From: Vulcanimicrobiota bacterium
Lineage (GTDB): Bacteria > Vulcanimicrobiota > Vulcanimicrobiia > Vulcanimicrobiales > Vulcanimicrobiaceae
Direction: 5' to 3'
Assembly (NCBI GenBank): GCA_963695225.1
Contig: OY968762.1
Coordinates: forward strand, 284,501 to 348,500
DNA: 64,000 bases
Shown here: in pieces, positions 1 through 64,000 of the stretch
Numbering within the stretch: position 1 is the stretch's first letter
Layout of the letters: the number at the start of each line of letters is the position of its first letter
Program-made: the position numbers and the translations under genes
Notes under the pieces: generated by a model
The model's database searches: none
Told to the model about the DNA's origin: nothing
The model's input: only the letters and a program-made list of their open reading frames with translations

Positions 1-827
1 TCTACGATCGCCGCATCAACGCGCTGCGCCCCCATCCCGGCCAAGGCCGCGTCGCCGGCCGCCTGCGCGAACTCGTCGCCGATTCCGAGATCATGCAATC
101 GCATCGCGATTGCGGCCGCGTGCAAGACCCGTATTCGTTCCGCGTGATCCCCGTCGTGCACGGCGCCGCGCGCGACGCGGCGGCCTACGTCCGCGGCGTC
201 GTCGAAATCGAAGCGATCTCCGTAACCGACAACCCGCTCGTCTTCCCCGATGACGACGAATTCCTGACGGGCGGAAACTTCCACGGCCAGCCGGTCGCGC
301 TCGCCTCCGATTTCCTGAAGATCGCGATGGCCGAACTCGCGAGCATCAGCGAGCGGCGCACCTACTTGCTGCTCAACGGCGAAGAGCGCGGCCTGCCGCT
401 CTTCCTCTCGCGCAAGCCCGGCCTCGAATCCGGCCTGATGCTCGTGCAGTACTGCGCGGCCTCCCTCGTCAGCGAAAACAAAGGGCTCGCGCATCCCGCA
501 AGCGTCGATTCGATCCCGACCTCCGCGGGCCAAGAGGACCACGTCTCGATGGGCACGATCGCCGCGCGCACGCTCGACCGCCTGCTCGACAACGTGGAGG
601 GCGCGCTCGCCTGCGAACTGCTCGCCGCCCTCGCTGCAACGGATTTCCGGCGCCCGTTGCATTCGGGCCGCGGCACCGCCGCAGCCTATGCCGCAGCGCG
701 CTCCACGATCCCCCCGCTCGACGGCGACCGCAGCCCCGCACCGGACATCGAAGCCGCCCGCGACCTGCTCCGCTCCGGAGCGCTCGTGGCAGCCGCAGAA
801 GAAGCGATCGGAGGAACGTTGCGATGA
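1..827 (+). CDS. hutH: histidine ammonia-lyase, C-terminal part (5' end outside window)
   Basis: Open from the window edge in the frame of the 93..827 ORF. The translation ([14 protein letters not shown]..., [28 protein letters not shown]) is typical of HAL/PAL-family lyases. The stop overlaps the hutU start. Confidence 0.85.
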
Positions 828-2509
828 CCACATCGACGGGTGCGCGCACGATCCGCGCCGCGCGCGGAACGCAACTCAGCGCGCTGAGTTGGCAGACCGA
901 AGCGCCGCTGCGCATGCTGATGAACAACCTCGATCCGGAAGTCGCCGAGCGCCCGGAGGACCTCGTCGTGTATGGCGGCATCGGCCGCGCCGCGCGCGAT
1001 TGGGCCTGCTACGATACGATCGTCGCGACGCTGCGCCGCTTACGCGAAGATCAAACGCTCCTCGTCCAATCCGGCAAACCCGTCGGCGTCTTCACGACGC
1101 ACGCCGACGCGCCGCGCGTCCTCATCGCGAATTCGAACCTCGTGCCGCATTGGGCCACGTGGGAGCACTTCCACGAACTCGACCGCAAAGGCCTGATGAT
1201 GTACGGCCAGATGACGGCCGGATCGTGGATCTACATCGGCTCGCAAGGCATCGTGCAGGGAACGTACGAGACGTTTGCCGAGATCGGCCGCCGCCATTTC
1301 GGCGGCGATCTCACCGGGAAATGGATCCTGACGGCAGGCCTCGGCGGAATGGGCGGCGCGCAGCCGCTCGCCGCAACGATGGCCGGCGCCTCGATGCTCG
1401 CAGTCGAATGCGACCCCACCCGCATCGAGCGCCGCCTCGCAACCCGCTACCTCGACCGCCGCGCCGATACGCTCGACGAAGCCCTCGCGCTCGTGCAGGA
1501 CGCATGCGCGCGCGGCGAAGCGCTCTCCGTCGGACTGCTCGGCAACGCCGCGGAAGTCTTCCCGGAACTCGCCCGTCGAACCATCGGCCCCGAGAGCCGC
1601 CCCGGCATCCGCCCAGACGTCGTCACCGATCAAACGAGCGCGCACGATCCGCGCAACGGCTACCTCCCCGCGGGCTGGACGCTGGAACGCACCGCCGAAA
1701 TGCGCAAGAGCGATCCCGCCGCAGTCGAACGCGCGGCGAAAGCCTCGATGGCCGAGCACGTGCGCGCGATGCTCGCGTTCCACGCCGCGGGCATCCCGAC
1801 CGTCGACTACGGAAACAACCTGCGCCAGATGGCGTTCGACGAAGGCGTGCACGACGCGTTCGATTTCCCCGGCTTCGTGCCCGCGTACATCCGGCCGCTG
1901 TTCTGCCGCGGCATCGGCCCGTTCCGCTGGGTCGCGCTCTCCGGCGACCCCGACGACATCTACCGCACCGACGAGAAGATCAAAGAACTCTTCCCCGAGG
2001 ATCGCCTCCTGCACCGCTGGCTCGATCTCGCGCGCACGCGCATCGAGTTCCAGGGTCTCCCCGCGCGCATCTGTTGGCTCGGCCTCGGCGCGCGCGCCCG
2101 CGCGGGCCTCGCGTTCAACGAAATGGTCGCACGCGGCGAGTTGCGCGCCCCGATCGTCATCGGTCGCGACCACCTCGATTCCGGTTCCGTCGCAAGCCCC
2201 AATCGCGAAACCGAAGCCATGCTCGACGGCTCCGACGCCGTCTCCGATTGGCCCTTGCTCAACGCGCTCCTCAATTGCGCGAGCGGCGCGACGTGGGTCA
2301 GCCTGCATCACGGCGGCGGCGTCGGCATGGGCTATTCGCAGCACGCCGGCATGGTCGTCGTCGCCGACGGAACGATCGCCGCGCAAACGCGTCTCGCCCG
2401 CGTCCTCGAAAACGACCCCGCCACCGGAGTGATGCGCCACGCCGACGCCGGCTACGACCTAGCCCGCCAATGCGCCCGCGTCCACCATCTGGACCTCCCC
2501 ATGCCCTGA
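824..2509 (+). CDS. hutU: urocanate hydratase
   Basis: 561 aa of the expected length. Characteristic stretches include [12 protein letters not shown] (NAD site) and [15 protein letters not shown] overlap with hutH. Confidence 0.9.
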
Positions 2510-2567
2510 GCTCGCGCCGAAGCAACCGGCGGCCCGGGCATGGATTGGATGGGCAGCGCGCAACCGC

Positions 2568-2595
2568 TTGCAATCTTCCGGGCAGCGATTATAGT
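2568..2595 (+). promoter_or_regulatory. putative sigma70-type promoter of the phd/vapC pair with adjacent imperfect palindrome
   Basis: TTGCAA (2568-2573), a 16-nt spacer, then TATAGT (2590-2595), in the only A/T-rich patch of this region. GTAGATAATATAACTAC (2593-2609) is an imperfect inverted repeat, as expected for an autoregulated TA operator. Confidence 0.35.
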
Positions 2596-2624
2596 AGATA
2601 ATATAACTACATTTGGAGCATTCC

Positions 2625-2870
2625 ATGGAAGAAGCCGTGTCGGCGGCAGATGCCAACCGCAGGTTTTCCCTCCTTCTGCGTGGGGTTCGGGAGGGGAACA
2701 GCTACGTCGTGACCAGTCACGGAAAGCCCGTTGCGCGGATCATCCCCGCCGGCAAACGTGACGAGGTCGCCGCCGGCGCGCGCTCGACGCTCCTGTCTCG
2801 CCTCGAAAAGCAGCCCATCATCGATGCCGGACGCTGGACGCGCGATGAACTCTATGAGGGCGATCGGTGA
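2625..2870 (+). CDS. Phd/YefM-type antitoxin
   Basis: Small protein (...ADANRRFSLLLRGVREGNSYVVTSHGKPVARIIP...) with a typical Phd/YefM N-terminal fold signature. GGAG lies 6 nt upstream of ATG 2625 (the track uses an earlier TTG at 2613). 4-nt overlap with the PIN gene. Confidence 0.75.
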   Translation: MEEAVSAADANRRFSLLLRGVREGNSYVVTSHGKPVARIIPAGKRDEVAAGARSTLLSRLEKQPIIDAGRWTRDELYEGDR

Positions 2871-3328
2871 GGATTGCGCTCGATACGAACGTGCTCGCCT
2901 ACGCGGAAGGCATCAATGGTGCGGCGCGGCGCGGCGCTGCTCTATCCCTCATTCGCCGGCTGCCGCAAGAGGCTGCCGTCGTCCCGGTGCAGGTTTTGGG
3001 CGAGCTTTTCAACGTGCTCGTCCGCAAAGCCGGAAGGTCACGGAGCGAGGCCCGCGACGTCTTGTTGAGTTGGCGCGATGCGTTCACCGTCGTCGAAACG
3101 TCACCGGAAGTCATGTTGGCGGCAGCCGACCTCGCGACGGACCACCAGCTGGGCTTATGGGATGCCGTCATCCTGTCGGCCGCCTCGCAAGCGGGTTGCC
3201 GGCTGCTCTTGTCCGAGGCCCTTCAGGAAGGCTTCACCTGGGCCGGCGTGACGGTGGTCAATCTGTTTCCCGATCCAAAGCACCCTCTGCTGCAGGCGCT
3301 CCTGAGCCCCCCGCCCCACGCCGGCTAA
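2867..3328 (+). CDS. vapC: PIN-domain toxin (VapC-like)
   Basis: MRIALDTNVL..., GEL..., LWDAVIL... place the conserved acidic residues as in PIN nucleases. Translationally coupled to the upstream antitoxin. Confidence 0.75.
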   Translation: MRIALDTNVLAYAEGINGAARRGAALSLIRRLPQEAAVVPVQVLGELFNVLVRKAGRSRSEARDVLLSWRDAFTVVETSPEVMLAAADLATDHQLGLWDAVILSAASQAGCRLLLSEALQEGFTWAGVTVVNLFPDPKHPLLQALLSPPPHAG

Positions 3329-4566
3329 CGCTGATCCGAGCGAATCGCCGCGCCGTCTTTATAGACGAGCCCGCGGGGCCGCGCGCCGATCGGGTGCACC
3401 AGCTCCGCCGGGTCCTCGACTTCCCACACCACGAAATCCGCGCGCTTCCCCACGGCGAGCGTCCCGATCTCCGCTCCCAGCCCGAGCGCGCGCGCGGCGT
3501 TGCGCGTCACGCCGGCGAGCCCTTCCTCCGGCGTCAGCCGGAACAGCGTGCAGGCGAAGTTGACGGCCAGCAAGAGCGAGCCCAGCGGCGAGGTCCCCGG
3601 GTTCTCGTCCGTCCCAATCGCAATCGGCACGCCCGCGGCGCGCAATTCCGCAATCGGCGGCAAGCGCGTCTCGCGCAGCGCATAGAACGCGCCCGGCAAC
3701 ACCACCGCAACCGTCCCTGCCGCACGGAGCACCGCCGCCTCCTCGGGCGGCGTGTATTCCAGATGGTCTGCCGAAAGCGCCCCGAACCGCGCCGCAAGTC
3801 TCGCTCCCCCGCCGTCGGTGAACTGATCTGCATGCAGCTTCACGGGCAGCCCCAGCTTCTGCGCCGCCCCGAAAAACCGCGCGATCTGCTCCGGATCGAA
3901 CGCGATCGATTCGCAATACGCATCCACCGCATCGGCGAGCCGTTCGCGCGCGATCCCCGGCAGCACCTCATCGCACACGAACCCGACGTAGTCGTCGGCC
4001 CTCCCCGCAAACTCCGGCGGCACCGCATGCAACCCGAGGTACGTCGTGCGGACGCGCACCGGAAAGCGCCTGCCCAACTCCCGCGCCACGGCCAGCATCC
4101 GCCGCTCCGTTTGGGCATCGAGCCCGTACCCGGATTTGATCTCGATCGTGGTCACGCCCTCGGCGAGGCGGTCGATCAGCCGCCGGCTCGCCGTCGATAG
4201 TAGCGCGTCGAAGGGCGCGTCGCGCGTCGCACGAACGGTCGAAAGGATTCCGCCGCCGGCTTGCGCGATTTCGGAGTAGGTAGCGCCTTCCAAGAGCGCT
4301 TCGAACTCCCCGGCGCGATGCCCGGCATACACGAGGTGGGTGTGAGGATCGACGAGACCCGGCGTCAGGCAGCGCCCGCGAGCATCGCGGACGACGGCGC
4401 CGTTCCGCATCGCCGGCGGCAGCTCGTTGGTCGGCCCGATCCAGGCGATGCGCCCGCCGCGCACGCCGAGCGTGCCGTCCTCGATCAGCCCGTACTTTTC
4501 GCCGGCTTCCATCGTAGCCAGCCGTGCGTGCGTCCAAATGAGCTCGCACGGTTCGAACTCACGCAT
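3325..4566 (-). CDS. hutI: imidazolonepropionase
   Basis: Amidohydrolase-fold motifs (DPHTHLV, KLHADQF, GTDENPGTS) and a typical HutI N-terminus (MREFEPCELIWTHARLATM). I prefer the internal ATG at 4566 over the track start at 4617. Confidence 0.85.
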   Translation of the reverse strand: MREFEPCELIWTHARLATMEAGEKYGLIEDGTLGVRGGRIAWIGPTNELPPAMRNGAVVRDARGRCLTPGLVDPHTHLVYAGHRAGEFEALLEGATYSEIAQAGGGILSTVRATRDAPFDALLSTASRRLIDRLAEGVTTIEIKSGYGLDAQTERRMLAVARELGRRFPVRVRTTYLGLHAVPPEFAGRADDYVGFVCDEVLPGIARERLADAVDAYCESIAFDPEQIARFFGAAQKLGLPVKLHADQFTDGGGARLAARFGALSADHLEYTPPEEAAVLRAAGTVAVVLPGAFYALRETRLPPIAELRAAGVPIAIGTDENPGTSPLGSLLLAVNFACTLFRLTPEEGLAGVTRNAARALGLGAEIGTLAVGKRADFVVWEVEDPAELVHPIGARPRGLVYKDGAAIRSDQR

Positions 4567-4580
4567 CGGCGGGCCGCTCG

Positions 4581-5960
4581 ATGATGAAGCTCTTCGCGGA
4601 AGACGTCCTGCTTCCAAACGGCTGGGCGAAGGACGTGCTGCTTGAAATCGACGAGCGGGGGAATCTCGCGAGCATTCGGCCGGGTTCGCCGCCGTCCGCC
4701 GGGACGCATGTTCGCGGGCCGGTCCTCCCGGGAATGCCGAACACGCACTCGCATGCTTTCCAGCGCGCCCTTGCCGGGCGGATCGAGCGAGCCGGGGGAA
4801 AGGGCCGCGATTCGTTTTGGTCGTGGCGCGAGACGATGTACGAGCTCGTCGAGGCGCTCGGTCCGGACGACCTGGAAGCGCTCGCGACGTCCGCGTATTG
4901 CGAGATGCTGCGCGGCGGCTACACGGCCGTCGGCGAATTCCACTACCTGCATCACGAGCCGGACGGCACGCCCTACGCGCGGCGCGGCGAAACGAGCCTC
5001 CGCCTTCTCGCCGCAGCCGAAACGGCTGGGATCGGGTGCACGCTCCTCCCCGTCTTGTACGGGTCGAGCGGCTTCGGCGGGACGCCCCCCGCCGATCGCC
5101 AGCTGCGTTTCGTGAACGGCCTCGAGGGCTACCTCGAGATCTGGGACGAGGCCGCGCAAGCGGTCTCAGGGAACGCCGACCGGCGCCTCGGCGCCGCGCC
5201 GCACTCGTTGCGCGCGGTCCTGCCGGAACAGCTCCAGACGCTCGTCGCGACGATCGACGAACGCGATCCTCGGGCGCCGCTGCACATCCACATCAGCGAG
5301 CAGCGCGCAGAAGTGGAAGCGTGCCGGCGCTGGAGCGGCCAAACGCCCGTGCAATGGCTCGCCGGGCACGTGGCGCTCTCCGAGCGCTGGACGCTCGTCC
5401 ACGCGACGCACGCGACGGCCCCCGAGCGTTCGTCGATCGCCTTGGCGGGCGCGAACGTCGCGCTCTGCCCCACGACGGAGGCGAATCTCGGCGACGGCAT
5501 CTTCCCGGCCGAATCGTTCGTGCGCGACGGCGGGCGGTACGCGATCGGCTCCGACGGCCACGTCGTGCTGAGTGCGGCGGAAGAATTGCGCTGGCTCGAG
5601 TATTTGCAGCGCCTCACGCTCGAACGGCGCTGCGTCCTCACGGAACCCGGCGGCTCGACGGCGCAGAGCCTTTACGCCGAGGCCGCGCGGTCCGGCGGGA
5701 TCGCGCTCGGCCGGCCGATCGGAGAACTCGTCCAAGGTTATCGCGCGGACCTCGTCGTGCTCGATGCGGCCCATCCGCTCCTGGAAGGTCGCTCGCCCGC
5801 GACGATGCTGGATTCCTACGTCTTCGCCGCGGGCTCCGCCGCCGTCTCGGACGTGATGGTCGGCGGCCGTTGGGTCGTCGAAGAGGGCGCGCACCGCGGC
5901 GAGGCCGAGATTTCGGCCCGCGCGCTACGGACCGCGAGGCGCGTTTTTCGCGAGCGGTGA
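4581..5960 (+). CDS. hutF: formimidoylglutamate deiminase
   Basis: 459 aa amidohydrolase with MPNTHSHAFQR and HISEQ motifs and the typical HutF N-terminus (LLPNGW). Divergent from hutI. Confidence 0.8.
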   Translation: MMKLFAEDVLLPNGWAKDVLLEIDERGNLASIRPGSPPSAGTHVRGPVLPGMPNTHSHAFQRALAGRIERAGGKGRDSFWSWRETMYELVEALGPDDLEALATSAYCEMLRGGYTAVGEFHYLHHEPDGTPYARRGETSLRLLAAAETAGIGCTLLPVLYGSSGFGGTPPADRQLRFVNGLEGYLEIWDEAAQAVSGNADRRLGAAPHSLRAVLPEQLQTLVATIDERDPRAPLHIHISEQRAEVEACRRWSGQTPVQWLAGHVALSERWTLVHATHATAPERSSIALAGANVALCPTTEANLGDGIFPAESFVRDGGRYAIGSDGHVVLSAAEELRWLEYLQRLTLERRCVLTEPGGSTAQSLYAEAARSGGIALGRPIGELVQGYRADLVVLDAAHPLLEGRSPATMLDSYVFAAGSAAVSDVMVGGRWVVEEGAHRGEAEISARALRTARRVFRER

Positions 5961-6005
5961 GCCGCGCAGAGGCCCCCGTCACCATTCATCCGTAGTACGT
6001 CATCG

Positions 6006-6746
6006 ATGGAAGAACAACGAACGCGCGAACCCGCACGCGCGTATATTCTCGGCGGCAACGGCAGCACGCTCGCGTTCGTGCACGATCTCGTCCCCGATCA
6101 GAAGCAGATCGCAGCGTGGCTCGTCCCGCTCGCGTGGACGCCGGTCGGCGTCGTCCTCGGCGAACCGTGGCAGCGCGTGGGAATCGCCGCCGACAACGTC
6201 GCCGGCTGGGCGGATCAAACGTTTTCCCCCGACGATCCGCGTTCGTTCGTGAGCCCCATGCGCGATCTGGAATTGTTGCAGCGCGTCGGTTGGCGCGTCG
6301 AGCGCCCGACCCGCTTGAGCGAATCCGTCGTGTTGAACCCCGAGGATCTGCCGGAAGACATCCTCGACGGCCTCGACCATCCGGCGGCGACGCTGACGCA
6401 ATGCGCGATCTGCCGCCGCACGTGCGTGCGCGATCACTTCGTGTGGAACGATCGCCAGCTCTGCGCGTGGGATTATCATTCGTCGGTCTTCGGCCGGCGC
6501 GGCCCGTGGCGCGGCGTTCCGTACGAGGAGCGTTTGTTCGAAACGTTGCCGCGCGCGCCGTACGTCGTCGGCGCGTTGCTCGACGAAATCTCCGTCGACG
6601 CGGTCCTCGCGATCTCCGGTTTCCCGGAAGAGGCGCAACGCGAAATCGTCAACCTCGCGATCGAACGCGGGGGCGAGGCATCGTATCTGGCGGTCCGTAC
6701 GGACGACGGCTACACGCTGCTGCGCGAGCGCTCGCCCGCGCGGTGA
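6006..6746 (+). CDS. hypothetical protein with Cys cluster
   Basis: 246-aa ORF with non-degenerate composition. CAICRRTCVRDHFVWNDRQLCAWDYH is a possible metal-binding cluster. The stop overlaps the GTG start of the PBP gene (GTGA). Confidence 0.5.
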   Translation: MEEQRTREPARAYILGGNGSTLAFVHDLVPDQKQIAAWLVPLAWTPVGVVLGEPWQRVGIAADNVAGWADQTFSPDDPRSFVSPMRDLELLQRVGWRVERPTRLSESVVLNPEDLPEDILDGLDHPAATLTQCAICRRTCVRDHFVWNDRQLCAWDYHSSVFGRRGPWRGVPYEERLFETLPRAPYVVGALLDEISVDAVLAISGFPEEAQREIVNLAIERGGEASYLAVRTDDGYTLLRERSPAR

Positions 6747-8170
6747 CCGAAGAGCCCGGCCGGTCGGGCATCAACGCCGCGATCGGGCGTTTGTGGATCG
6801 TCTTCGTCGCGTGCTTTTTGGTGCTGATCGGCCGCCAAGTGTGGTTGCAGATCTTCGCCGCCGACCGCATCGCGAGCGACCCGCACAACCCGCGCGCCGC
6901 GTTGCTGACGGAATATCGCGGCTCGATCCTCGCGCGCGACGGCACGCCGCTCGCGTATTCCACGAAGGCCGGGCGCATCTATCCGTACGGCGCGGCGTTC
7001 GCGCATTCGATCGGGTATCTCTCGAGCCGCTACGGTGCGACCGGCCTCGAAGACGCCTTCGATGCGGATCTGAAGGCGCGCCCGTCCCCTTCCGATCCGC
7101 TCGCGCAAGCGCGCGCGCTGTTCGCGGGCGCTCCGCTCCCCGCGAGCGTTCGCGGGGCCGACGTGATCACGACGCTCGATCCCGCGATCCAGCGCACGCT
7201 CTACGACGCCCTCTCCGAACACGCGCGCGGAGCGGGCGTCGTCCTCGATCCGCGCACGGGCGAAATCCTCGCGCTCGCGAGCGTTCCCAGCTTCGACCCC
7301 GGCTCGATCGATCGCGACTTTCCGGCGTTGCGCGTCGATCCGCAGAGCCGCCTGCTCGACCGCAGCATCGACGGGCTCTACCCGCCCGGCTCGACGTTCA
7401 AGATCTTCACGGCCGCAAGCGCGCTAGACGCGGGCGTCGTCGATTCCGAGGAGACCTTCCACGACAAGGGGACGCTGCAGGTCGGCACGTTCGTGGTGCA
7501 CGACAACGAAGGCGAGGCGACCGGCACGCAAACGCTGACGGGCGCGTTCGCGCTCTCGAGCAACGTCGATTTCGCCGAGATCGCGCTGCGCCTCGGCGCG
7601 GACCGCTGGTTCGGCTACGCGCAGCGCTGGAAGCTCGGCGAGCCGCTCGGTTTCGAGCTCCCCGCCGTCCGCGACCGTCTCCCCGATCCGGCGACGGTTT
7701 CCCCGTCGATCCTCGCCCAACTCGGCTTCGGCCAGGCAAACCTGCTCGTGACCCCGCTCCGCATGGCCCTGGTCGCCGCCACGATCGCGAACGAGGGCGC
7801 GACGCCCCGCCCGCTCGTCGTGCGTGCGATCCGGGGGGCGGGCGTGCCGGTGCGCCGTTTCCCGCATGCGATGTTGACCGCTCCGATCTCGGCCTCGACC
7901 GCGGCCTCCGTCCGCGACATGATGATCGCCGTCGTCACCCGCGGAACGGGGACGGCCGCGGCGCTTTCCGGCGCGCAAGTCGCCGGCAAAACGGGGACCG
8001 CGACGAACTCGACGGGAAGACCGCACGCATGGTTTGTGGCCTTCGCGCCCGCGGAGCACCCGCGCGTCGCCGTAGCGATAGTGATAGAGAACGCCGGCTA
8101 CGGCGGAGCCATAGCCGCCCCGATCGCGCGCCGCGTCCTCTCCACAGCCCTAGAGCGAATCCGCACATGA
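6743..8170 (+). CDS. penicillin-binding protein, class B transpeptidase (PbpA/FtsI-like)
   Basis: An N-terminal TM segment (IGRLWIVFVACFLVLIG) followed by the STFK, SSN and KTGT motifs. Start taken as the in-frame GTG at 6743; the upstream part of the 6116..8170 track ORF is Arg-rich shadow sequence. Confidence 0.85.
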   Translation: MTEEPGRSGINAAIGRLWIVFVACFLVLIGRQVWLQIFAADRIASDPHNPRAALLTEYRGSILARDGTPLAYSTKAGRIYPYGAAFAHSIGYLSSRYGATGLEDAFDADLKARPSPSDPLAQARALFAGAPLPASVRGADVITTLDPAIQRTLYDALSEHARGAGVVLDPRTGEILALASVPSFDPGSIDRDFPALRVDPQSRLLDRSIDGLYPPGSTFKIFTAASALDAGVVDSEETFHDKGTLQVGTFVVHDNEGEATGTQTLTGAFALSSNVDFAEIALRLGADRWFGYAQRWKLGEPLGFELPAVRDRLPDPATVSPSILAQLGFGQANLLVTPLRMALVAATIANEGATPRPLVVRAIRGAGVPVRRFPHAMLTAPISASTAASVRDMMIAVVTRGTGTAAALSGAQVAGKTGTATNSTGRPHAWFVAFAPAEHPRVAVAIVIENAGYGGAIAAPIARRVLSTALERIRT

Positions 8171-8201
8171 GCAGCCCTATCACCCTGAGCCCGCACCCCG
8201 C

Positions 8202-10307
8202 ATGATCGAGCGCGTCTTCAACGATCGCTACCGCCTCGAAGGCCGCCTCGGCGAAGGCGGCATGGCGACGGTCTTCTCCGGTTTCGACACGCTCCTGCGC
8301 CGCCGCGTCGCCATCAAAGTCTTGCGCGCGCAGTACGCCGCAGACGAAGACTTCGTGCGCCGCTTCTACGATGAAGCGCAACACGCGGCCAAACTCTCGC
8401 ACCCCAACATCGTCAACATCTACGACGTCGGGCACGAAGGCGACACCTACTTCATCGTCATGGAACTCGTCGACGGTGAAACGCTCGCCGAGATGCTGCA
8501 CGGCGGGCGCCGCCTCCCCGAGCGCGTCGCAATCGATTACGCAACCCAAATCTGCAACGGCCTCGCCTACGCGCACCGCCAGGGCCTGCTGCACCGCGAC
8601 ATCAAGCCCGCGAACATCCTCGTCACGAAAGACGACATCGTCAAACTCTCCGATTTCGGCATCGCGCGCGCGGTCTCGACGCAGACCGTCACGATCGCCG
8701 AACCCGGCGTCGTGATGGGCAGCGTGTTCTACCTTTCGCCCGAACAGGCGCAAGGCCGCGAACTGCACGAGCAATCCGATCTCTACAGCCTCGGCATCGT
8801 GCTTTTCCAAATGCTGAGCGGCCGCTTGCCGTACACCGGCGAATCGCCGATCGCAATCGCGCTCAAGCACGTCGCCGATCCGATCCCCCCGCTCGACGGC
8901 GAAGGCGAATCGATCTCGCCCGCCACGTCCGCGATCGTGCACCGCCTGCTCCTCAAGGACCCGGCCGCCCGCTTTTCCTCGGCGAGCGAAGTCGCGGGCG
9001 CGCTGCGCGCGGCCCGGGAGGAACCCGCCGAGGGGCGATTCGCCGCGACGAACGGGCAGAAGGACGCCGCCCGCGCGGCGCGCGCCGCGAACATCCCGCC
9101 GCGCCGCTCGAGCTTCCCGGATCGCAGCGCCGCCGCCGCCTCGGCTCGCGCCGCCCGCGGCATCGCCGCCGACGTCCCCGGCCGCTCGAAGACGCGGTCG
9201 CAGAACGGCCAACGCCCGACGATCCTCCTGCTGCTCGCGGTCTTGCTGGTCGTCGCCTCGTTCGTCGGCTACTTCATGTTCTCCAAGCCCGGCGGGCTCT
9301 TCGGCGCCCCCGTCGAGGTCGCGGATTACGCCGGGCAGACGCTCGACGACGCGCGGCCCGCGATCGAAGCTGCGGGCCTGAAATTCCGCGTGACGCAGGA
9401 GCCGAACGAAACGGTCCAGATCGGCCGCATCATCCGCCAAGCGCCGCCGCCGAAGACGAGCGTCGAGCCGGGGACGACGGTCGAATTGTACGTGAGTTCA
9501 GGTCTGCCGACCGTCGATCTCGTCGACGTGCGCAACTATACGGCCGACGACGCGCAGCGCCTGTTGCGCGGGGCGAAGCTCGTGCCGAAGCTCGTCGAGA
9601 AGTTCGACAAGTCGCCGAAGGGCACGGTCCTCGCGCAGGATCCGCTCCCCGGCGCGAAGCTCGCGCAGCGCAGCATCGTCACGCTGACGGTTTCCAAGGG
9701 CCTCGCGCCCGTCTGGGTGCCGGACGTCGTGAGCATGACCGTCCCCGACGCGACCGCAGCCTTGCAGGCGCGCGGCCTCAAGCTGGAAATCGGCGAGCGA
9801 GCCGCGCTCGACGGCGTCCCGGAGAACGTGGTCGCCTCACAGGATCCCAAAGCGGGTGCGAGCATCGACGCGGGCGCAACGGTCACGGTCGTCGTCAGCG
9901 GCGGCCCGGGGAACGTCACCGTCCCCGAAGTCGGCGGTCAGAGCGTCGCCGAAGCGGTCGCGGCTTTACAGAACGCCGGGCTGCAAGCGACGTTCGTCTA
10001 CATCGTGCAGGTGGGGACGCCGAGCGGCACCGTCCTCGACGAATTCCCCGCAGGCGGCTCGCAAAAACAGCGCGGCTCGCAAGTCCGCCTCTCGATCGCC
10101 GTCCCCGGCACCGTCCCCGACGTCTCCGGCATGACGCTCGATGGGGCGCGGACGGCATTGCAGAACGCCGGCTACCGCGTCGGCAACGTCGCCATCACGG
10201 ACCAAGGCGACGCAGGGAAGGTCGTGCGCACAGAACCCGAAGCGAACGCCCCGCTCCATCCCGACGAAGCCGTAACGATCTACTACAACGCCCCGGCCGC
10301 CCAATGA
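8202..10307 (+). CDS. Ser/Thr protein kinase with five PASTA repeats (PknB-like)
   Basis: HRDIKPANIL and DFGIA kinase motifs, one TM segment (TILLLLAVLLVVASFVGYF), then five ~65-aa PASTA-like repeats. Confidence 0.9.
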   Translation: MIERVFNDRYRLEGRLGEGGMATVFSGFDTLLRRRVAIKVLRAQYAADEDFVRRFYDEAQHAAKLSHPNIVNIYDVGHEGDTYFIVMELVDGETLAEMLHGGRRLPERVAIDYATQICNGLAYAHRQGLLHRDIKPANILVTKDDIVKLSDFGIARAVSTQTVTIAEPGVVMGSVFYLSPEQAQGRELHEQSDLYSLGIVLFQMLSGRLPYTGESPIAIALKHVADPIPPLDGEGESISPATSAIVHRLLLKDPAARFSSASEVAGALRAAREEPAEGRFAATNGQKDAARAARAANIPPRRSSFPDRSAAAASARAARGIAADVPGRSKTRSQNGQRPTILLLLAVLLVVASFVGYFMFSKPGGLFGAPVEVADYAGQTLDDARPAIEAAGLKFRVTQEPNETVQIGRIIRQAPPPKTSVEPGTTVELYVSSGLPTVDLVDVRNYTADDAQRLLRGAKLVPKLVEKFDKSPKGTVLAQDPLPGAKLAQRSIVTLTVSKGLAPVWVPDVVSMTVPDATAALQARGLKLEIGERAALDGVPENVVASQDPKAGASIDAGATVTVVVSGGPGNVTVPEVGGQSVAEAVAALQNAGLQATFVYIVQVGTPSGTVLDEFPAGGSQKQRGSQVRLSIAVPGTVPDVSGMTLDGARTALQNAGYRVGNVAITDQGDAGKVVRTEPEANAPLHPDEAVTIYYNAPAAQ

Positions 10308-10870
10308 AGCGGATCCTCGGCATCGATCCGGGCCTTCGCACCACGGGATACGGCGCGATCGTGCGCAGCGCGGCGGGCCTCGCGCTGATCGAAGCGGGCG
10401 TCATCACGCCGCGCATCGATCAGCCCCTGGAAGCGCGTCTCGGCACGTTGCACGCGGAACTCGCCGCCGTCATCGAAGCCACTCGCCCGGACGCCCTCGT
10501 CATCGAAGAACTCTGGAGCGCCTACAAGAACCCGGCGACCGCCGTCCTCATGGGCCACGCGCGCGGCGTCCTCTGCCTGTGCGCGCACGAACGCGGCGTC
10601 CCGGTGCACCATCTCGGTCACTCGCTGGTCAAGCGCATGCTCGCCGGCTCCGGATCCGCCCGCAAAGACCAAGTCAACCGCATGGTCATGCAGCACTTGC
10701 ATCTTTCGATCGCGCCGCGCCCGAACGACGTCTCCGACGCCTTAGCGCTCGCCATCGCCTACGCCCACATCGAAGAAACCGAACGCCGCTTCGCCGCCGC
10801 CGGCACCTCGCGCGCATTGGGCATGGCCTACTCCGGCGTCACCCTCGGCCCGTCGAAGGGTGAGATGTAA
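10304..10870 (+). CDS. ruvC: crossover junction endodeoxyribonuclease RuvC
   Basis: ILGIDPGLRTTGYG N-terminus and correct length. ATGA overlap with the kinase gene. Followed by ruvA and ruvB. Confidence 0.9.
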   Translation: MKRILGIDPGLRTTGYGAIVRSAAGLALIEAGVITPRIDQPLEARLGTLHAELAAVIEATRPDALVIEELWSAYKNPATAVLMGHARGVLCLCAHERGVPVHHLGHSLVKRMLAGSGSARKDQVNRMVMQHLHLSIAPRPNDVSDALALAIAYAHIEETERRFAAAGTSRALGMAYSGVTLGPSKGEM

Positions 10871-10873
10871 GCC

Positions 10874-11503
10874 ATGTTCTCCCGCATAACCGGCGCGATC
10901 GTCGAACGCCGCGACGCTTCCGTCCTCGTCGAAACCGCCGGCGTGGCCTACGAGATCGTTCTCGCCCCGTGCGTCGCCGAAAAACTTCGCGACATCGACC
11001 CAACCCGCGTCACGCTCGAAATCTACCCGACGTTCGCGCTCGAAGGCAACAGCGGCCGCTTCACGTTCTTCGGCTTCACGAACGCGATCGAGCGCGAGTT
11101 CTTCGAAGCGCTCCTCACCGTCGCCAGCATCGGTCCGAAAACCGCCGCCCGCGCATTCTCCCAACCCATGGGCAAAATCGCGCAAGCCATCGAACGCGGC
11201 GACCACGCCTATCTCGTGAAACTCCCCGGCATCGGCCAGCAGAAAGCCCGCGACATCGTCGCCAAACTCCAAGGCAAAGTCGCCCGCTTCTTGCTCATCC
11301 AAGACGCCGAACCCCAAGCGCCGCCGCCGATCCCCGGCTACGCAGAAGAAGCGCTCGCCGTCCTCCTGCAACTCGAATACAAGCGCCATGAAGCCGAAGC
11401 GATGATCAAGCAAACCCTCGAAGCCGTCCCCGCCGTGCGCGACACCGAATCGCTCCTCGCCGAAGTCTACCGCCTCAAGAACCGCGCGGAGAAGGCCTCG
11501 TGA
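10874..11503 (+). CDS. ruvA: Holliday junction DNA helicase RuvA
   Basis: A typical N-terminal OB region, the HhH segment LPGIGQQKARDIV, and position between ruvC and ruvB. Confidence 0.9.
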   Translation: MFSRITGAIVERRDASVLVETAGVAYEIVLAPCVAEKLRDIDPTRVTLEIYPTFALEGNSGRFTFFGFTNAIEREFFEALLTVASIGPKTAARAFSQPMGKIAQAIERGDHAYLVKLPGIGQQKARDIVAKLQGKVARFLLIQDAEPQAPPPIPGYAEEALAVLLQLEYKRHEAEAMIKQTLEAVPAVRDTESLLAEVYRLKNRAEKAS

Positions 11504-12582
11504 GCGACCCGGGCGAGACGCGCCGCATCGTCCTCGGCGGCGAAGCTCAATCCGAACGGCTCGTCGCGCCGCAAGCTTCCATGGAAGAAGCCGTCATCGG
11601 CGCAACCCTGCGCCCGCGCACGTTCGATGAATACGTCGGCCAGCACCTCATCGTCGAAAACCTGAAGATCGCCATCGCCGCCGCCCGCGGACGCGGCGAA
11701 TCGCTCGATCATATCTTATTCTACGGCCCGCCCGGCCTGGGCAAGACGACGCTCGCCGCGCTCATCGCGCACGAACTCGCACGCCCGTTCCACGTCTCTT
11801 CCGGCCCGACGCTCGAAAAGCCGAAGGACCTCGTCGGCCTCTTAACCTCGCTCGGCGAGGGCGACATCTTATTCATCGACGAGATCCACCGCCTCGGTCG
11901 AATCGTCGAAGAGTTCCTCTACCCCGCGATGGAAGATTACCGCATCGACATCATCATGGATTCCGGCGCGTACGCGAAAACCTACAAGCTCCCGCTGCAG
12001 CGCTTCACGCTCATCGGCGCAACGACGCGCGCGGGCATGCTCTCCGCTCCCTTGCGCGAGCGTTTCGGCATCACGCACCATCTCGATTACTACGATGCCG
12101 CCGATCTCGAGAAGATCGTCGTGCGCAGCGCCGGCGTCCTCGGCATCCCGATCGATCCCGAGGGTGCGAAGATGATCGCCGGCCGCAGCCGCGGCACGCC
12201 GCGCATCGCGAACCGCCTCTTGCGCCGCGTCCGCGATTTCGCGGAGGTGCGCGCCGGCGGCGAGATCACGCGCGACGTCGCCGACGAAGCGTTGCGCCGC
12301 GAGGGCGTCGACGTGCGCGGCCTCGACCGCCTGGACCGCGCGTTCCTCGGGACGATCGCCGAAGTCTACCGCGGCGGCCCCGCCGGCATCGCCGCAATCG
12401 CCGCGACGCTCAACGAAGATGCCGAAACGCTCGAAGACGTCGTCGAACCGTACTTGCTGCAGATCGGCTTCGTGCAGCGCACCGCGAGCGGCCGCAAGCT
12501 GACCGCCGCCGCCTACGCGCATCTCGAGCGCACGCCGCCCGCCGGCATCGCGCCGGGCGCCACGCAGGAGCGCTTGCTCTGA
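11500..12582 (+). CDS. ruvB: Holliday junction branch migration ATPase RuvB
   Basis: GPPGLGKTTLA Walker A, ILFIDEIHRL Walker B, and a GTPRIANRLLRRVRD segment. Confidence 0.95.
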   Translation: MSDPGETRRIVLGGEAQSERLVAPQASMEEAVIGATLRPRTFDEYVGQHLIVENLKIAIAAARGRGESLDHILFYGPPGLGKTTLAALIAHELARPFHVSSGPTLEKPKDLVGLLTSLGEGDILFIDEIHRLGRIVEEFLYPAMEDYRIDIIMDSGAYAKTYKLPLQRFTLIGATTRAGMLSAPLRERFGITHHLDYYDAADLEKIVVRSAGVLGIPIDPEGAKMIAGRSRGTPRIANRLLRRVRDFAEVRAGGEITRDVADEALRREGVDVRGLDRLDRAFLGTIAEVYRGGPAGIAAIAATLNEDAETLEDVVEPYLLQIGFVQRTASGRKLTAAAYAHLERTPPAGIAPGATQERLL

Positions 12583-12584
12583 AC

Positions 12585-13619
12585 GTGCGGCGCGGCGCGT
12601 TCCTCGCCGGGCTCGCCGGCACGCTGGCCGCAGCACCGCTTGCCGCCGATGCGACCGGCGGTCTCGATATCGATGATACGCCGCCCGTGCGCCGCAGCGT
12701 GCGCGTGCTGCTCGCCTCCGGCAACGGCTTCCCGCCGCCGGAACCGCTCGATGCCGCGAGCTTCCGCTGGAGCGGCATCGCGTACCGCGGCACGTACGCG
12801 AACGTCGCCCTCCCGGATGGAAGCGTCGGCCTGCTGAACACGCTTCCGCTAGATGCGTATCTCTACGGCGTCGTCAGCAAAGAAGTCTCGCCCGCCTGGC
12901 CGCGCGCCGCGCAAGAAGCGCAAGCGATCGTCGCCCGCACGTACGCGCTCGGGAAGCTGCGCCCGGACCGCGCGTTCGACGTGCTTCCCGGTGAAGCCGA
13001 TCAGCGTTACGGCGGCACCGCCGGAGAAACGGTCGAAGGCCGCGCCGCCGTCGACGCGACCTCCGGCATCGCCGTCACTGCCGGCCCGCAACCCGCGCGC
13101 GTCGCCTTCAGCTCGTGCTGCGGCGGCTTCACCGCGGACGCCGGCGACACGTGGGGCAAAGCGTATCCGTACCTCCCCGCGCACGCCGACCCGTACTGCG
13201 CGAATGCGCCGGTCTTCAGCTGGCGCGCCGAGATCCCGTACGATGCGATCGCGCGCGCGCTCGGCGGCGAGTTCGCTGCGCTCGGCCCGCTCGAACGGAT
13301 CGAACTCCGCGAGCCCGACCGCTCCGGCCGCCCGCGCACCGTCGCATTCGTAGGCGCGCAGCGAACGTTCGAAATGCGCACGCCGGATTTCCGCGCGCGC
13401 CTCGGCTACGGCGTGGTGAAGAGCACGCTCCTCCGCTCGATCGCCTTCGGCGGCGCGGACCCGGGAACGCCGGGCGGCACGATCGTGATCGAGGGCAACG
13501 GAAACGGACACGGCGTCGGCATGTGCCAGTGGGGCGCCCGCCAGATGGCGGCCGCCGGCGCCTCCGCGCACGAGATCGTCGCGTTCTACTTCCCGACGAC
13601 GACGCTCGCGCGCGCGTAA
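12585..13619 (+). CDS. SpoIID/LytB domain protein
   Basis: Tat/Sec-like N-terminus (RRGAFLAGLAGTLAAAP). SSCCGGFT and GHGVGMCQWGA motifs are typical of the SpoIID family. Confidence 0.8.
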   Translation: MRRGAFLAGLAGTLAAAPLAADATGGLDIDDTPPVRRSVRVLLASGNGFPPPEPLDAASFRWSGIAYRGTYANVALPDGSVGLLNTLPLDAYLYGVVSKEVSPAWPRAAQEAQAIVARTYALGKLRPDRAFDVLPGEADQRYGGTAGETVEGRAAVDATSGIAVTAGPQPARVAFSSCCGGFTADAGDTWGKAYPYLPAHADPYCANAPVFSWRAEIPYDAIARALGGEFAALGPLERIELREPDRSGRPRTVAFVGAQRTFEMRTPDFRARLGYGVVKSTLLRSIAFGGADPGTPGGTIVIEGNGNGHGVGMCQWGARQMAAAGASAHEIVAFYFPTTTLARA

Positions 13620-13624
13620 GCCGA

Positions 13625-14752
13625 ATGGAGCCGAGCGAAAGCGAGAGCGTCGATCTGCGCTCGACCGCAGCGTACCGCTACGAGTTGCCGCCCGAACTGA
13701 TCGCGCACGTTCCGGCGGAACCGCGCGACGCCGCGCGCCTGCTGCACCTCGAGGCCGGCGGCACGCTCGCCGACCGCACGTTCTCCGACTTCCCGGGGCT
13801 CTTGCGCAACGGCGACGTGCTCGTAGTGAACGAGACGCGCGTGATCAAGGCGCGCTTGATCGGAACGCGCGAACACGGCGGCGGTGCTGCGGAGATCTTC
13901 TTGCTGCGGCCGACCGACCGCGAGCGCTACGACGGAAGCGCGCGCACGTTCGAAGCGCTCGTTCGCCCGGGCCGTCGCCTACGCGCCGGCGCGCGCGTCC
14001 GCTTCGGCGAGCTCGCGGTCGCGGAGATCCTCTCGGTAGCGCCGGACGGCGTGCGAACGGTCCGCTTCGAGTGCGAGGGCTCGCTCGACGGCGTGCTGGA
14101 GCGTTTCGGCCGAATGCCGCTCCCGCCGTACGTCGGCCCCGGCGACGCCGCCCGTGACGCCCGCTACCAAACGATCTTCGGCCGCGTCCCCGGCAGCGTC
14201 GCGGCGCCGACCGCCTCGCTGCATTTCACGGAAGCGACGTTCGCGGCGTTGGCGGAACGCGGCGTCGAGGTCGTCCCGCTCGTCCTCGACGTCGGCCTCG
14301 GCACGTTCAAGCCGATGGAAGCCGGCTCGATCGACGCCCACCACATGCATTTCGAGCACTACGAGATCCCCGCCGAAACCGCGCGCGCGATCGCCGCCGC
14401 CCGCCGCACTGGCCGCCGCGTGATCGCCGCCGGCACAACTGTTCTGCGCGCCCTAGAGAGCGCGGCAGAAGAAGGCGGCGTCCGCGCCGGCCACGGCGAG
14501 ACCAACCTCTTCATAACCCCCGGCTTCAAGTTCCGCATCGCCGACGCACTGCTGACGAACTTCCACCTTCCCGCCTCAACGCTGCTCGTGCTCGTCAGCG
14601 CCTTCGCAGGCTACGAGCGAACCCGCGCCGCCTACGCGCACGCTATCGCCGAACGCTACCGTTTTTTTTCCTTCGGCGACGCGATGCTCATCGAGCGCAC
14701 CCCCGATCGCCGCCTGGGCCGGCACTCCGTTCCCGCAGGTCCTGCAGCATGA
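13625..14752 (+). CDS. queA: S-adenosylmethionine:tRNA ribosyltransferase-isomerase
   Basis: YELPPELIA, VVNETRVI, PLPPY, TNFHLP and YRFFSFGDAMLI motifs. In-frame ATG at 13625; the upstream part of the track ORF is shadow sequence. Confidence 0.9.
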   Translation: MEPSESESVDLRSTAAYRYELPPELIAHVPAEPRDAARLLHLEAGGTLADRTFSDFPGLLRNGDVLVVNETRVIKARLIGTREHGGGAAEIFLLRPTDRERYDGSARTFEALVRPGRRLRAGARVRFGELAVAEILSVAPDGVRTVRFECEGSLDGVLERFGRMPLPPYVGPGDAARDARYQTIFGRVPGSVAAPTASLHFTEATFAALAERGVEVVPLVLDVGLGTFKPMEAGSIDAHHMHFEHYEIPAETARAIAAARRTGRRVIAAGTTVLRALESAAEEGGVRAGHGETNLFITPGFKFRIADALLTNFHLPASTLLVLVSAFAGYERTRAAYAHAIAERYRFFSFGDAMLIERTPDRRLGRHSVPAGPAA

Positions 14753-14998
14753 CCTGCGCGCCGTCTACGTGATGTTCCCGGCCGGCTTCGACCAACTGCC
14801 GTACTTTCACGTTACCGATATGCCGCCGTCGGAGGCCGGGCGATCTTTAGGACCTACGCACAGCTAGGAGGGCCCTTGGCACTGCCGAAAGCAACCGGCT
14901 GCTGCCACGCCGGTTCTCGCCGGGGGCGGCGTCTGCGCAGCCGGCAGACCGATGGGGAATCCAAGTAGACAGTCATCCTCGCACTGAGGTGGAACGTC

Positions 14999-17242
14999 AT
15001 GGGGCTTCGCGCGGGTTCGCGCCTCGTTCGCAGGATTCTCGTCGCAGCGTTGCTCGCGGCGCCCGCCCTGTCGCTCCTCGGCGTTCCCGCAAGCGCTGAG
15101 CCCCAAGCACCGGCGTGGCTCACGGTGCGCAAGAGCATCGCCGTCGTCGGTTACCAAAAACCCGATGGTACGTTTGCCGAGTACGGCACGGGATTCTGTT
15201 TCGAATCCGATGCCGAGCAATCGAAATTCATTACCGATTTGCATGTGGTCGAGGCGCCGCGCGAAGGCGGCCTGAAGCTCGTGGTCCGCTTGCCGGGCTC
15301 GTCCTCTGCTCAGCCCGCGACGATCTTAGATCAACGGAAGGAGTACGACTTAGCCGTCGTCTCGATCAAGGTCGGCAATGTTCCGCCGCTGCACTTCAGC
15401 CCCGGCGCGCCGGAGCAGACCGATAGAATCGCGATCGGCGGCTACCCGTTCCTCGAAGCGGTCATGCTCGGAAACTTGGCCGGCCAATCTGCGCAAGTAG
15501 CAGAACTCCGGCAGGCCAACGTCTCCCCCGCAGTCCACATGGGCATGGTCAGCTCGTTCGCCGATCCTTTCCTCGCCTTCGATTTGGAAGGTAGCCGCGC
15601 CGATGAGGGCAACAGCGGCGGTCCCATCTTCGACCCGAAGACGGGCCTCGTCTACGGCGTCATCGAGGGCTTCATCACGCACGACGCCGCTGCGGCAAGC
15701 CACGGCTCGACGCAATCGAGTGCCGACATCAACATGGCGTGGCTCGGGAAGTATGCCGTCGCGCTGATTCAGAACGCCCTCCCTAGCGGAACGAACAACC
15801 CTGGACCATCCGGCATCACCCGGACCGGCGCGGTGCTCGACAACCTCAGCCTCCTCCTCGCAGCCGCAAAGAACGGGAATGCAGACGCTCAGAACAAGGT
15901 CGCGCTCCTGTATCGCTCCGGCACCGGCGGCGTGCCGCAAGATTACGCGCAGGCCCTGCATTGGTTCCAAGCCGCAGCCGACCAGAATAACGCGAACGCC
16001 CAAGTCAACCTCGGCCTCATGTATGACGACGGCCACGGCGTGCCGCAAGATTACGGCCAGGCGATGCAGTGGTACCAGCGGGCCGCTGCGCGAGGCAATG
16101 CGATCGCCCAAAACAACATCGGCTTCCTGTACGAGAACGGCCACGGAGTGCCCCAAGACTACGCGCAGGCGCTGCATTGGTACAGGCTCGCGGCCGATCA
16201 GGGCCAGAGATCCGCGCAGTACAATATCGGCACGCTGTACGACGACGGCCACGGCGTAGCGCAGGATTACGCGCAGGCCATGCATTGGTACCAACTGTCC
16301 GCCGCGCAGGGCGACGCGAGCGCGCAGGACAATATCGGCTTTCTCTACGACGACGGCCATGGAGTAGCACAGGATTACGCGCAAGCCATGCATTGGTACC
16401 AACTGTCCGCCGCACAAGGCAATGCGAGTGCGCAGTACAATATCGGCATGCTCTACGACGACGGCCACGGCGTAGCGCAGGATTACGCGCAGGCCATGCA
16501 TTGGTACCAACTGGCCGCCGCGCAAGGCGATGCGAGCGCCCAAAACAATATCGGCTTTCTCTACGAGAAAGGCCGCGGCGTAACGCAAGATTACGCGCAG
16601 GCCATGCATTGGTTCCAGCTCGCCGCCGCACAAGGCGACGACGGCGCGCAGTACAATATCGGCGACCTGTACTATTACGGTCGCGGCGTGCCCCAAGACT
16701 ACGTGCAGGCAATGCGCTGGTATCAGAGCGCCGCCGCGAAGAGCAACAGCGACGCTCAGTACAGCATCGGAATCCTCTACAACTACGGCTACGGCGTGCC
16801 GCAAGATTACGCGCAGGCCATGCATTGGTACAAACTCGCCGCCTCGCAAGGCAACGAGGACGCGCAGTACAGCATCGGCGACCTCTACTACTACGGTCGC
16901 GGCGTGCCCCGAGACTACGGGCAGGCGATGCGCTGGTATCAGAGCGCCGCCGCGAAGAACAACAGCGACGCTCAATACAGCATCGGCATTCTGTACGAAT
17001 ACGGCTACGGCGTTTCGCGCGATTACGCTTCGGCGCTGCGCTGGTTCAGGCTCGCCGCGGACCAGGAAAACGGGGACGCCGAGTATAGCCTCGGCATCGT
17101 CTACGAATACGGCCGCGGAGTGCCGCGGGACTACGCCCAAGCTCTGCACTGGTACAAACTCGCGGCCGGACATGGCGACAAGAACGCGGCGGAGGCCGTC
17201 AGGCGCCTCGAGTCGCAGCCTGCCCGGCCGGCCCCACCCTAA
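14999..17242 (+). CDS. secreted trypsin-like serine protease fused to a Sel1-repeat (SLR/TPR-like) array
   Basis: Signal-like N-terminus. Candidate His/Asp/Ser residues in DLHVV, DLAVV and GNSGGPIFD. About 12 consecutive 36-aa units of the form A..WY..AA.QG...AQ..IG.LY..G.GV.QDY follow. Confidence 0.85.
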   Translation: MGLRAGSRLVRRILVAALLAAPALSLLGVPASAEPQAPAWLTVRKSIAVVGYQKPDGTFAEYGTGFCFESDAEQSKFITDLHVVEAPREGGLKLVVRLPGSSSAQPATILDQRKEYDLAVVSIKVGNVPPLHFSPGAPEQTDRIAIGGYPFLEAVMLGNLAGQSAQVAELRQANVSPAVHMGMVSSFADPFLAFDLEGSRADEGNSGGPIFDPKTGLVYGVIEGFITHDAAAASHGSTQSSADINMAWLGKYAVALIQNALPSGTNNPGPSGITRTGAVLDNLSLLLAAAKNGNADAQNKVALLYRSGTGGVPQDYAQALHWFQAAADQNNANAQVNLGLMYDDGHGVPQDYGQAMQWYQRAAARGNAIAQNNIGFLYENGHGVPQDYAQALHWYRLAADQGQRSAQYNIGTLYDDGHGVAQDYAQAMHWYQLSAAQGDASAQDNIGFLYDDGHGVAQDYAQAMHWYQLSAAQGNASAQYNIGMLYDDGHGVAQDYAQAMHWYQLAAAQGDASAQNNIGFLYEKGRGVTQDYAQAMHWFQLAAAQGDDGAQYNIGDLYYYGRGVPQDYVQAMRWYQSAAAKSNSDAQYSIGILYNYGYGVPQDYAQAMHWYKLAASQGNEDAQYSIGDLYYYGRGVPRDYGQAMRWYQSAAAKNNSDAQYSIGILYEYGYGVSRDYASALRWFRLAADQENGDAEYSLGIVYEYGRGVPRDYAQALHWYKLAAGHGDKNAAEAVRRLESQPARPAPP
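15880..17170. repeat. tandem 108-bp coding repeats (Sel1 units), several nearly identical at DNA level
   Basis: Strings such as gcgcaggattacgcgcaggccatgcattggtaccaact recur at 108-bp spacing (for example near 16260, 16370 and 16480). Confidence 0.85.
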
Positions 17243-17273
17243 AGCGCGCGTCCGGTCGCAGGCGCACGCCGGC

Positions 17274-19925
17274 ATGGGAGCTGCGGAAATGGCCCGAAGA
17301 ACGGTGCGGAGGTACCGAACTTTGCGTCCGCGCTCGATGCCCTACCTCCTCGCGGCGGCGATCCTTGCTCTTGCCGGCGTCATTCCGCGCCCCGGCGGAG
17401 CGGCGATTCGTTATGCGCCGCAAGCGGCGCCGCAGATCGCTCCGCTGACGCTCGAAATCGGCTTCGGGGGCGTCGTGACGCCGATCGCGCCGGAACAGCC
17501 GCCCTCGAGCGCTCGCGCCGGCGCGACGGGCATCGCCGCCGGCAAGAAGCGGCCGGAACTGTGTCCGAATTCCGGCGGCGAATTCCGGGTCACGCCCGAC
17601 GTTGCCGAAATGCAGGGCGCGTTCTTTTGCATCGGCGCGTCGAGCGCCGGGCTCAACGTCCACTTCGATTCCGACCTTCCGTTCACCACGGTGACGCCGC
17701 TGAAGTGCGTCGCGCTGCACGGCCCCCAGACGGCGGCCGGGACGGTCGTCACCTTCGTCGCCCGGTCCGGACGCAGGGTCGGGGACCACGTCGTTTACGA
17801 CGGCGGTCGCGCGCAGTGCGATCTCGGGGTCGCGTTCGCCTACGCGTACTCGGTCGAGCGGCTCAACGTCGCACGCAGCGTCGGCCCCGGGAAGAGCGTC
17901 GCGAGCCGCGTCGTGACGATTCCGTGGAAGCAGTTGCAGCCGGGCTCGCAGACGGCGAGCATCATGGTCGCCGTCGAGGTCTGCGCGTTGCACGACGACT
18001 GCACGACCGATCAGCTTCAAGTCGAAATCCCCGTCCGCGTTCAGGCCGGCGGCGCCTCGCTCGCGCTCGCGTACTCGCCGTACGTCAAGAACGCGGGCCC
18101 GACGCCTGCGCCGCAAGCGACGCCCGGGCGGTATTATCGGATCGGCGTCGACGCCGCTTGGAGTTGGGACGAGCGCAGCCTGCTCATGACTTCGTTCGCT
18201 CAGGATCAAAGCACGGTCGCCACGCAGCGCGCTCTAGCGCAAGCGCTCGGCATCTCCCCGCTCGCCGCACCCTCGAACGTCCGGATGGCGATCGCGCAGA
18301 CGCTGCAGACAAGCGGTCAGCCGTACTTCGCGTTTCAATCGCCGAGCGGTTCTCTAAACGATGTAAGCCTGAAGCCAACCTTCGACATGCAGCCCTACTC
18401 GCTTTCGAAGCTCGGCAGCTTGGCCTCGGGGTATCTGTACGCCTTCGACTCGCAGCCGCTCAAGATCGCCGCCGCATACGGGAATCAGGCGCAGGGCCGC
18501 TATTCCGGTGCGGAGATCGTGACGCTGAGCCTTCCGACGCCGCGGCCGAGCCCGGAACCTTCGCCGCGCACGTTACCGCCGCAGATTAACAAGACCGGCG
18601 CGATGAACCGGTTGCCGCTGCAACCGCCGCCGCCGCCCGCGCCGATCGTCGAGTCCGATACGGCAAACGATCCGCCGCTGGTCGCGTCGCTTTCGAATTC
18701 GTACGTCGGCTCGGCCGGGACGCGCGACTCGGTCGACGCGTATGGACTCCGGGCGCACGTGTACCGCAATGCGACCGCCAGCTACACCGGCTATCACGCG
18801 CTGACCGTCGATCTGTTCGGCGAGCTGCAACACGACCTGCAGAACCCGTGGCCTTCCCCGCCGGCGAGCGCAAAGGCGCAGTTCGCCGGTGAGTCGGCGA
18901 GCTTCACGTCATCCTCGGCGGGCGGAGGAGAGTCGTTCTGGCAGTTGCGAGAGACCGTCGGCGCGCAGATCGACGACCCGAACTTCTCGCCGCGCGCCGG
19001 TGCCATCACGTGGCTGGCGCCGCTCGACGGCCCGGTCGTCCACCTTGCGGCTTCGGGAGCGGTTGGCCCGCGCGCGCGCTACTACGCGCTCGACCTGTTC
19101 GGTTTCCGCCTCACGAACACGGAGCGAGACGTCGCGACGCAGGAAGGCGTGCAACTGACGGCTCCGCTCTTTTCTGCGCCCGGCTGGCTCCTGACCGGGG
19201 GCACGCAAACGCAGGTCGTCTCCGACCGCATGGCGGCGCTGGAGCAGGGGCTCGTGGGAAGCTACGCCGCCGCCGTCGCGGAGGTCATACCGACGCCCGG
19301 CCCGAGCGGCATTGCAGCCACCTCGCCGCGGCGCGCGCAGCATCTCGACAACGTGTCGCTGCAATCGCCGATGCTCGCGCTCTTCGGCGCCCGCGCGCCG
19401 CTGGACGTTCAGTACCGTTTCGTCGCCGGCTACAACGCCGGCAACGTGACCGCGTGCAACAGCAGCGGGAGCGGGAAGGCGCTCACCTACCAGTGCCTGC
19501 TGCAGCCGACGAACCACCTCGTCGGCGGGCTGTTCCTGCAGATCGACAAGCTCGGCATCGGCGTGACCGATACGCCCGCGCTTTCGAGCAACGTCGGTTC
19601 GAGCGGCGCGGCGCGCAACGTTGGGGCGAGCGGCAGCCTGCCCGGCGCGGTCACGGCGTTCCTGACGTACGCCGGCTGCCCCGCACTCTCGGCCGCATAC
19701 GCAAACGCCGCTTTCCCGCAGGGCATTCCGCTTCCGCAGCAAGGTAGCACGATCTCGGCCGAGATGGACTACCCGCTGCGCGTGCGGGCGGCGACGTTCG
19801 ACGTGGGGCTTGGCTACTTCAACGAGCAGCCTGCGACGCTCGGCGTGCCGGGTTCCGCCGGCTTCTTCGCAACGCTGCGCTTGGGCGCTGCGACCGCGCG
19901 CCCCGGCTCACGCTGCGCCTCCTGA
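17274..19925 (+). CDS. large secreted/exported hypothetical protein
   Basis: ~880-aa ORF with a hydrophobic N-terminal segment (MPYLLAAAILALAGV) and a Pro-rich linker, with balanced composition. I recognise no domain. The start is uncertain (17274, 17289 or later). Confidence 0.55.
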   Translation: MGAAEMARRTVRRYRTLRPRSMPYLLAAAILALAGVIPRPGGAAIRYAPQAAPQIAPLTLEIGFGGVVTPIAPEQPPSSARAGATGIAAGKKRPELCPNSGGEFRVTPDVAEMQGAFFCIGASSAGLNVHFDSDLPFTTVTPLKCVALHGPQTAAGTVVTFVARSGRRVGDHVVYDGGRAQCDLGVAFAYAYSVERLNVARSVGPGKSVASRVVTIPWKQLQPGSQTASIMVAVEVCALHDDCTTDQLQVEIPVRVQAGGASLALAYSPYVKNAGPTPAPQATPGRYYRIGVDAAWSWDERSLLMTSFAQDQSTVATQRALAQALGISPLAAPSNVRMAIAQTLQTSGQPYFAFQSPSGSLNDVSLKPTFDMQPYSLSKLGSLASGYLYAFDSQPLKIAAAYGNQAQGRYSGAEIVTLSLPTPRPSPEPSPRTLPPQINKTGAMNRLPLQPPPPPAPIVESDTANDPPLVASLSNSYVGSAGTRDSVDAYGLRAHVYRNATASYTGYHALTVDLFGELQHDLQNPWPSPPASAKAQFAGESASFTSSSAGGGESFWQLRETVGAQIDDPNFSPRAGAITWLAPLDGPVVHLAASGAVGPRARYYALDLFGFRLTNTERDVATQEGVQLTAPLFSAPGWLLTGGTQTQVVSDRMAALEQGLVGSYAAAVAEVIPTPGPSGIAATSPRRAQHLDNVSLQSPMLALFGARAPLDVQYRFVAGYNAGNVTACNSSGSGKALTYQCLLQPTNHLVGGLFLQIDKLGIGVTDTPALSSNVGSSGAARNVGASGSLPGAVTAFLTYAGCPALSAAYANAAFPQGIPLPQQGSTISAEMDYPLRVRAATFDVGLGYFNEQPATLGVPGSAGFFATLRLGAATARPGSRCAS

Positions 19926-19963
19926 CCGCCCGGAGAAAGGGCCCGCCGCGTTCGGCGGTTTCT

Positions 19964-21091
19964 CTAGTCGATCCGCTTGCGGAAGCGCAGCACGGCCGTC
20001 GTGAAGACGGTGATGCCGAGCAGCGCCAAGAGGCCGATCTGGCGCCAGAGATACTCGACGCCGACGCCCTTGATGATGATGCCGCGCACGATCGTCAGAA
20101 AGTACGTGAGCGGGACGAAATACGAGAGCGTCCGCAAGCCCGGCGGCATCGCGGCGACGGGGAAGATGAAGCCGGAGAGCAGCATGCTCGGGATCAGGAA
20201 GATCTGAATGAGCTGCGTCGCTTGGATGTACGTCTTCGCGACGGTCGAGACGAGCGTCCCGAGGCCGAGCGTCGTGAAGAAGAAGACGAATACCGTCAGG
20301 TAGAGCAGCACGAGGCTCCCCGCGACGGGGACGCCGAACCAGAAGATCGCCAGCAGCAGGATCAGCGTGACGTTGATGTAGCCGATCGTCATCAGCGGGA
20401 GCATCTTGCCGAGCATCAGCTCCCACGGCTGGATCGGGCTGACGACGAGCTGCTCGAGCGTCCCGAGCTCGCGTTCGCGGACGATCGTGCTCATGCTCAG
20501 GAACGTCATCGTGAACTGCATGACGAGCGCGAGGACGCCCGGCACGATGAAGACTTCCTGGCGGAGCGCCGGGTTGTACCAGGCGCGCGTGCGGACGTCG
20601 ACGCCGATCTTCGGCGTGGAGAGGCCGTTCATTTGCAGCTCCTTGACGACCATGCCGCGGGTCACGCTGCTGCCGATCGCCTGCGCGACGGAGAGGCTCG
20701 TGCGAGCGGCCGTCGCGTCGGAGGCGTCGACGGCGACCATCACCTGCGGCGCCTTCTTCTCGTGCAGCAGAACGGCGTAATCCGGCGGGATCACGATGCC
20801 CGCGAGCGCGTCCCCGCTTTCGATGCGGCGGACGACGCCCTGCATGTTCGTCGCGCGGTATTGCACCGAGAAGTACTGCGAGTTCACGAACGCCGCCAAC
20901 AACCGGCGGCTTTCGGCCGTGCGCGAGAGATCCCACACGACCGTCGGCTGATAGCGGATGTCGCTCGAGAGATAGCCGTAGAGGATCACTTGGACGAGCG
21001 GCATGAGCATCGTTGCGACGACCGTCCGCCGGTCGCGGAAGAACTGCGTGTACTCCTTGAGGGCGATCGTCCACATCCGCCGCCAGTTCAT
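19964..21091 (-). CDS. ABC-2 type transporter permease
   Basis: Starts MNWRRMWTIALKEYTQFFRDRRT, typical of YbhR/YbhS-like ABC-2 permeases, followed by a large loop and C-terminal TM helices. Adjacent to two ABC ATPase genes. Confidence 0.8.
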   Translation of the reverse strand: MNWRRMWTIALKEYTQFFRDRRTVVATMLMPLVQVILYGYLSSDIRYQPTVVWDLSRTAESRRLLAAFVNSQYFSVQYRATNMQGVVRRIESGDALAGIVIPPDYAVLLHEKKAPQVMVAVDASDATAARTSLSVAQAIGSSVTRGMVVKELQMNGLSTPKIGVDVRTRAWYNPALRQEVFIVPGVLALVMQFTMTFLSMSTIVRERELGTLEQLVVSPIQPWELMLGKMLPLMTIGYINVTLILLLAIFWFGVPVAGSLVLLYLTVFVFFFTTLGLGTLVSTVAKTYIQATQLIQIFLIPSMLLSGFIFPVAAMPPGLRTLSYFVPLTYFLTIVRGIIIKGVGVEYLWRQIGLLALLGITVFTTAVLRFRKRID

Positions 21092-21092
21092 G

Positions 21093-22037
21093 CTACGGCG
21101 CTCCCGCGGGGTTCGCGGCCTTGACGAGCCCGGCGAAGACGTCTTCGAGCGAAGGCGTGACCGGCCGCAGATCGGGGACGCGGATGCCGCGTTCGTCGAG
21201 GAAGCGCTGCAGCTGCGGGAGATCCTCGGCACGTTCGACGGTGACGTGCAGCGAGGAGCCGTAGAGGGAGGCGCTGCGGACGCACGGCAGGTCTTCGACC
21301 GTATCGAGCAGTGCGACGTTCTCCGGCGCGACGATCTCGACGGTGACGCCGGAATCCGGCGCGTGCTTGAGCGCTGCGGGGGAGCCGCGCGCGACGATGC
21401 GCCCGTTATAGATGAACGCGAGCCGGTTGCAATGCTCGGCTTCGTCGAGGTAATGCGTCGTCACCATCACCGTCGTGCCTTCGTCGGCGAGGCCGACGAT
21501 CAAATCCCAGAACTCGCGGCGCGAGACCGGGTCGACGCCGGCGGTCGGCTCGTCGAGGAAGAGCATCTGCGGCCGATGGATCAGCGCGCACGCGAGCGCG
21601 AGCCGTTTGCGGATGCCGCCCGGAAGGGCGCCCGCGAGTTCGCGGCGGCGCTCGGTCAAGTCGACGCGCGCCATCCACGTTTCGACGGCCTCGCTTTGCG
21701 CCGCGCCGTAGAAGCCGAACAGCCCGGCGAAAAAGCGCAGGTGCTCTTCGACCGTCAGATCGCGCCAGAGGCTCGAGCCCTGCGACATGTAGCCGATGCG
21801 CAGCTTGACGGATTCGGGATCGCGCGCGACGTCGTAGCCGAGGACTTCGGCCCTTCCCGACGTCGGCTCGAGGACGCCGCAGAGCATGCGGATCGTCGTC
21901 GACTTCCCGGAGCCGTTCGGGCCGAGGAAGCCCCAGATCTCGCCGGCGTGGATTTCGAACGAGATGCCGTCGACGGCGACGAACGAGCCGAAGCGCCGCG
22001 TGAGCGACTCCACCTTGACGCTCGGCGCGGACGTCAT
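21093..22037 (-). CDS. ABC transporter ATP-binding protein
   Basis: GPNGSGKST Walker A, LPGGIRKRLALA signature, MLFLDEPTAG Walker B. Internal ATG at 22037 overlaps the upstream ATPase stop. Confidence 0.85.
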   Translation of the reverse strand: MTSAPSVKVESLTRRFGSFVAVDGISFEIHAGEIWGFLGPNGSGKSTTIRMLCGVLEPTSGRAEVLGYDVARDPESVKLRIGYMSQGSSLWRDLTVEEHLRFFAGLFGFYGAAQSEAVETWMARVDLTERRRELAGALPGGIRKRLALACALIHRPQMLFLDEPTAGVDPVSRREFWDLIVGLADEGTTVMVTTHYLDEAEHCNRLAFIYNGRIVARGSPAALKHAPDSGVTVEIVAPENVALLDTVEDLPCVRSASLYGSSLHVTVERAEDLPQLQRFLDERGIRVPDLRPVTPSLEDVFAGLVKAANPAGAP

Positions 22038-22948
22038 GCGATCAGCCTCGCGACGAACGTATCCTCGAGCGAGGGCGGAATCGCGCGCAGCTGCGCGTCG
22101 TCGACGCCGGCCGCCGCGAGGCGGCTCTGCAGTTCCGGGATCGCATCGGCCGAGGCGACGAGCGCGTGCAAGGCTTCGCCGAAGACTTCGATGCTGCGCA
22201 CGAGCGGATCGCTGCGCAGGGCGCGCCGCGCCTCGCCGCGCTTCGTGCAGAGGATCTCGACGACGGTCCCCTGCAGCTGCCCCTTCAGTTCGTCCGGCGT
22301 ACCGCAACTGAGGATCGAGCCGCGCGTGATGAACGCGACGCGTGTCGCGCGCTCGGCTTCGTCCATGTACGGCGTGCTGACGAAGATCGTCGTCCCCGTG
22401 CGGTTGATGCGGTAGAGGATGCGCCAGAACTCGCGCCGCGAGACCGGGTCGACGCCGGCCGTCGGCTCATCGAGCAAGATCGTCGCGGGGCTATGGATCA
22501 GCGTGCAGGCGAGCGCGAGCTTCTGCTTCATGCCGCCGGAGAGCGCCTCCGCGAGGCGTTCGCCGAACGGCGTCAGCGCGAAGTCCTCGAGCAGCGAGGC
22601 GGCGCGGGCGGCGAACTGCGCGCGCGGGACGCCGAAGATGTCGCCGTAGAAGCGAAGGTTCTCCGTGACGGAGAGGTCCGGATAGAGGCTGAAGCGCTGC
22701 GGCATGTAGCCGATCGCCGCTTGCACGCGTGCCGTGTGGCGGACGACGTCGACGCCGTCGACGAGGAGCGTTCCGGAATCGACGGCGAGCGCGCCGCAGA
22801 TCAGGCGGATGAGCGTCGTCTTCCCGGCGCCGTCCGGCCCGACGAGCGCGAGGATCTCGCCGCGCGCGACGTCGAGCGAGAGGCGATCGACCGCGACGGT
22901 CGTGCCGAAACGCCGCGTGACGCCCGAGATCTCGATCGCCTTCTCCAC
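22034..22948 (-). CDS. ABC transporter ATP-binding protein
   Basis: GPDGAGKTT Walker A, LSGGMKQKLALA signature, ILLDEPTAGVD Walker B. Confidence 0.85.
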   Translation of the reverse strand: MEKAIEISGVTRRFGTTVAVDRLSLDVARGEILALVGPDGAGKTTLIRLICGALAVDSGTLLVDGVDVVRHTARVQAAIGYMPQRFSLYPDLSVTENLRFYGDIFGVPRAQFAARAASLLEDFALTPFGERLAEALSGGMKQKLALACTLIHSPATILLDEPTAGVDPVSRREFWRILYRINRTGTTIFVSTPYMDEAERATRVAFITRGSILSCGTPDELKGQLQGTVVEILCTKRGEARRALRSDPLVRSIEVFGEALHALVASADAIPELQSRLAAAGVDDAQLRAIPPSLEDTFVARLIA

Positions 22949-22950
22949 GG

Positions 22951-24267
22951 CTACGTGTGGAAGACGGCGTCGGCGGGGAGGCCGGGTTTCAGCGCGCCGG
23001 TCGTGTCCGAGAACTGGATCTTGACGCGGAAGACGAGGTACTCGATGCGTTCTTGCTTGGTCTGGACGTTCTCCGGCGTGAACTCCGCGGTGTTGCTGAT
23101 CTCGGTGACGGTGCCGGTGAACGTCTTCCCCGGCATGCCGTCGATCGTGACGTCTGCCGTCATGCCGGTCTTCACATGCGGCAAGTTCGATTCGCTGATG
23201 TAAACGTTGAGGTAAGGGTGGGCGAGATCGCCGACGGTCAGCACGGCGGAGCCGGGTTGGATGAGGTTGCCGACTTCGAAGTTGTGCGAGATGACGTAAC
23301 CGTCGAACGGGGCGAGGATCTGCGTTTCGCGGACGCGATCTCGCGCGAGCGCGAGTGCGGCGCGCGCCTGGGCGAGTTGCGCTTGCGCCGTGAGGACCTG
23401 CGCTTGGCGCTGCGCGACGAGCTGTTCGCCCGCCTTCGCGGACTGGAGGTTCGCGACCGATTGGCTGCGCTGCGAGCGCGAGGCGCGGACGCCGAGTTCG
23501 CGGATCTGGACGGTGCGGCGGTTCGCTTGCGCGAGGGCGAGCGCGTCGCGCGCCGCTTGAAGCTGCGCGGCGGCGGCGGTGCGGGCGTTCGTCGCGTCGT
23601 CGAGGGCTTGTTGGGCGATATCGCCCGTGGCGGCGAGGCTGCGCGCGCGATCGAGGTTCGTCTGCGCGTGCTTGTCCGCGGCGGCGGCCGCGACGAGTTG
23701 CGCTTGCGCTTGATCGACGGCGAGCGCGGCCGCGTGCGTTTCGATGGCGAGCGTTTCGCCCGCTTGGCCGAGGTTGGATTGCGCGATCGAGACGCCTTCG
23801 CCGGCTTGGGCGAGCGTCGTGGCGTAGGTGGTCTGCTGCAGGCCGTACGCCGCCTGCGCCGCGGCGACTTGCGCGGCCGCGGCGGCGACGCCGGCCCGGG
23901 CTTGATCGAGATCGAGCTTAGGATCGAGCTGCTCGAGGACGGCGAGGACTTGGCCCTTGCGGACGTGATCGCCGTCGCGGACGCGCAGGTCCATGAGGCG
24001 CCCCTGGACCTTCGGGGAGAGGTCGCTTTCGGTCGCCTCGATCGTCCCGGAGGCCTCGATTCCGGCCGGCGGCCGCAGGCGCGCGAAGATGAACCAGGCG
24101 ACGAGGGCGACGACGATCGCCGCGGCGATGAGGATGAGCGGGAGGGGGAGCGGCGCGCCCTTGGCGGGAGGCTGCGGCGGGCCGCCGGAGGGCGCGCCGG
24201 GCTGCGCGCGGGCGGGATCGTTCCGCGGCGCGGCGGGGGTGGGCGCGGCGGGCTCGGCTACGCCCAT
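22951..24267 (-). CDS. HlyD-family membrane fusion/periplasmic adaptor protein
   Basis: TM anchor (PLPLILIAAAIVVALVAWFIF), a lipoyl-like segment, long Ala/Gln-rich coiled coils and a beta-barrel C-terminus. ATG at 24267 chosen; upstream track sequence overlaps the RidA gene antisense. Confidence 0.8.
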   Translation of the reverse strand: MGVAEPAAPTPAAPRNDPARAQPGAPSGGPPQPPAKGAPLPLPLILIAAAIVVALVAWFIFARLRPPAGIEASGTIEATESDLSPKVQGRLMDLRVRDGDHVRKGQVLAVLEQLDPKLDLDQARAGVAAAAAQVAAAQAAYGLQQTTYATTLAQAGEGVSIAQSNLGQAGETLAIETHAAALAVDQAQAQLVAAAAADKHAQTNLDRARSLAATGDIAQQALDDATNARTAAAAQLQAARDALALAQANRRTVQIRELGVRASRSQRSQSVANLQSAKAGEQLVAQRQAQVLTAQAQLAQARAALALARDRVRETQILAPFDGYVISHNFEVGNLIQPGSAVLTVGDLAHPYLNVYISESNLPHVKTGMTADVTIDGMPGKTFTGTVTEISNTAEFTPENVQTKQERIEYLVFRVKIQFSDTTGALKPGLPADAVFHT

Positions 24268-24493
24268 GGAGCGGCCTCGCGCCGCAGGGGCGAGCGCCCG
24301 AATCCGTAGCCGGGCCGGTTGCGCGCCGGGGAGCCGTCGACCATACCATCTCCAAGGGGAACCGACGGTGCGGCCCTGAGAATCGGGTACCGAAAGCGGG
24401 ATGGGCCCAAACGGCGCCCGGTTGGCGGCGGTTGCGTGCTTGCCGCGCGGCTCGCTGTTGCGGTGCCGGTGCTCACGACGGGGGAGAACTGCG

Positions 24494-24904
24494 ATGGGAC
24501 GATCGTCGAAAACGCGAGGGCGCCAGGTGGTTGGGTACGGCTCGCCGTTCGAGAGTGTGATCGGGTTTTCGCGCGCCGTCAGGGTGGGCGACATCATTGC
24601 CGTGGCGGGGACGGCCCCGATGAACGCCGACGGGACGAGCGCGTGCATCGGCGACGTGTACGGCCAAACAAAGCGCTGCATCGAGATCATCGCGGCGGTG
24701 CTTGGGGTGGCGGGGACGGACCTGACGAGCGTGATCCGAACGCGGATCATGCTGACGGACATCACCCGCTGGAAAGAGGCCGCGCGCGCGCACGGCGAGA
24801 CCTTCGCAGAGATCCGCCCCGCCAGCACGTTCGTGCAAGTGAGCGCGTTCATCCGACCGGAATGGCTCGTGGAGATTGAGGCTGACGCGCAGGTTGCGGA
24901 GTGA
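24494..24904 (+). CDS. RidA/YjgF-family (Rid) protein
   Basis: A 136-aa product with FSRAVRVGDIIAVAGT and VEIEADA, typical of the YjgF/RidA fold. Confidence 0.7.
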   Translation: MGRSSKTRGRQVVGYGSPFESVIGFSRAVRVGDIIAVAGTAPMNADGTSACIGDVYGQTKRCIEIIAAVLGVAGTDLTSVIRTRIMLTDITRWKEAARAHGETFAEIRPASTFVQVSAFIRPEWLVEIEADAQVAE

Positions 24905-24951
24905 ACGGCTTTCGTTGGTTTGGAAGCTAGGTTTACCGCGGGACGATCGCG

Positions 24952-25347
24952 TTAGAGTATAGCCCGCGTGGAGAGTTCGATCGAGCGCGGCACGATCGAA
25001 TCGTTCACGATGTAGGTGAAGATGAACATCCCCACGCCCGCGATCAGCGGCGCGGCCGCGATGCGGTTGAAGGAGACGCCCGAGGTGCGCAGCGCCGTGA
25101 TCTCGTTGTCGGCCGCCATGCGCCCGAACGCGACGAGCGTGGCGAAGAGGCAGCCGAACGGAAACGCCATCGGGATCGATTGCGGCACGCGGAACGCGAG
25201 GAAGCGCAGGATCAGGAAGATGTTCGCGTGCGCGTTGATCAGGTAATCCGCCGCGACGAAGAAGATGTTGATGAACCAGAACAGCATGTAGACGCCGGCC
25301 GAGAACGCGAACGGCCCGGCGAGCTCGCGCAGGATGTACGAATCCAT
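24952..25347 (-). pseudogene. LptF/LptG (YjgP/YjgQ)-family permease, N-terminal ~130 aa only
   Basis: MDSYILRELAGPFAFS... and NEITALRTSGVS match the N-terminus of ~360-aa LptF/G permeases, but the ORF stops after about one third of that length. Confidence 0.4.
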
Positions 25348-25424
25348 GATCGCCAGGCGCAGGCTTGGGCCCGGCGGTGCGATCGGTGTGGCGCGGACGC
25401 CCGGCAGCGTCGCCATGCGGGGGC

Positions 25425-25904
25425 CTAGGAGTCGCGCAGAGCCGCCGTAACCCGGGCCACGTAGGCGCGTGTCTCGGCGATCGGCGGCAGGCTGCCGTGC
25501 GCGGCATCGACGGCGCCCGGGCCCGCGTTATACGCCGCCAGCGCCAGGGCCGTATCGTGATGGTAGCGCGCGAGCAGGTCCCGCAGGTACCTGGCCCCTC
25601 CGTGGATGTTGTCTTCGGGGTCGAACCGGTTGATGACGCCGTAGGTAGCCGCCGTGCCCGGCATGAGCTGCATGAGCCCCGCGGCGCCGGCGCGGCTGAT
25701 CGCGTGGGGATCGCCCTTGGACTCGACGCGGATGACCGCCGTCAGCAGCGCCGCCGAGACCCCCGTCTGCGCCGACTCAGCCCGAACAAGCCGCTGGAGC
25801 TGCGTAGCATCCATCGAGTGCAAGCGCGAGGGCAGAAACCCGTCCCCGCCGGAGCAGCCCGCAAAGGCCGCCAGGGCGAGAAGGATCAGAAGGGGGCGTT
25901 TCAC
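25425..25904 (-). CDS. lytic transglycosylase (SLT domain) lipoprotein
   Basis: Lipobox LAAFAGC, plus the SLT motifs ESKGDPHAIS and AGAAGLMQLMPGTA. Confidence 0.85.
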   Translation of the reverse strand: MKRPLLILLALAAFAGCSGGDGFLPSRLHSMDATQLQRLVRAESAQTGVSAALLTAVIRVESKGDPHAISRAGAAGLMQLMPGTAATYGVINRFDPEDNIHGGARYLRDLLARYHHDTALALAAYNAGPGAVDAAHGSLPPIAETRAYVARVTAALRDS

Positions 25905-26098
25905 GTCGCTTGGGGTTTCGGCAGACGGAGCGGGGGTCCGCCTTGGGGGCTGCGTAGAGCTGCTGTGTGCCCTAGCGGATGCCGTCGCCGCCGTGTACCG
26001 GGTGGAAGTGCTCGACTATGCGCTCCCCTTCCCGGAAGTTGCGCGGAGAGCTACGTCTGCAGCGGGGAGCGGCTGCATCAGAGCCCAAGTACCGCTGC

Positions 26099-26836
26099 AT
26101 GGCCAATCTGGAAACCTACCGTGCGCGCTTACTTCAGGCTCAGGAAGTTGTCAAAGCGCACTTCGGTGAGGTCGATGGTGTAGCTGCAGAACACGATGAA
26201 GGGCAGAGGACCGTCGCGCAATCCGAACTGTGGGTCGGCGTCCTTTCTGGGCGCCCGGAACTTCCGGCTCTGAACGCTTCCGTCGATGAATTGGACAGTG
26301 GCCTATATAACTTGGCATCCGGACAATACCGAGAAGCATACGGGAATCTGCGCCTCAGCCTAGAGCTGGGCATGGCAGCGATTCATTTCTCCGTGGAAGA
26401 GCTCGCACTTCGGCAGTGGCTGCGCGACAAGGCAGACATTATATGGTCCAACCTCGTTCAGGATAGCGACAAAGACAAATCCCTATTTACAACGGCCTTC
26501 GTAACAGCCTTCAACGATGATATGGGTGGGCGCTGGAATCAATATAGAACGATCGCAAACTCCCTGCATCGCGAGCTGTCTACTCACGTTCACGGTGCCG
26601 CCTCGACGCGCCGATCGACAAGGACACTATTGTTCAAACGCGAGATAGCGCTTGATTGGCTCACAAAATGTCAGAACGTGCATCTATCCTGGCAGTATAT
26701 TATGCTAGCCCGATATGCTGACCACCTCAGGCTGAACAAAGCGACACTTTCATCGCCCTTTAAGGACATGTTGCGAACGCTATTTGCGTCGATAGAGGAA
26801 ACGAACGGGCTCCTGGCAGAGCTGGGCTGTGTCTGA
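26099..26836 (+). CDS. hypothetical protein, possible HEPN-like domain
   Basis: 245 aa from ATG 26099, helical-looking, with an Rx4H element (RELSTH) in the C-terminal half. The stop overlaps the next gene's ATG (TGATG). First gene after the compositional shift. Confidence 0.5.
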   Translation: MANLETYRARLLQAQEVVKAHFGEVDGVAAEHDEGQRTVAQSELWVGVLSGRPELPALNASVDELDSGLYNLASGQYREAYGNLRLSLELGMAAIHFSVEELALRQWLRDKADIIWSNLVQDSDKDKSLFTTAFVTAFNDDMGGRWNQYRTIANSLHRELSTHVHGAASTRRSTRTLLFKREIALDWLTKCQNVHLSWQYIMLARYADHLRLNKATLSSPFKDMLRTLFASIEETNGLLAELGCV

Positions 26837-28416
26837 TGTCGGATTTCTATTATCGAACGGAAGATATTCGACCTGACAGCATCCTCAAGTACTTTGTCGA
26901 GATTGCTGAAGACCGAGACATCGTCGATGCTCTCAAGCGCAGAAACCCAACCATCCTCGTTGGCAGCCGTGGTACTGGGAAGAGCTTCCTTCTGCGCGTC
27001 GCGGAAGCAGAGCTAAATAGAGACCTGGATTCAGAAAAGGTCTTGGCCGTCTACTCTACGTTCACGATGAGCCCGCTTATCCAGACGACCGATAGGCATC
27101 AATTTACACACTGGATGCTTGCACGGCTTGCAGCCAATCTCGTGCGAGTAGTCAGGCGGCGGTATTCTTCGCTACCTGAGAGTATCAAGAAGATAGGCGG
27201 CATCGCCAATGAGTCAGGTCGGACAGCCATCGAGCGCATTGCGGAGTCGTACGAGGAGTCGTGGACGCACGGGACTGCAGCGCGGATCGATCCAAAAGGT
27301 ATCCCAACTGCGGACAGTTTTAAGGAGGCAGTGGAGGAAACGTGCATAACACTGGGCCTGCAGCGAGTAGCATTCTTTATCGATGAGGCGACTCACATAC
27401 TACTCGCAGAGCAGCAGCGCCAATTCTTTACACTATTTCGCGCCTTGCGTAGCCCGTACTTGACTTGCCACGCCGCAGTCTATCCTGGCGTCACAGCGTA
27501 CGGGGACGCTTTCCAACGGAGCCACGACGCGACATTTTTATATCTAAATAGGGACGTCCTTGCACGCGAGTATATTGATCGCATGCGAGAGGTTATCGAG
27601 AAGCAGGCGGACAGTGCCACGCTAGGTGCTATAGCACGTAACGGAAGCAGCTTTGATCTTCTCGCCTACGCGGCTTCTGGTAACCCTCGACTTCTGCTTA
27701 AGACGCTTAATAGGGCGCCCAAGCTAGGCGCGCACGAAGTTAACGGTGTCATAAGATCGTTCTATCGGAGTGAGTTCTGGAACGATCACACAACGCTGAG
27801 CAATAAGTACGCACCCTATAAGACTTTCATCGATTGGGGAAGAGACTTTCTCGAGAGAGATGTGTTGGGAAAGCTTCGGAACCGAAGCCAGGCTACATCG
27901 TACCTTTACGTTGACAAAAATAGACCTAAGGCAGTGGAGCAGGCCTTGGACTTGCTAGCATACACAGGAATCATCATAGAGCACGAGGCCGGGATGCGTG
28001 GCACGCGCAGCGGCGTTGGTACGCGCTATCTTGTGAACCTCGGCACGCTATTCGCGACTCTCTCCGTTCCAACGTCTGAAGGCATTCTTCTTGTAAAGGC
28101 CTTGTCGCCAAAAAGGTTCGCAGAGTACGGCGCTAATTACCCTGCCTTCCTAGAATTGCAAAAGGCAGCATCGGACCTGCCAAGCGAGTTGGACACGTCG
28201 CCCGTTCTCCGCGAGCAACTGCGGCGCAGTATTGACGTGTTGGATATAACCGAATGGCAGAAGTCAAAACTTCGCGAACTCCGTTTTACGACCTTAGGCG
28301 ACGTATTAAGGGCGACCGATCAGGAATTGCAGGAAGCCTATTATGTAGGCCAGATCCGGTCGCGCCAAATGAAAAATGCAGCCCAAGCGGCGGTCTTTGA
28401 GTACTTGACGGGATAG
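26836..28416 (+). CDS. ORC/Cdc6-like P-loop ATPase with C-terminal RpoA alpha-CTD-like helix-hairpin-helix
   Basis: GSRGTGKS Walker A, VAFFIDEA Walker B, a winged-helix-like middle region, and the C-terminal LRELRFTTLGDVLRATDQELQEAYYVGQIRSRQMKNA, which resembles the RNA polymerase alpha CTD HhH. Confidence 0.65.
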   Translation: MSDFYYRTEDIRPDSILKYFVEIAEDRDIVDALKRRNPTILVGSRGTGKSFLLRVAEAELNRDLDSEKVLAVYSTFTMSPLIQTTDRHQFTHWMLARLAANLVRVVRRRYSSLPESIKKIGGIANESGRTAIERIAESYEESWTHGTAARIDPKGIPTADSFKEAVEETCITLGLQRVAFFIDEATHILLAEQQRQFFTLFRALRSPYLTCHAAVYPGVTAYGDAFQRSHDATFLYLNRDVLAREYIDRMREVIEKQADSATLGAIARNGSSFDLLAYAASGNPRLLLKTLNRAPKLGAHEVNGVIRSFYRSEFWNDHTTLSNKYAPYKTFIDWGRDFLERDVLGKLRNRSQATSYLYVDKNRPKAVEQALDLLAYTGIIIEHEAGMRGTRSGVGTRYLVNLGTLFATLSVPTSEGILLVKALSPKRFAEYGANYPAFLELQKAASDLPSELDTSPVLREQLRRSIDVLDITEWQKSKLRELRFTTLGDVLRATDQELQEAYYVGQIRSRQMKNAAQAAVFEYLTG

Positions 28417-28782
28417 GGAGTAACGGCACGCCGTTTGCGATTCTCGCAACGGTCAACAGAAGTGTGTAATATTGTGCAACTATGTCGGCGTGGCGCGGAC
28501 GCCGTCTAGCGCCGCCAAGGGCGGGTACCCCCACGGAGCGCGGCCATCACGTTGTATCGTTTGGGGTTTACCTGAAATATCCAATCCATCGTCAATGCCT
28601 TTGCGCTCAGAGCGCTAACCGGTTCCTCCAGCGTGCCGCTTGCCCTCACGCATTCTCACGGCGTGCCCTTCCTCCAAAGTGCCCAATCTGCCAACCGCCC
28701 GACGGGCGTACCGCCGATAATCCTGAAATACGATAATTGTCTTGGAGGTCGGGGAACGTGCCAAAGTATACCCTAAGGGGAA

Positions 28783-28831
28783 AAGGCAGATGCTCGGCGC
28801 CGTTCAAGTGACGGGCGTACTCATCTGCCTT
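28783..28831 (+). promoter_or_regulatory. 10-bp perfect inverted repeat upstream of the helicase gene
   Basis: aaggcagatg (28783-28792) and catctgcctt (28822-28831) are separated by 29 nt, ~55 nt upstream of the GTG start at 28887. Confidence 0.3.
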
Positions 28832-28886
28832 AGTCGCCTCATGGCTAAGTTCTGGTCGAGGGGCGACGCTTGCCCAGGAGGATCGA

Positions 28887-31800
28887 GTGGCGGCGCTTGA
28901 AGAGCTAAAGACAGGGTCTACGGTGAGGGGAGTCCTCTCCAGCGGCGTCGCCACCGTCGTTAGTGTGCAGTGGTACGGTTCCGACGCGGTTGAGCTCACC
29001 TACAAAGACGCGACCGGAAAGGTCGGAAACGAGCTTCTCTACCGCGATAGGGAAGCCGACCTCGAGATCGTCGAGGAAGGGCGCCCGTGGAGCTTCGACG
29101 GAGATGGCGCCCTCTTTCGCCTCGTATCGGAGGCGCAACGCATTCACCTCGCCTATCTGTTCGATCCCGTTCTTGCTGTCCATACGTCGGTAGTAGAACC
29201 GCTGCCGCATCAGATTACCGCCGTCTATGAAAGCATGCTGCCGCGGCAACCACTGCGCTTTCTGCTGGCTGACGACCCGGGAGCCGGGAAGACCATCATG
29301 GCCGGCCTTCTCATTCGTGAACTGATCGCGCGAGGAGACCTGCAGCGATGCTTGATCGTCTGCCCAGGGAGCCTCGCGGAGCAGTGGCAAGACGAACTGT
29401 ACCGGCGCTTCAACCTGCCGTTCGAGATTCTCACGAACGACAAACTCGAGACCGCGCGCACAGGCAACTGGTTCATGGAAACAAATCTAGTGATTGCGCG
29501 GCTCGACAAGTTGTCACGCAATGAAGACCTACAGCAGAAGCTTCAGGCGCCGGATTGTCGGTGGGATCTCATCGTCTGCGATGAGGCGCATAAGATGTCC
29601 GCGACCTTCTTCGGCGGCGAGGTCAAGTACACAAAGCGTTATCGGCTTGGCCAACTCCTCTCTTCGCTAACACGGCATTTCCTGCTCATGACGGCCACGC
29701 CGCATAATGGCAAGGAGGAGGACTTCCAACTCTTCATGGCCCTGCTGGATGGCGATCGTTTTGAGGGCCGATTCCGCGACGGCGCCCATACTGCCGACGT
29801 GTCGGATCTCATGCGCCGCATGGTCAAAGAAAATCTTCTGACTTTCGACGCAAAGCCTCTGTTTCCGGAGCGCTGCGCATATACGGTCCCGTACAAACTG
29901 TCGGACGGCGAGGCCGCGCTCTACAAGGCGGTCACCGAGTACGTGCGTGAGGAGTTCAATCGTGCTGAGGCGCTGGAGAATGACAGGCGCGCTGGAACGG
30001 TCGGGTTCGCTCTCACGATCCTGCAAAGGCGGCTGGCCTCCTCACCGGAGGCGATCTACCAGTCTCTCCGCCGCCGCCGAGAACGCCTCGAAAGCCGGCT
30101 GCGGGAATTGGAGTTGCTTCAGCGCGGAGGCCCAACGGGCGACGCCATCAACGCGCACATCCCCGTATTGGATGACGAAGACGTTGACGACTTGGAAGAC
30201 GCGCCGGATGCGGAAGTCGAGAAAGTTGAGGAGGCGGTCCTTGACGCCGCGACTGCCGCCAGGTCGATCGGAGAGCTCCGGATTGAGATCGGGACGCTAA
30301 AGCGACTCGAGGAATTGGCTTTGTCGATTCGGCGCGGCGGCGACGACAAGAAATGGACTGAGCTCGCGAGCTTGCTCGGAGAGATCTTCAGGCCGGCGTC
30401 CATAATGAATGGTTCGGCGGGGCGGGCGCAGACTGACGATGCGGCCACGTTAGTGCCGCCCACAATCGCCCCATCTCCGCATCAGAAGATCGTCATCTTT
30501 ACCGAACATCGGGACACGCTTAACTACCTTCAGATCCGCATCGGAACGCTGCTGGGGCGATCGCAAGCCATCGTGACAATCCATGGCGGCATGGGACGCG
30601 AGGAACGCTTGAAGGCTCAGGAGGCATTCAAGCACGATCCCGAGGTTCAGGTCTTGCTCGCGACCGATGCGGCGGGCGAGGGCATCAACCTCCAACGCGC
30701 ACACCTGATGGTGAACTACGACCTCCCCTGGAATCCGAATCGGCTGGAACAGCGGTTTGGTCGCATTCATCGGATCGGCCAAACTGAGGTCTGTCACCTT
30801 TGGAACCTGGTCGCGGAAGAAACTCGCGAAGGGGACGTCTATCGCAAGCTGCTCGAAAAGCTCGAGCAGGCGCGTAACGCTTTGGGCGGACAGGTCTTCG
30901 ACGTACTGGGGAAATTGCAATTCGATGGTCGGCCGCTGCGCGAACTGCTCATCGAGGCCATTCGATACGGCGAGAAGCCCGAGGTGCGTGCGCGGCTTAC
31001 GCAAGTCCTTGAGAACGCCCTCGATAGAGAAGCCCTACGGACTCTTCTGGAAGACCACGCGCTGGTGCACGACGCCATGGACGCCTCGCGCGTCTTTCGG
31101 ATACGAGAAGACATGGAACGCGCGGAGGCACGCCGGCTACAGCCGCACTACGTCGAGTCATTCTTTCTGGAGGCATTTCGTCGCCTTGGTGGCGCTGTGC
31201 GGCAGCGCGAAGCAGGACGCTATGAGATCACGCACGTCCCAGCTGTCGTCCGAAGCCGCGACCGCCTTATTGGCGTGGGCGAGCCAGTGCTGCCGCGGTA
31301 CGAACGCATTGCCTTCGCGAAGGCGCTCGTAGCCCCTCAGGGGCAACCGTTGGCGGCCTTCGTCTGCCCGGGCCATCCGCTCCTTAGTTCCGTCATTGAT
31401 ATCACCCTTGAGCGTCACCGTGATCTATTACGACGTGGAGCCATACTTGTTGACGAACGAGACCTCGGCACAGAGCCGCGCATCCTTTTCTTTCTAGAAC
31501 ATGCTATCCAAGATACTGGAATAACGAAGAGCGGGGATCGGCGCATTGTATCGAAGCGCCTGCTCTTTGTCGAAATCGGCAAGGACGGCATTCCACGCCA
31601 TATTAACTACGCCCCATATCTCGACTACCGTCCGCTGGCGGAAAGCGAACCCGGTATCGACGCCATCCTAAGACGTCCCCAGTGCACCTGGATCACGCGT
31701 GACCTTGAGGCAAATGCGCAGGCGTATGCGATCGCAAAGGTGGTTCCTGAGCATCTCTCGGAGGTACGCGATCGCAAGATCGCGCTACTCGCCAAGACCG

Positions 31801-32483
31801 AGGCTGCGGTCAAGGACCGCCTCACGAAGGAAATCAACTACTGGGACTTTCGCGCGGAGCAGCTCAAGGAACAGGAGCGGGCCGGCAAAGCTAACGCAAG
31901 GCTGAACTCGGGTGAAGCGCGTAAGCGCGCGGACGACCTTCAGGCGCGACTCCAAAAGCGGCTCGAGGAGATCAAGCGAGAGCGCCAGCTAGCCCCGCTG
32001 CCGCCCGTCGTGCTCGGCGGGTTGCTGGTGGTGCCGATCGGACTGATCAGGGAAATCAGAGGGACTCCCCCAGTTACCTCGCAAGGCGCAGTTGATACGC
32101 AGGCTGCGGCTGCGAGGGCTCGCGAAATCGTTATGGAGATCGAGCGTGGGCTTGGCTTCGCGCCGGTCGACCGCGAATTTGAAAAGCTTGGCTACGACAT
32201 CGAAAGCGCCATCCCCGGGACTGGACGGCTTCGCTTCCTTGAAGTTAAAGGTCGCATAGCCGATGCCGACACGGTCACCGTAACTAAGAACGAAATTCTG
32301 TATTCGCTCAACAAGCCTGACGACTTCATCCTCGCCATGGTCGCTTTCGGCGCCGACGGGGCGCACGAGGTTCGTTACCTGCGCCGTCCGTTCCACGAAA
32401 AAGGCGTAACGACTGACTTTGCCGGGGCCACCGTCAATTTTCCCTTCGCGCAACTACTCGCTGAAGCGGCTCCACCGGCGTGA
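28887..32483 (+). CDS. SNF2-family helicase with C-terminal DUF3883-type (PD-(D/E)xK-like) domain
   Basis: AGGAGGA lies 5 nt upstream of the GTG start. DDPGAGKT (motif I) and VCDEAHKM (motif II), then helicase-C motifs ([25 protein letters not shown]). The C-terminus GYDIES...LRFLEVKG fits a D..ExK nuclease-like core. Confidence 0.85.
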
Positions 32484-32499
32484 GAAATGGTCTTCCCAT

Positions 32500-35400
32500 A
32501 TGATCGTAAAGACACGAAGAAAACTCATCGAAGTAGCCCTGCCGCTCGACGCAATCAACAAGGCTTGCGCGCGGGAGAAGTCGATCCGTCACGGGCATCC
32601 AAGCACACTGCATTTATGGTGGGCGAGGCGGCCGCTAGCGGCAGCGCGGGCAGTGATCTTCGCTCAAATGGTCGACGATCCGTCGGAATACGTAGATGTG
32701 CTCCGCGCGGACCCGAAGCTGCACCGTAAGGCGGAGACCGCGCTTAAAGCCCGACTGAAGCTTTGGGAGGAAGCCCTTTCCCTCGCCAAGAGGGCCGAGG
32801 GAACGGGGCTTTCGGTCCCGGAACCGGGGCCGGCACCGACCCTCGTCGATATGCTTGAAGATCTGGAGCGCCAGAGGCTCTTCCGAATAATCGAAGATCT
32901 CGTGGTCTGGGAAAACACGACTAACGAAATGGTTCTGCAGGCTGCTCGGGACGAGATCTGGGCAAGCTGGCGTCGCGCCTGCGCGGAGAATGTTGACAAC
33001 CCTCGCGCGAAGGAACTTTTTGATCGCAATGAGCTTCCGGCTTTCCATGACCCCTTCGCCGGTGGCGGTGCGCTGCCGCTCGAGGCGCAGCGGCTGGGGC
33101 TCGAGAGCTACGCCAGCGACCTGAACCCGGTAGCGGTGCTGATTAACAAAGCGATGATCGAGATCCCGCCGAGGTTCGCGGGGAAGCCGCCGGTGAATCC
33201 GGAGTCGCTCGGGGAGGAGTCTCTCATCTCCCGAGATTGGAAGGGCGCTCAGGGCCTCGCCGAGGACGTGCGCTATTACAGCCGGTGGATGCGCAACGAG
33301 GCTGAGAAGCGCATCGGCCACCTGTACCCTAAGGTCGAAGTCACCGCCGAGATGGCGAAGACGCGGCCGGACCTTAAGCCGTACCTTGGTCAAAAGCTCA
33401 CCGTGATAGCCTGGCTTTGGGCCCGCACGGTGAAGAGTCCGAACCCGGCATTCGCGCATGTGGACGTGCCGCTCGCCTCAACCTTTATGCTCTCAACCAA
33501 AGCGGGCAAGGAGGCGTATGTCGAGCCGGTGATTGAGAACGGCGGCTATGGTTTCACGGTAAAGGTTGGAAAGCCGAAGGATGTGGAGGCGGCGAAGATC
33601 GGCACGAAGCCGGGCAGCAGCGGGGGCAGCTTCCTCTGCTTGATGTCGGGGACGCCGATACCGTTTGAGTATCTTCGGTCGGAGGCCAAGGCTGGCCGCA
33701 TGGGCGCGAGGCTAATGGCTATCGTCGCAGAGGGCAACCGAGGCCGGGTCTATCTCGCGCCAACGGCGGAAGCAGAAGCGATCGCTTTGAGCGCGCACCC
33801 AACCGATGTGCCGGAGGCCGAATTGCCTCCGAAGGCGCTTGGTTTTCGTGTTCAGGAATACGGGATGACGCGCTGGCGCGACCTTTTCACTCTCCGCCAG
33901 CTTGCAGCATTGACGACTTTCGCTGACCTGGTGCAGGAGGCGCGCGAGCAGGTGCAGCGCGACGCAATTGCCGCCGGTCTTCCCGATGACGGCCGGCCAC
34001 TCCGCGATCGTGGCGCAGGCGCGACCGCCTACGTTGATGCAGTCGCGGTGTACCTTGCGTTCGCGCTCAGTAAAGTTACTGACCTTGCGAATACGATCGT
34101 AACGTGGCGTACTGACCGCGAATCATCATACCACCTGTTTTCGCGACAGGCGATCCCGATGAGTTGGGATTACTGCGAGCTTAACGCGCTCCTGAAGGGG
34201 ACTGGAAGTCTGATAGGTGCTGCTGATTGGACTGCCGAGAGCATCGAGGGCGTCGCTGCTGGTTATGGTTCACCTTTCGGTGATGCCCGCCAACATGATG
34301 CAACGCGGCAGGACACGTCGCGCGGCAAGGTGGTTTCCACAGACCCCCCTTACTACGACAACATCGGTTACGCAGATCTTTCCGACTTCTTTTATGTCTG
34401 GTTGCGGCGCTCGTTGCGACCGGTCTTTCCGGAGCTCTTCGCGACTCTCGCTGTTCCGAAAGCGGAAGAGCTGGTTGCTACGCCGTTTCGTCATGGCAGC
34501 AAGGAAAAGGCGGAGGCGTTCTTTCTCCACGGCATGACTCAGGCGATGCACCGCCTCGCCGAGCAGGCACATGCTGCGTTCCCGGTTACTATTTACTACG
34601 CTTTCAAGCAATCCGAAACCCAAACTGCGGAAGGCATCTCGAGCACGGGCTGGGAGACGTTCCTCGACGCAGTGATTAGCGCTGGATTCGCAATAACTGG
34701 CACGTGGCCGATGCGCACGGAACTTGGCAATCGCATGGTGGGCTCAGGCACAAACGCCCTCGCCTCCAGCATCGTGCTCGTCTGCCGCGCGCGCGCGGCG
34801 GACGCGCCCTCGGCGACGCGCCGCGAGTTTGTCGCCGCGCTCAGAGCCGAGCTGCCAGTAGCGCTCGCCCACTTGCAGCGCGGAAACATCGCGCCCGTGG
34901 ACCTCGCACAGGCGGCTATCGGCCCTGGCATGTCGGTTTACACCCGCTACATCAAGGTGCTCGACGCCGAAGGTAAGCCGCTTAGCGTGAGCGAGGCTTT
35001 GGCACTCATCAACCAGATTCTCGACGAGGCGCTGGCCGAACAGGAGGGCGACTTCGACGCCGATAGCCGCTGGGCGATCACTTGGTTCGAGCAGATGGGC
35101 TTTACAGAGGGCGAATACGGCGTGGCGGAACAGCTCTCAAAGTCCAAAAACACCAGCGTCGTCGGCATGGTCGAGGCTGGCATCCTCGAGTCGAAGCGCG
35201 GCAAGGTGCGACTACTTAAGCCCGACGAGCTGTCCTCCAACTTGAGCCCGGCCAAGGACTCACGCCTAAGCGCGTGGGCGATCGTCCACCACCTGGTCGG
35301 GGCGCTCGCGAGCCGAGGCGAGAGTGCAGCCGCGGGGCTCGTCGCCACGCTCGGAGCGAACGCCGAGATCGCCCGCGAGCTGGCCTACCGACTATATACC

Positions 35401-35544
35401 CTCTGCGAGCGCAAGAAACGGGCGGGGGAGGCGCTCGCCTACAACGGCCTCGTACAAAGCTGGCCGGAGATCGTTCGCATTGCGCGCGAGGGCGCAAAGC
35501 AACAGCCTGCGCAAGCCGGCTTATTTGAAGAAGCGGAGAGCTGA
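32500..35544 (+). CDS. DUF1156-type DNA methyltransferase (amino-MTase, DPPY)
   Basis: The N-terminal [19 protein letters not shown] is the DUF1156 signature. DPFAGGG is the AdoMet loop and [12 protein letters not shown] is catalytic motif IV. 16 nt downstream of the helicase gene. Confidence 0.85.
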
Positions 35545-35547
35545 TTC

Positions 35548-38500
35548 ATGGCCGTAACCAACCAAGAGCGCGTAGGCAAGGCGATGGAGCTGCTCCGAGC
35601 GGGGCTCGCACCTTTCGTCGAGCGCGAAGTGCAGTCTGCCATCAAGGCTGGAACCGTTCGCATGGACGCGGTGCGCCGTTTTGCTGAAGACCCGATCCTA
35701 AGCAACAAGCCGATCGAGCAATGGGACGTTGCTGGCCTACTGAAGCTAATGTGGGAAACCTGGAACGACGTATTCAGGCGCACGTTGGGCTTTGCCGAAC
35801 GCAGTTTGGTAAGCGAGTTGCGTGATGTTCGCAACAAATGGGCGCATCAGGAGCCGTTTTCCAGCGATGATACGGACCGCGCCCTCGACTCGATGAATCG
35901 CCTGCTGGCGGCCATCTCCGCGCCACAAGCCGACGAGGTCGGCAAGATGAAGATGGAATTGCGCCGCCTTGTTTTCGACGAGCAGGTACGGTCTGAAAAG
36001 CGCAGGGTCGGGGGCTCGCTGATCGAGCCGGCGTCGGCCGGCAACTTAAGACCGTGGCGCGAAGTCGTAACCCCGCACGCCGACGTTGCCAGTGGTGGAT
36101 ATCAGCAGGCCGAGTTCGCGGCCGACCTCTGGCAAGTACATCTCGGCGAGGGGAGCGACGAATACCGGAAACCAGCCGAGTTCTTCCGTCGTACCTTCTT
36201 GACGGAAAGCCTTGCGCGGCTGCTGGTCGGCGCAGTGCAGCGGCTTTCCGGCCGAGGCGGCGACCCCGTAGTGCAACTCCAAACGAACTTCGGCGGCGGC
36301 AAGACGCACTCAATGCTAGCGCTGTATCACCTCTTTGGCGGCGCTGCGCCGGGCGAAATGCCAGGCATCGACGCGGTGCTCGGCGAGGCGGGCGTAAAGG
36401 CCCTACCCAAAGCCAAGCGAGTCGTGCTTGTTGGCAACAAGATCTCTCCGGGCAATCCCGTCAAGAAACCCGACGGCACGATCGTGCGCACGCTCTGGGG
36501 GGAGCTTGCCTATCAACTGGGCGGCAAAGAGGCTTTCGCGCGAATAGCCAAGGACGACGAGAGCGCGACGAACCCAGGCGACCTGCTGCGCGAATTGTTT
36601 GTAGAGTATGGCCCTTGTCTCGTGCTGGTGGACGAATGGGTCGCCTATGCGCGCCAGCTTCACGATCAAAGTGACCTACCGGCTGGTGGATTCGAGACGC
36701 AGTTCACCTTCGCGCAGGCGCTGACTGAATCGGCGAAGCTTGCCAAGAACTGCCTTCTCGTTATCTCGTTGCCGGCGTCAGATACAACTGGGTCGCCCCA
36801 CACGCAAGCCGACGACGTGGAAGTCGGAGGCGTTCGGGGGCGCGAGGCGCTTGATCGCCTCCGAAACGTCGTGGGACGTGTCGAGGCGTCGTGGCGACCA
36901 GCTACCGCAGAAGAAGGTTTCGAAATCGTCCGGCGCCGCCTGTTCGAGTCGATGGCCGCCGAGATGTTCAAACAGCGCGATCTCACTGCGCGCGCCTTCG
37001 GCGATCTCTATCAAGCGCAGGCTGCGGAGTTTCCGCCGGAATGCCGCAGCGCGGACTACGAGAAACGAATTAAAGCTGCCTATCCCATCCATCCGGAGAT
37101 ATTCGACCGCCTCTACACGGATTGGTCGACGCTCGTAAAGTTTCAGCGCACCCGTGGCGTTCTGCGACTGATGGCCGCCGTGATCCACAGCCTGTGGGAG
37201 AAGGGCGACCGCAGCCCGCTGATTATGCCTTCGACGATTCCGATTGATGATCCACGCATACAGTTCGAGCTCACGAGGTATCTCTCTGATAACTGGGTGC
37301 CGATCATCGAAAAGGACGTTGACGGCCCCAACTCGTTGCCGCTGCGGATCGACGCCGAAGTGCCGAATCTTGGTAAGCTGTCAGCGACGCGACGCGTAGC
37401 GCGCACGATCTACCTCGGCTCCGCACCCACCGCAACCGCAGCCCATCGAGGCCTAGAAGACCGCCGGGTGAAGCTCGGCTGCGTTATGCCGGGAGAACCG
37501 CCGGCGGTTTTCGGTGATGCGTTGCGACGTCTTGCAGCTGCCGCCACTTATCTCTACCAGGATGGCCCACGGGTTTGGTACTCTACGCAGCCGACCGTCA
37601 CGAAGCTGGCGGAAGACCGCGCCGAGCAGTTGAAGCGCGATCCCGACAAAGTTGGCGCTGAGCTCGACCTGCGCGTTCGCAATGATCTGAAGCGAAGCGG
37701 CGACTTTTCACGCATCCACGCTCTTCCGCGATCTGGCGCCGACGTGCCTGACGATCTCGATGCGCGTCTCGTTGTGCTGCCGGCCGAGTTTCCGTACAGT
37801 AAAGATAGTGGGAACTCAGCCGAGTCGGCTGCGAAAGCAGTCCTCGAAGCACGTGGAAACACGCCGCGCCTCTATCAGAACACTCTTGTGTTCCTCGCCG
37901 CCGACAAGGTGCGACTTCAGGACCTCGACGAGGCCTTGCGCAGATTCCTGGCCTGGTCTTCCATCGTGGCCGAGACGGTTACGCTTAATCTCGACCCACA
38001 CCAAGCTCGCCAGGCGGAGGTGCAAAAGAAGACGGCGGATGACACGGTGAACGCACGGTTGCCGGAAACGTATCAGTGGCTCCTTGTGCCCGAGCAATCC
38101 ACACCGCAGTCTCCCGTCACGTGGCAGGCGTTGCGGCTAACGGGCGGCGATGCGCTCGCGGCTCGCGCCAGCAAGAAGGTTCGCAGCGACGAACTGCTGA
38201 TCTCAAGCCTCGGCTCCACAATCCTGCGCAAGCACCTGGATGACGTCCCATTGTGGCGTGGCGACTCCGTGGCAGTTAAGCAACTCGTGGACGATTTCGC
38301 TCGTTACCTGTACCTTCCGCGCCTTGCCGGGCCCGAGGTTCTCGCCCGTGCGATCGCTGATGGCGTTGCCCTTCTCACTTGGCGCACGGATACGTTCGGC
38401 TACGCGGAAAGCTATGTTGACGCAGCCGGGCGATATCGGGGGCTGCGAGGCGGCCTCGCCATGAACATTCTGCCCGACAACCCTGGGGTACTGGTCAAAC

Positions 38501-38871
38501 CGGACATCGCGGCCCGACAGCTGGACGCCGAGACTCCGCGACCCAGCATTTCACCGATAATACCGAAGCCCGAAGGGCCGGTGCCTGGAGGTGCAGCTGA
38601 AGGCGGTGTAGCGACAGAGATCTCCTCGGCCAAGCAGCTCAAGAGATTTCATGGCTCGGTGCAGGTCGATTCCACGCGAGTCGGGCGCGACGCTGGACGA
38701 ATCGCCGACGAGGTTATCGCGCATCTCGTGGGTCAAGTGGGCGCAGAGGTTAAGGTGAGCATCGAAATCGAGGCTTGGCTCCCAAACGGGGCGAGCGATC
38801 ACCTAGTGCGTACCGTTACTGAGAATAGCCGGACTCTTAAGTTTGACGCGCATGGGTTCGAAATTGAATGA
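35548..38871 (+). CDS. Swt1-like HEPN domain fused to DUF499-type P-loop ATPase
   Basis: The N-terminal ~120 aa contain LRDVRNKWAHQ (Rx4H HEPN motif). FGGGKTHS Walker A and LVLVDEW Walker B follow, with a long C-terminal region. Starts 3 nt after the MTase stop. Confidence 0.8.
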   Translation: MAVTNQERVGKAMELLRAGLAPFVEREVQSAIKAGTVRMDAVRRFAEDPILSNKPIEQWDVAGLLKLMWETWNDVFRRTLGFAERSLVSELRDVRNKWAHQEPFSSDDTDRALDSMNRLLAAISAPQADEVGKMKMELRRLVFDEQVRSEKRRVGGSLIEPASAGNLRPWREVVTPHADVASGGYQQAEFAADLWQVHLGEGSDEYRKPAEFFRRTFLTESLARLLVGAVQRLSGRGGDPVVQLQTNFGGGKTHSMLALYHLFGGAAPGEMPGIDAVLGEAGVKALPKAKRVVLVGNKISPGNPVKKPDGTIVRTLWGELAYQLGGKEAFARIAKDDESATNPGDLLRELFVEYGPCLVLVDEWVAYARQLHDQSDLPAGGFETQFTFAQALTESAKLAKNCLLVISLPASDTTGSPHTQADDVEVGGVRGREALDRLRNVVGRVEASWRPATAEEGFEIVRRRLFESMAAEMFKQRDLTARAFGDLYQAQAAEFPPECRSADYEKRIKAAYPIHPEIFDRLYTDWSTLVKFQRTRGVLRLMAAVIHSLWEKGDRSPLIMPSTIPIDDPRIQFELTRYLSDNWVPIIEKDVDGPNSLPLRIDAEVPNLGKLSATRRVARTIYLGSAPTATAAHRGLEDRRVKLGCVMPGEPPAVFGDALRRLAAAATYLYQDGPRVWYSTQPTVTKLAEDRAEQLKRDPDKVGAELDLRVRNDLKRSGDFSRIHALPRSGADVPDDLDARLVVLPAEFPYSKDSGNSAESAAKAVLEARGNTPRLYQNTLVFLAADKVRLQDLDEALRRFLAWSSIVAETVTLNLDPHQARQAEVQKKTADDTVNARLPETYQWLLVPEQSTPQSPVTWQALRLTGGDALAARASKKVRSDELLISSLGSTILRKHLDDVPLWRGDSVAVKQLVDDFARYLYLPRLAGPEVLARAIADGVALLTWRTDTFGYAESYVDAAGRYRGLRGGLAMNILPDNPGVLVKPDIAARQLDAETPRPSISPIIPKPEGPVPGGAAEGGVATEISSAKQLKRFHGSVQVDSTRVGRDAGRIADEVIAHLVGQVGAEVKVSIEIEAWLPNGASDHLVRTVTENSRTLKFDAHGFEIE

Positions 38872-39253
38872 GGGCTCTAACAAGCGCTGGCTGCGACCGC
38901 ACTACGGCGCGACGGGGCTTCCCGTTGCCATTCGCAAACGCCTTAGCCGCTGCATAGAACTTGCCGTTTTTGGTCGGTGCGCCCGAAGGAAGATGCTTTG
39001 CTTGGTCCACGGACTTCGGATCGACACCGACGCTTCCCGGCACATCGTGTCCGTGGTGAATGATTGTGCTGCCGTCGTCGAGTGCTTCATCCTCGTCCGG
39101 CGCATTGTTCCGAAGGGACATTAGGATGACGGAATGCCTACCCAGGACCTGGTAGTTCATCCCTCGCTGAAGATTCAGCCCTTCACGACTGCACAATTCG
39201 GAATGCGAAATGAGATCAAGGAAATCCATCGAGCCCCTCGTTTGCTCATTCAT
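38837..39253 (-). CDS. small SRA/YDG-like (PUA-fold) domain protein, possibly truncated
   Basis: LQRGMNY...SVILMSLRNNAPDEDEALDDGSTIIHHGHD resembles the G-I/M...S-I-V-L-S...Y-x-D-D...Y-T-G-x-G pattern of SRA/YDG modules seen in type IV restriction proteins. The last ~12 codons overlap the DUF499 3' end and look like read-through. Confidence 0.3.
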   Translation of the reverse strand: MNEQTRGSMDFLDLISHSELCSREGLNLQRGMNYQVLGRHSVILMSLRNNAPDEDEALDDGSTIIHHGHDVPGSVGVDPKSVDQAKHLPSGAPTKNGKFYAAAKAFANGNGKPRRAVVRSQPALVRALIQFRTHARQT

Positions 39254-39342
39254 CGTTGCCTACGTCTGGTTTTCGTGTAACCGTATGCCAAGCTATCGCC
39301 AAAAGCAACTCAGGTTCACTGTGGTTGAGGATCTTAAGGTGC

Positions 39343-39966
39343 TCACGCCGGCATTCTACTTTGCTCACGATAGTTCGGGCAATCGAGCAGTCTCAGGAAG
39401 CGGCGAAATGATCTGGAGTTTCGTGCCATGGTCAGCGGATCAGCTATCTTAAGAAGTCTCGCAGCGTCAGCGACCTTATCGTACTGCCGGTTCTGATTCC
39501 TTGCGCTTGCTGCAGCCTTTAGCACCCGAGTTGCGTCTGCGTTATCAGCGCTGCCCGTTAGCGTTCTAATTGCTGCTTTGGAGAGCGGTCCCAGCACCTG
39601 CTGTAGCGCCTCTGGATCGGCGGCAAGCCAATTCTCAAACTGGTTCACCTTAATAACGGCGCTAACGGAGCACGGTAGCGAGAATGTGAGGCCCTCGAGT
39701 CTCGCTGTGAGTTCTGCAGCCCACGCGACGCAGCAGCAATCGCGACCATCCAGGTCGAGAAGAACGATAACGTGGCGAGCACCCTTACGCAGAAGCGAAT
39801 CCTGCACCGTCTTCCGCACACGGGCGGCCAATTGGCCGGCTGGTGCATGTGGCTGCAGGTCGGCCTTTGCAATCCCGACGAGCTGATGAGGCACTTTGAT
39901 TCGAGGGACAAGAAGAGGAAGCGCGTGATATTCCGATACACCGTCCACGATTAGCCCTGTGCCCAT
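39343..39966 (-). CDS. DUF4276-like protein (Toprim-like features)
   Basis: From ATG 39966: LIVDGVSEYHALP (conserved Glu), VLLDLDGRD (DxD) and FENWLAADPEAL fit DUF4276. It lies immediately downstream of the ABC-type ATPase gene. Confidence 0.6.
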   Translation of the reverse strand: MGTGLIVDGVSEYHALPLLVPRIKVPHQLVGIAKADLQPHAPAGQLAARVRKTVQDSLLRKGARHVIVLLDLDGRDCCCVAWAAELTARLEGLTFSLPCSVSAVIKVNQFENWLAADPEALQQVLGPLSKAAIRTLTGSADNADATRVLKAAASARNQNRQYDKVADAARLLKIADPLTMARNSRSFRRFLRLLDCPNYREQSRMPA

Positions 39967-39967
39967 T

Positions 39968-41281
39968 CTATTGAGAATCCTTCTCCAAGAGCTCTGGCTG
40001 CGGCGGAACTGCGACACCTAGGACACCGCTGTCTAGGAATCCAAATGTGGTCGCCTCGCCATTCGCCCAGGCTGGCAAAAAGCTAGGATCTAACTCGTTC
40101 AGCGGCTTAATGTTGGTTTCGCCGGATGACCGCCAGATGATCATGACGTTTGCCGGGTCGACGTGGTCAATAACTATGGGTGAGTGGGTTGTTAAGATCA
40201 CCTGCTTCATCTTAGAGACGCGAGTACACGCGTCGACAAGGACACGAACTATCCAAGGATGCACAGAATTCTCTGGCTCCTCTAAGAAAATCACACTCGA
40301 GCCGGGATCAAACATTGCTACAAAGAGGGCCAGAGCTTGCACGGTGCCGTCAGAGATTTCGTCGACTGACCATGGCCTGCCAACGTTTCGCTCGTGAAAT
40401 GAGAGGCCGAGCCGGCGAGACGGAGTGTAAGATACCTCGATCTCGTCAAGACTCGGTAGAATTGCTTGCATTAGGCTCACGATCTCACGCCACGCAGCCT
40501 TATGTCTCTTCTGCAGCGTGTCGATGACAGCCGGAAGGTTTCCGCCATGTTTGCTAAGTTGAGGCTTCGGCCCCGGAACACCCTCATCACGCGAGATGTT
40601 CGGGTGAATTTGGAAGACTCTAATTTCGCCCATTACATTAGAGAAAGCAATCAGCGGCAGCGCGAAGCGACCGAGCGTTGTAATGAACAGCTCGGAACTG
40701 TTGAGAATACGGTCCGAGCGAGATGCAAAGTACTGGACATCTTGCACGTCAAGAAGCTGAGATCGTACGACGCGATCCGGCCGCTTCTTGATATCCGGCC
40801 GTTTTTTGATATAGTCGATAACGATCTTATCCTCAGAGCGATGTGCTCTAAGAAGGGGCGTATTCTTCTCTTCGAACTCATGTGAGATTTCAAGACTCTC
40901 GCTAACCACGTAGTATTCGGCTCGAATTGCAGCTCCCTTAGCAAGAAAGCTAAAGGAATGAACTATTGTAACCCAATCGCCGTTATCGGGTCGAATTGCC
41001 CGGGGAATATCATTCGATTCGAGGCGTACAGAGACGGTGAATTCAATTGGCCGCTTGGTGCGCCTCATTTTGCGGTGCGCGATGTTCTCGTAGCCACCCT
41101 TCGACGCTACGGCGATTTCGAGTCCGAAGCGATAGACGACCGCAAGAAACTCAAAGCAGTCACTTAAGTTCGTCTTGCCAGATGCATTTGGCCCTGCAAA
41201 GACTGTGAACTGCTTTGGCGAGAACTCGACGTCTCGTAAGGATTTATAGTTGCTGATCTTAAGGTGCTGAAGTTGAATGAT
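39968..41281 (-). CDS. ABC/SMC-type (AAA_15/21-like) ATPase
   Basis: My translation of the minus strand upstream of the track ORF continues in frame: (I)IQLQHLKISNYKSLRDVEFSPKQFTVFAGPNASGKTNLSDCFEFL. This supplies the Walker A that the 39968..41068 track ORF lacks. C-terminal ISDGT, IFLEEPENSVHP and TTHSP motifs are present. There is no ATG, GTG or TTG between the upstream stop and the P-loop. Confidence 0.7.
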   Translation of the reverse strand: MIQLQHLKISNYKSLRDVEFSPKQFTVFAGPNASGKTNLSDCFEFLAVVYRFGLEIAVASKGGYENIAHRKMRRTKRPIEFTVSVRLESNDIPRAIRPDNGDWVTIVHSFSFLAKGAAIRAEYYVVSESLEISHEFEEKNTPLLRAHRSEDKIVIDYIKKRPDIKKRPDRVVRSQLLDVQDVQYFASRSDRILNSSELFITTLGRFALPLIAFSNVMGEIRVFQIHPNISRDEGVPGPKPQLSKHGGNLPAVIDTLQKRHKAAWREIVSLMQAILPSLDEIEVSYTPSRRLGLSFHERNVGRPWSVDEISDGTVQALALFVAMFDPGSSVIFLEEPENSVHPWIVRVLVDACTRVSKMKQVILTTHSPIVIDHVDPANVMIIWRSSGETNIKPLNELDPSFLPAWANGEATTFGFLDSGVLGVAVPPQPELLEKDSQ

Positions 41282-41695
41282 AGCCTCACTTCAAGCCGGT
41301 CTTAGGCTCAGAGGAGCTCTGGCATGTTGCTTTTGGAAACGTGAGGGAAACGCCGCGAGTGTGAGTATCTGCGCTTCTGCGCGAGTTATCGCAGATCTGC
41401 CGTTCAATCCTGCGCTGGCCGGGTCGCTAATGCCGTGTTGGCGACGTAGATTGACCCGACATGTCGCCGCGCAACGCTCAGCGGATCGGTGACCCCCGTC
41501 TTAAGCGCGCCTTCTCAAGCCCCCGCACCCGTGCGCTCGCAAGCACTTTCTTGAGAACGCCGTCGAGCAGGGCCCGTGTGGTCGTGTGGTGAGTCCCTCG
41601 ATCCACACCGCGGGGAAGGCCCCAACTCAAGAGCGTGCGCCGGTGATCGATGCCCGGCAGTCGTCGAAGCACTCTACGCGTCGGCGAATCTTAGG

Positions 41696-43574
41696 CTAGT
41701 CCGCGTTGCACTTCAGAGGAATGTCCAGCCGAAGCTGCCGGCATCCGGCGGAGATTAGCGCATGGTAGGTAGCGTCGAGATCGGCTAGCGGCGGGACGAA
41801 GATCATCATCCCGTCGCGCCCACGCGTCATGAGGACGCGGTAGCTATTGAGCCTTAGCTGTCGAGCGTCGTGGGCCTTGCTCCGAACGACGGATGTGGCC
41901 CATTCTCTGCCGTTCCACACGAGGTCGGTATCCCAGCCAACGATTGGGAAATCGAGCTCGAGGCCTTGGCACGAGAACTCCGTCGCGACTTCGAGCATCT
42001 GGCAGCACGATTTCAGCGACGACGCGGGTTCGTTATACCAGGGACCGGGACGGAAGCCGCGAGTCGCTTGGAACGATGTGTTCATTCCGAAGAGCGGGAG
42101 ATGCTTCGCCTTCGATGAGCCGAGAAGCCCGAAGCGCCTTTCTTCCTCGCCCTCGTAACGAGCGCGAACGTAGCGCTTCGCTTCCTCAAGATCGCGTGTG
42201 ACATAGAGATCGAATGACGCGCGCTGCATCGAATCGGCGATGGACGCCGCCTCCGAGAGCTGCCCGTCGAGAACATGCTTCACCCAGTCGTGAAGGCCGC
42301 CGGCGGCATGCGATCGCAGCGTCACCTTGAGCTCGAGCGCATCGTCGACGACGACCTTCTGACCACCAAACACGGAAGCCACGTGCTGGGGGCAATGGAT
42401 CGTCCAATCGCCGCCGCTTGCCTTTATGGCGTCGCTCCAGAGCCGAAGGCCGCCCTCCTCGCCCAAGTGGATCTCCTGGCCCTCGCCGATCAGGCCGACG
42501 AGCATCGCCCAATCCGGCGTCCTCATGCCCAGCTTCACGAAGTCCTCGGGCTCCGAGAGTGGGTGCCCCCGTTTGCCCATCACGCGCTCGCTATCCCAGG
42601 CGCGCTGTGCCTCATCGTAGACCCAGATGTGTTCGGTCGGCAGCTTCTTTGAGGCGCCGCCGTAGCGAACGAGAAAACCATGCACGTCTTGAACGAAGAT
42701 CCGATTCTTGAGGGCGTGTTGGAGGACGTCGACCAGCGGGCCGTTGCCGGAGAGAAACACTGCCGGGCCGTTCCGCTTCGTCGTCCGAGAAGCGCGTCAA
42801 GTACACGAACTGAAGGCCAACGAGCGTCTTCCCGGCGCCGGGTACGCCGGTGACGAGCGCGAGGTGACGCTCCCCGTTCCTCTGCGCTTGGCCGGCGATG
42901 CGCTGAAGCGACTCCAGTGCCTCTGGGATTCCGGCACTCGACGCCCGGCGGATCTGCGGCAGTGCCTCATGTTCAAATATCCGGCGAGCAGCGGCGACCA
43001 ATGCCGGCAGAGGCTCGTAGTCGGCTTCGACCCATTGCGAAATGCTTGCCCGCGCGAGTTCGTGATTGTCCGGCACGGACTGAAGATACGAGGCGAGGGT
43101 CTTGCCTCCAAGGATGGTGACGTTATCGACATCCTGTGCGGGCAGGGACGCATCGTCGAGGGCCAGGATCGGCCGGACGTCGAGCTCGTGCGATCCGGCA
43201 TGATATTCGCGGAGATCGCGCGCATACGCGTCGACTTGATCGACGTCGCTCTGCTCGGCGTACTGCCGCCCTTTGAACTCGATCACATGCGCCGCCGGCC
43301 CCGTCAGGAGGACAACGTCCGGCCGCCGCCCGCGTTCCCGTGGTAGTTCGTACTCGAAAACGAGCCCCCAGTGCCGCACGCCCGGCCGTTGTTCGACGAG
43401 CTCATGGCATTCGCGCTTGAGGACCCTGATAGAATCGGCCCACGCCCGGATCTGCCCATCGCCGAGCGGCAGATTGAGATCGTGAATCAGCGCCGAGAAG
43501 TCCTTTTGCAAAGTAGCCGGCGTCTCTGCCAGGAACTCATCGATCGTACCGTACCAGCCGCAACCGTTATTGAT
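41696..43574 (-). pseudogene. DUF2075-family ATPase/helicase-like protein, interrupted by a 1-nt frameshift
   Basis: Track ORFs 42612..43511 (VTGVPGAGKT... FVYLTRFSDDEAERP) and 41696..42760 (FLSGNGPLVDVLQ...) are two halves of one DUF2075-type protein. The frames join at the run gccgggcc (42762-42769). Confidence 0.7.
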
Positions 43575-43613
43575 TTTGAGTCGACTCCTTAGAAGTTCGA
43601 TAAGATAACGGGT

Positions 43614-46334
43614 CTACCGCGCCGCAAGCTCAGCACCGCTTACGGGGATCATCGGCGCGTTCGCGCCCGCATAGTCCTCCGGCCGGCACGTGAAGATGAC
43701 GATCTGAGCCTGTTCCGCTAGCTCGCGAAGGACCAGGAGCAGCCGCCTGCGGCGCACTTCGTCCGCATGGACGAGCGGGTCGTCGAGGAGCACCGGCATT
43801 CGGCCGAGGCGGTCCGGCGCCGTTAGCAGCGATGCGTAGCCGAGGCGGACCAAGAGCCCGAGCTGGTCGATCGCCCCGAACGAAAGCTCCGTCACGTCGA
43901 TCGGGTGGTGCACGCCGTCGACCTGCAACTGCTCCATCGCGTGATGCTCGCTGATCTGTAGCCCTTCAAGCCTGCGGCCAAAGATGCGCTCGTACCAGGG
44001 ACCGACGCGCGCCAGTACGGGCGCCGCGTAAGCTGCGACGCGCTGATCGTCCGCCGTTTTCACGAGTACGTAGAGCCGCTTGAGGGCCCGTTCCTCCTTC
44101 TGCGCTCGCTCGAGATCACGCCGCACGCGTTCGCGCTGCTCCTCGTACTCGCTCAATTCCGCGCCCGGCGCAGCGTTGCGCTTTGCTTCGAGGCTCGCCC
44201 GGAGCCGCGCGCATTCGCCTTCGGCCTCCCGCGCGAGCTTCGCGAGCGTCTCGGCCTGCGCTTCGACCTCTTCGAGCGCGGCCGCCGGATCGGCGAGTTC
44301 GGCATACGGCGCATAGGCGGCGACTGCCGCCTCCAGCGCTAGCGTCGCAGTCTGATCCTTCTGGTAGGCATCGCTCAACTGAGCGGCGCGCTGCTCGTCG
44401 CTCTCGTTTGCGAGCAGCCGCTTGAGCGTTTCTCGCAGCGGCGTGAGCTTCTGCTCCCGCAGTTGGGCGTATGCCGCCTTGTCATCGTCCGATCGCTTGC
44501 GAGCCACCGATAGCACAAGTGCGCTTCGCTCGAACTCTGCGCGCGCGGCCTCGCGTTTTGCTTCGTTTGCCTGCTCCCTCTCGGAGATCCGCACGCTCAG
44601 CGCGTCGCGGTCGTCATCCGCTCCCGCCTCCGCGAGCAGCGCGTCGATCGTCGTAATCCGAGAGGCGATCGCGCGGGGGTCCGCTCCGCTGAGCCGGTCC
44701 GATCGGGCAGCCTTCAGCTCCTCGATCTCTCGTCTCAACACCGCAGCGCGCTCACGGGCGACGCGCAGTTCGCTGGTGTCGGCAGTCCCGGCGGCCGCCT
44801 CGATCGCGGCGATCCGCTGGTTCGCTTTCGAGAGTTGACTCTGCGCAGCGGCGAGGTCTGCCACGGGCCCGCGGACCTCGATCGCGCCGACGCCCTCGAT
44901 CTCGAGGCGGATCGGGCCGTCTCCGATAAAGCGGGCGGGCTCGCCGGCCGGCGCCGTCTCCTCCCGTTCGATCCCGGCCGCCGTCCAGCGAATCGGAAAC
45001 GCTCGCTCGGGCGTGAAGGTGACGCTCGTGCGCGCCGCCTCCAGTTGCGCTGTGAGGTCCCGGCTGCGTTTGATGAGGCCTTCGAGTTCAGAAATCGTCG
45101 CGTCGTCGATCTCGGGCAGCGCGCCGAGTTCCTCGGCCTTGCTCGCGATGTTCCCGTCGTAAGCCGCGACGTCGAGTTGCTGCCGCGCGAGCTTCTCGCG
45201 CTCCCCGCGCAGCCGTTCGGCGCGATTCGCCTCTTCGAGCCGGCGGCGCCACGCGGCAAGCTCGGTATCTTCGGAGGTCGCCTCGTTCAGCGTGAGCTGC
45301 GCGGCGTCGTGCGCGGCTGTGGCTTCGCGCAATGCCGCTTCGCTCTCGGCCAGCGCCGCCGCGAGTTTGCGTTCGTTGCCTTCCTCCGCGGCGAGCAGCT
45401 CCTGCGTCTCGCCGATTGCGCGCTTGCGCTCGACCGCCTCCGCGTACGCCTTTGCAGCCGCATTGTGTGCCGCCCGCGCGCTGTCGAGCGCGCCTTTCAG
45501 CTTAACGGCGTCCCTGAAGCGCGGACGTTCTGCCTGCACGCGCGCCTGCGCCTCAGCCGCCGCCGCGCTGCGCGCGTCGCTCGAGTCCTCGGCATCGCGC
45601 AGGGCGACCGCAAGCGCTTCCAGCTCGCTGACGCCCGCGGCGCGGCATCTGATCTCCTCATCCAGCTGCCTGAGTTCCTCGGCTAGCGCTGGGCTCGGCG
45701 CGGTTTTCCGCGGTTGGCCGTCGCCTTTGAAGGTCGCGTCATACGCCTTCTTGATCCGCTGCGCGATCTGCGCTTCGCGTTCCGTCTGTCCGGCGGCGCC
45801 GATCGCCTGGCTCAGGCGCGCTTGCGCGCTAGAGTTCAGTGCGAGGTCTTTCTCGTCTCCGAGAATCGGGATCCGCCCCTGCGGCGCGAATAGCAACTGC
45901 GCGAGCCCCAAGTGCCGCCCCTGGAAGCCGCTGAAGGCGCCTTTCCCGGGCGGATCGCCCTCGAAGATCTTGGTGACGAAATCGTCCGCGTCGGCGCCCA
46001 TGAAGGGCGTCGCTTTCCCGGCGGTGTCGAGCGTCGAGAGCTGCGTGCCGCCGCGCGGTCCCCACCATTTTTCGAGGCGGTACTCGACGCCGCCGTGCGC
46101 GAAATCGACGATGACCGTCGGCGCAAGGCCGCTCGTATCCCACGGGGCGAGCGTCTCGATATCCGCGCCGCCCGCGCCCGAGCGGCGGAAGAACGCGTAC
46201 TGCAGCGCCTGGAAGAGCGTCGATTTGCCGGCCTCGTTCGGGCCGTGCACGATCGTCATCCGCTCGTCCAGCGTGAACTCGACGGGGCGGTTGTGGCGGC
46301 GGAAGTGCTTCAGTTCGACGCGTCGCAGAATCAT
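43614..46334 (-). CDS. SbcC/Rad50-like SMC-type ATPase
   Basis: MILRRVELKHFRRH...GPNEAGKST Walker A, a ~600-aa Ala/Glu/Arg-rich coiled coil, and C-terminal LSFGAIDQLGLL signature-like and VLLDDPLVHAD Walker B/D-loop motifs. ATGA overlap with the sbcD-like gene. Confidence 0.8.
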   Translation of the reverse strand: MILRRVELKHFRRHNRPVEFTLDERMTIVHGPNEAGKSTLFQALQYAFFRRSGAGGADIETLAPWDTSGLAPTVIVDFAHGGVEYRLEKWWGPRGGTQLSTLDTAGKATPFMGADADDFVTKIFEGDPPGKGAFSGFQGRHLGLAQLLFAPQGRIPILGDEKDLALNSSAQARLSQAIGAAGQTEREAQIAQRIKKAYDATFKGDGQPRKTAPSPALAEELRQLDEEIRCRAAGVSELEALAVALRDAEDSSDARSAAAAEAQARVQAERPRFRDAVKLKGALDSARAAHNAAAKAYAEAVERKRAIGETQELLAAEEGNERKLAAALAESEAALREATAAHDAAQLTLNEATSEDTELAAWRRRLEEANRAERLRGEREKLARQQLDVAAYDGNIASKAEELGALPEIDDATISELEGLIKRSRDLTAQLEAARTSVTFTPERAFPIRWTAAGIEREETAPAGEPARFIGDGPIRLEIEGVGAIEVRGPVADLAAAQSQLSKANQRIAAIEAAAGTADTSELRVARERAAVLRREIEELKAARSDRLSGADPRAIASRITTIDALLAEAGADDDRDALSVRISEREQANEAKREAARAEFERSALVLSVARKRSDDDKAAYAQLREQKLTPLRETLKRLLANESDEQRAAQLSDAYQKDQTATLALEAAVAAYAPYAELADPAAALEEVEAQAETLAKLAREAEGECARLRASLEAKRNAAPGAELSEYEEQRERVRRDLERAQKEERALKRLYVLVKTADDQRVAAYAAPVLARVGPWYERIFGRRLEGLQISEHHAMEQLQVDGVHHPIDVTELSFGAIDQLGLLVRLGYASLLTAPDRLGRMPVLLDDPLVHADEVRRRRLLLVLRELAEQAQIVIFTCRPEDYAGANAPMIPVSGAELAAR

Positions 46335-47536
46335 CGCGCGAACTCCGCGAGCAGCTCGAGGGCGCGCCCGGCCGTGGCCGTGTCCTCGTTGCGATCGATC
46401 TGGTCGAGCAGGTGCGCGGCGATGCCTTGGAACTCGCCGGGTGGGAAGGCCGCCAGCCACGCTTCGCGCGTCTGCGGCCGCGCCTCGATCGCGCGTTCGA
46501 AGGCGATGAAGAAGAAGCGCGCGCCAAGTTCGGCTTCGAGGGCGGCGAGCCGCTCTGCGGCGGCCGGCGTGCACAAGCCTCGGACGTGGATGCGCGCGAG
46601 CGTCCGCTCCGGCGCTTCGAGCGCGCGCAGGTCGCCCGCGAGGCGATCGACCGAGGCTTCATCCGAGATCTCGTGCGTGCGTTCGATCCAGCGGAGCTCC
46701 CCGACCGGGATGCGCTCGATCGACGGCCGCGCGCCGCGTGCGGCGATCGTCACGATCGAGACCGTTCCGCAATCGCGATCGGCGAAGCTGGACTGTTCCG
46801 GCGTCCCGCAGTAGGCGATCTGCGCGGCGCCGTCGTCGTAGCTCTGGGCGCTGTGCCAGTGGCCGAGCGCGAGGTAATCGAGGCGCCCGCGGGAGGCCGC
46901 GTCCAGGGGAATCGGAAACGAGCCGCGCTGCTCGCCTTCCGATGTCTCGATCGTGCCGGGGATCTGCAGCTCGCCGTGCGCGAGGCCGACGCGGATCGCT
47001 TCCGGCGCCGTGTCGTGGCCGGCATACCATGCGGTCGGGTCCTCGGTGCTGTACTTCTTCAGGCAGGGAGATGCGAGCAGGACGCCGCCGCCGGGGAGGT
47101 CGTAGGCGCGCGGCTCGTGGATCGTCACGACGTTCGCTCCGTCCAGCGTCTGCCAGGCCGCGCCGGCGTACGGTCCGTCGAGCCCGCCCGGATCGTGATT
47201 GCCGGGGAGGATGTAGACCGGCATCTTCGCGCGCCGCAGCGCGCCCGCTACTTGCCCGATCTCGGCGGCGTGCGGCGTGCGCTCTTCGAACTGATCCCCG
47301 GCGACGAGGATGAAGTCGACCTGCTGCTGGTTGGCGATGTCGATGATCCGCTCGACGGTCCTCCGCCGCGCCTCGCGCACGGCGCCGGCCTTGTCGCCGG
47401 CTTGCAAGCACTTCATCCCGATTTGCCAGTCCGCGGTATGCAAGAACTTCAGGGGTGATCCTCCGTTGCCGACGCATGCACTGTTCCCGGGCTCTATATC
47501 GTGGCCGCGGGCGTGCCGTGCATCACCGTACGCCAC
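46331..47536 (-). CDS. SbcD/Mre11-like metallophosphoesterase
   Basis: HTADWQIG, GDQFE, GNHD and GHWH calcineurin-like phosphoesterase motifs. The functional start may be the CTG at 47452, with GGAGGA 6 nt upstream, rather than the ATG at 47536. Confidence 0.8.
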   Translation of the reverse strand: MAYGDARHARGHDIEPGNSACVGNGGSPLKFLHTADWQIGMKCLQAGDKAGAVREARRRTVERIIDIANQQQVDFILVAGDQFEERTPHAAEIGQVAGALRRAKMPVYILPGNHDPGGLDGPYAGAAWQTLDGANVVTIHEPRAYDLPGGGVLLASPCLKKYSTEDPTAWYAGHDTAPEAIRVGLAHGELQIPGTIETSEGEQRGSFPIPLDAASRGRLDYLALGHWHSAQSYDDGAAQIAYCGTPEQSSFADRDCGTVSIVTIAARGARPSIERIPVGELRWIERTHEISDEASVDRLAGDLRALEAPERTLARIHVRGLCTPAAAERLAALEAELGARFFFIAFERAIEARPQTREAWLAAFPPGEFQGIAAHLLDQIDRNEDTATAGRALELLAEFAR

Positions 47537-47646
47537 GCGCGCGTCGCACGGTTGACGTACGCATACGATACGTTATCGGCGGCAGCGTACGCCGTGTCGA
47601 GGACTTAGGCGAGACAAAATTTTGTGCGCGATGTAGTGCGTAGTGT
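46838..47646. repeat. direct repeat copy A (~0.8 kb: sbcD 5' two-thirds plus upstream region)
   Basis: Near-identical to 56828..57636 by direct reading at an offset of ~9990 bp. Homology starts at ...tagc(t/a)ctgggcgctgtgccagtgg and fades after tgtagtgcgtagtg. Confidence 0.9.
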
Positions 47647-47936
47647 AAGTGAACTTGCGGTCCACGCTGTCGGCCCTTCGCGAAGTCTACCGGGCCGTCG
47701 CGGCCATCACAAAGCTAGGAGCAGTCTAGCGCTCAAGCCATTTCCGGGTGTTGCTAAAGGACCCCAACCCGAGCGCCGATGCAAGAGCGCAGATGCAGGT
47801 ACGCCGATGAGATCCACGCGAGCGCGCGGTCGCCATCATGGGTTCCCTGGCCCGCAAGACGTTGTCTCTTCTCGCGCTTCGTATCTCCGTGTCTCCAGTC
47901 TACTAAAGCCAAACTCCTCCCGATAACGAGCACTTT

Positions 47937-49202
47937 ATGAAACCAGGACTGCGATTCGCCGACGCGCTGAGATGGGCGTGTTTCAGCGCGCTTGTCGCCA
48001 TGCTCGCGACCCTTGGCGCTGCCGTCGATGTTTCTGCGGAGGACTCTCTTGAGGCGGCCTATTCAGCGATCCAACCCTCCCTTGTACTAATTGGCTCCTT
48101 TAAGGGAAGGACCTTACTCGACACTGGATCTGGCTTCGTTGTTGGTAATCGCAACGGCCACGCGTTGATCATAACAAATCGCCATGTCGTTGCCAGCGGC
48201 GACAACTACGTCGCCATTCGCCAATACCCAACGACAATCTCCGCTACGCTTCACCTCGTGAGAGTGGGCACAGCTGACGATGTCGCGCTACTAGAAGCGA
48301 GCAGCGGTTCGATACCGCCGGTCTCCTTCCTGAACGGCTTGCCAACGCTCGGTCATCGCATCGCCGTCGCAGGTTATCCGCGCACGCAGTTAACCTTTGC
48401 GCAACTCGGCTTGGGGTTGACGCCGTCTATCCATGCCGGCACGGTGAACGCCTTACCGGCTAATGGGTATTACGTTCAATATGATGCTCAGACTGAGCCT
48501 GGAAACAGCGGCGGTCCTCTTTTCGATGCTAATACCGGTGCCGTCTTCGGAATTGTCGTTGCAAAGGTAAAGGGGGCAAACGAGAGCAATATCGCGATCG
48601 CGTTCCCGAGGCTTGCGAAGTTCCTCAGCAACGCAGGTGTTGGGCTCCGAACACGGCCGGACTCAGATGCAACTGCAGCAGTCCCGTCGCCGACGCCGAT
48701 TCCGACGCCGGTACCGACTCCAGCGATCGACGTGAGCGCATGCCGGTCCGCACTCTCTGATTTCTATACGGCAAGTACGGCGCTGAACGATGCCTTTAAT
48801 CGCTACATTAGAGCACAGCAGAGCGCAAGCTCATCGGCTCAGGTGGCAACCACTCGCGTCGCGATGAGTGTGGCGCAGATCGCAGCTGCCTACGAGCTTC
48901 GGGCGATCCGATCTGTGATCGACGCCGAAGAGCCAAAGTTCATCGGGCCGGAATCGTCGATCGAACAAAGCGGAGCACTCGAGACAGCGCGCTTGACGAG
49001 TCGCATAATTAACCACATACATATGCGCGATGGATACGCCCTAAACTGGTCTCAAGCACGATACAGTCTATTTGGGAACATTGCGAATGGCGGCTCCGGT
49101 TTCCAGCTCGATCAAACACCGCTAAACGAAAGCAATTTTCTGACAGGACAGATCGACAGCGACTTTTCCGAACTACGGCTAGCTCGGCCCTGTCAGCAGT
49201 AG
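47937..49202 (+). CDS. secreted trypsin-like (S1-type) serine protease with C-terminal domain of unknown function
   Basis: Hydrophobic N-terminus. Candidate catalytic residues in ITNRHVV, DVALLE and GNSGGPLFD. A Pro/Thr linker (PSPTPIPTPVPTP) precedes a ~170-aa C-terminal region. Confidence 0.75.
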   Translation: MKPGLRFADALRWACFSALVAMLATLGAAVDVSAEDSLEAAYSAIQPSLVLIGSFKGRTLLDTGSGFVVGNRNGHALIITNRHVVASGDNYVAIRQYPTTISATLHLVRVGTADDVALLEASSGSIPPVSFLNGLPTLGHRIAVAGYPRTQLTFAQLGLGLTPSIHAGTVNALPANGYYVQYDAQTEPGNSGGPLFDANTGAVFGIVVAKVKGANESNIAIAFPRLAKFLSNAGVGLRTRPDSDATAAVPSPTPIPTPVPTPAIDVSACRSALSDFYTASTALNDAFNRYIRAQQSASSSAQVATTRVAMSVAQIAAAYELRAIRSVIDAEEPKFIGPESSIEQSGALETARLTSRIINHIHMRDGYALNWSQARYSLFGNIANGGSGFQLDQTPLNESNFLTGQIDSDFSELRLARPCQQ

Positions 49203-49603
49203 GTGTCAACGGCAGCGACTGAAGACGGCACGTTGCTTTAGTGTTTCGCAATGGACAATGCGTAACGACTTCGTGCTCGTGGAGGGCACCCCGATTCTTA
49301 CGCCAGCGGGACCACAATTTCGAGCCGCCTAAACGGCTCGTTCTACGGAGGTCCCCATGGCCCGCAAACGACACTCCCCCGAGTCGATCGCGAAGGTCCT
49401 ACGTCAAGCCGAGTCCGGCGTTCCGATCGGCGAACTCGCGCGCAAGACCGGAGTCCACGAGAACACGGTCCATCCTCGGCGGGCAGCTAAAATCGCACAC
49501 CTGGGGGCACTTCAAAACCGCACACTACCCGGTGGGCAGTTCAAAATCGCACACCTGATGTAGCCTCGGGCACGCCAAGGGTGGCAGCGCGAACAGCGTT
49601 GCC

Positions 49604-51172
49604 ATGAACGTACTGGACGTGGCCGATCGAGACCGTATTCTGAACCTGCTGCGCAAGCGCTGGAGCATCCGGCACGTCGCGCGCGAAACCGGACACCGGC
49701 ACGAAACGATCCGCCGTTACGGGGTCGAGGCCGGCATCCTGGCGCCAAGGCCGGCAAAAGGTACCACCCCGGCCGAAGTGGCCGCCGACCCAAAACCGCA
49801 CACCGAGCCCGAAGTGCCCACCGGGTCGGCTCCAAAACCGCACACCGAGCCCGAAGTGCCCACCGGGTCGACGCGCAGCAGCGCCGAGCCGTTTCGGGAG
49901 TTCATCGAGGCAGAATTGCGCAAGGGCCGCAACGCCAAGGCGATCTTCCAAGACCTGGTCCTGCATCGCGGTCACACCGGCTCCTACGACGCGGTGAAGC
50001 GGCTGGCTCGCACGTTGCGAAAGCGCGAACCGAAGATCAGTTGCCGCTTCGAAACCGACCCTGGTCAAGAAGCCCAGGTCGATTACGGCGAAGGCGCGCC
50101 TGCGCGCGATCCGCGCACCGGCAAGTATCGCAAACCGCGCCTGTTTGTGATGACGCTTGGCAACAGCCGCCACGCGTTTCGCAAAGTCGTCTGGACCTCG
50201 TCGACGGAGATCTGGTGCCGGCTGCACGAGGAAGCATTCGCGTACTTCGGCGGCGCGACGCACACGATTCGCCTCGACAATCTCAAAGAGGGCGTTCTTA
50301 AGCCCGACGTTTGGGACCCGCAGCTCAATCCGCTCTACGCCAAGCTGCTCGAACATTACGGCGTTGTTCCGCTACCCTGTCGGCCGCACGCTCCCGATCT
50401 CAAGGGCAAAGTTGAATCGGCGGTCGGCTATACGCAAGGCACGGCCCTGAAGGGAAAGCGCTTTGAGAGCATCGAGGACGAGAACGCGCATCTGTTCCAG
50501 TGGAACGAGAACTGCGCGGCAACGCGAATCCACGGCACGACCAAGCGGCAAGTGCGGGCGATGTTCGAAGAGGAGCGGTCGCATCTCTTGCCGCTGCCGG
50601 CCAGGCGCTTTGAGTACTACCGCATCTGCGAGCGGACGGTGCACTTTGACGGCTACATCGAAGTCGACGCTGCCTACTACTCGGCGCCGCCGCGCTACGT
50701 TGGTAGCAAGGTGGTCGTGCACGTCGGCAGGCTGTGGCTGCGCATCGTTGATCGCACGACGCACGAATGCCTGCGCGAGCACACGATCGCGCTGCAGAAA
50801 GGCCAGCGCCGGACGCACGAGGCCGATCGCCCGCGGCAGACGCCGATCAGGGTCGAGAAACTGGCCGCTCGGATCGCCGGAGCGGGGCCCGGCTGCGCGG
50901 CCTTTGCGCAAAAGCTGATCGACACTCGCGGCGCGATCGCTCTGCGCGCGCTCTATGGGATGCTGGACCTGCTGCGCCGCTACGGAGCCGACGACGTCGA
51001 CCAGGCATGTGCGTTTGCGGCACGATCGGGGATCTCGAGCTTTCGGTTCGTTCGAACATATCTCCAGCACCACGCAACGCCGCTGAAACTCAAAGGTGAG
51101 CATCACATCATTCCGGAGATCGCGATCTACACAACGCACTTCGCCACCGTTACGCAAGGAGCAACCCCATGA
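49604..51172 (+). CDS. istA: IS21-family transposase IstA
   Basis: 522 aa with an N-terminal HTH and a DDE integrase core (QVDYGE..., typical IstA layout). Overlaps istB by 4 nt. Confidence 0.9.
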   Translation: MNVLDVADRDRILNLLRKRWSIRHVARETGHRHETIRRYGVEAGILAPRPAKGTTPAEVAADPKPHTEPEVPTGSAPKPHTEPEVPTGSTRSSAEPFREFIEAELRKGRNAKAIFQDLVLHRGHTGSYDAVKRLARTLRKREPKISCRFETDPGQEAQVDYGEGAPARDPRTGKYRKPRLFVMTLGNSRHAFRKVVWTSSTEIWCRLHEEAFAYFGGATHTIRLDNLKEGVLKPDVWDPQLNPLYAKLLEHYGVVPLPCRPHAPDLKGKVESAVGYTQGTALKGKRFESIEDENAHLFQWNENCAATRIHGTTKRQVRAMFEEERSHLLPLPARRFEYYRICERTVHFDGYIEVDAAYYSAPPRYVGSKVVVHVGRLWLRIVDRTTHECLREHTIALQKGQRRTHEADRPRQTPIRVEKLAARIAGAGPGCAAFAQKLIDTRGAIALRALYGMLDLLRRYGADDVDQACAFAARSGISSFRFVRTYLQHHATPLKLKGEHHIIPEIAIYTTHFATVTQGATP

Positions 51173-51933
51173 CCAACGACGAACTCGACCGCGCTCTGCG
51201 GCAACTGCGCATGAGCGGCATGGCCGACGCCGTTCCGATCCGAACGCAGCAGGCCCGTGCTGAGAACCTCGGCCCGCTCGATTTCATCAGCTTACTCGTG
51301 CACGATGAGCTGCAGCGGCGGCGGGATCGACTCATCGAGCGCCGCGTCAAGGCCGCCGGCTTTCGCGACCAGAGAACGCTCGACACGTTCGACTGGAAAT
51401 TCAACACGCTCGATCGCGCGCTCATCTTCGAACTGGCCAACGGGCGCTTTATCGAACAACACGAGGACGTTCTGTTACTCGGCAACGCCGGCGTTGGGAA
51501 AAGCCATATCGCGCAGGCGATCGGCATGGCCGCTATTCATGCTGGTTTCCGCGTATTGTACCGCGAGGCGCACGCGCTCTTCGAAGACTTCCTTCTCGCT
51601 GGCGCGACCGGCGAGCGCGGCACCGCGATCGCGACCTTTAGCGAGATACCCTTGCTCATCATCGACGACTTGGGGATGCGCAAACTCCCCGCCAACGCAG
51701 CCGAGGATTTGCTCGAAATCGTCATGCGACGCTACGAGCGAGCATCGACGATTCTGACCTCGAACCGACCGCTCGACGATTGGCCTAAGCTCTTCGGCGA
51801 CACGCCCGCCGTTGCGGCCTTTCTCGACCGGCTAATGCATCATTCGCATCTGATCGAGATTCGCGGCAAGAGTTATCGGCTCCACGAGCACAGCATCGCG
51901 GCCCGCCACCGGAAGGCAAAGGCGAGCGCGTAG
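51169..51933 (+). CDS. istB: IS21-family helper ATPase IstB
   Basis: GNAGVGKSH Walker A and LLIIDDLG Walker B; DnaC-like AAA+. Confidence 0.9.
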   Translation: MTNDELDRALRQLRMSGMADAVPIRTQQARAENLGPLDFISLLVHDELQRRRDRLIERRVKAAGFRDQRTLDTFDWKFNTLDRALIFELANGRFIEQHEDVLLLGNAGVGKSHIAQAIGMAAIHAGFRVLYREAHALFEDFLLAGATGERGTAIATFSEIPLLIIDDLGMRKLPANAAEDLLEIVMRRYERASTILTSNRPLDDWPKLFGDTPAVAAFLDRLMHHSHLIEIRGKSYRLHEHSIAARHRKAKASA

Positions 51934-52227
51934 CCAACGATTGCGACAAACATCACTCAGCCCGAGGCGTGCGGTTTTCAACTGCCCACGGGTGTGCGGT
52001 TTTGAGCTGCCCCCTGAGGCGGTCCATCTCTGGAAGAAGAAATACGGGACGCTCGGCACGCCCGAGCGTCGCGAGATGAACGAGCTGCGTGACGAGAACA
52101 CGCGACTCAAGCGTCTGGTAGCCGATCTCACCCTCGACAAGCTGATGCTCCAGGATGTGCTCTCAAGGAAGCTCTGAAGCCGGCCAAGCAGCGCGTCCTA
52201 GCCGGCGAACTCCAAGCAGAGTACGGC

Positions 52228-53043
52228 GTGAGCCAACGGCACGTCTGCGAAGCGCTGCGGTTCAATCGGAAATCAATCCAGTACAAGCCGAAGACCAGCG
52301 CCGTCAAAGAAGTGCTGCGCGGCCGCATCAAAGAGCTAGCGCAGGCGCGCGTGCGATATGGGTATCGACGGATCCACGTGTTGCTTCGCCGCGAGGGTTG
52401 GAAGGTCAATCCAAAGCGCATTGCTCGGCTATACCGCCAAGAAGGCCTGAGTTTGCGGGCAAAGGGTCCGAAGCGACGTAGCCGGTCCGCGGTTCAGCGC
52501 GTTCGAATTGCCGCGACGCAGGCGAACCATGTGTGGAGCATGGACTTCATGCATGATGGGCTGATGGGTGAAGATCGTAAGACGTTCCGCCTGCTGACGA
52601 TCGTCGACATTTTCACGCGCGAATGCCTTGCGCCCGAAGTCGCGAAGGGCTTCAGCGCTCGAGATGTCGTCGGTGTTCTAACACGGCTTGTCAGCCGGCG
52701 AGGGGCGCCGATCGCCATCCGCTGCGATCAAGGCACGGAGTTCACGGCGGAAGCGCTCGACCAACGGGCGTACAATAACCGCATCGAGCTCGACTTCTCA
52801 CGTCCTGGAAAGCCAACCGACAACGCCTTCGCCGAGGCGTTCAACGCGAGTGTCCGCAAAGAGTTGCTCAACACGTCCTGGTTTGATACGTTAGAAACGG
52901 CCCGTCGAGCGGCGCGGTCGTGGCGACGAGAATACAACGAGGTTCGCCCACACCGGTCGCTGGCCAACGAAACGCCGCAAGCCTTTGCCCTATCGGAAAA
53001 GCGGCGAAATGAACCCCAAGAGCCACAAAGCCCGTTGGCGTAA
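52228..53043 (+). CDS. IS3-family transposase OrfB (DDE/rve domain)
   Basis: HVWSMDFMHD...TIVDIFTRE...CDQGTEFT...RPHRSL integrase-core pattern. The frame is open upstream to ~52163 and is -1 relative to the orfA end, consistent with OrfAB frameshift fusion. Confidence 0.85.
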   Translation: MSQRHVCEALRFNRKSIQYKPKTSAVKEVLRGRIKELAQARVRYGYRRIHVLLRREGWKVNPKRIARLYRQEGLSLRAKGPKRRSRSAVQRVRIAATQANHVWSMDFMHDGLMGEDRKTFRLLTIVDIFTRECLAPEVAKGFSARDVVGVLTRLVSRRGAPIAIRCDQGTEFTAEALDQRAYNNRIELDFSRPGKPTDNAFAEAFNASVRKELLNTSWFDTLETARRAARSWRREYNEVRPHRSLANETPQAFALSEKRRNEPQEPQSPLA

Positions 53044-53070
53044 CGAATGGGGCACCTCCACATATGCGAT

Positions 53071-55575
53071 CTATCCCTGCAGTTGCTGTCTTTTTGCGTC
53101 TAAGAACTCAAGCGTACTTTCAAACTCCAACCACTGCGCTGCATGTTCCAGCTCGCGAATCCCATGCCTACCGCAAATATACTTCGTACACGCAACTAGA
53201 TGCGCATAGACCCCCATGTTCTCCGCTTCAGCCTGCATTTGCGACAGTAAGCAATCCAAGAGGCGCTCCTCGCCACGCCTCCAGTGAACTAGGGCTACAG
53301 CCTGTAATGCGAAGAGCCGGCCAGCTCTATATCCAGCCCTATCCTGGACTTGCAACGCTCGGGCCGCTGTAGCAAGAGCATCGGAAATACGGTCCAGCAT
53401 CAACTCGGAAATCGCCATGGCCGCCAATGCTTTGCCTGCCTCAATAGGTGCGCCTACAGCTTCATTAGCTTGAACAGCAGATAGCGCCAAATCAAGTGCT
53501 TCCTGCGGCGCACGCCAACAGAGTGTTTCGACTCTATTGGTAAGCGCCTTCGCGATCATCGCCTCACAACTCGCAGCCTCCGCCGTATCAAGAGCGCTGC
53601 CATAGCATCCTAAGGCCGCCTCGTGAAGATGATTAAAGCGCCGATTATGACCTTTGAAGCGCCAGCACTCCGCAACCCAAATAGAGTCATCGCGCCGTTC
53701 TCGCAGTGCTTCATCGAAGATAGCATCCGCCTCCCGAAACCTGCCGCGGATCATCTCGATGTCGCCTAGCTGCCTGCGCGCTGCACAACGATTGCTAGCC
53801 CCAAGTGCGCCGTTGGCGGCGATATTCGCGATGTCCACATAGACCGCAGCTGCAGCGCCGTAATTCCCGAGAAGATGCGCGGTATGAGCGCTAAGGTATC
53901 TGTAAAGCGGCCGCCAATCCTGTAGACGATCTTCAAATTCGGCGAGCCTCGCGTAAGACCGCGACGCTTCCTCGAGCCGGCCCTCCTTGCGAAAGCAGTA
54001 TGCTTGTAACAATAGCAGTCGCAAATCGATTTTTGAGGGGCCGACGGCGACCGAACCGCTGAACCTGCCCGCCAGATAGCTTTCAAGGACGCCGGCGACC
54101 CATATCCATCGGCCCGCCTCGATGCCGTCGAGAAGCGTTTCGACCACTGGTTCCCAGCGCGCCCTTTGATCGTCTGCGGCATGGAGTGGAAATCGCCGTA
54201 GAAGGCTCATGTAGGCCTCGGTAAGCCACATTTGTCTCTGAGCGTCGTTACCATGTTCCCGGGATTCCATCAGCTGCTCTTGGAGCGAGCGAACGACGCC
54301 GGCTAGAATAACAGACATCGGCCTAGCTGCCAGATGCATGGCAAACGTACTCTGCATTGCGTACAAGCCGAGTTGTGCGTCAACGACATCGCTATATGAT
54401 ATCGCACAGAATTCATCAAAAAGAGATAACGGCACAGGAAGATTCAAATTACGAACAATTGCCGCGAACAGCTCGCTGTCGAACTTGACTACGAGCGCTA
54501 TTGCGCGAGCAGCGTGACGCATTCCTTGGTCCAGATGACTCAAGAAACGGTCGATCACATCGCCCTGATGCAGAGCAAAGTCCGCGGCCTTGACCGCGCT
54601 TCCATTAGCCTTCTCGATCAAATAAGTTGAGGCACATAAGTCAAGATAGAGCGGTACCCCGGCAGATACGCTAATGATGGCATCTCGAATGTCCGGTTCG
54701 AGCACTGGAATGCCCGTGAGGTACTGTTCCGCATCGGCGCGTGCCAAGGCGCCCAACAGGTGCTGCTCGAGTACTTCGTCCCATTCCGGGTTCCATTCGC
54801 TCCAGCGGATAAATTCACGTGAGCCGATTACGAATAGGGAGCGTTCGGATGCCCCAATGAGCTCTTGTACCCAGGCATCGAGCCGTTGCTTCGTGCTGTT
54901 GAATTGTTGCCTCTTGTGAAGGGCCTCAAATGAGTCTAGAAAGAGAACGGCGTGCGCATCGGTTAGGAGCAAACCGCGTGCGATGTCATCGGCAAGATAA
55001 AACGGAACCTTCATTACTAGATCCTCTTCAGAGAGCAAGTCTATGGTCTCAAACTCTTCTCTTAGCGAGGTGAGATGTTGTCGGACAAACGCATTTGCGC
55101 GCCCAGCAAGTTTGCGGAATAGTTTGAAGACGGGAATCACGCCTACGGCCTCAGCAGCAACGTCGATGGCGTCTAAGAGAAGGCTGTTCTCGCCGAGAAG
55201 TGACTTGTTCAGGTTTCGAAGCTCCTCTCCAGATAGCTGAAGCGCGCGCGCAACAGCGTACTCGAAGCGGTAGCACGGAATGCCTAACTGACGGCGAATC
55301 TCCAGAAGTAGGTCGATAGGGCTCCTGAGGAGCGGATTCTCGCAGTCCACGGACGCAAGACGGACGCCATGACGAGGGATGTTCTCTTTTAGCTCGTGTA
55401 TTAGCGCTGACTTGCCGATGCCACCAGCGCCGTAAAACGTTAGCACTCTAAGGGAAGCCGTGCCATGTGTTATGGAAGCGAACAGGCGATTGAATGCTGC
55501 TTGCGCAGTCTCTCTGTCGGTAAACCGTTTGGTTGCCGGGTCCTTTAGAAGGCCTTTATACTTGCTTAACGTCAT
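53071..55575 (-). CDS. STAND NTPase (NB-ARC-like) with C-terminal TPR-like repeats
   Basis: FYGAGGIGKSAL Walker A ~40 aa from the N-terminus, VLFLDSFE Walker B, and SAGVPLYLDL (equivalent to the NB-ARC GxP/GLPL motif). A ~400-aa helical-repeat C-terminus follows. There is no N-terminal effector domain. Confidence 0.75.
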   Translation of the reverse strand: MTLSKYKGLLKDPATKRFTDRETAQAAFNRLFASITHGTASLRVLTFYGAGGIGKSALIHELKENIPRHGVRLASVDCENPLLRSPIDLLLEIRRQLGIPCYRFEYAVARALQLSGEELRNLNKSLLGENSLLLDAIDVAAEAVGVIPVFKLFRKLAGRANAFVRQHLTSLREEFETIDLLSEEDLVMKVPFYLADDIARGLLLTDAHAVLFLDSFEALHKRQQFNSTKQRLDAWVQELIGASERSLFVIGSREFIRWSEWNPEWDEVLEQHLLGALARADAEQYLTGIPVLEPDIRDAIISVSAGVPLYLDLCASTYLIEKANGSAVKAADFALHQGDVIDRFLSHLDQGMRHAARAIALVVKFDSELFAAIVRNLNLPVPLSLFDEFCAISYSDVVDAQLGLYAMQSTFAMHLAARPMSVILAGVVRSLQEQLMESREHGNDAQRQMWLTEAYMSLLRRFPLHAADDQRARWEPVVETLLDGIEAGRWIWVAGVLESYLAGRFSGSVAVGPSKIDLRLLLLQAYCFRKEGRLEEASRSYARLAEFEDRLQDWRPLYRYLSAHTAHLLGNYGAAAAVYVDIANIAANGALGASNRCAARRQLGDIEMIRGRFREADAIFDEALRERRDDSIWVAECWRFKGHNRRFNHLHEAALGCYGSALDTAEAASCEAMIAKALTNRVETLCWRAPQEALDLALSAVQANEAVGAPIEAGKALAAMAISELMLDRISDALATAARALQVQDRAGYRAGRLFALQAVALVHWRRGEERLLDCLLSQMQAEAENMGVYAHLVACTKYICGRHGIRELEHAAQWLEFESTLEFLDAKRQQLQG

Positions 55576-56558
55576 CGCGATGGCCGATCGTTCACTTTAG
55601 CGCATTGGGTGGCTGAGGCGTCTAGCAGTAGTCGGTGTCGAGGAATAGCCGAGTCGAGATTGGTGGCTTTGGATGAGTAATGTGAATGCAAGTCGCTGAA
55701 CAGTCCGCGGTATCGGGTTACTGCGGGAGGAAGGCCAGCGTTAAGCGGATGTTTCTCTGTTAAGCCGTCGCGCCACGTAAGAGTGATAGATTCCTGAGAA
55801 TGATCTAAGGTGACGTCGCAGTGTTCGTAGTAAAGCGTCGTTGTCTTAGAATTGACATTTAGGGTCCAACTCGTGTCGATGTGAACGATAAACCCTTCTG
55901 AAGGAGTCTTTCCGCTCAGAAGAGCGTTACCCGCGATTTGCGTACATGGTAATTCGCGCAGGCTGATCATCGTTGATGAGAGCATTACGAGAGTCGCATC
56001 GGCAAGAATCTCGTCAAGGACGGTTAATGCATTAATTCCGCTATCTAGCCAAGATCCACTCAGACTCTTCCCTGCGGCGAGGGCGTCACCGTTCGCGATA
56101 TACGGATCGTAGAAGCGACAACTCACTGCTTTCAGAGAACCCAGGGTTGACTTCAGGTGCCTGCAGATCTGCTTCCATCGGAGGATTTCGACGCCAAAGG
56201 CGAAGTGAAACATCGCATAGATCGTGGCCGATTCATGAGCGGAGAGGCGCTCGAGTTCGGCAAGGTCGGCCGCATTAGAGACGAGCGGCTTCTCAACCGC
56301 TGTGCGGCGGCCGGCAGAAAGTGCCGTCTTAAGATGCTGGAAGTGCGTGTCCGTTGGCGATGAGATGACGATCACATCGGCCGGTGAAGAGTCGATCAAA
56401 TGCTGAGCTGTACGATGCCTCGTGATAGACTGCGGGAGGGCTTGCATTCGGGCGACTTCTGGGTCGTAAGCATCGGTGATTTGGATCTGGGGCAAGAGTG
56501 ATAGTGCACGCAGATAATACTCCGTAACCTTGCCTACGCCAAGCAACGCAATATTCAT
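55572..56558 (-). CDS. Gfo/Idh/MocA-family NAD(P)-dependent oxidoreductase
   Basis: N-terminal Rossmann loop MNIALLGVGKV and the family-typical EKPL motif, in 328 aa. The stop overlaps the STAND start by 4 nt. Confidence 0.7.
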   Translation of the reverse strand: MNIALLGVGKVTEYYLRALSLLPQIQITDAYDPEVARMQALPQSITRHRTAQHLIDSSPADVIVISSPTDTHFQHLKTALSAGRRTAVEKPLVSNAADLAELERLSAHESATIYAMFHFAFGVEILRWKQICRHLKSTLGSLKAVSCRFYDPYIANGDALAAGKSLSGSWLDSGINALTVLDEILADATLVMLSSTMISLRELPCTQIAGNALLSGKTPSEGFIVHIDTSWTLNVNSKTTTLYYEHCDVTLDHSQESITLTWRDGLTEKHPLNAGLPPAVTRYRGLFSDLHSHYSSKATNLDSAIPRHRLLLDASATQCAKVNDRPSR

Positions 56559-56826
56559 GATTCTCGTCGACCGGAGCCTTTCGAGTTCGACCGTGATTCG
56601 TGGTTGAGGACGCTAAGGGAGCAGCACGCTGGTCGAGTGCGAGTAAGCGGCGCTTCGCGGCGGGGGCATTCGGTTCCGGCCAGCCAATGCGAGGGCGAGC
56701 TTGTTGGGTTCAACCGAACATAGCCGAAGGTGGCAGTCGGGCCGTGAGCGCAGGCGATCAGGTCGTAGGGGCCAACGAGGTGCATGAGCTCAAGCGCCGG
56801 TTGTCGAGTCGCAACGACTAACGATT

Positions 56827-57525
56827 CTAGCACTGGGCGCTGTGCCAGTGGCCGAGCGCGAGGTAATCGAGGCGCCCGCGGGAGGCCGCGTCTAGGGGGA
56901 TCGGAAATGAGCCGCGCTGCTCGCCTTCCGATGTCTCGATCGTGCCGGAGATCTGCAGTTCGCCGTGCGCGAGGCCGACGCGGATCGCTCCCGGCGGCGT
57001 GTCGTGGCCCGCGTACCATGCGGTCGGGTCCTCGGTGCTGTACTTCTTCAGGCAGGGAGACGCGAGCAGGACGCCGCCGCCGGGGAGGTCGTAGGCGCGC
57101 GGCTCGCGGATCGTCACGACGTTCGCTCCGTCCAGCGTCTGCCAGGCCGCGCCGGCGTACGGGCCGTCGAGCCCGCCCGGATCGTGATTGCCGGGGAGGA
57201 TGTAGACCGGCATCTTCGCGCGCCGCAGCGCGCCCGCGACCTGCCCGATCTCGGCGGCGCGCGGCGTGCGCTCTTCGAACTGATCCCCGGCGACGAGGAT
57301 GAAGTCCACCTGCTGCTGGTTGGCGACGTCGACGATCCGCTCGACGGTCCTCCGCCGCGCCTCGCGCACGGCGCCGGCCTTGTCGCCGGCCTGCAAGCAC
57401 TTCATCCCGATTTGCCAGTCCGCGGTATGCAAGAACCTCAGGGGTGATCCTCCGTTGCCGATGCATGCACTGTTCCCGGGCTCTATATCGGGGCCGGGGG
57501 CGTGTCGTGCATCACCGTACGCCAC
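56827..57525 (-). pseudogene. truncated second copy of the sbcD-like gene (first 232 codons)
   Basis: The translation differs from the 46331..47536 product at about a dozen of 232 positions. It stops (..HWHSAQC*) exactly where nucleotide homology to copy A ends. Confidence 0.85.
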
Positions 57526-57636
57526 GCACGCGTCGCACGGTTGACGTACGCATACCAGAGGTTATCGGCGGCAGCTTGTTCCGCATCGAGGAATTCTCGA
57601 AACGCCCGTTCTCGAGCGGTGTAGTGCGTAGTGCGA
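56828..57636. repeat. direct repeat copy B (~0.8 kb)
   Basis: See copy A (46838..47646). Confidence 0.9.
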
Positions 57637-57903
57637 AAGAGAGTCTGCAGCCTCAATCTGGCGCGCGCGAATGTAGCGGCCCCAAGAACCGTTACTGCCA
57701 AGAGCGGATGTCTCTGCCGGCGGCATAGACGGGGCTGCCTCTGGTGCACTTCTGGTACACTTTCGGGCGTCGGAGCCGCCTCCAGCGCATTCCGCCGGAT
57801 CGTCGCCCGATGATTGTCCCGGGCGGTCCGCCTGCCGAGCCAACTCAAGGGGCTGCTAGCCCAGGCACATGAGACCGCAACGGCTCTCGAAAGCGCTGGG
57901 CTA

Positions 57904-57939
57904 GAAAAACTTTGGCCTCTGCATTCGCAGAGGCCAAAG
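57904..57939 (-). terminator. Rho-independent terminator-like hairpin (minus strand)
   Basis: A perfect 13-bp stem, ctttggcctctgc / gcagaggccaaag, with a 4-nt loop (57910-57939). On the minus strand it is followed by TTTTTC. It lies ~110 nt downstream of the MazF-like gene. Confidence 0.6.
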
Positions 57940-58045
57940 TCCCGGCTCTCCCGGGGGAACGACGTGATTGTACCACATCTCGGGCAACTGTCGGCGCTCG
58001 CCTACTCGCTTTTCTTTGGCGGTTAGATGCAACTCGCGAGTCGCC

Positions 58046-58426
58046 CTAGACCGATCGCGTGCAGCAGGGCGCGCCTAAGTTCATCGAGTGCCTCGTGGAG
58101 AGGCTGACGGTCGGAATGTACTTGCCGCGCACTCGCACGCGGTCGAGGCGCTCGAAACGGACATGTGCTAGCAGGTCCGCTTTCGCCCAAGTGTCGACGG
58201 GGCCGAAACAAGCATAGCTACCCGGCGGAAAATGAACGTGGATTGGCTTGATCGGCCTGGGCGGCGCCGTACTGACAGGGACTACCAACGCTATCGGTGC
58301 CCCGGCATTTCGCGGTGAAACGACGACAACACGCCGCAGCTTTACCATTTCCGGCGCGACATAACCCGCGAAGTCGCACATCCAGACTTCACCGGGCGAT
58401 GGGATAATATTCGGTGGGAGCGACAT
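58046..58426 (-). CDS. PemK/MazF-like toxin-fold protein (no adjacent antitoxin recognised)
   Basis: PSPGEVWMCDF....PEMVKLRRVVVVSP matches the N-terminal SH3-like strand pattern of PemK/MazF-family proteins. Confidence 0.55.
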   Translation of the reverse strand: MSLPPNIIPSPGEVWMCDFAGYVAPEMVKLRRVVVVSPRNAGAPIALVVPVSTAPPRPIKPIHVHFPPGSYACFGPVDTWAKADLLAHVRFERLDRVRVRGKYIPTVSLSTRHSMNLGAPCCTRSV

Positions 58427-58560
58427 CGATTTCTACTACGTTTCGTGCGAGGACCGCATCGCGCTTCCGCTAGGGCAGTATCTCATTGTTGAGGGTATTG
58501 CGACGAAGGAGGAACTGAACAAGTGCGAGATCGCGATTGAGCGGTGGCGCCTGCTTCGCG

Positions 58561-58791
58561 TCAGAGAAGGGCCCGCAATTCGTCGACGGTTAGGCCGGCG
58601 TCGTCTAGAATGGCGGCGGGCGTGCCGCGCTTGATCGTATCGCCACGGTGAACGTGGACCGTCGTGCGCCGGCCGTTTTCCGGATTCTCCGTGAAGTGTG
58701 CACTACCGCGAATGCGAATGACGACGAACCCTGCACGCTGGAGTGCGCGGACTAGCCTGCCGCCTTCGACGACTGGGAGCTTTTCGCTCAT
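58561..58791 (-). CDS. hicA: HicA-family mRNA interferase toxin
   Basis: 76 aa. LVRALQRAGFVVIRIRGSAHFTENPENGRRTTVHVH is the classic HicA dsRBD-like pattern with a catalytic His. Confidence 0.8.
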   Translation of the reverse strand: MSEKLPVVEGGRLVRALQRAGFVVIRIRGSAHFTENPENGRRTTVHVHRGDTIKRGTPAAILDDAGLTVDELRALL

Positions 58792-58798
58792 AGCGCAG

Positions 58799-59038
58799 CT
58801 ACGCCGCGGGGGCGGGAAGTGTGACTGCCACGGCAGTCACGATATCTGACGGCGGAAGCGGCTCGCCGCGCTCGGTCATCACCTCAGCGTGAAGTTCGAT
58901 CACCTCGCGAGCATTTGCGAGGCATTCCTCGACCGTCTCCCCTTGCGTATGTGCGCCCCGGAACGCGGGGATGTGGACCGAAAACCCACCTTCGGCCTCG
59001 GGCTCCAGCACGACTGCGTACGACCGTTCCAACGCCAT
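58799..59038 (-). CDS. hicB: HicB-family antitoxin
   Basis: YAVVLEPEAEGGFSVHIPAFRGAHTQGETVEECLANAREVIELH is a typical HicB/UPF0150 N-terminal domain. It lies 7 nt upstream of hicA. Confidence 0.8.
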   Translation of the reverse strand: MALERSYAVVLEPEAEGGFSVHIPAFRGAHTQGETVEECLANAREVIELHAEVMTERGEPLPPSDIVTAVAVTLPAPAA

Positions 59039-59092
59039 CGTGGGAGGGTTCTCCTCCGGGATCCGCCATCCCAGCCATCATCGCGCGCGGGT

Positions 59093-59461
59093 CTAGGGGA
59101 CGTGCTCCTGTGGTAGTGCGGCCCGGATCGCGGCGATCGACGCATCGGGTTCCGCGACCTCGATGATGAGCCGCACGTAGCTCTCATCGTGCAAGCGAAT
59201 CGCAATCGCGCGTTCCGGGTCATGTACGTCCCAAAAGACGCGGCCTTCGTGCTCGTAAAACGTGCCGGCGATGACGACGCCGGGAAGGTTCGTTCCCGGC
59301 GCGCGCACGCCATGCCACCAGCCGCGCGCCTCGTCGGCTGCCCGGTCGACTCCGGCGATATGGGCGAGCGGCACGCGCAGCTCGCTCTTAAATGCCCAAA
59401 GCCGGTCGAACCCTTCGACGTGCACAAACAAATCGGGTCCGGCAATCTCGATCGTCGTCAT
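59093..59461 (-). CDS. hypothetical protein
   Basis: 122-aa ORF with balanced composition; I recognise no domain. Confidence 0.4.
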   Translation of the reverse strand: MTTIEIAGPDLFVHVEGFDRLWAFKSELRVPLAHIAGVDRAADEARGWWHGVRAPGTNLPGVVIAGTFYEHEGRVFWDVHDPERAIAIRLHDESYVRLIIEVAEPDASIAAIRAALPQEHVP

Positions 59462-59571
59462 GCCGCCACGTACCGTGAGAGTGCTGCGGAGTTACACGCT
59501 TACGCGCGCCCGGCAGAAGGCAAGTTCGCGGCGAGCAACGGTCCGCAAGCAGCGAGCACCGTCATGCGCAC

Positions 59572-60046
59572 TCAGCGTTGGGCGGTCGTGCGGCGCGCGG
59601 GTTTCGAAGTGCCCGCCTTGCGAGGCTCGTACGCGGCGAGTTTCGCCATGGCGCCGGAGGCGGCGAAGAGCATCTCCCGCTCGCCTTCGCTGAGCGTCGC
59701 AGCCATCGCGCGTTCGAGCCACAGGCGCCGCGCTCGCAGGTCCGCGGCGAGGACGCGTTCCCCGTCCGGCGTCAGCGCTATTCGGTGCTCGCGCCGGTCT
59801 GCGTCGCTCAAGCTGCGTGCGATCCAACCTTTGCGCTCGAGATCGGCGATCGTGCGGGTGAGCGACTGCGGCGCCAGACGCTCTTCGGCGGCAAGACGCG
59901 TCGCTGGGATCGGCCCGAGCCGGTGCAGCGTTCCCAGGATAGCGAGTGCGGAGAGCCCGGCCGAGCCCTCGGGCCGTTCGGCGCGCAGGCGCCGCCCGAG
60001 CGAGAGGACGCTGCGCAGGAGCAAGGCTGCATGTTCGCGTTTCACG
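59572..60046 (-). CDS. MarR-family transcriptional regulator
   Basis: A winged-HTH segment (LSALAILGTLHRLGPIPATRLAAEERLAPQSLTRTIADLERKGWI...DRREHRIALTPDG). GTG at 60046 taken as the start. Divergent from the membrane protein gene. Confidence 0.75.
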
Positions 60047-60130
60047 CTCGTCAAATAGTACGCATAGCGTAGTAAATCTTGCCGCGCCTGCAAGGATCGA
60101 GCGGGGTATCGGAGGGGAGTCGGGAGTGCG

Positions 60131-61240
60131 GTGAGCGGGAAGGCGCACGTGGCGGCGGCGCTTCGCTGGCAAGGCGAAGCGCGCGCGGAGCCTGCCGCCA
60201 TCCTCGCGGCAGCGCTGGGGATGGCGGGGCCTGTCGCCGTAGGCGTCGCAACCGGTCAGGTCCCGCTCGGCTTGGCGGGCGCCGTCGGCGGGCTTGCCGT
60301 CGGCAACGCAAGCTTGGGGCCGAGCGCGAAGGCCCAGGTGCGGGAACTGGGTGCGGCGCTGGTGCCGGCCGCCTTAGCTGCAGTCGCGGCGGCGGCGATC
60401 GCCGCTCGCGGCACGTTGACGGATGGGCTGCTCGTGCTCTTGGCGTGCGCGGCGGCGATGGCCGGGGGATATAGCCGGCCGATGTCCGTCGCGACGACGC
60501 GCTTCATCCTCTTCCTGATCGTGACGATCAACGTCGCCGGCGCCGCACCGCAGCGCGTAGCGCTGCCGATCCTCATCGTGGCGGGCGCGTTGTGGACCGC
60601 GCTAGCGAGCCTCGCCCTCGGCGGCCTCGCGCGCTCGCTCGGATCGCGCGCGCCTGCCGCGCGTGGCGGCGAACCTGCGGCTGGCGACGCTGCGACGGCC
60701 GCGGGCGGCGGCGAGGCGCCGGCGGCGACGGCCGCCCAGGGGCTCGCACGTTGGAAGAAGACGTTGACCGGCGTTGCAAGCCGGAATTACACGCTACGGC
60801 TCGGGATCTGCTTGACGGTCGCCGGCATCTTGCGATCGATGTGGCCGGAGCACCACCTGTATTGGATCGCGCTCACCGCTGCGCTGCTCTGCGAACGGCG
60901 CGTCGAGGCGTTTCCGATCAAGACGACGCAACGCGCCTTCGGCACGGCGCTCGGCGTCATGCTCGCATACGCATTCGTCGCATGCAACGTCACCGGATGG
61001 GCCTTGGCCGGCGCAATCGGCATACTCGCAGGCTTACGGGCGTGGCTGCGCACGAAGAACTATCTCGCTTACGCGATTGCGATGACGCCGCTCATCATCC
61101 TAATCATGGATGCGGGGCGGCCGCTCGGCAGCGGCGTGCTGATGGATCGCCTCGTCGCGACGCTCATCGGCGCGGCCCTCGTCGTCTGCGTCAACCTGCT
61201 GATCGGCGGCCGATCATCCGCCCGCCAAACTGGCTCTTGA
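60131..61240 (+). CDS. FUSC-like / aromatic acid exporter-like integral membrane protein
   Basis: Multiple hydrophobic helices in two blocks separated by an Ala/Gly-rich loop. The pairing with a divergent MarR is typical. Confidence 0.5.
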   Translation: MSGKAHVAAALRWQGEARAEPAAILAAALGMAGPVAVGVATGQVPLGLAGAVGGLAVGNASLGPSAKAQVRELGAALVPAALAAVAAAAIAARGTLTDGLLVLLACAAAMAGGYSRPMSVATTRFILFLIVTINVAGAAPQRVALPILIVAGALWTALASLALGGLARSLGSRAPAARGGEPAAGDAATAAGGGEAPAATAAQGLARWKKTLTGVASRNYTLRLGICLTVAGILRSMWPEHHLYWIALTAALLCERRVEAFPIKTTQRAFGTALGVMLAYAFVACNVTGWALAGAIGILAGLRAWLRTKNYLAYAIAMTPLIILIMDAGRPLGSGVLMDRLVATLIGAALVVCVNLLIGGRSSARQTGS

Positions 61241-61381
61241 CACGGAAGGCGCGCCCGGGGACGGCGCGCCGCTCACGTTTTCCCGTGAACGTCGTCCGCT
61301 CGGGGAGGCTGTGGATCTGGGCCGGCCGCCGGCGACGCGCCGCGGGCGGGTCGGATCGCGGCCGCGTTCGAATCGATCGGC

Positions 61382-62014
61382 ATGGAGCACGAGCGTCCCG
61401 TCGCACTCGCGCTGGATGCCATGGGCGTCATCTTTCGCGACGCAGACGATGTCGCCGCTCTCCTCATTCCGTTCGTTGCGGCGCAAGGAGGGTCGAGGGA
61501 CGCGGTCTTCGTGGAGGAGCGCTACCGCTCGGCGAGTCTCGGCGAGCTTACGGCAGAGGAGTTTTGGCAAGCGGTCGGGCTGGCGTCGGATCTGGAGAAT
61601 GCGTACTTAGCGCAGCATCGCCTCAACGACGGTGCCGTCGCCTTTCTCGAGCAGAGCGGCGAGCTGTTTTCGCGTGTTTGCTGCGTGACGAACGACGTAA
61701 GCGAATGGTCGAAGAAGCTGCGACGGCGGTTTGGCCTCGACCGCGCAATCGAGCACTGGTTCGTCAGCGGCGAGATCGGCAGGCGCAAGCCGGATGCCGC
61801 AATCTACGAGCGCGCGCTGCGCGAGCTACGCGCGCCTGCGGAGCGCCTGCTCTTCGTTGACGACCGCCTGCGCAACGTGGAGGCCGCCGCCGCCCTCGGC
61901 ATCTTCGGCGTCTTGTTCGGCCCGGAGGCGCGCAGCTCGGGATGGGACTACGCGGTGCGAGATTTCAACGAGCTTGCCGCGTTCTGCCGGCAATGGCGCC
62001 TCGGGGGAACGTGA
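61382..62014 (+). CDS. HAD-superfamily hydrolase
   Basis: Motif I LALDAMGV (the second Asp is replaced, as in dehalogenase-like members), the motif III Lys in GRRKPD, and motif IV FVDDRLRNV. Confidence 0.7.
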   Translation: MEHERPVALALDAMGVIFRDADDVAALLIPFVAAQGGSRDAVFVEERYRSASLGELTAEEFWQAVGLASDLENAYLAQHRLNDGAVAFLEQSGELFSRVCCVTNDVSEWSKKLRRRFGLDRAIEHWFVSGEIGRRKPDAAIYERALRELRAPAERLLFVDDRLRNVEAAAALGIFGVLFGPEARSSGWDYAVRDFNELAAFCRQWRLGGT

Positions 62015-62037
62015 TGTCTACGCTCAAGAGACGCTCC

Positions 62038-62214
62038 GATGGGTGACGGTCCGGAGCGCAAGCGGGGTGGAGCGCGCTCGTGTTTCAACAAGAACGGATC
62101 GCCGAAGGCGGCCTTTGCGACGAAGAAGCTCGCCGAGCGCGCCATTCCGCGGACGAGCGTCAGGCTCGCGGCATACGCCTGCGCGCAGCATGGGTGGCAC
62201 CTCGGCCACCGCTA
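62038..62214 (+). CDS. small basic protein (58 aa), not in ORF track
   Basis: My translation: MGDGPERKRGGARSCFNKNGSPKAAFATKKLAERAIPRTSVRLAAYACAQHGWHLGHR*. It resembles small conserved C...Y-x-C-x3-GWHLG proteins. It falls below the 60-aa track cutoff. Confidence 0.35.
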
Positions 62215-62357
62215 GGCGTCGGCAGAGATCCAGGCCCGCGCCTGCGCGGCCCGCGCGTATGGCTGCACGATCGGGAGCCCCTGCACTGGTTCATTTCGTC
62301 GCCGAAACGTGCTAGATTCTCTTCGGATGCACTCTCTCTGAAAGGGTCGGCGTGGCG

Positions 62358-62516
62358 ATGCAACTCCTAGAAGAAGGCCGGGCGGTCGAAGTTGTGGCCG
62401 AGGACGAAGAAGACGCCCAGAAATCGTGCACGTGCGGCTGTGCCTGCGGCAACGGCGGCGATGCAGTGCACGCCAACAATTTCGATCAAACTTCGGCGGT
62501 CACGGCGGTAACCTAG
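62358..62516 (+). CDS. candidate RiPP precursor peptide (52 aa, acidic leader, CxCxCxC core)
   Basis: My translation: MQLLEEGRAVEVVAEDEEDAQKSCTCGCACGNGGDAVHANNFDQTSAVTAVT*. It ends 7 nt before the radical SAM gene start. It falls below the track cutoff; the track instead shows an antisense ORF at 62367..62591. Confidence 0.55.
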   Translation: MQLLEEGRAVEVVAEDEEDAQKSCTCGCACGNGGDAVHANNFDQTSAVTAVT

Positions 62517-62523
62517 AGACTCC

Positions 62524-64000
62524 GTGAACCCCAGCGGCGGCGGTGCGCGTTCGCGGGCGGCGGACGCCGGGCCGTTCGTCAAGGTTTTCAAAACCGGCTC
62601 GCATCGTTACGTCTACGATGTGAGCCGTAATGCCCTGTTTCAAACGCGGGCCGCGACCGCAGCCGTCATCGAGGCCCTCGGCCAGGGCGTGAGCCCCGCC
62701 GAAGTCCACGCCCGGCTGCGGCCGCGCTATTCCCGCGACCAAGTCGCCCGCTCGCTGCGCGACGTGCGCCGCTGGAAGCGCAAGGGATACCTCTCCGGCC
62801 GCAGGCCTTTGGGCTTGCGCCTCGGTCTAACGCCGAGCGACCTTCAAGCGCAGATGGCGAGCGGCTTGCGTCAGCTGATCCTCGGCGTGACGGAGACGTG
62901 CAACCTGCGCTGCCGCTATTGCGTCTACAGCGGATCGTATCGGCACTTTCGGCAGCATCACGCAGCGAGCATGACGTTCGAGATCGCGAAGAAGGCGCTC
63001 GATTTCTTCTACGACCACGTCGCGCCGGGCGAACCGAACAGGATCTCTTTCTACGGCGGCGAGCCGCTCGTCAATCTCGCGCTGATCCGAGAATGCGTTG
63101 CGTATTACGACGAAAAGGCGCAAGGCCGCCGGATCGTCTACAACCTGACGACGAACGCGACGCTTTTGAAGGCCGAAGCGCGCCGCTTCCTCGCCGAGCA
63201 CAACGTCGCCGTGCGCGTGAGCCTGGATGGGCCCGAGGAGATCCACGACACGAATCGCGTCTATCGCAACGGACGCGGCTCGTACGGCGCCGTCCGCGAG
63301 CATCTCGAGGCGCTCGCGCGCGAGTACCCGGCCTACTTTCGCGAGCGCGTCTCGTTCTGCTCGGTCGCCGGGGCGCCGTACAAACTCGCTCCCGTCCTCG
63401 AGTTCTTCGAGGGCGATCCGCTGTTCGCGGGGCTCACCGTCTCCGTGAACGGCGTGCGCCCGGTCGACACGTCGTATCTGGAGGAACACCCGCCCTCGTT
63501 CGACGGCGCGGAAATCGGGGCGCTCCGCCGCAGATACATCGCGAAGACGGTGAAGGGCGAGGATCCCGGGACGTACCTGCGCTCGCTCTTCGAATCGCGC
63601 TTGGCGGACATCGTGCAAAGGGGGGCGGGGAAGCCGATTCCCGAGTACCTCCATCCGAACAAGATCTGCATCCCCGGCGTTCGGCGGCTCTTCGTCGACA
63701 GCAGCGGGCGCTTCCAGGCCTGCGAGCGCTTCAACGAGACACTCTTCATCGGCGACGTGGAGCGCGGCTTCGACGCGACGAAGGTTGCGGGCCTCATCGA
63801 CGACTACATCCGCATCAGCGAGGCCGACTGCCGCACGTGCTGGGCGGTCCGCCTCTGCCGAACGTGCTTCATCTCCGCGAACGGCGACGGCATCGACGGC
63901 GAGCACAAACGCAAGCACTGCGCGAACGAGCGCCGCGAGCTGGAAGCCGCGCTCAGCCTCTACTGCACGCTGATGGAGCGGAACCCCGACTGCCTCGACC
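62524..64000 (+). CDS. radical SAM/SPASM-domain peptide maturase (3' end outside window)
   Basis: Open frame from GTG 62524, with an in-frame TAA at 62509, to the window end. An N-terminal PqqD/RRE-like segment (HRYVYDVSRNALFQTRAATAAVIEAL...) is followed by CNLRCRYC (CxxxCxxC) and C-terminal Cys clusters (ICIPG...QACERF...CRTCWAVRLCRTCF). It is absent from the track because it has no stop. Confidence 0.8.
   Translation, partial: MNPSGGGARSRAADAGPFVKVFKTGSHRYVYDVSRNALFQTRAATAAVIEALGQGVSPAEVHARLRPRYSRDQVARSLRDVRRWKRKGYLSGRRPLGLRLGLTPSDLQAQMASGLRQLILGVTETCNLRCRYCVYSGSYRHFRQHHAASMTFEIAKKALDFFYDHVAPGEPNRISFYGGEPLVNLALIRECVAYYDEKAQGRRIVYNLTTNATLLKAEARRFLAEHNVAVRVSLDGPEEIHDTNRVYRNGRGSYGAVREHLEALAREYPAYFRERVSFCSVAGAPYKLAPVLEFFEGDPLFAGLTVSVNGVRPVDTSYLEEHPPSFDGAEIGALRRRYIAKTVKGEDPGTYLRSLFESRLADIVQRGAGKPIPEYLHPNKICIPGVRRLFVDSSGRFQACERFNETLFIGDVERGFDATKVAGLIDDYIRISEADCRTCWAVRLCRTCFISANGDGIDGEHKRKHCANERRELEAALSLYCTLMERNPDCLD

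Follow-up and report, generated by a model that had tools for sequence, protein, structure and literature searches.

In the 64-kb stretch of DNA analysed here (64,000 nucleotides, hereafter the window), a small gene for a cysteine-rich peptide and the radical SAM/SPASM maturase gene directly behind it form what, judging from the related loci, is a conserved two-gene RiPP cassette. By analogy with characterised thioether synthases, we think it reasonably probable that this is a minimal cassette in which the maturase staples the cysteines of the peptide to its tail, with a nested thioether hairpin as the product and links to alpha-carbons favoured.

A conserved peptide gene upstream of a maturase

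A sequence-only reading of this DNA had pointed to an ORF of 52 codons with four alternating Cys, followed after 7 nt by a gene with a GTG start, and both the ORF and the gap of 7 nt between its stop and the maturase GTG were borne out (Table 1). The translated product is MQLLEEGRAVEVVAEDEEDAQKSCTCGCACGNGGDAVHANNFDQTSAVTAVT (52 aa). On a public contig that contains the same DNA, the gene had been called independently with the ATG start; the in-frame GTG at 62352 is an alternative that would add two residues, and the Shine-Dalgarno-like string AAAGGG, 5 nt upstream of it, is better placed for this start. The promoter of the peptide gene is presumed to lie within the upstream spacer. A scan for consensus promoters and terminators gave no match, which says little for a host of 64% GC whose promoter types may be other than those scanned for. 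A search of the window against Rfam gave no match.

Composition is of little help with an ORF of this size. GC3 was 0.67 in the peptide ORF against 0.87 in the enzyme gene, and the peptide value was no better than that of an alternative frame; for an ORF this short, GC3 codon bias neither supports nor excludes coding. When the peptide was searched against 5.8 billion proteins the sole match was the peptide itself, owing to word indexing and the limits of small-ORF calling, and related loci were scanned for small ORFs at the DNA level in place of a protein search.

At each of the eight nearest maturase homologues whose upstream DNA could be read (38–48% identity to the window enzyme), a co-directional Cys-ladder ORF lies in the same place upstream of the maturase, so the small ORF has the conservation that the earlier reading had named as a check on its proposal. 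This ORF was the only conserved neighbour among the ten nearest loci; a MarR gene, a FUSC_2 membrane protein and a HAD hydrolase upstream were rejected as cluster members, as none recurs in related loci. Across 158 related loci, CxCxCxC was found in 22 of the 529 small ORFs that closely precede a maturase and in 20 of 10,638 elsewhere, a 22-fold enrichment. The six-frame translation of the whole window holds only two strings of the form CxCx...C with at least two Cx units, and CxCxCxC occurs in it once, as the precursor ladder. The homologous small ORFs sit in DNA of very different composition. Within the neighbourhood set, the window peptide and that of locus L002 align with a BLASTP E value of 1.7e-9, and one homologous peptide is 39% identical over 67 residues, with CGCACG and ANNFDQ in common. 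In L002, the closest relative, ANNFDQ stands at the same distance after the last Cys as in the window peptide, and its counterpart in L170 is ANMFNTD. Taken at the level of sequence comparison, this conservation marks the small ORF as a genuine gene.

Within the precursor alignment (A2), C26 and C30 are invariant, C28 is conserved in at least 90% of sequences, and an N-terminal M-K-K-x-x-E-G theme is common. The first Cys lies a median of 21 residues from the start in 38 related precursors; the leader of RumC has 19 residues (PMC8188230). We place the putative leader boundary at S23 because of the position of the first Cys, rather than from any known cleavage site.

Table 1 Features of the cassette, with positions in the window and strand.
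Feature	Position	Strand	Description
Upstream spacer	62216..62357	+	Non-coding; possible ribosome-binding string AAAGGG; alternative GTG 62352
Precursor peptide gene	62358..62516	+	52 codons and stop; ATG 62358, TAG 62514-62516
Inferred leader M1-S23	62358..62426	+	Acidic, MQLLEEGRAVEVVAEDEEDAQKS; boundary set by first Cys
Cys ladder C24-T-C26-G-C28-A-C30	62427..62447	+	Predicted thioether donors
Cys-free tail, 22 residues	62448..62513	+	GNGGDAVHANNFDQTSAVTAVT; predicted acceptor region
Radical SAM/SPASM peptide maturase	62524..64000	+	GTG start; codons 1-492 of 500 in window; gene runs 27 nt beyond
N-terminal RRE, residues ~17-90	62572..62793	+	Winged helix, 3 strands and 3 helices (AlphaFold2)
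CxxxCxxC motif C126/C130/C133	62899..62922	+	Ligands of SAM-binding [4Fe-4S] cluster
SPASM domain, 7 Cys	63667..63921	+	C382, C400, C436, C439, C445, C448, C466

Architecture of the maturase

The RRE, the CxxxCxxC site and the SPASM Cys expected from the sequence-only reading were all recovered in the downstream product, a protein of 500 aa in full (P0001). Its AlphaFold2 model (pLDDT 92.1) predicts a PqqD-like winged-helix RRE at the N-terminus, with strands at residues 19-23, 28-32 and 37-41 and helices at 43-53, 58-65 and 71-86. C126, C130 and C133 are invariant columns in 29 homologues, and the protein matches the Pfam Radical_SAM model with an E value of 2e-13. For the SPASM region we used the seven-Cys pattern Cx9-15Gx4C ... 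Cx2Cx5Cx2-3C ... C, with which the spacing C382-x12-G395-x4-C400, C436-x2-C439-x5-C445-x2-C448 and C466 agrees; by this motif, the seven Cys should suffice for two auxiliary [4Fe-4S] clusters. The Pfam SPASM model PF13186 gave no match to the maturase, and the motif was read by eye and compared with RumMC2. The best Foldseek match of the model was CteB (495 aligned columns, E 5e-21), which is also the closest solved structure by sequence (E 1e-24).

A distant relative of the CcpM/CLI_3235 family

Among family models, that of CcpM (TIGR04068) matched the maturase best, at 331.5 bits against a cutoff of 500 and over profile positions 1-460 of 462. On this model the scores are 284-358 bits for the nearest relatives and 500-680 for true members. 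Identity to true CcpMs is 30-33%, and in a neighbour-joining tree the window maturase falls with homologues P0003-P0009 in a separate clade. RumMC (NF035951) came second, with 253 bits where the cutoff is 720; scores were lower for QhpD (TIGR03906, 200 against 453), PapB (NF047865, 173 against 340), the SCIFF maturase (TIGR03974, 126 against 425) and anSME (TIGR03942, 89 against 349). The RumMC model outscores those of QhpD, PapB and SCIFF for the window maturase and for all of its relatives; one true CcpM reaches 215 bits on the PapB model.

Several other assignments could be set aside. The enzyme does not group with the anaerobic sulfatase maturases, an outcome that the earlier reading had said would count against it: its anSME score is far under the cutoff, and there is no sulfatase in the 8 kb upstream or in the relatives' loci. 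QhpD, SCIFF, PapB, HxsB, CXXX-repeat maturase (TIGR04115) and cyclophane-forming families were rejected by score and context; for SCIFF, PapB and QhpD the scores fall below the cutoffs, the precursor pattern differs, and no amine dehydrogenase genes lie upstream. Of the families put forward at the outset for TIGRFAM searches (SCIFF, CcpM and CXXX-repeat), CcpM fits best.

Precursor models tell a similar story. The window peptide had no match to TIGR04065 (cutoff 26 bits) at E<=1 and its closest relatives had none at E<=10, whereas Firmicute precursors from the same locus set scored 34-44 bits. Its only precursor-model match was to StsA (NF045558), at 14.1 bits against a cutoff of 42 (E 0.034). 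Membership in the StsA/StsB group, defined by an NF045558 precursor (CxCxCx4GxGxG), an MftC-like maturase and a discrete RRE partner, was rejected on this score and on the CcpM-like maturase with its fused RRE. A profile-profile comparison of window-type with canonical CLI_3235 precursors aligned nine leader columns with 59% probability, an alignment that, as sequence evidence, does not demonstrate common ancestry of the two precursor types. Enzyme and peptide both score below the cutoffs of the family models, and on sequence grounds the cassette is therefore a distant relative of the catalogued CcpM/CLI_3235 family rather than a member. The view of the locus as a RiPP precursor with a thioether-type maturase, CcpM among the candidates, is supported by the TIGR04068 match and the conserved precursor. 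The view of the CxCxCxC core as unassignable to a described family needs correction, since runs of CxC are the hallmark of CLI_3235/TIGR04065 precursors paired with CcpM and CxCxC is the donor motif of StsA (PMC10288494).

At the six active-site-proximal positions defined by Precord et al. (PMC10288494), the window maturase has V134, Y177, T209, S233, E401 and R402 (VYTSER). The same profile occurs in the bona fide CcpMs P0079 and P0082, with IYTSER in P0119, and it is the commonest among 116 homologues. It equals neither of the two characterised profiles compared, FFTSHQ for the ranthisynthase CteB, from which it differs at four of six positions, and YTISKL for the sactisynthase StsB (PMC10288494), and so, as far as these two profiles go, it favours neither alpha-carbon nor side-chain linkage.

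The likeness to the CcpM/CLI_3235 pairs (TIGR04068 with TIGR04065) extends from the RRE-rSAM-SPASM architecture and the VYTSER residues to the precursor, which is immediately upstream and co-directional and combines a leader of some 20 residues with a CxC block and a Cys-free tail rich in S, T, N and G. Unlike canonical precursors, the window peptide lacks the MKKLGKK...AY leader, and the window host is not a Firmicute. The canonical locus L037 has a TIGR04066 protein, an ACP-related TIGR04069 protein and an ABC exporter, none of which is found upstream of the window cassette; no gene for these three or for a subtilase was found in the 8 kb upstream or beside the nearest relatives. The SacP23 cluster of Paenibacillus polymyxa, a canonical CLI_3235/CcpM cluster that also carries CcpM-type accessory genes, has been expressed and yields an active, heat-stable bacteriocin (PMC10731318).

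Tail length and the predicted product

If each Cys is stapled to the tail, tail length would be expected to rise with the number of Cys, because each Cys would need its own tail acceptor. In a set of 37 precursors that lack phylogenetic independence, each additional Cys goes with 4.4 +/- 0.4 more residues in the tail that follows the last Cys (r 0.88), and the observed rank correlation was reached in none of 5000 permutations. Tails of L164 and L074 are slightly under the RumC-type minimum of 4n+3. By analogy with the N-terminal hairpin of ruminococcin C, this scaling agrees with a separate tail acceptor for each Cys. In RumC2 the links are C24-E31 and C22-N35, with donors two apart and acceptors four apart, and in the C-terminal hairpin of RumC the inner ring forms first (PMC8188230).

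No solved product structure of any CcpM-family member was found in the literature searched, and the chemistry is therefore argued by analogy. We propose that the N-terminal RRE binds the precursor leader and that the radical SAM cluster cleaves SAM to give a 5'-deoxyadenosyl radical, which would remove a hydrogen atom from a residue of the tail. The SPASM auxiliary clusters would hold a Cys sulfur in position to capture the carbon of that residue, at a cost of one SAM per thioether link. Four rounds, probably beginning with the innermost Cys (C30) and moving outwards, would give a core folded as one hairpin 'ladder' of four nested thioether rings, with a mass change of -8 Da and no free thiols. 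Sactionines, with their links to alpha-carbons, seem most likely, and the acceptors would come at intervals of roughly four tail residues, as they do in the RumC N-terminal hairpin; one possible register would be C30-V37, C28-N41, C26-T45 and C24-T49.

Several known thioether peptides offer precedents for such a product. Type I sactipeptides have their Cys at the N-terminal end and their acceptors at the C-terminal end. With RumMC1/2, the maturases of the type II sactipeptide ruminococcin C, the window enzyme shares domain order and the radical SAM Cys at 126/130/133, and with RumMC2 it shares the Cx2Cx5Cx2C SPASM spacing (C450/453/459/462 in RumMC2) and the placement of the RRE (residues 16-94 in RumMC2; PMC8188230). 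Ruminococcin C also has a CxC donor pair and nested rings with acceptors four apart, matching the roughly 4.4 tail residues per Cys seen here. RumC, however, has two separate Cys pairs and a double hairpin where the four Cys of the window peptide form one block, and RumC clusters contain export and immunity genes. The StsA core from Streptomyces sparsogenes likewise opens with CxCxC followed by a Gly-containing stretch, and its product is a nested hairpin of sactionines with links C2-G15, C4-G13 and C6-G11 from the CxCxC donor motif (PMC10288494). StsB differs in being MftC-like with a separate RRE protein, StsC, whereas in the CcpM-like window enzyme the RRE is fused; the StsA acceptors lie two apart in GxGxG, a motif to which the window tail has nothing closer than GNGG.

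Gene content in the window clade is sparse. Neither upstream of the cassette nor in the closest relatives' loci did we find a protease, exporter or immunity gene. Beyond the maturase stop, 91 nt are known, from the only other contig with the gene, and several frames are open there. SCIFF precursors carry six Cys in a C-terminal pattern, as against the CxCxCxC block of the window peptide. The SCIFF/CteB ranthipeptide system (PDB 5WGG/5WHY) nonetheless resembles the window clade in being a bare pair of peptide and maturase, with no dedicated protease or exporter.

Alternative explanations

A chance ORF in GC-rich DNA, with the substrate of the enzyme encoded elsewhere, is a very improbable account of the peptide gene. 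Spurious frames are common at high GC (70 ORFs of at least 30 aa in 6 kb), and both the unremarkable GC3 and the self-only protein match are what such a frame would give. Against this stand the Cys-ladder ORF, with unchanged placement and direction at every one of the nearest homologues with readable DNA, and a CxCxCxC motif enriched upstream of maturases and unique in the six frames of the window. By our reading of these alignments, conservation effectively refutes chance. Chemistry other than thioether formation, such as epimerisation, C-C or C-O cross-linking of the tail, conversion of Cys to formylglycine, or preparation of a metal-binding CxC peptide of metallothionein- or chalkophore-like kind, also seems improbable, if less so. 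SPASM enzymes of this superfamily are polyfunctional, full-length similarity mis-predicted the MftC-like StsB, and no report of the CcpM reaction was found in the literature searched; runs of CxC are, moreover, good metal ligands. Yet the Cys block itself is the substrate feature conserved across phyla and tail length tracks Cys number, which makes little sense unless Cys and tail residues pair up in the reaction. All of the nearest characterised families, too, are thioether synthases, and the anSME score is low.

A ranthipeptide, in which the same cassette would link Cys to the beta- or gamma-carbon of tail Asp, Asn, Thr or Gln as CteB, PapB and QhpD do, deserves more weight, though we still regard it as unlikely. 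The sole close solved structure is a ranthisynthase, CteB; the window maturase draws appreciable scores from the QhpD and PapB models, as a true CcpM does from the latter; and D, N, T and Q abound in the tail, with the ANNFDQ block kept in the nearest relative. The sactisynthase RumMC model nevertheless outscores those of QhpD, PapB and SCIFF for this enzyme and its relatives, and the active-site profile is unlike that of CteB at most positions. PapB-type substrates have CX3D repeats and interleaved small rings, unlike the contiguous Cys block and long Cys-free tail seen here. On balance these features favour alpha-carbon links within the nested hairpin proposed above.

Implications for the family

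CcpM-type radical SAM enzymes form a large and widespread family, present in gut Firmicutes, Planctomycetota, Chloroflexota, Desulfobacterota and the window genome, whose host appears to be allied to Eremiobacterota. The family has been annotated for years and one of its clusters yields an anti-MRSA bacteriocin, and the literature searched holds no report of the bond that it makes. The window cassette is the simplest test system for this question: a single enzyme and a single short peptide, and no accessory genes that would have to be reconstituted. From the value of about 4.4 tail residues per Cys, the number of rings and roughly where their acceptors lie can be predicted across the family, in a form open to falsification.

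More tentatively, and with considerable doubt on our part, these peptides may constitute a topologically distinct thioether class, in which a contiguous CxC 'ladder' (four Cys here and up to ten in relatives) would be joined one rung at a time to acceptors at about every fourth residue of a Cys-free tail; such a rule could be read off the sequence (tail length about 4n+3 to 4n+7). The bare pairs of the window clade, scattered across uncultivated phyla, might on the same view act inside the cell, as is suspected for SCIFF, and not as secreted bacteriocins. If confirmed, the tail-length scaling would extend the curated family models, which now miss the window clade, and would offer a sequence-programmable multi-ring thioether scaffold for RiPP engineering.

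A conserved peptide gene ahead of the maturase

A reading of the sequence alone had placed a 52-codon Cys-rich ORF 7 nt ahead of a GTG-started gene (GTG 62524), and both coordinates and translation agree. On a public contig that carries this DNA, an independent gene call includes the small ORF; the contig also supplies the full-length maturase (500 aa), whose frame exceeds the window end. An alternative in-frame start of the precursor, GTG 62352, lies 5 bases after an AAAGGG string. The CxCxCxC pattern occurs once in the window across all six frames.

DNA around homologous maturases was taken from genomes, metagenomes and individual contigs and scanned for small ORFs. A co-directional Cys-ladder ORF was kept upstream, ending 0-143 nt ahead of the maturase, in 8/8 of the nearest homologues with readable upstream DNA, as the proposed pairing anticipated. 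The peptides of the window and of L002, the locus of the closest relative, have CGCACG and ANNFDQ in common at equal spacing, with L002 DNA far lower in GC. When every stop-free stretch of at least 40 aa around the ten nearest loci was compared by all-against-all BLAST, the precursor alone among the neighbours was conserved (E 1.7e-9 between window and L002). CxCxCxC was found in 22/529 small ORFs directly upstream of maturases vs 20/10,638 elsewhere in the same loci, and 58/165 loci carry a (Cx)>=2C ORF at most 900 nt upstream or downstream of the maturase. Judged by this comparison, the small ORF is evidently a real gene.

For the L002 maturase, the gene call gives a product of 422 aa and, apart from it, a 54-aa ORF, and in a tblastn search residues 9-499 of the window enzyme align over that same contig stretch (L084); together these suggest that this metagenome contig contains a frameshift or a sequencing error close to its 3' end.

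Relationship to CLI_3235 precursors

Firmicute loci of the same set have precursors of the form MKKLGKK...AY(A)CxCxC..., which match TIGR04065, the CLI_3235 bacteriocin precursor family that partners CcpM, at 34-44 bits (cutoff 26). The sequence-only reading could not assign the CxCxCxC core; CxCxC patterns do occur in TIGR04065 precursors, although neither the window peptide nor those closely related to it matched TIGR04065. Profile-profile comparison of window-type and canonical precursors aligned nine leader columns only, at 59% probability. Both types start like M-K-K-x-x-E/K-G/K, with a leader of ~20 residues, then a CxC block and a tail that lacks Cys and has many S, T, N, G, A, D and Q residues.

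A second precursor type, MKFVNP(I/L)GR...ACxC...(~20 residues)...HCGCGC..., lies 20-130 nt downstream of related maturases, chiefly those of gut Firmicutes. With its two CxC blocks set apart, it recalls the double-hairpin arrangement of ruminococcin C, and it may be a lachnocin or RumC-like family. In some related loci precursor paralogues stand in tandem, two or three together, examples being a Planctomycetia MAG with CGCSCQCSC and CSCGCQCSC and a metagenome contig with 9- and 10-Cys peptides.

Genomic context

In the canonical locus L037, CcpM is followed by a TIGR04066 protein (246 bits), an ACP-related TIGR04069-like protein and an ABC exporter; the expressed SacP23 cluster has a subtilase in addition (PMC10731318). 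None of these lies upstream of the window cassette, where MazF and HicAB come first, then a MarR regulator and a FUSC_2/YccS-like membrane protein in divergent orientation, and lastly a HAD hydrolase and an unassigned 58-aa ORF. Since none of these upstream genes recurs in related loci, the conserved unit of the window clade appears to be the peptide-enzyme pair; the downstream side is visible for 91 nt past the maturase stop, to the public contig end. Among more distant relatives (31-36% identity), L005, L007, L009, L015, L087 and L088 have an ABC exporter downstream and others have NHL/DUF5128 beta-propeller proteins. The 58-aa ORF has no match in Pfam or NCBIfam and is not conserved beside related maturases; the C...YxCxxHGxWH at its end resembles a small zinc-binding motif.

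Elsewhere in the window, 28887-38871 is likely a defence island, and the Mu-like transposase suggests a mobile element adjoining a low-GC stretch. That stretch, 53071-56558 (GC 0.51-0.56 vs 0.64 window-wide), was probably horizontally acquired. The toxin-antitoxin genes at 58046-59038 lie ~3.5 kb upstream of the cassette. A PBP followed by a PASTA kinase is a layout known from Actinobacteria. Homologues of the PBP are ~475 aa, and its true start is therefore later than 6116; the nearest named ones belong to Vulcanimicrobiaceae and Ca. Eremiobacterota MAGs (62-65% identity), and metagenome proteins reach 80-93%. By this one gene, a pointer only, the host probably has Eremiobacterota kinship.

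Coordinates and products of features in the window and in related loci (L-numbers)
Feature	Locus	Position	Strand	Product or remark
Precursor	window	ATG 62358 to TAG 62514-62516	+	52 codons; MQLLEEGRAVEVVAEDEEDAQKSCTCGCACGNGGDAVHANNFDQTSAVTAVT
Precursor	L002			KVCNCQCGCACGTGDETTRANNFDQSW; enzyme 48% identical to window enzyme
Precursor	L170			AAVCDCQCTCACALGYGEANMFNTDW
Precursor	L003			KACSCTCVCPSTGAKAGQTETIHE
Precursor	L166			KSCSCTCFCPSTGTKEGQTETIHE
Precursor	L164			AKCKCSCTCYCPPAYKADNTAS
Precursor	L169			...SCTCYCSDTDVVKSNN; incomplete, contig end
Precursor	L171			STCSCVNECTCICYPWNRNV
Precursor	L167			ACQCKCGCSCASCSCKQGACPCDD
Split maturase call	L002	5033-6407		54-aa ORF at 6243-6407
Second-type precursor, downstream	L029, L030, L047, L048, L061, L105, L108, L109, L120, L130, L143, L145, L160
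Tandem paralogues	L078	5251-5526, 5559-5780, 5980-6285
Tandem paralogues	L095	3010-3279, 3633-3899
Tandem paralogues	L150	3435-3572, 3748-3885
PBP transpeptidase ORF	window	6116-8170	+	within 688-10307
Ser/Thr kinase	window	8202-10307	+	five PASTA repeats
Trypsin-like peptidase domain protein	window	14999-17242	+	747 aa; twelve Sel1 repeats
Helicase to DUF499 genes	window	28887-38871	+	SNF2/ResIII helicase with NOV_C domain, 1198 aa; 1041-aa ORF; 1107-aa protein, Swt1-like HEPN N-terminus fused to DUF499
Mu-like transposase, then 254-aa ORF	window	49604-51933	+	rve integrase core and Mu transposase C-terminal domain
STAND/AAA NTPase; oxidoreductase	window	53071-56558	-	TPR repeats, 834 aa; GFO_IDH_MocA
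PemK/MazF toxin	window	58046-58426	-
HicA/HicB pair	window	58561-58791, 58799-59038	-
58-aa ORF	window	62039-62215	+	MGDGPERKRGGARSCFNKNGSPKAAFATKKLAERAIPRTSVRLAAYACAQHGWHLGHR; between HAD hydrolase and precursor; gene call on public contig

Architecture and family of the maturase

The RRE-like N-terminus, CxxxCxxC site and SPASM-type Cys clusters that the sequence-only reading described are all present. The radical SAM motif is C126-x3-C130-x2-C133, and seven SPASM-type cysteines follow (C382-x12-G395-x4-C400, C436-x2-C439-x5-C445-x2-C448, C466); each of these is fully or almost fully conserved across 29 homologues. Their spacing is identical to that of the experimentally established RumMC2 cysteines (C126/130/133; C394, C413, C462; C450, C453, C459, C481; PMC8188230). 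Pfam matched the radical SAM core and gave no match for a SPASM domain. An AlphaFold2 model built from the 29-sequence alignment was confident (pLDDT 92.1, pTM 0.89), and in it residues 19-86 form three strands and three helices, the RRE topology, N-terminal to the barrel. Foldseek against the PDB placed the SCIFF ranthisynthase CteB at the top (E 5e-21, 495 aligned columns), followed by ChlB, anSME, TigE, SkfB and SuiB, and a PDB sequence search concurs (CteB, E 1e-24).

In NCBIfam profile scoring the enzyme reaches 331.5 bits against the CcpM equivalog TIGR04068, short of the curated membership cutoff of 500 bits. Scores (cutoffs) for other families were 253 bits (720) for RumMC, 219 (550) for the lachnocin maturase, 200 (453) for QhpD, 173 (340) for PapB, 126 (425) for the SCIFF maturase and 89 (349) for anSME. 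The anSME, QhpD, SCIFF, HxsB, CXXX-repeat and cyclophane-forming families were ruled out as assignments by score and context. A search of 5.8 billion proteins returned a closest homologue at 48% identity and following ones at 41-43%; the nearest homologues score 284-358 bits against TIGR04068, source-named CcpM proteins 561-680 and a Clostridium locus 500.1. A neighbour-joining tree of 116 homologues, indicative only as it has no support values, groups the window protein with homologues P0003-P0009 and puts named CcpMs outside the 86-member clade surrounding it.

Precord et al. proposed six function-determining residues, at positions aligned to CteB F112, F152, T186, S210, H363 and Q364 (PMC10288494). 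By alignment to CteB these are V134, Y177, T209, S233, E401 and R402 in the window enzyme, the commonest profile in the family, identical in the true CcpMs P0079 and P0082 and with one conservative change vs P0119. By this, the best available criterion, the enzyme is predicted to perform the same reaction as CcpM.

Tail length and proposed chemistry

Among 37 non-redundant upstream precursors, residues after the last Cys increase with the Cys count of the block, with median tails of 17, 21.5, 28, 29, 32, 38.5, 46.5 and 51 residues for 3 to 10 Cys. Over these sequences, which are not phylogenetically independent, regression gives a slope of 4.4 +/- 0.4 and an intercept of 4.7 (r 0.88), and the rank correlation is 0.87, reached by 0/5000 permutations. 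The scaling is not a composition effect because the tail has no Cys; it is expected if every Cys needs its own tail acceptor, ~four residues apart.

Thioether formation is expected because the enzyme is kin to RumMC, CteB, QhpD and PapB. By analogy, it would join a Cys sulfur to a carbon of another residue and consume one SAM per link; RumMC2 yields ~1 mM 5'-dA for ~0.5 mM doubly bridged product (PMC8188230). RumC2 has its CxC pair C22/C24 joined to N35 and E31 in nested rings, with donors two apart and acceptors four apart, a precedent for the spacing read from tail scaling, and the inner ring of the C-terminal RumC hairpin forms first (PMC8188230). StsA links CxCxC to GxGxG in a nested hairpin (C6-G11, C4-G13, C2-G15; PMC10288494). 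The window peptide agrees with type I sactipeptides in having Cys N-terminal and putative acceptors C-terminal. Its predicted donors are C24, C26, C28 and C30, and its tail of 22 residues compares with 19 demanded by a RumC-type 4n+3 rule; tails in L164 and L074 are one to five residues below 4n+3. With the register inferred, acceptors would lie near V37, N41, T45 and T49 under the RumC-type rule, or at D35, V37, A39 and N41 under the StsA-type rule.

We found no CcpM product structure in the literature searched, and the bond may be to the alpha-carbon or to a side-chain carbon. The serious alternative is a ranthipeptide with beta- or gamma-carbon links, for which CteB as the closest structure and ANNFDQ as the conserved tail block both speak; we consider it unlikely, though well ahead of the other rivals. 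Non-thioether chemistry or a metal-binding role, conceivable given that SPASM enzymes are polyfunctional, would leave the Cys-to-tail scaling unexplained and is distinctly improbable. Least credible by far is a chance ORF, which conservation of the small ORF excludes. The original proposal of a RiPP precursor with a thioether-type maturase is supported.

Among CcpM-type Cys-rich-peptide systems, the window cassette forms a distant branch that lies outside Firmicutes and is pared down to two genes, both of which are missed by present curated models. The layout itself would not surprise a RiPP specialist. The cassette is the simplest test case for the chemistry of the CcpM-type family, and the tail-length rule yields a sharp prediction.
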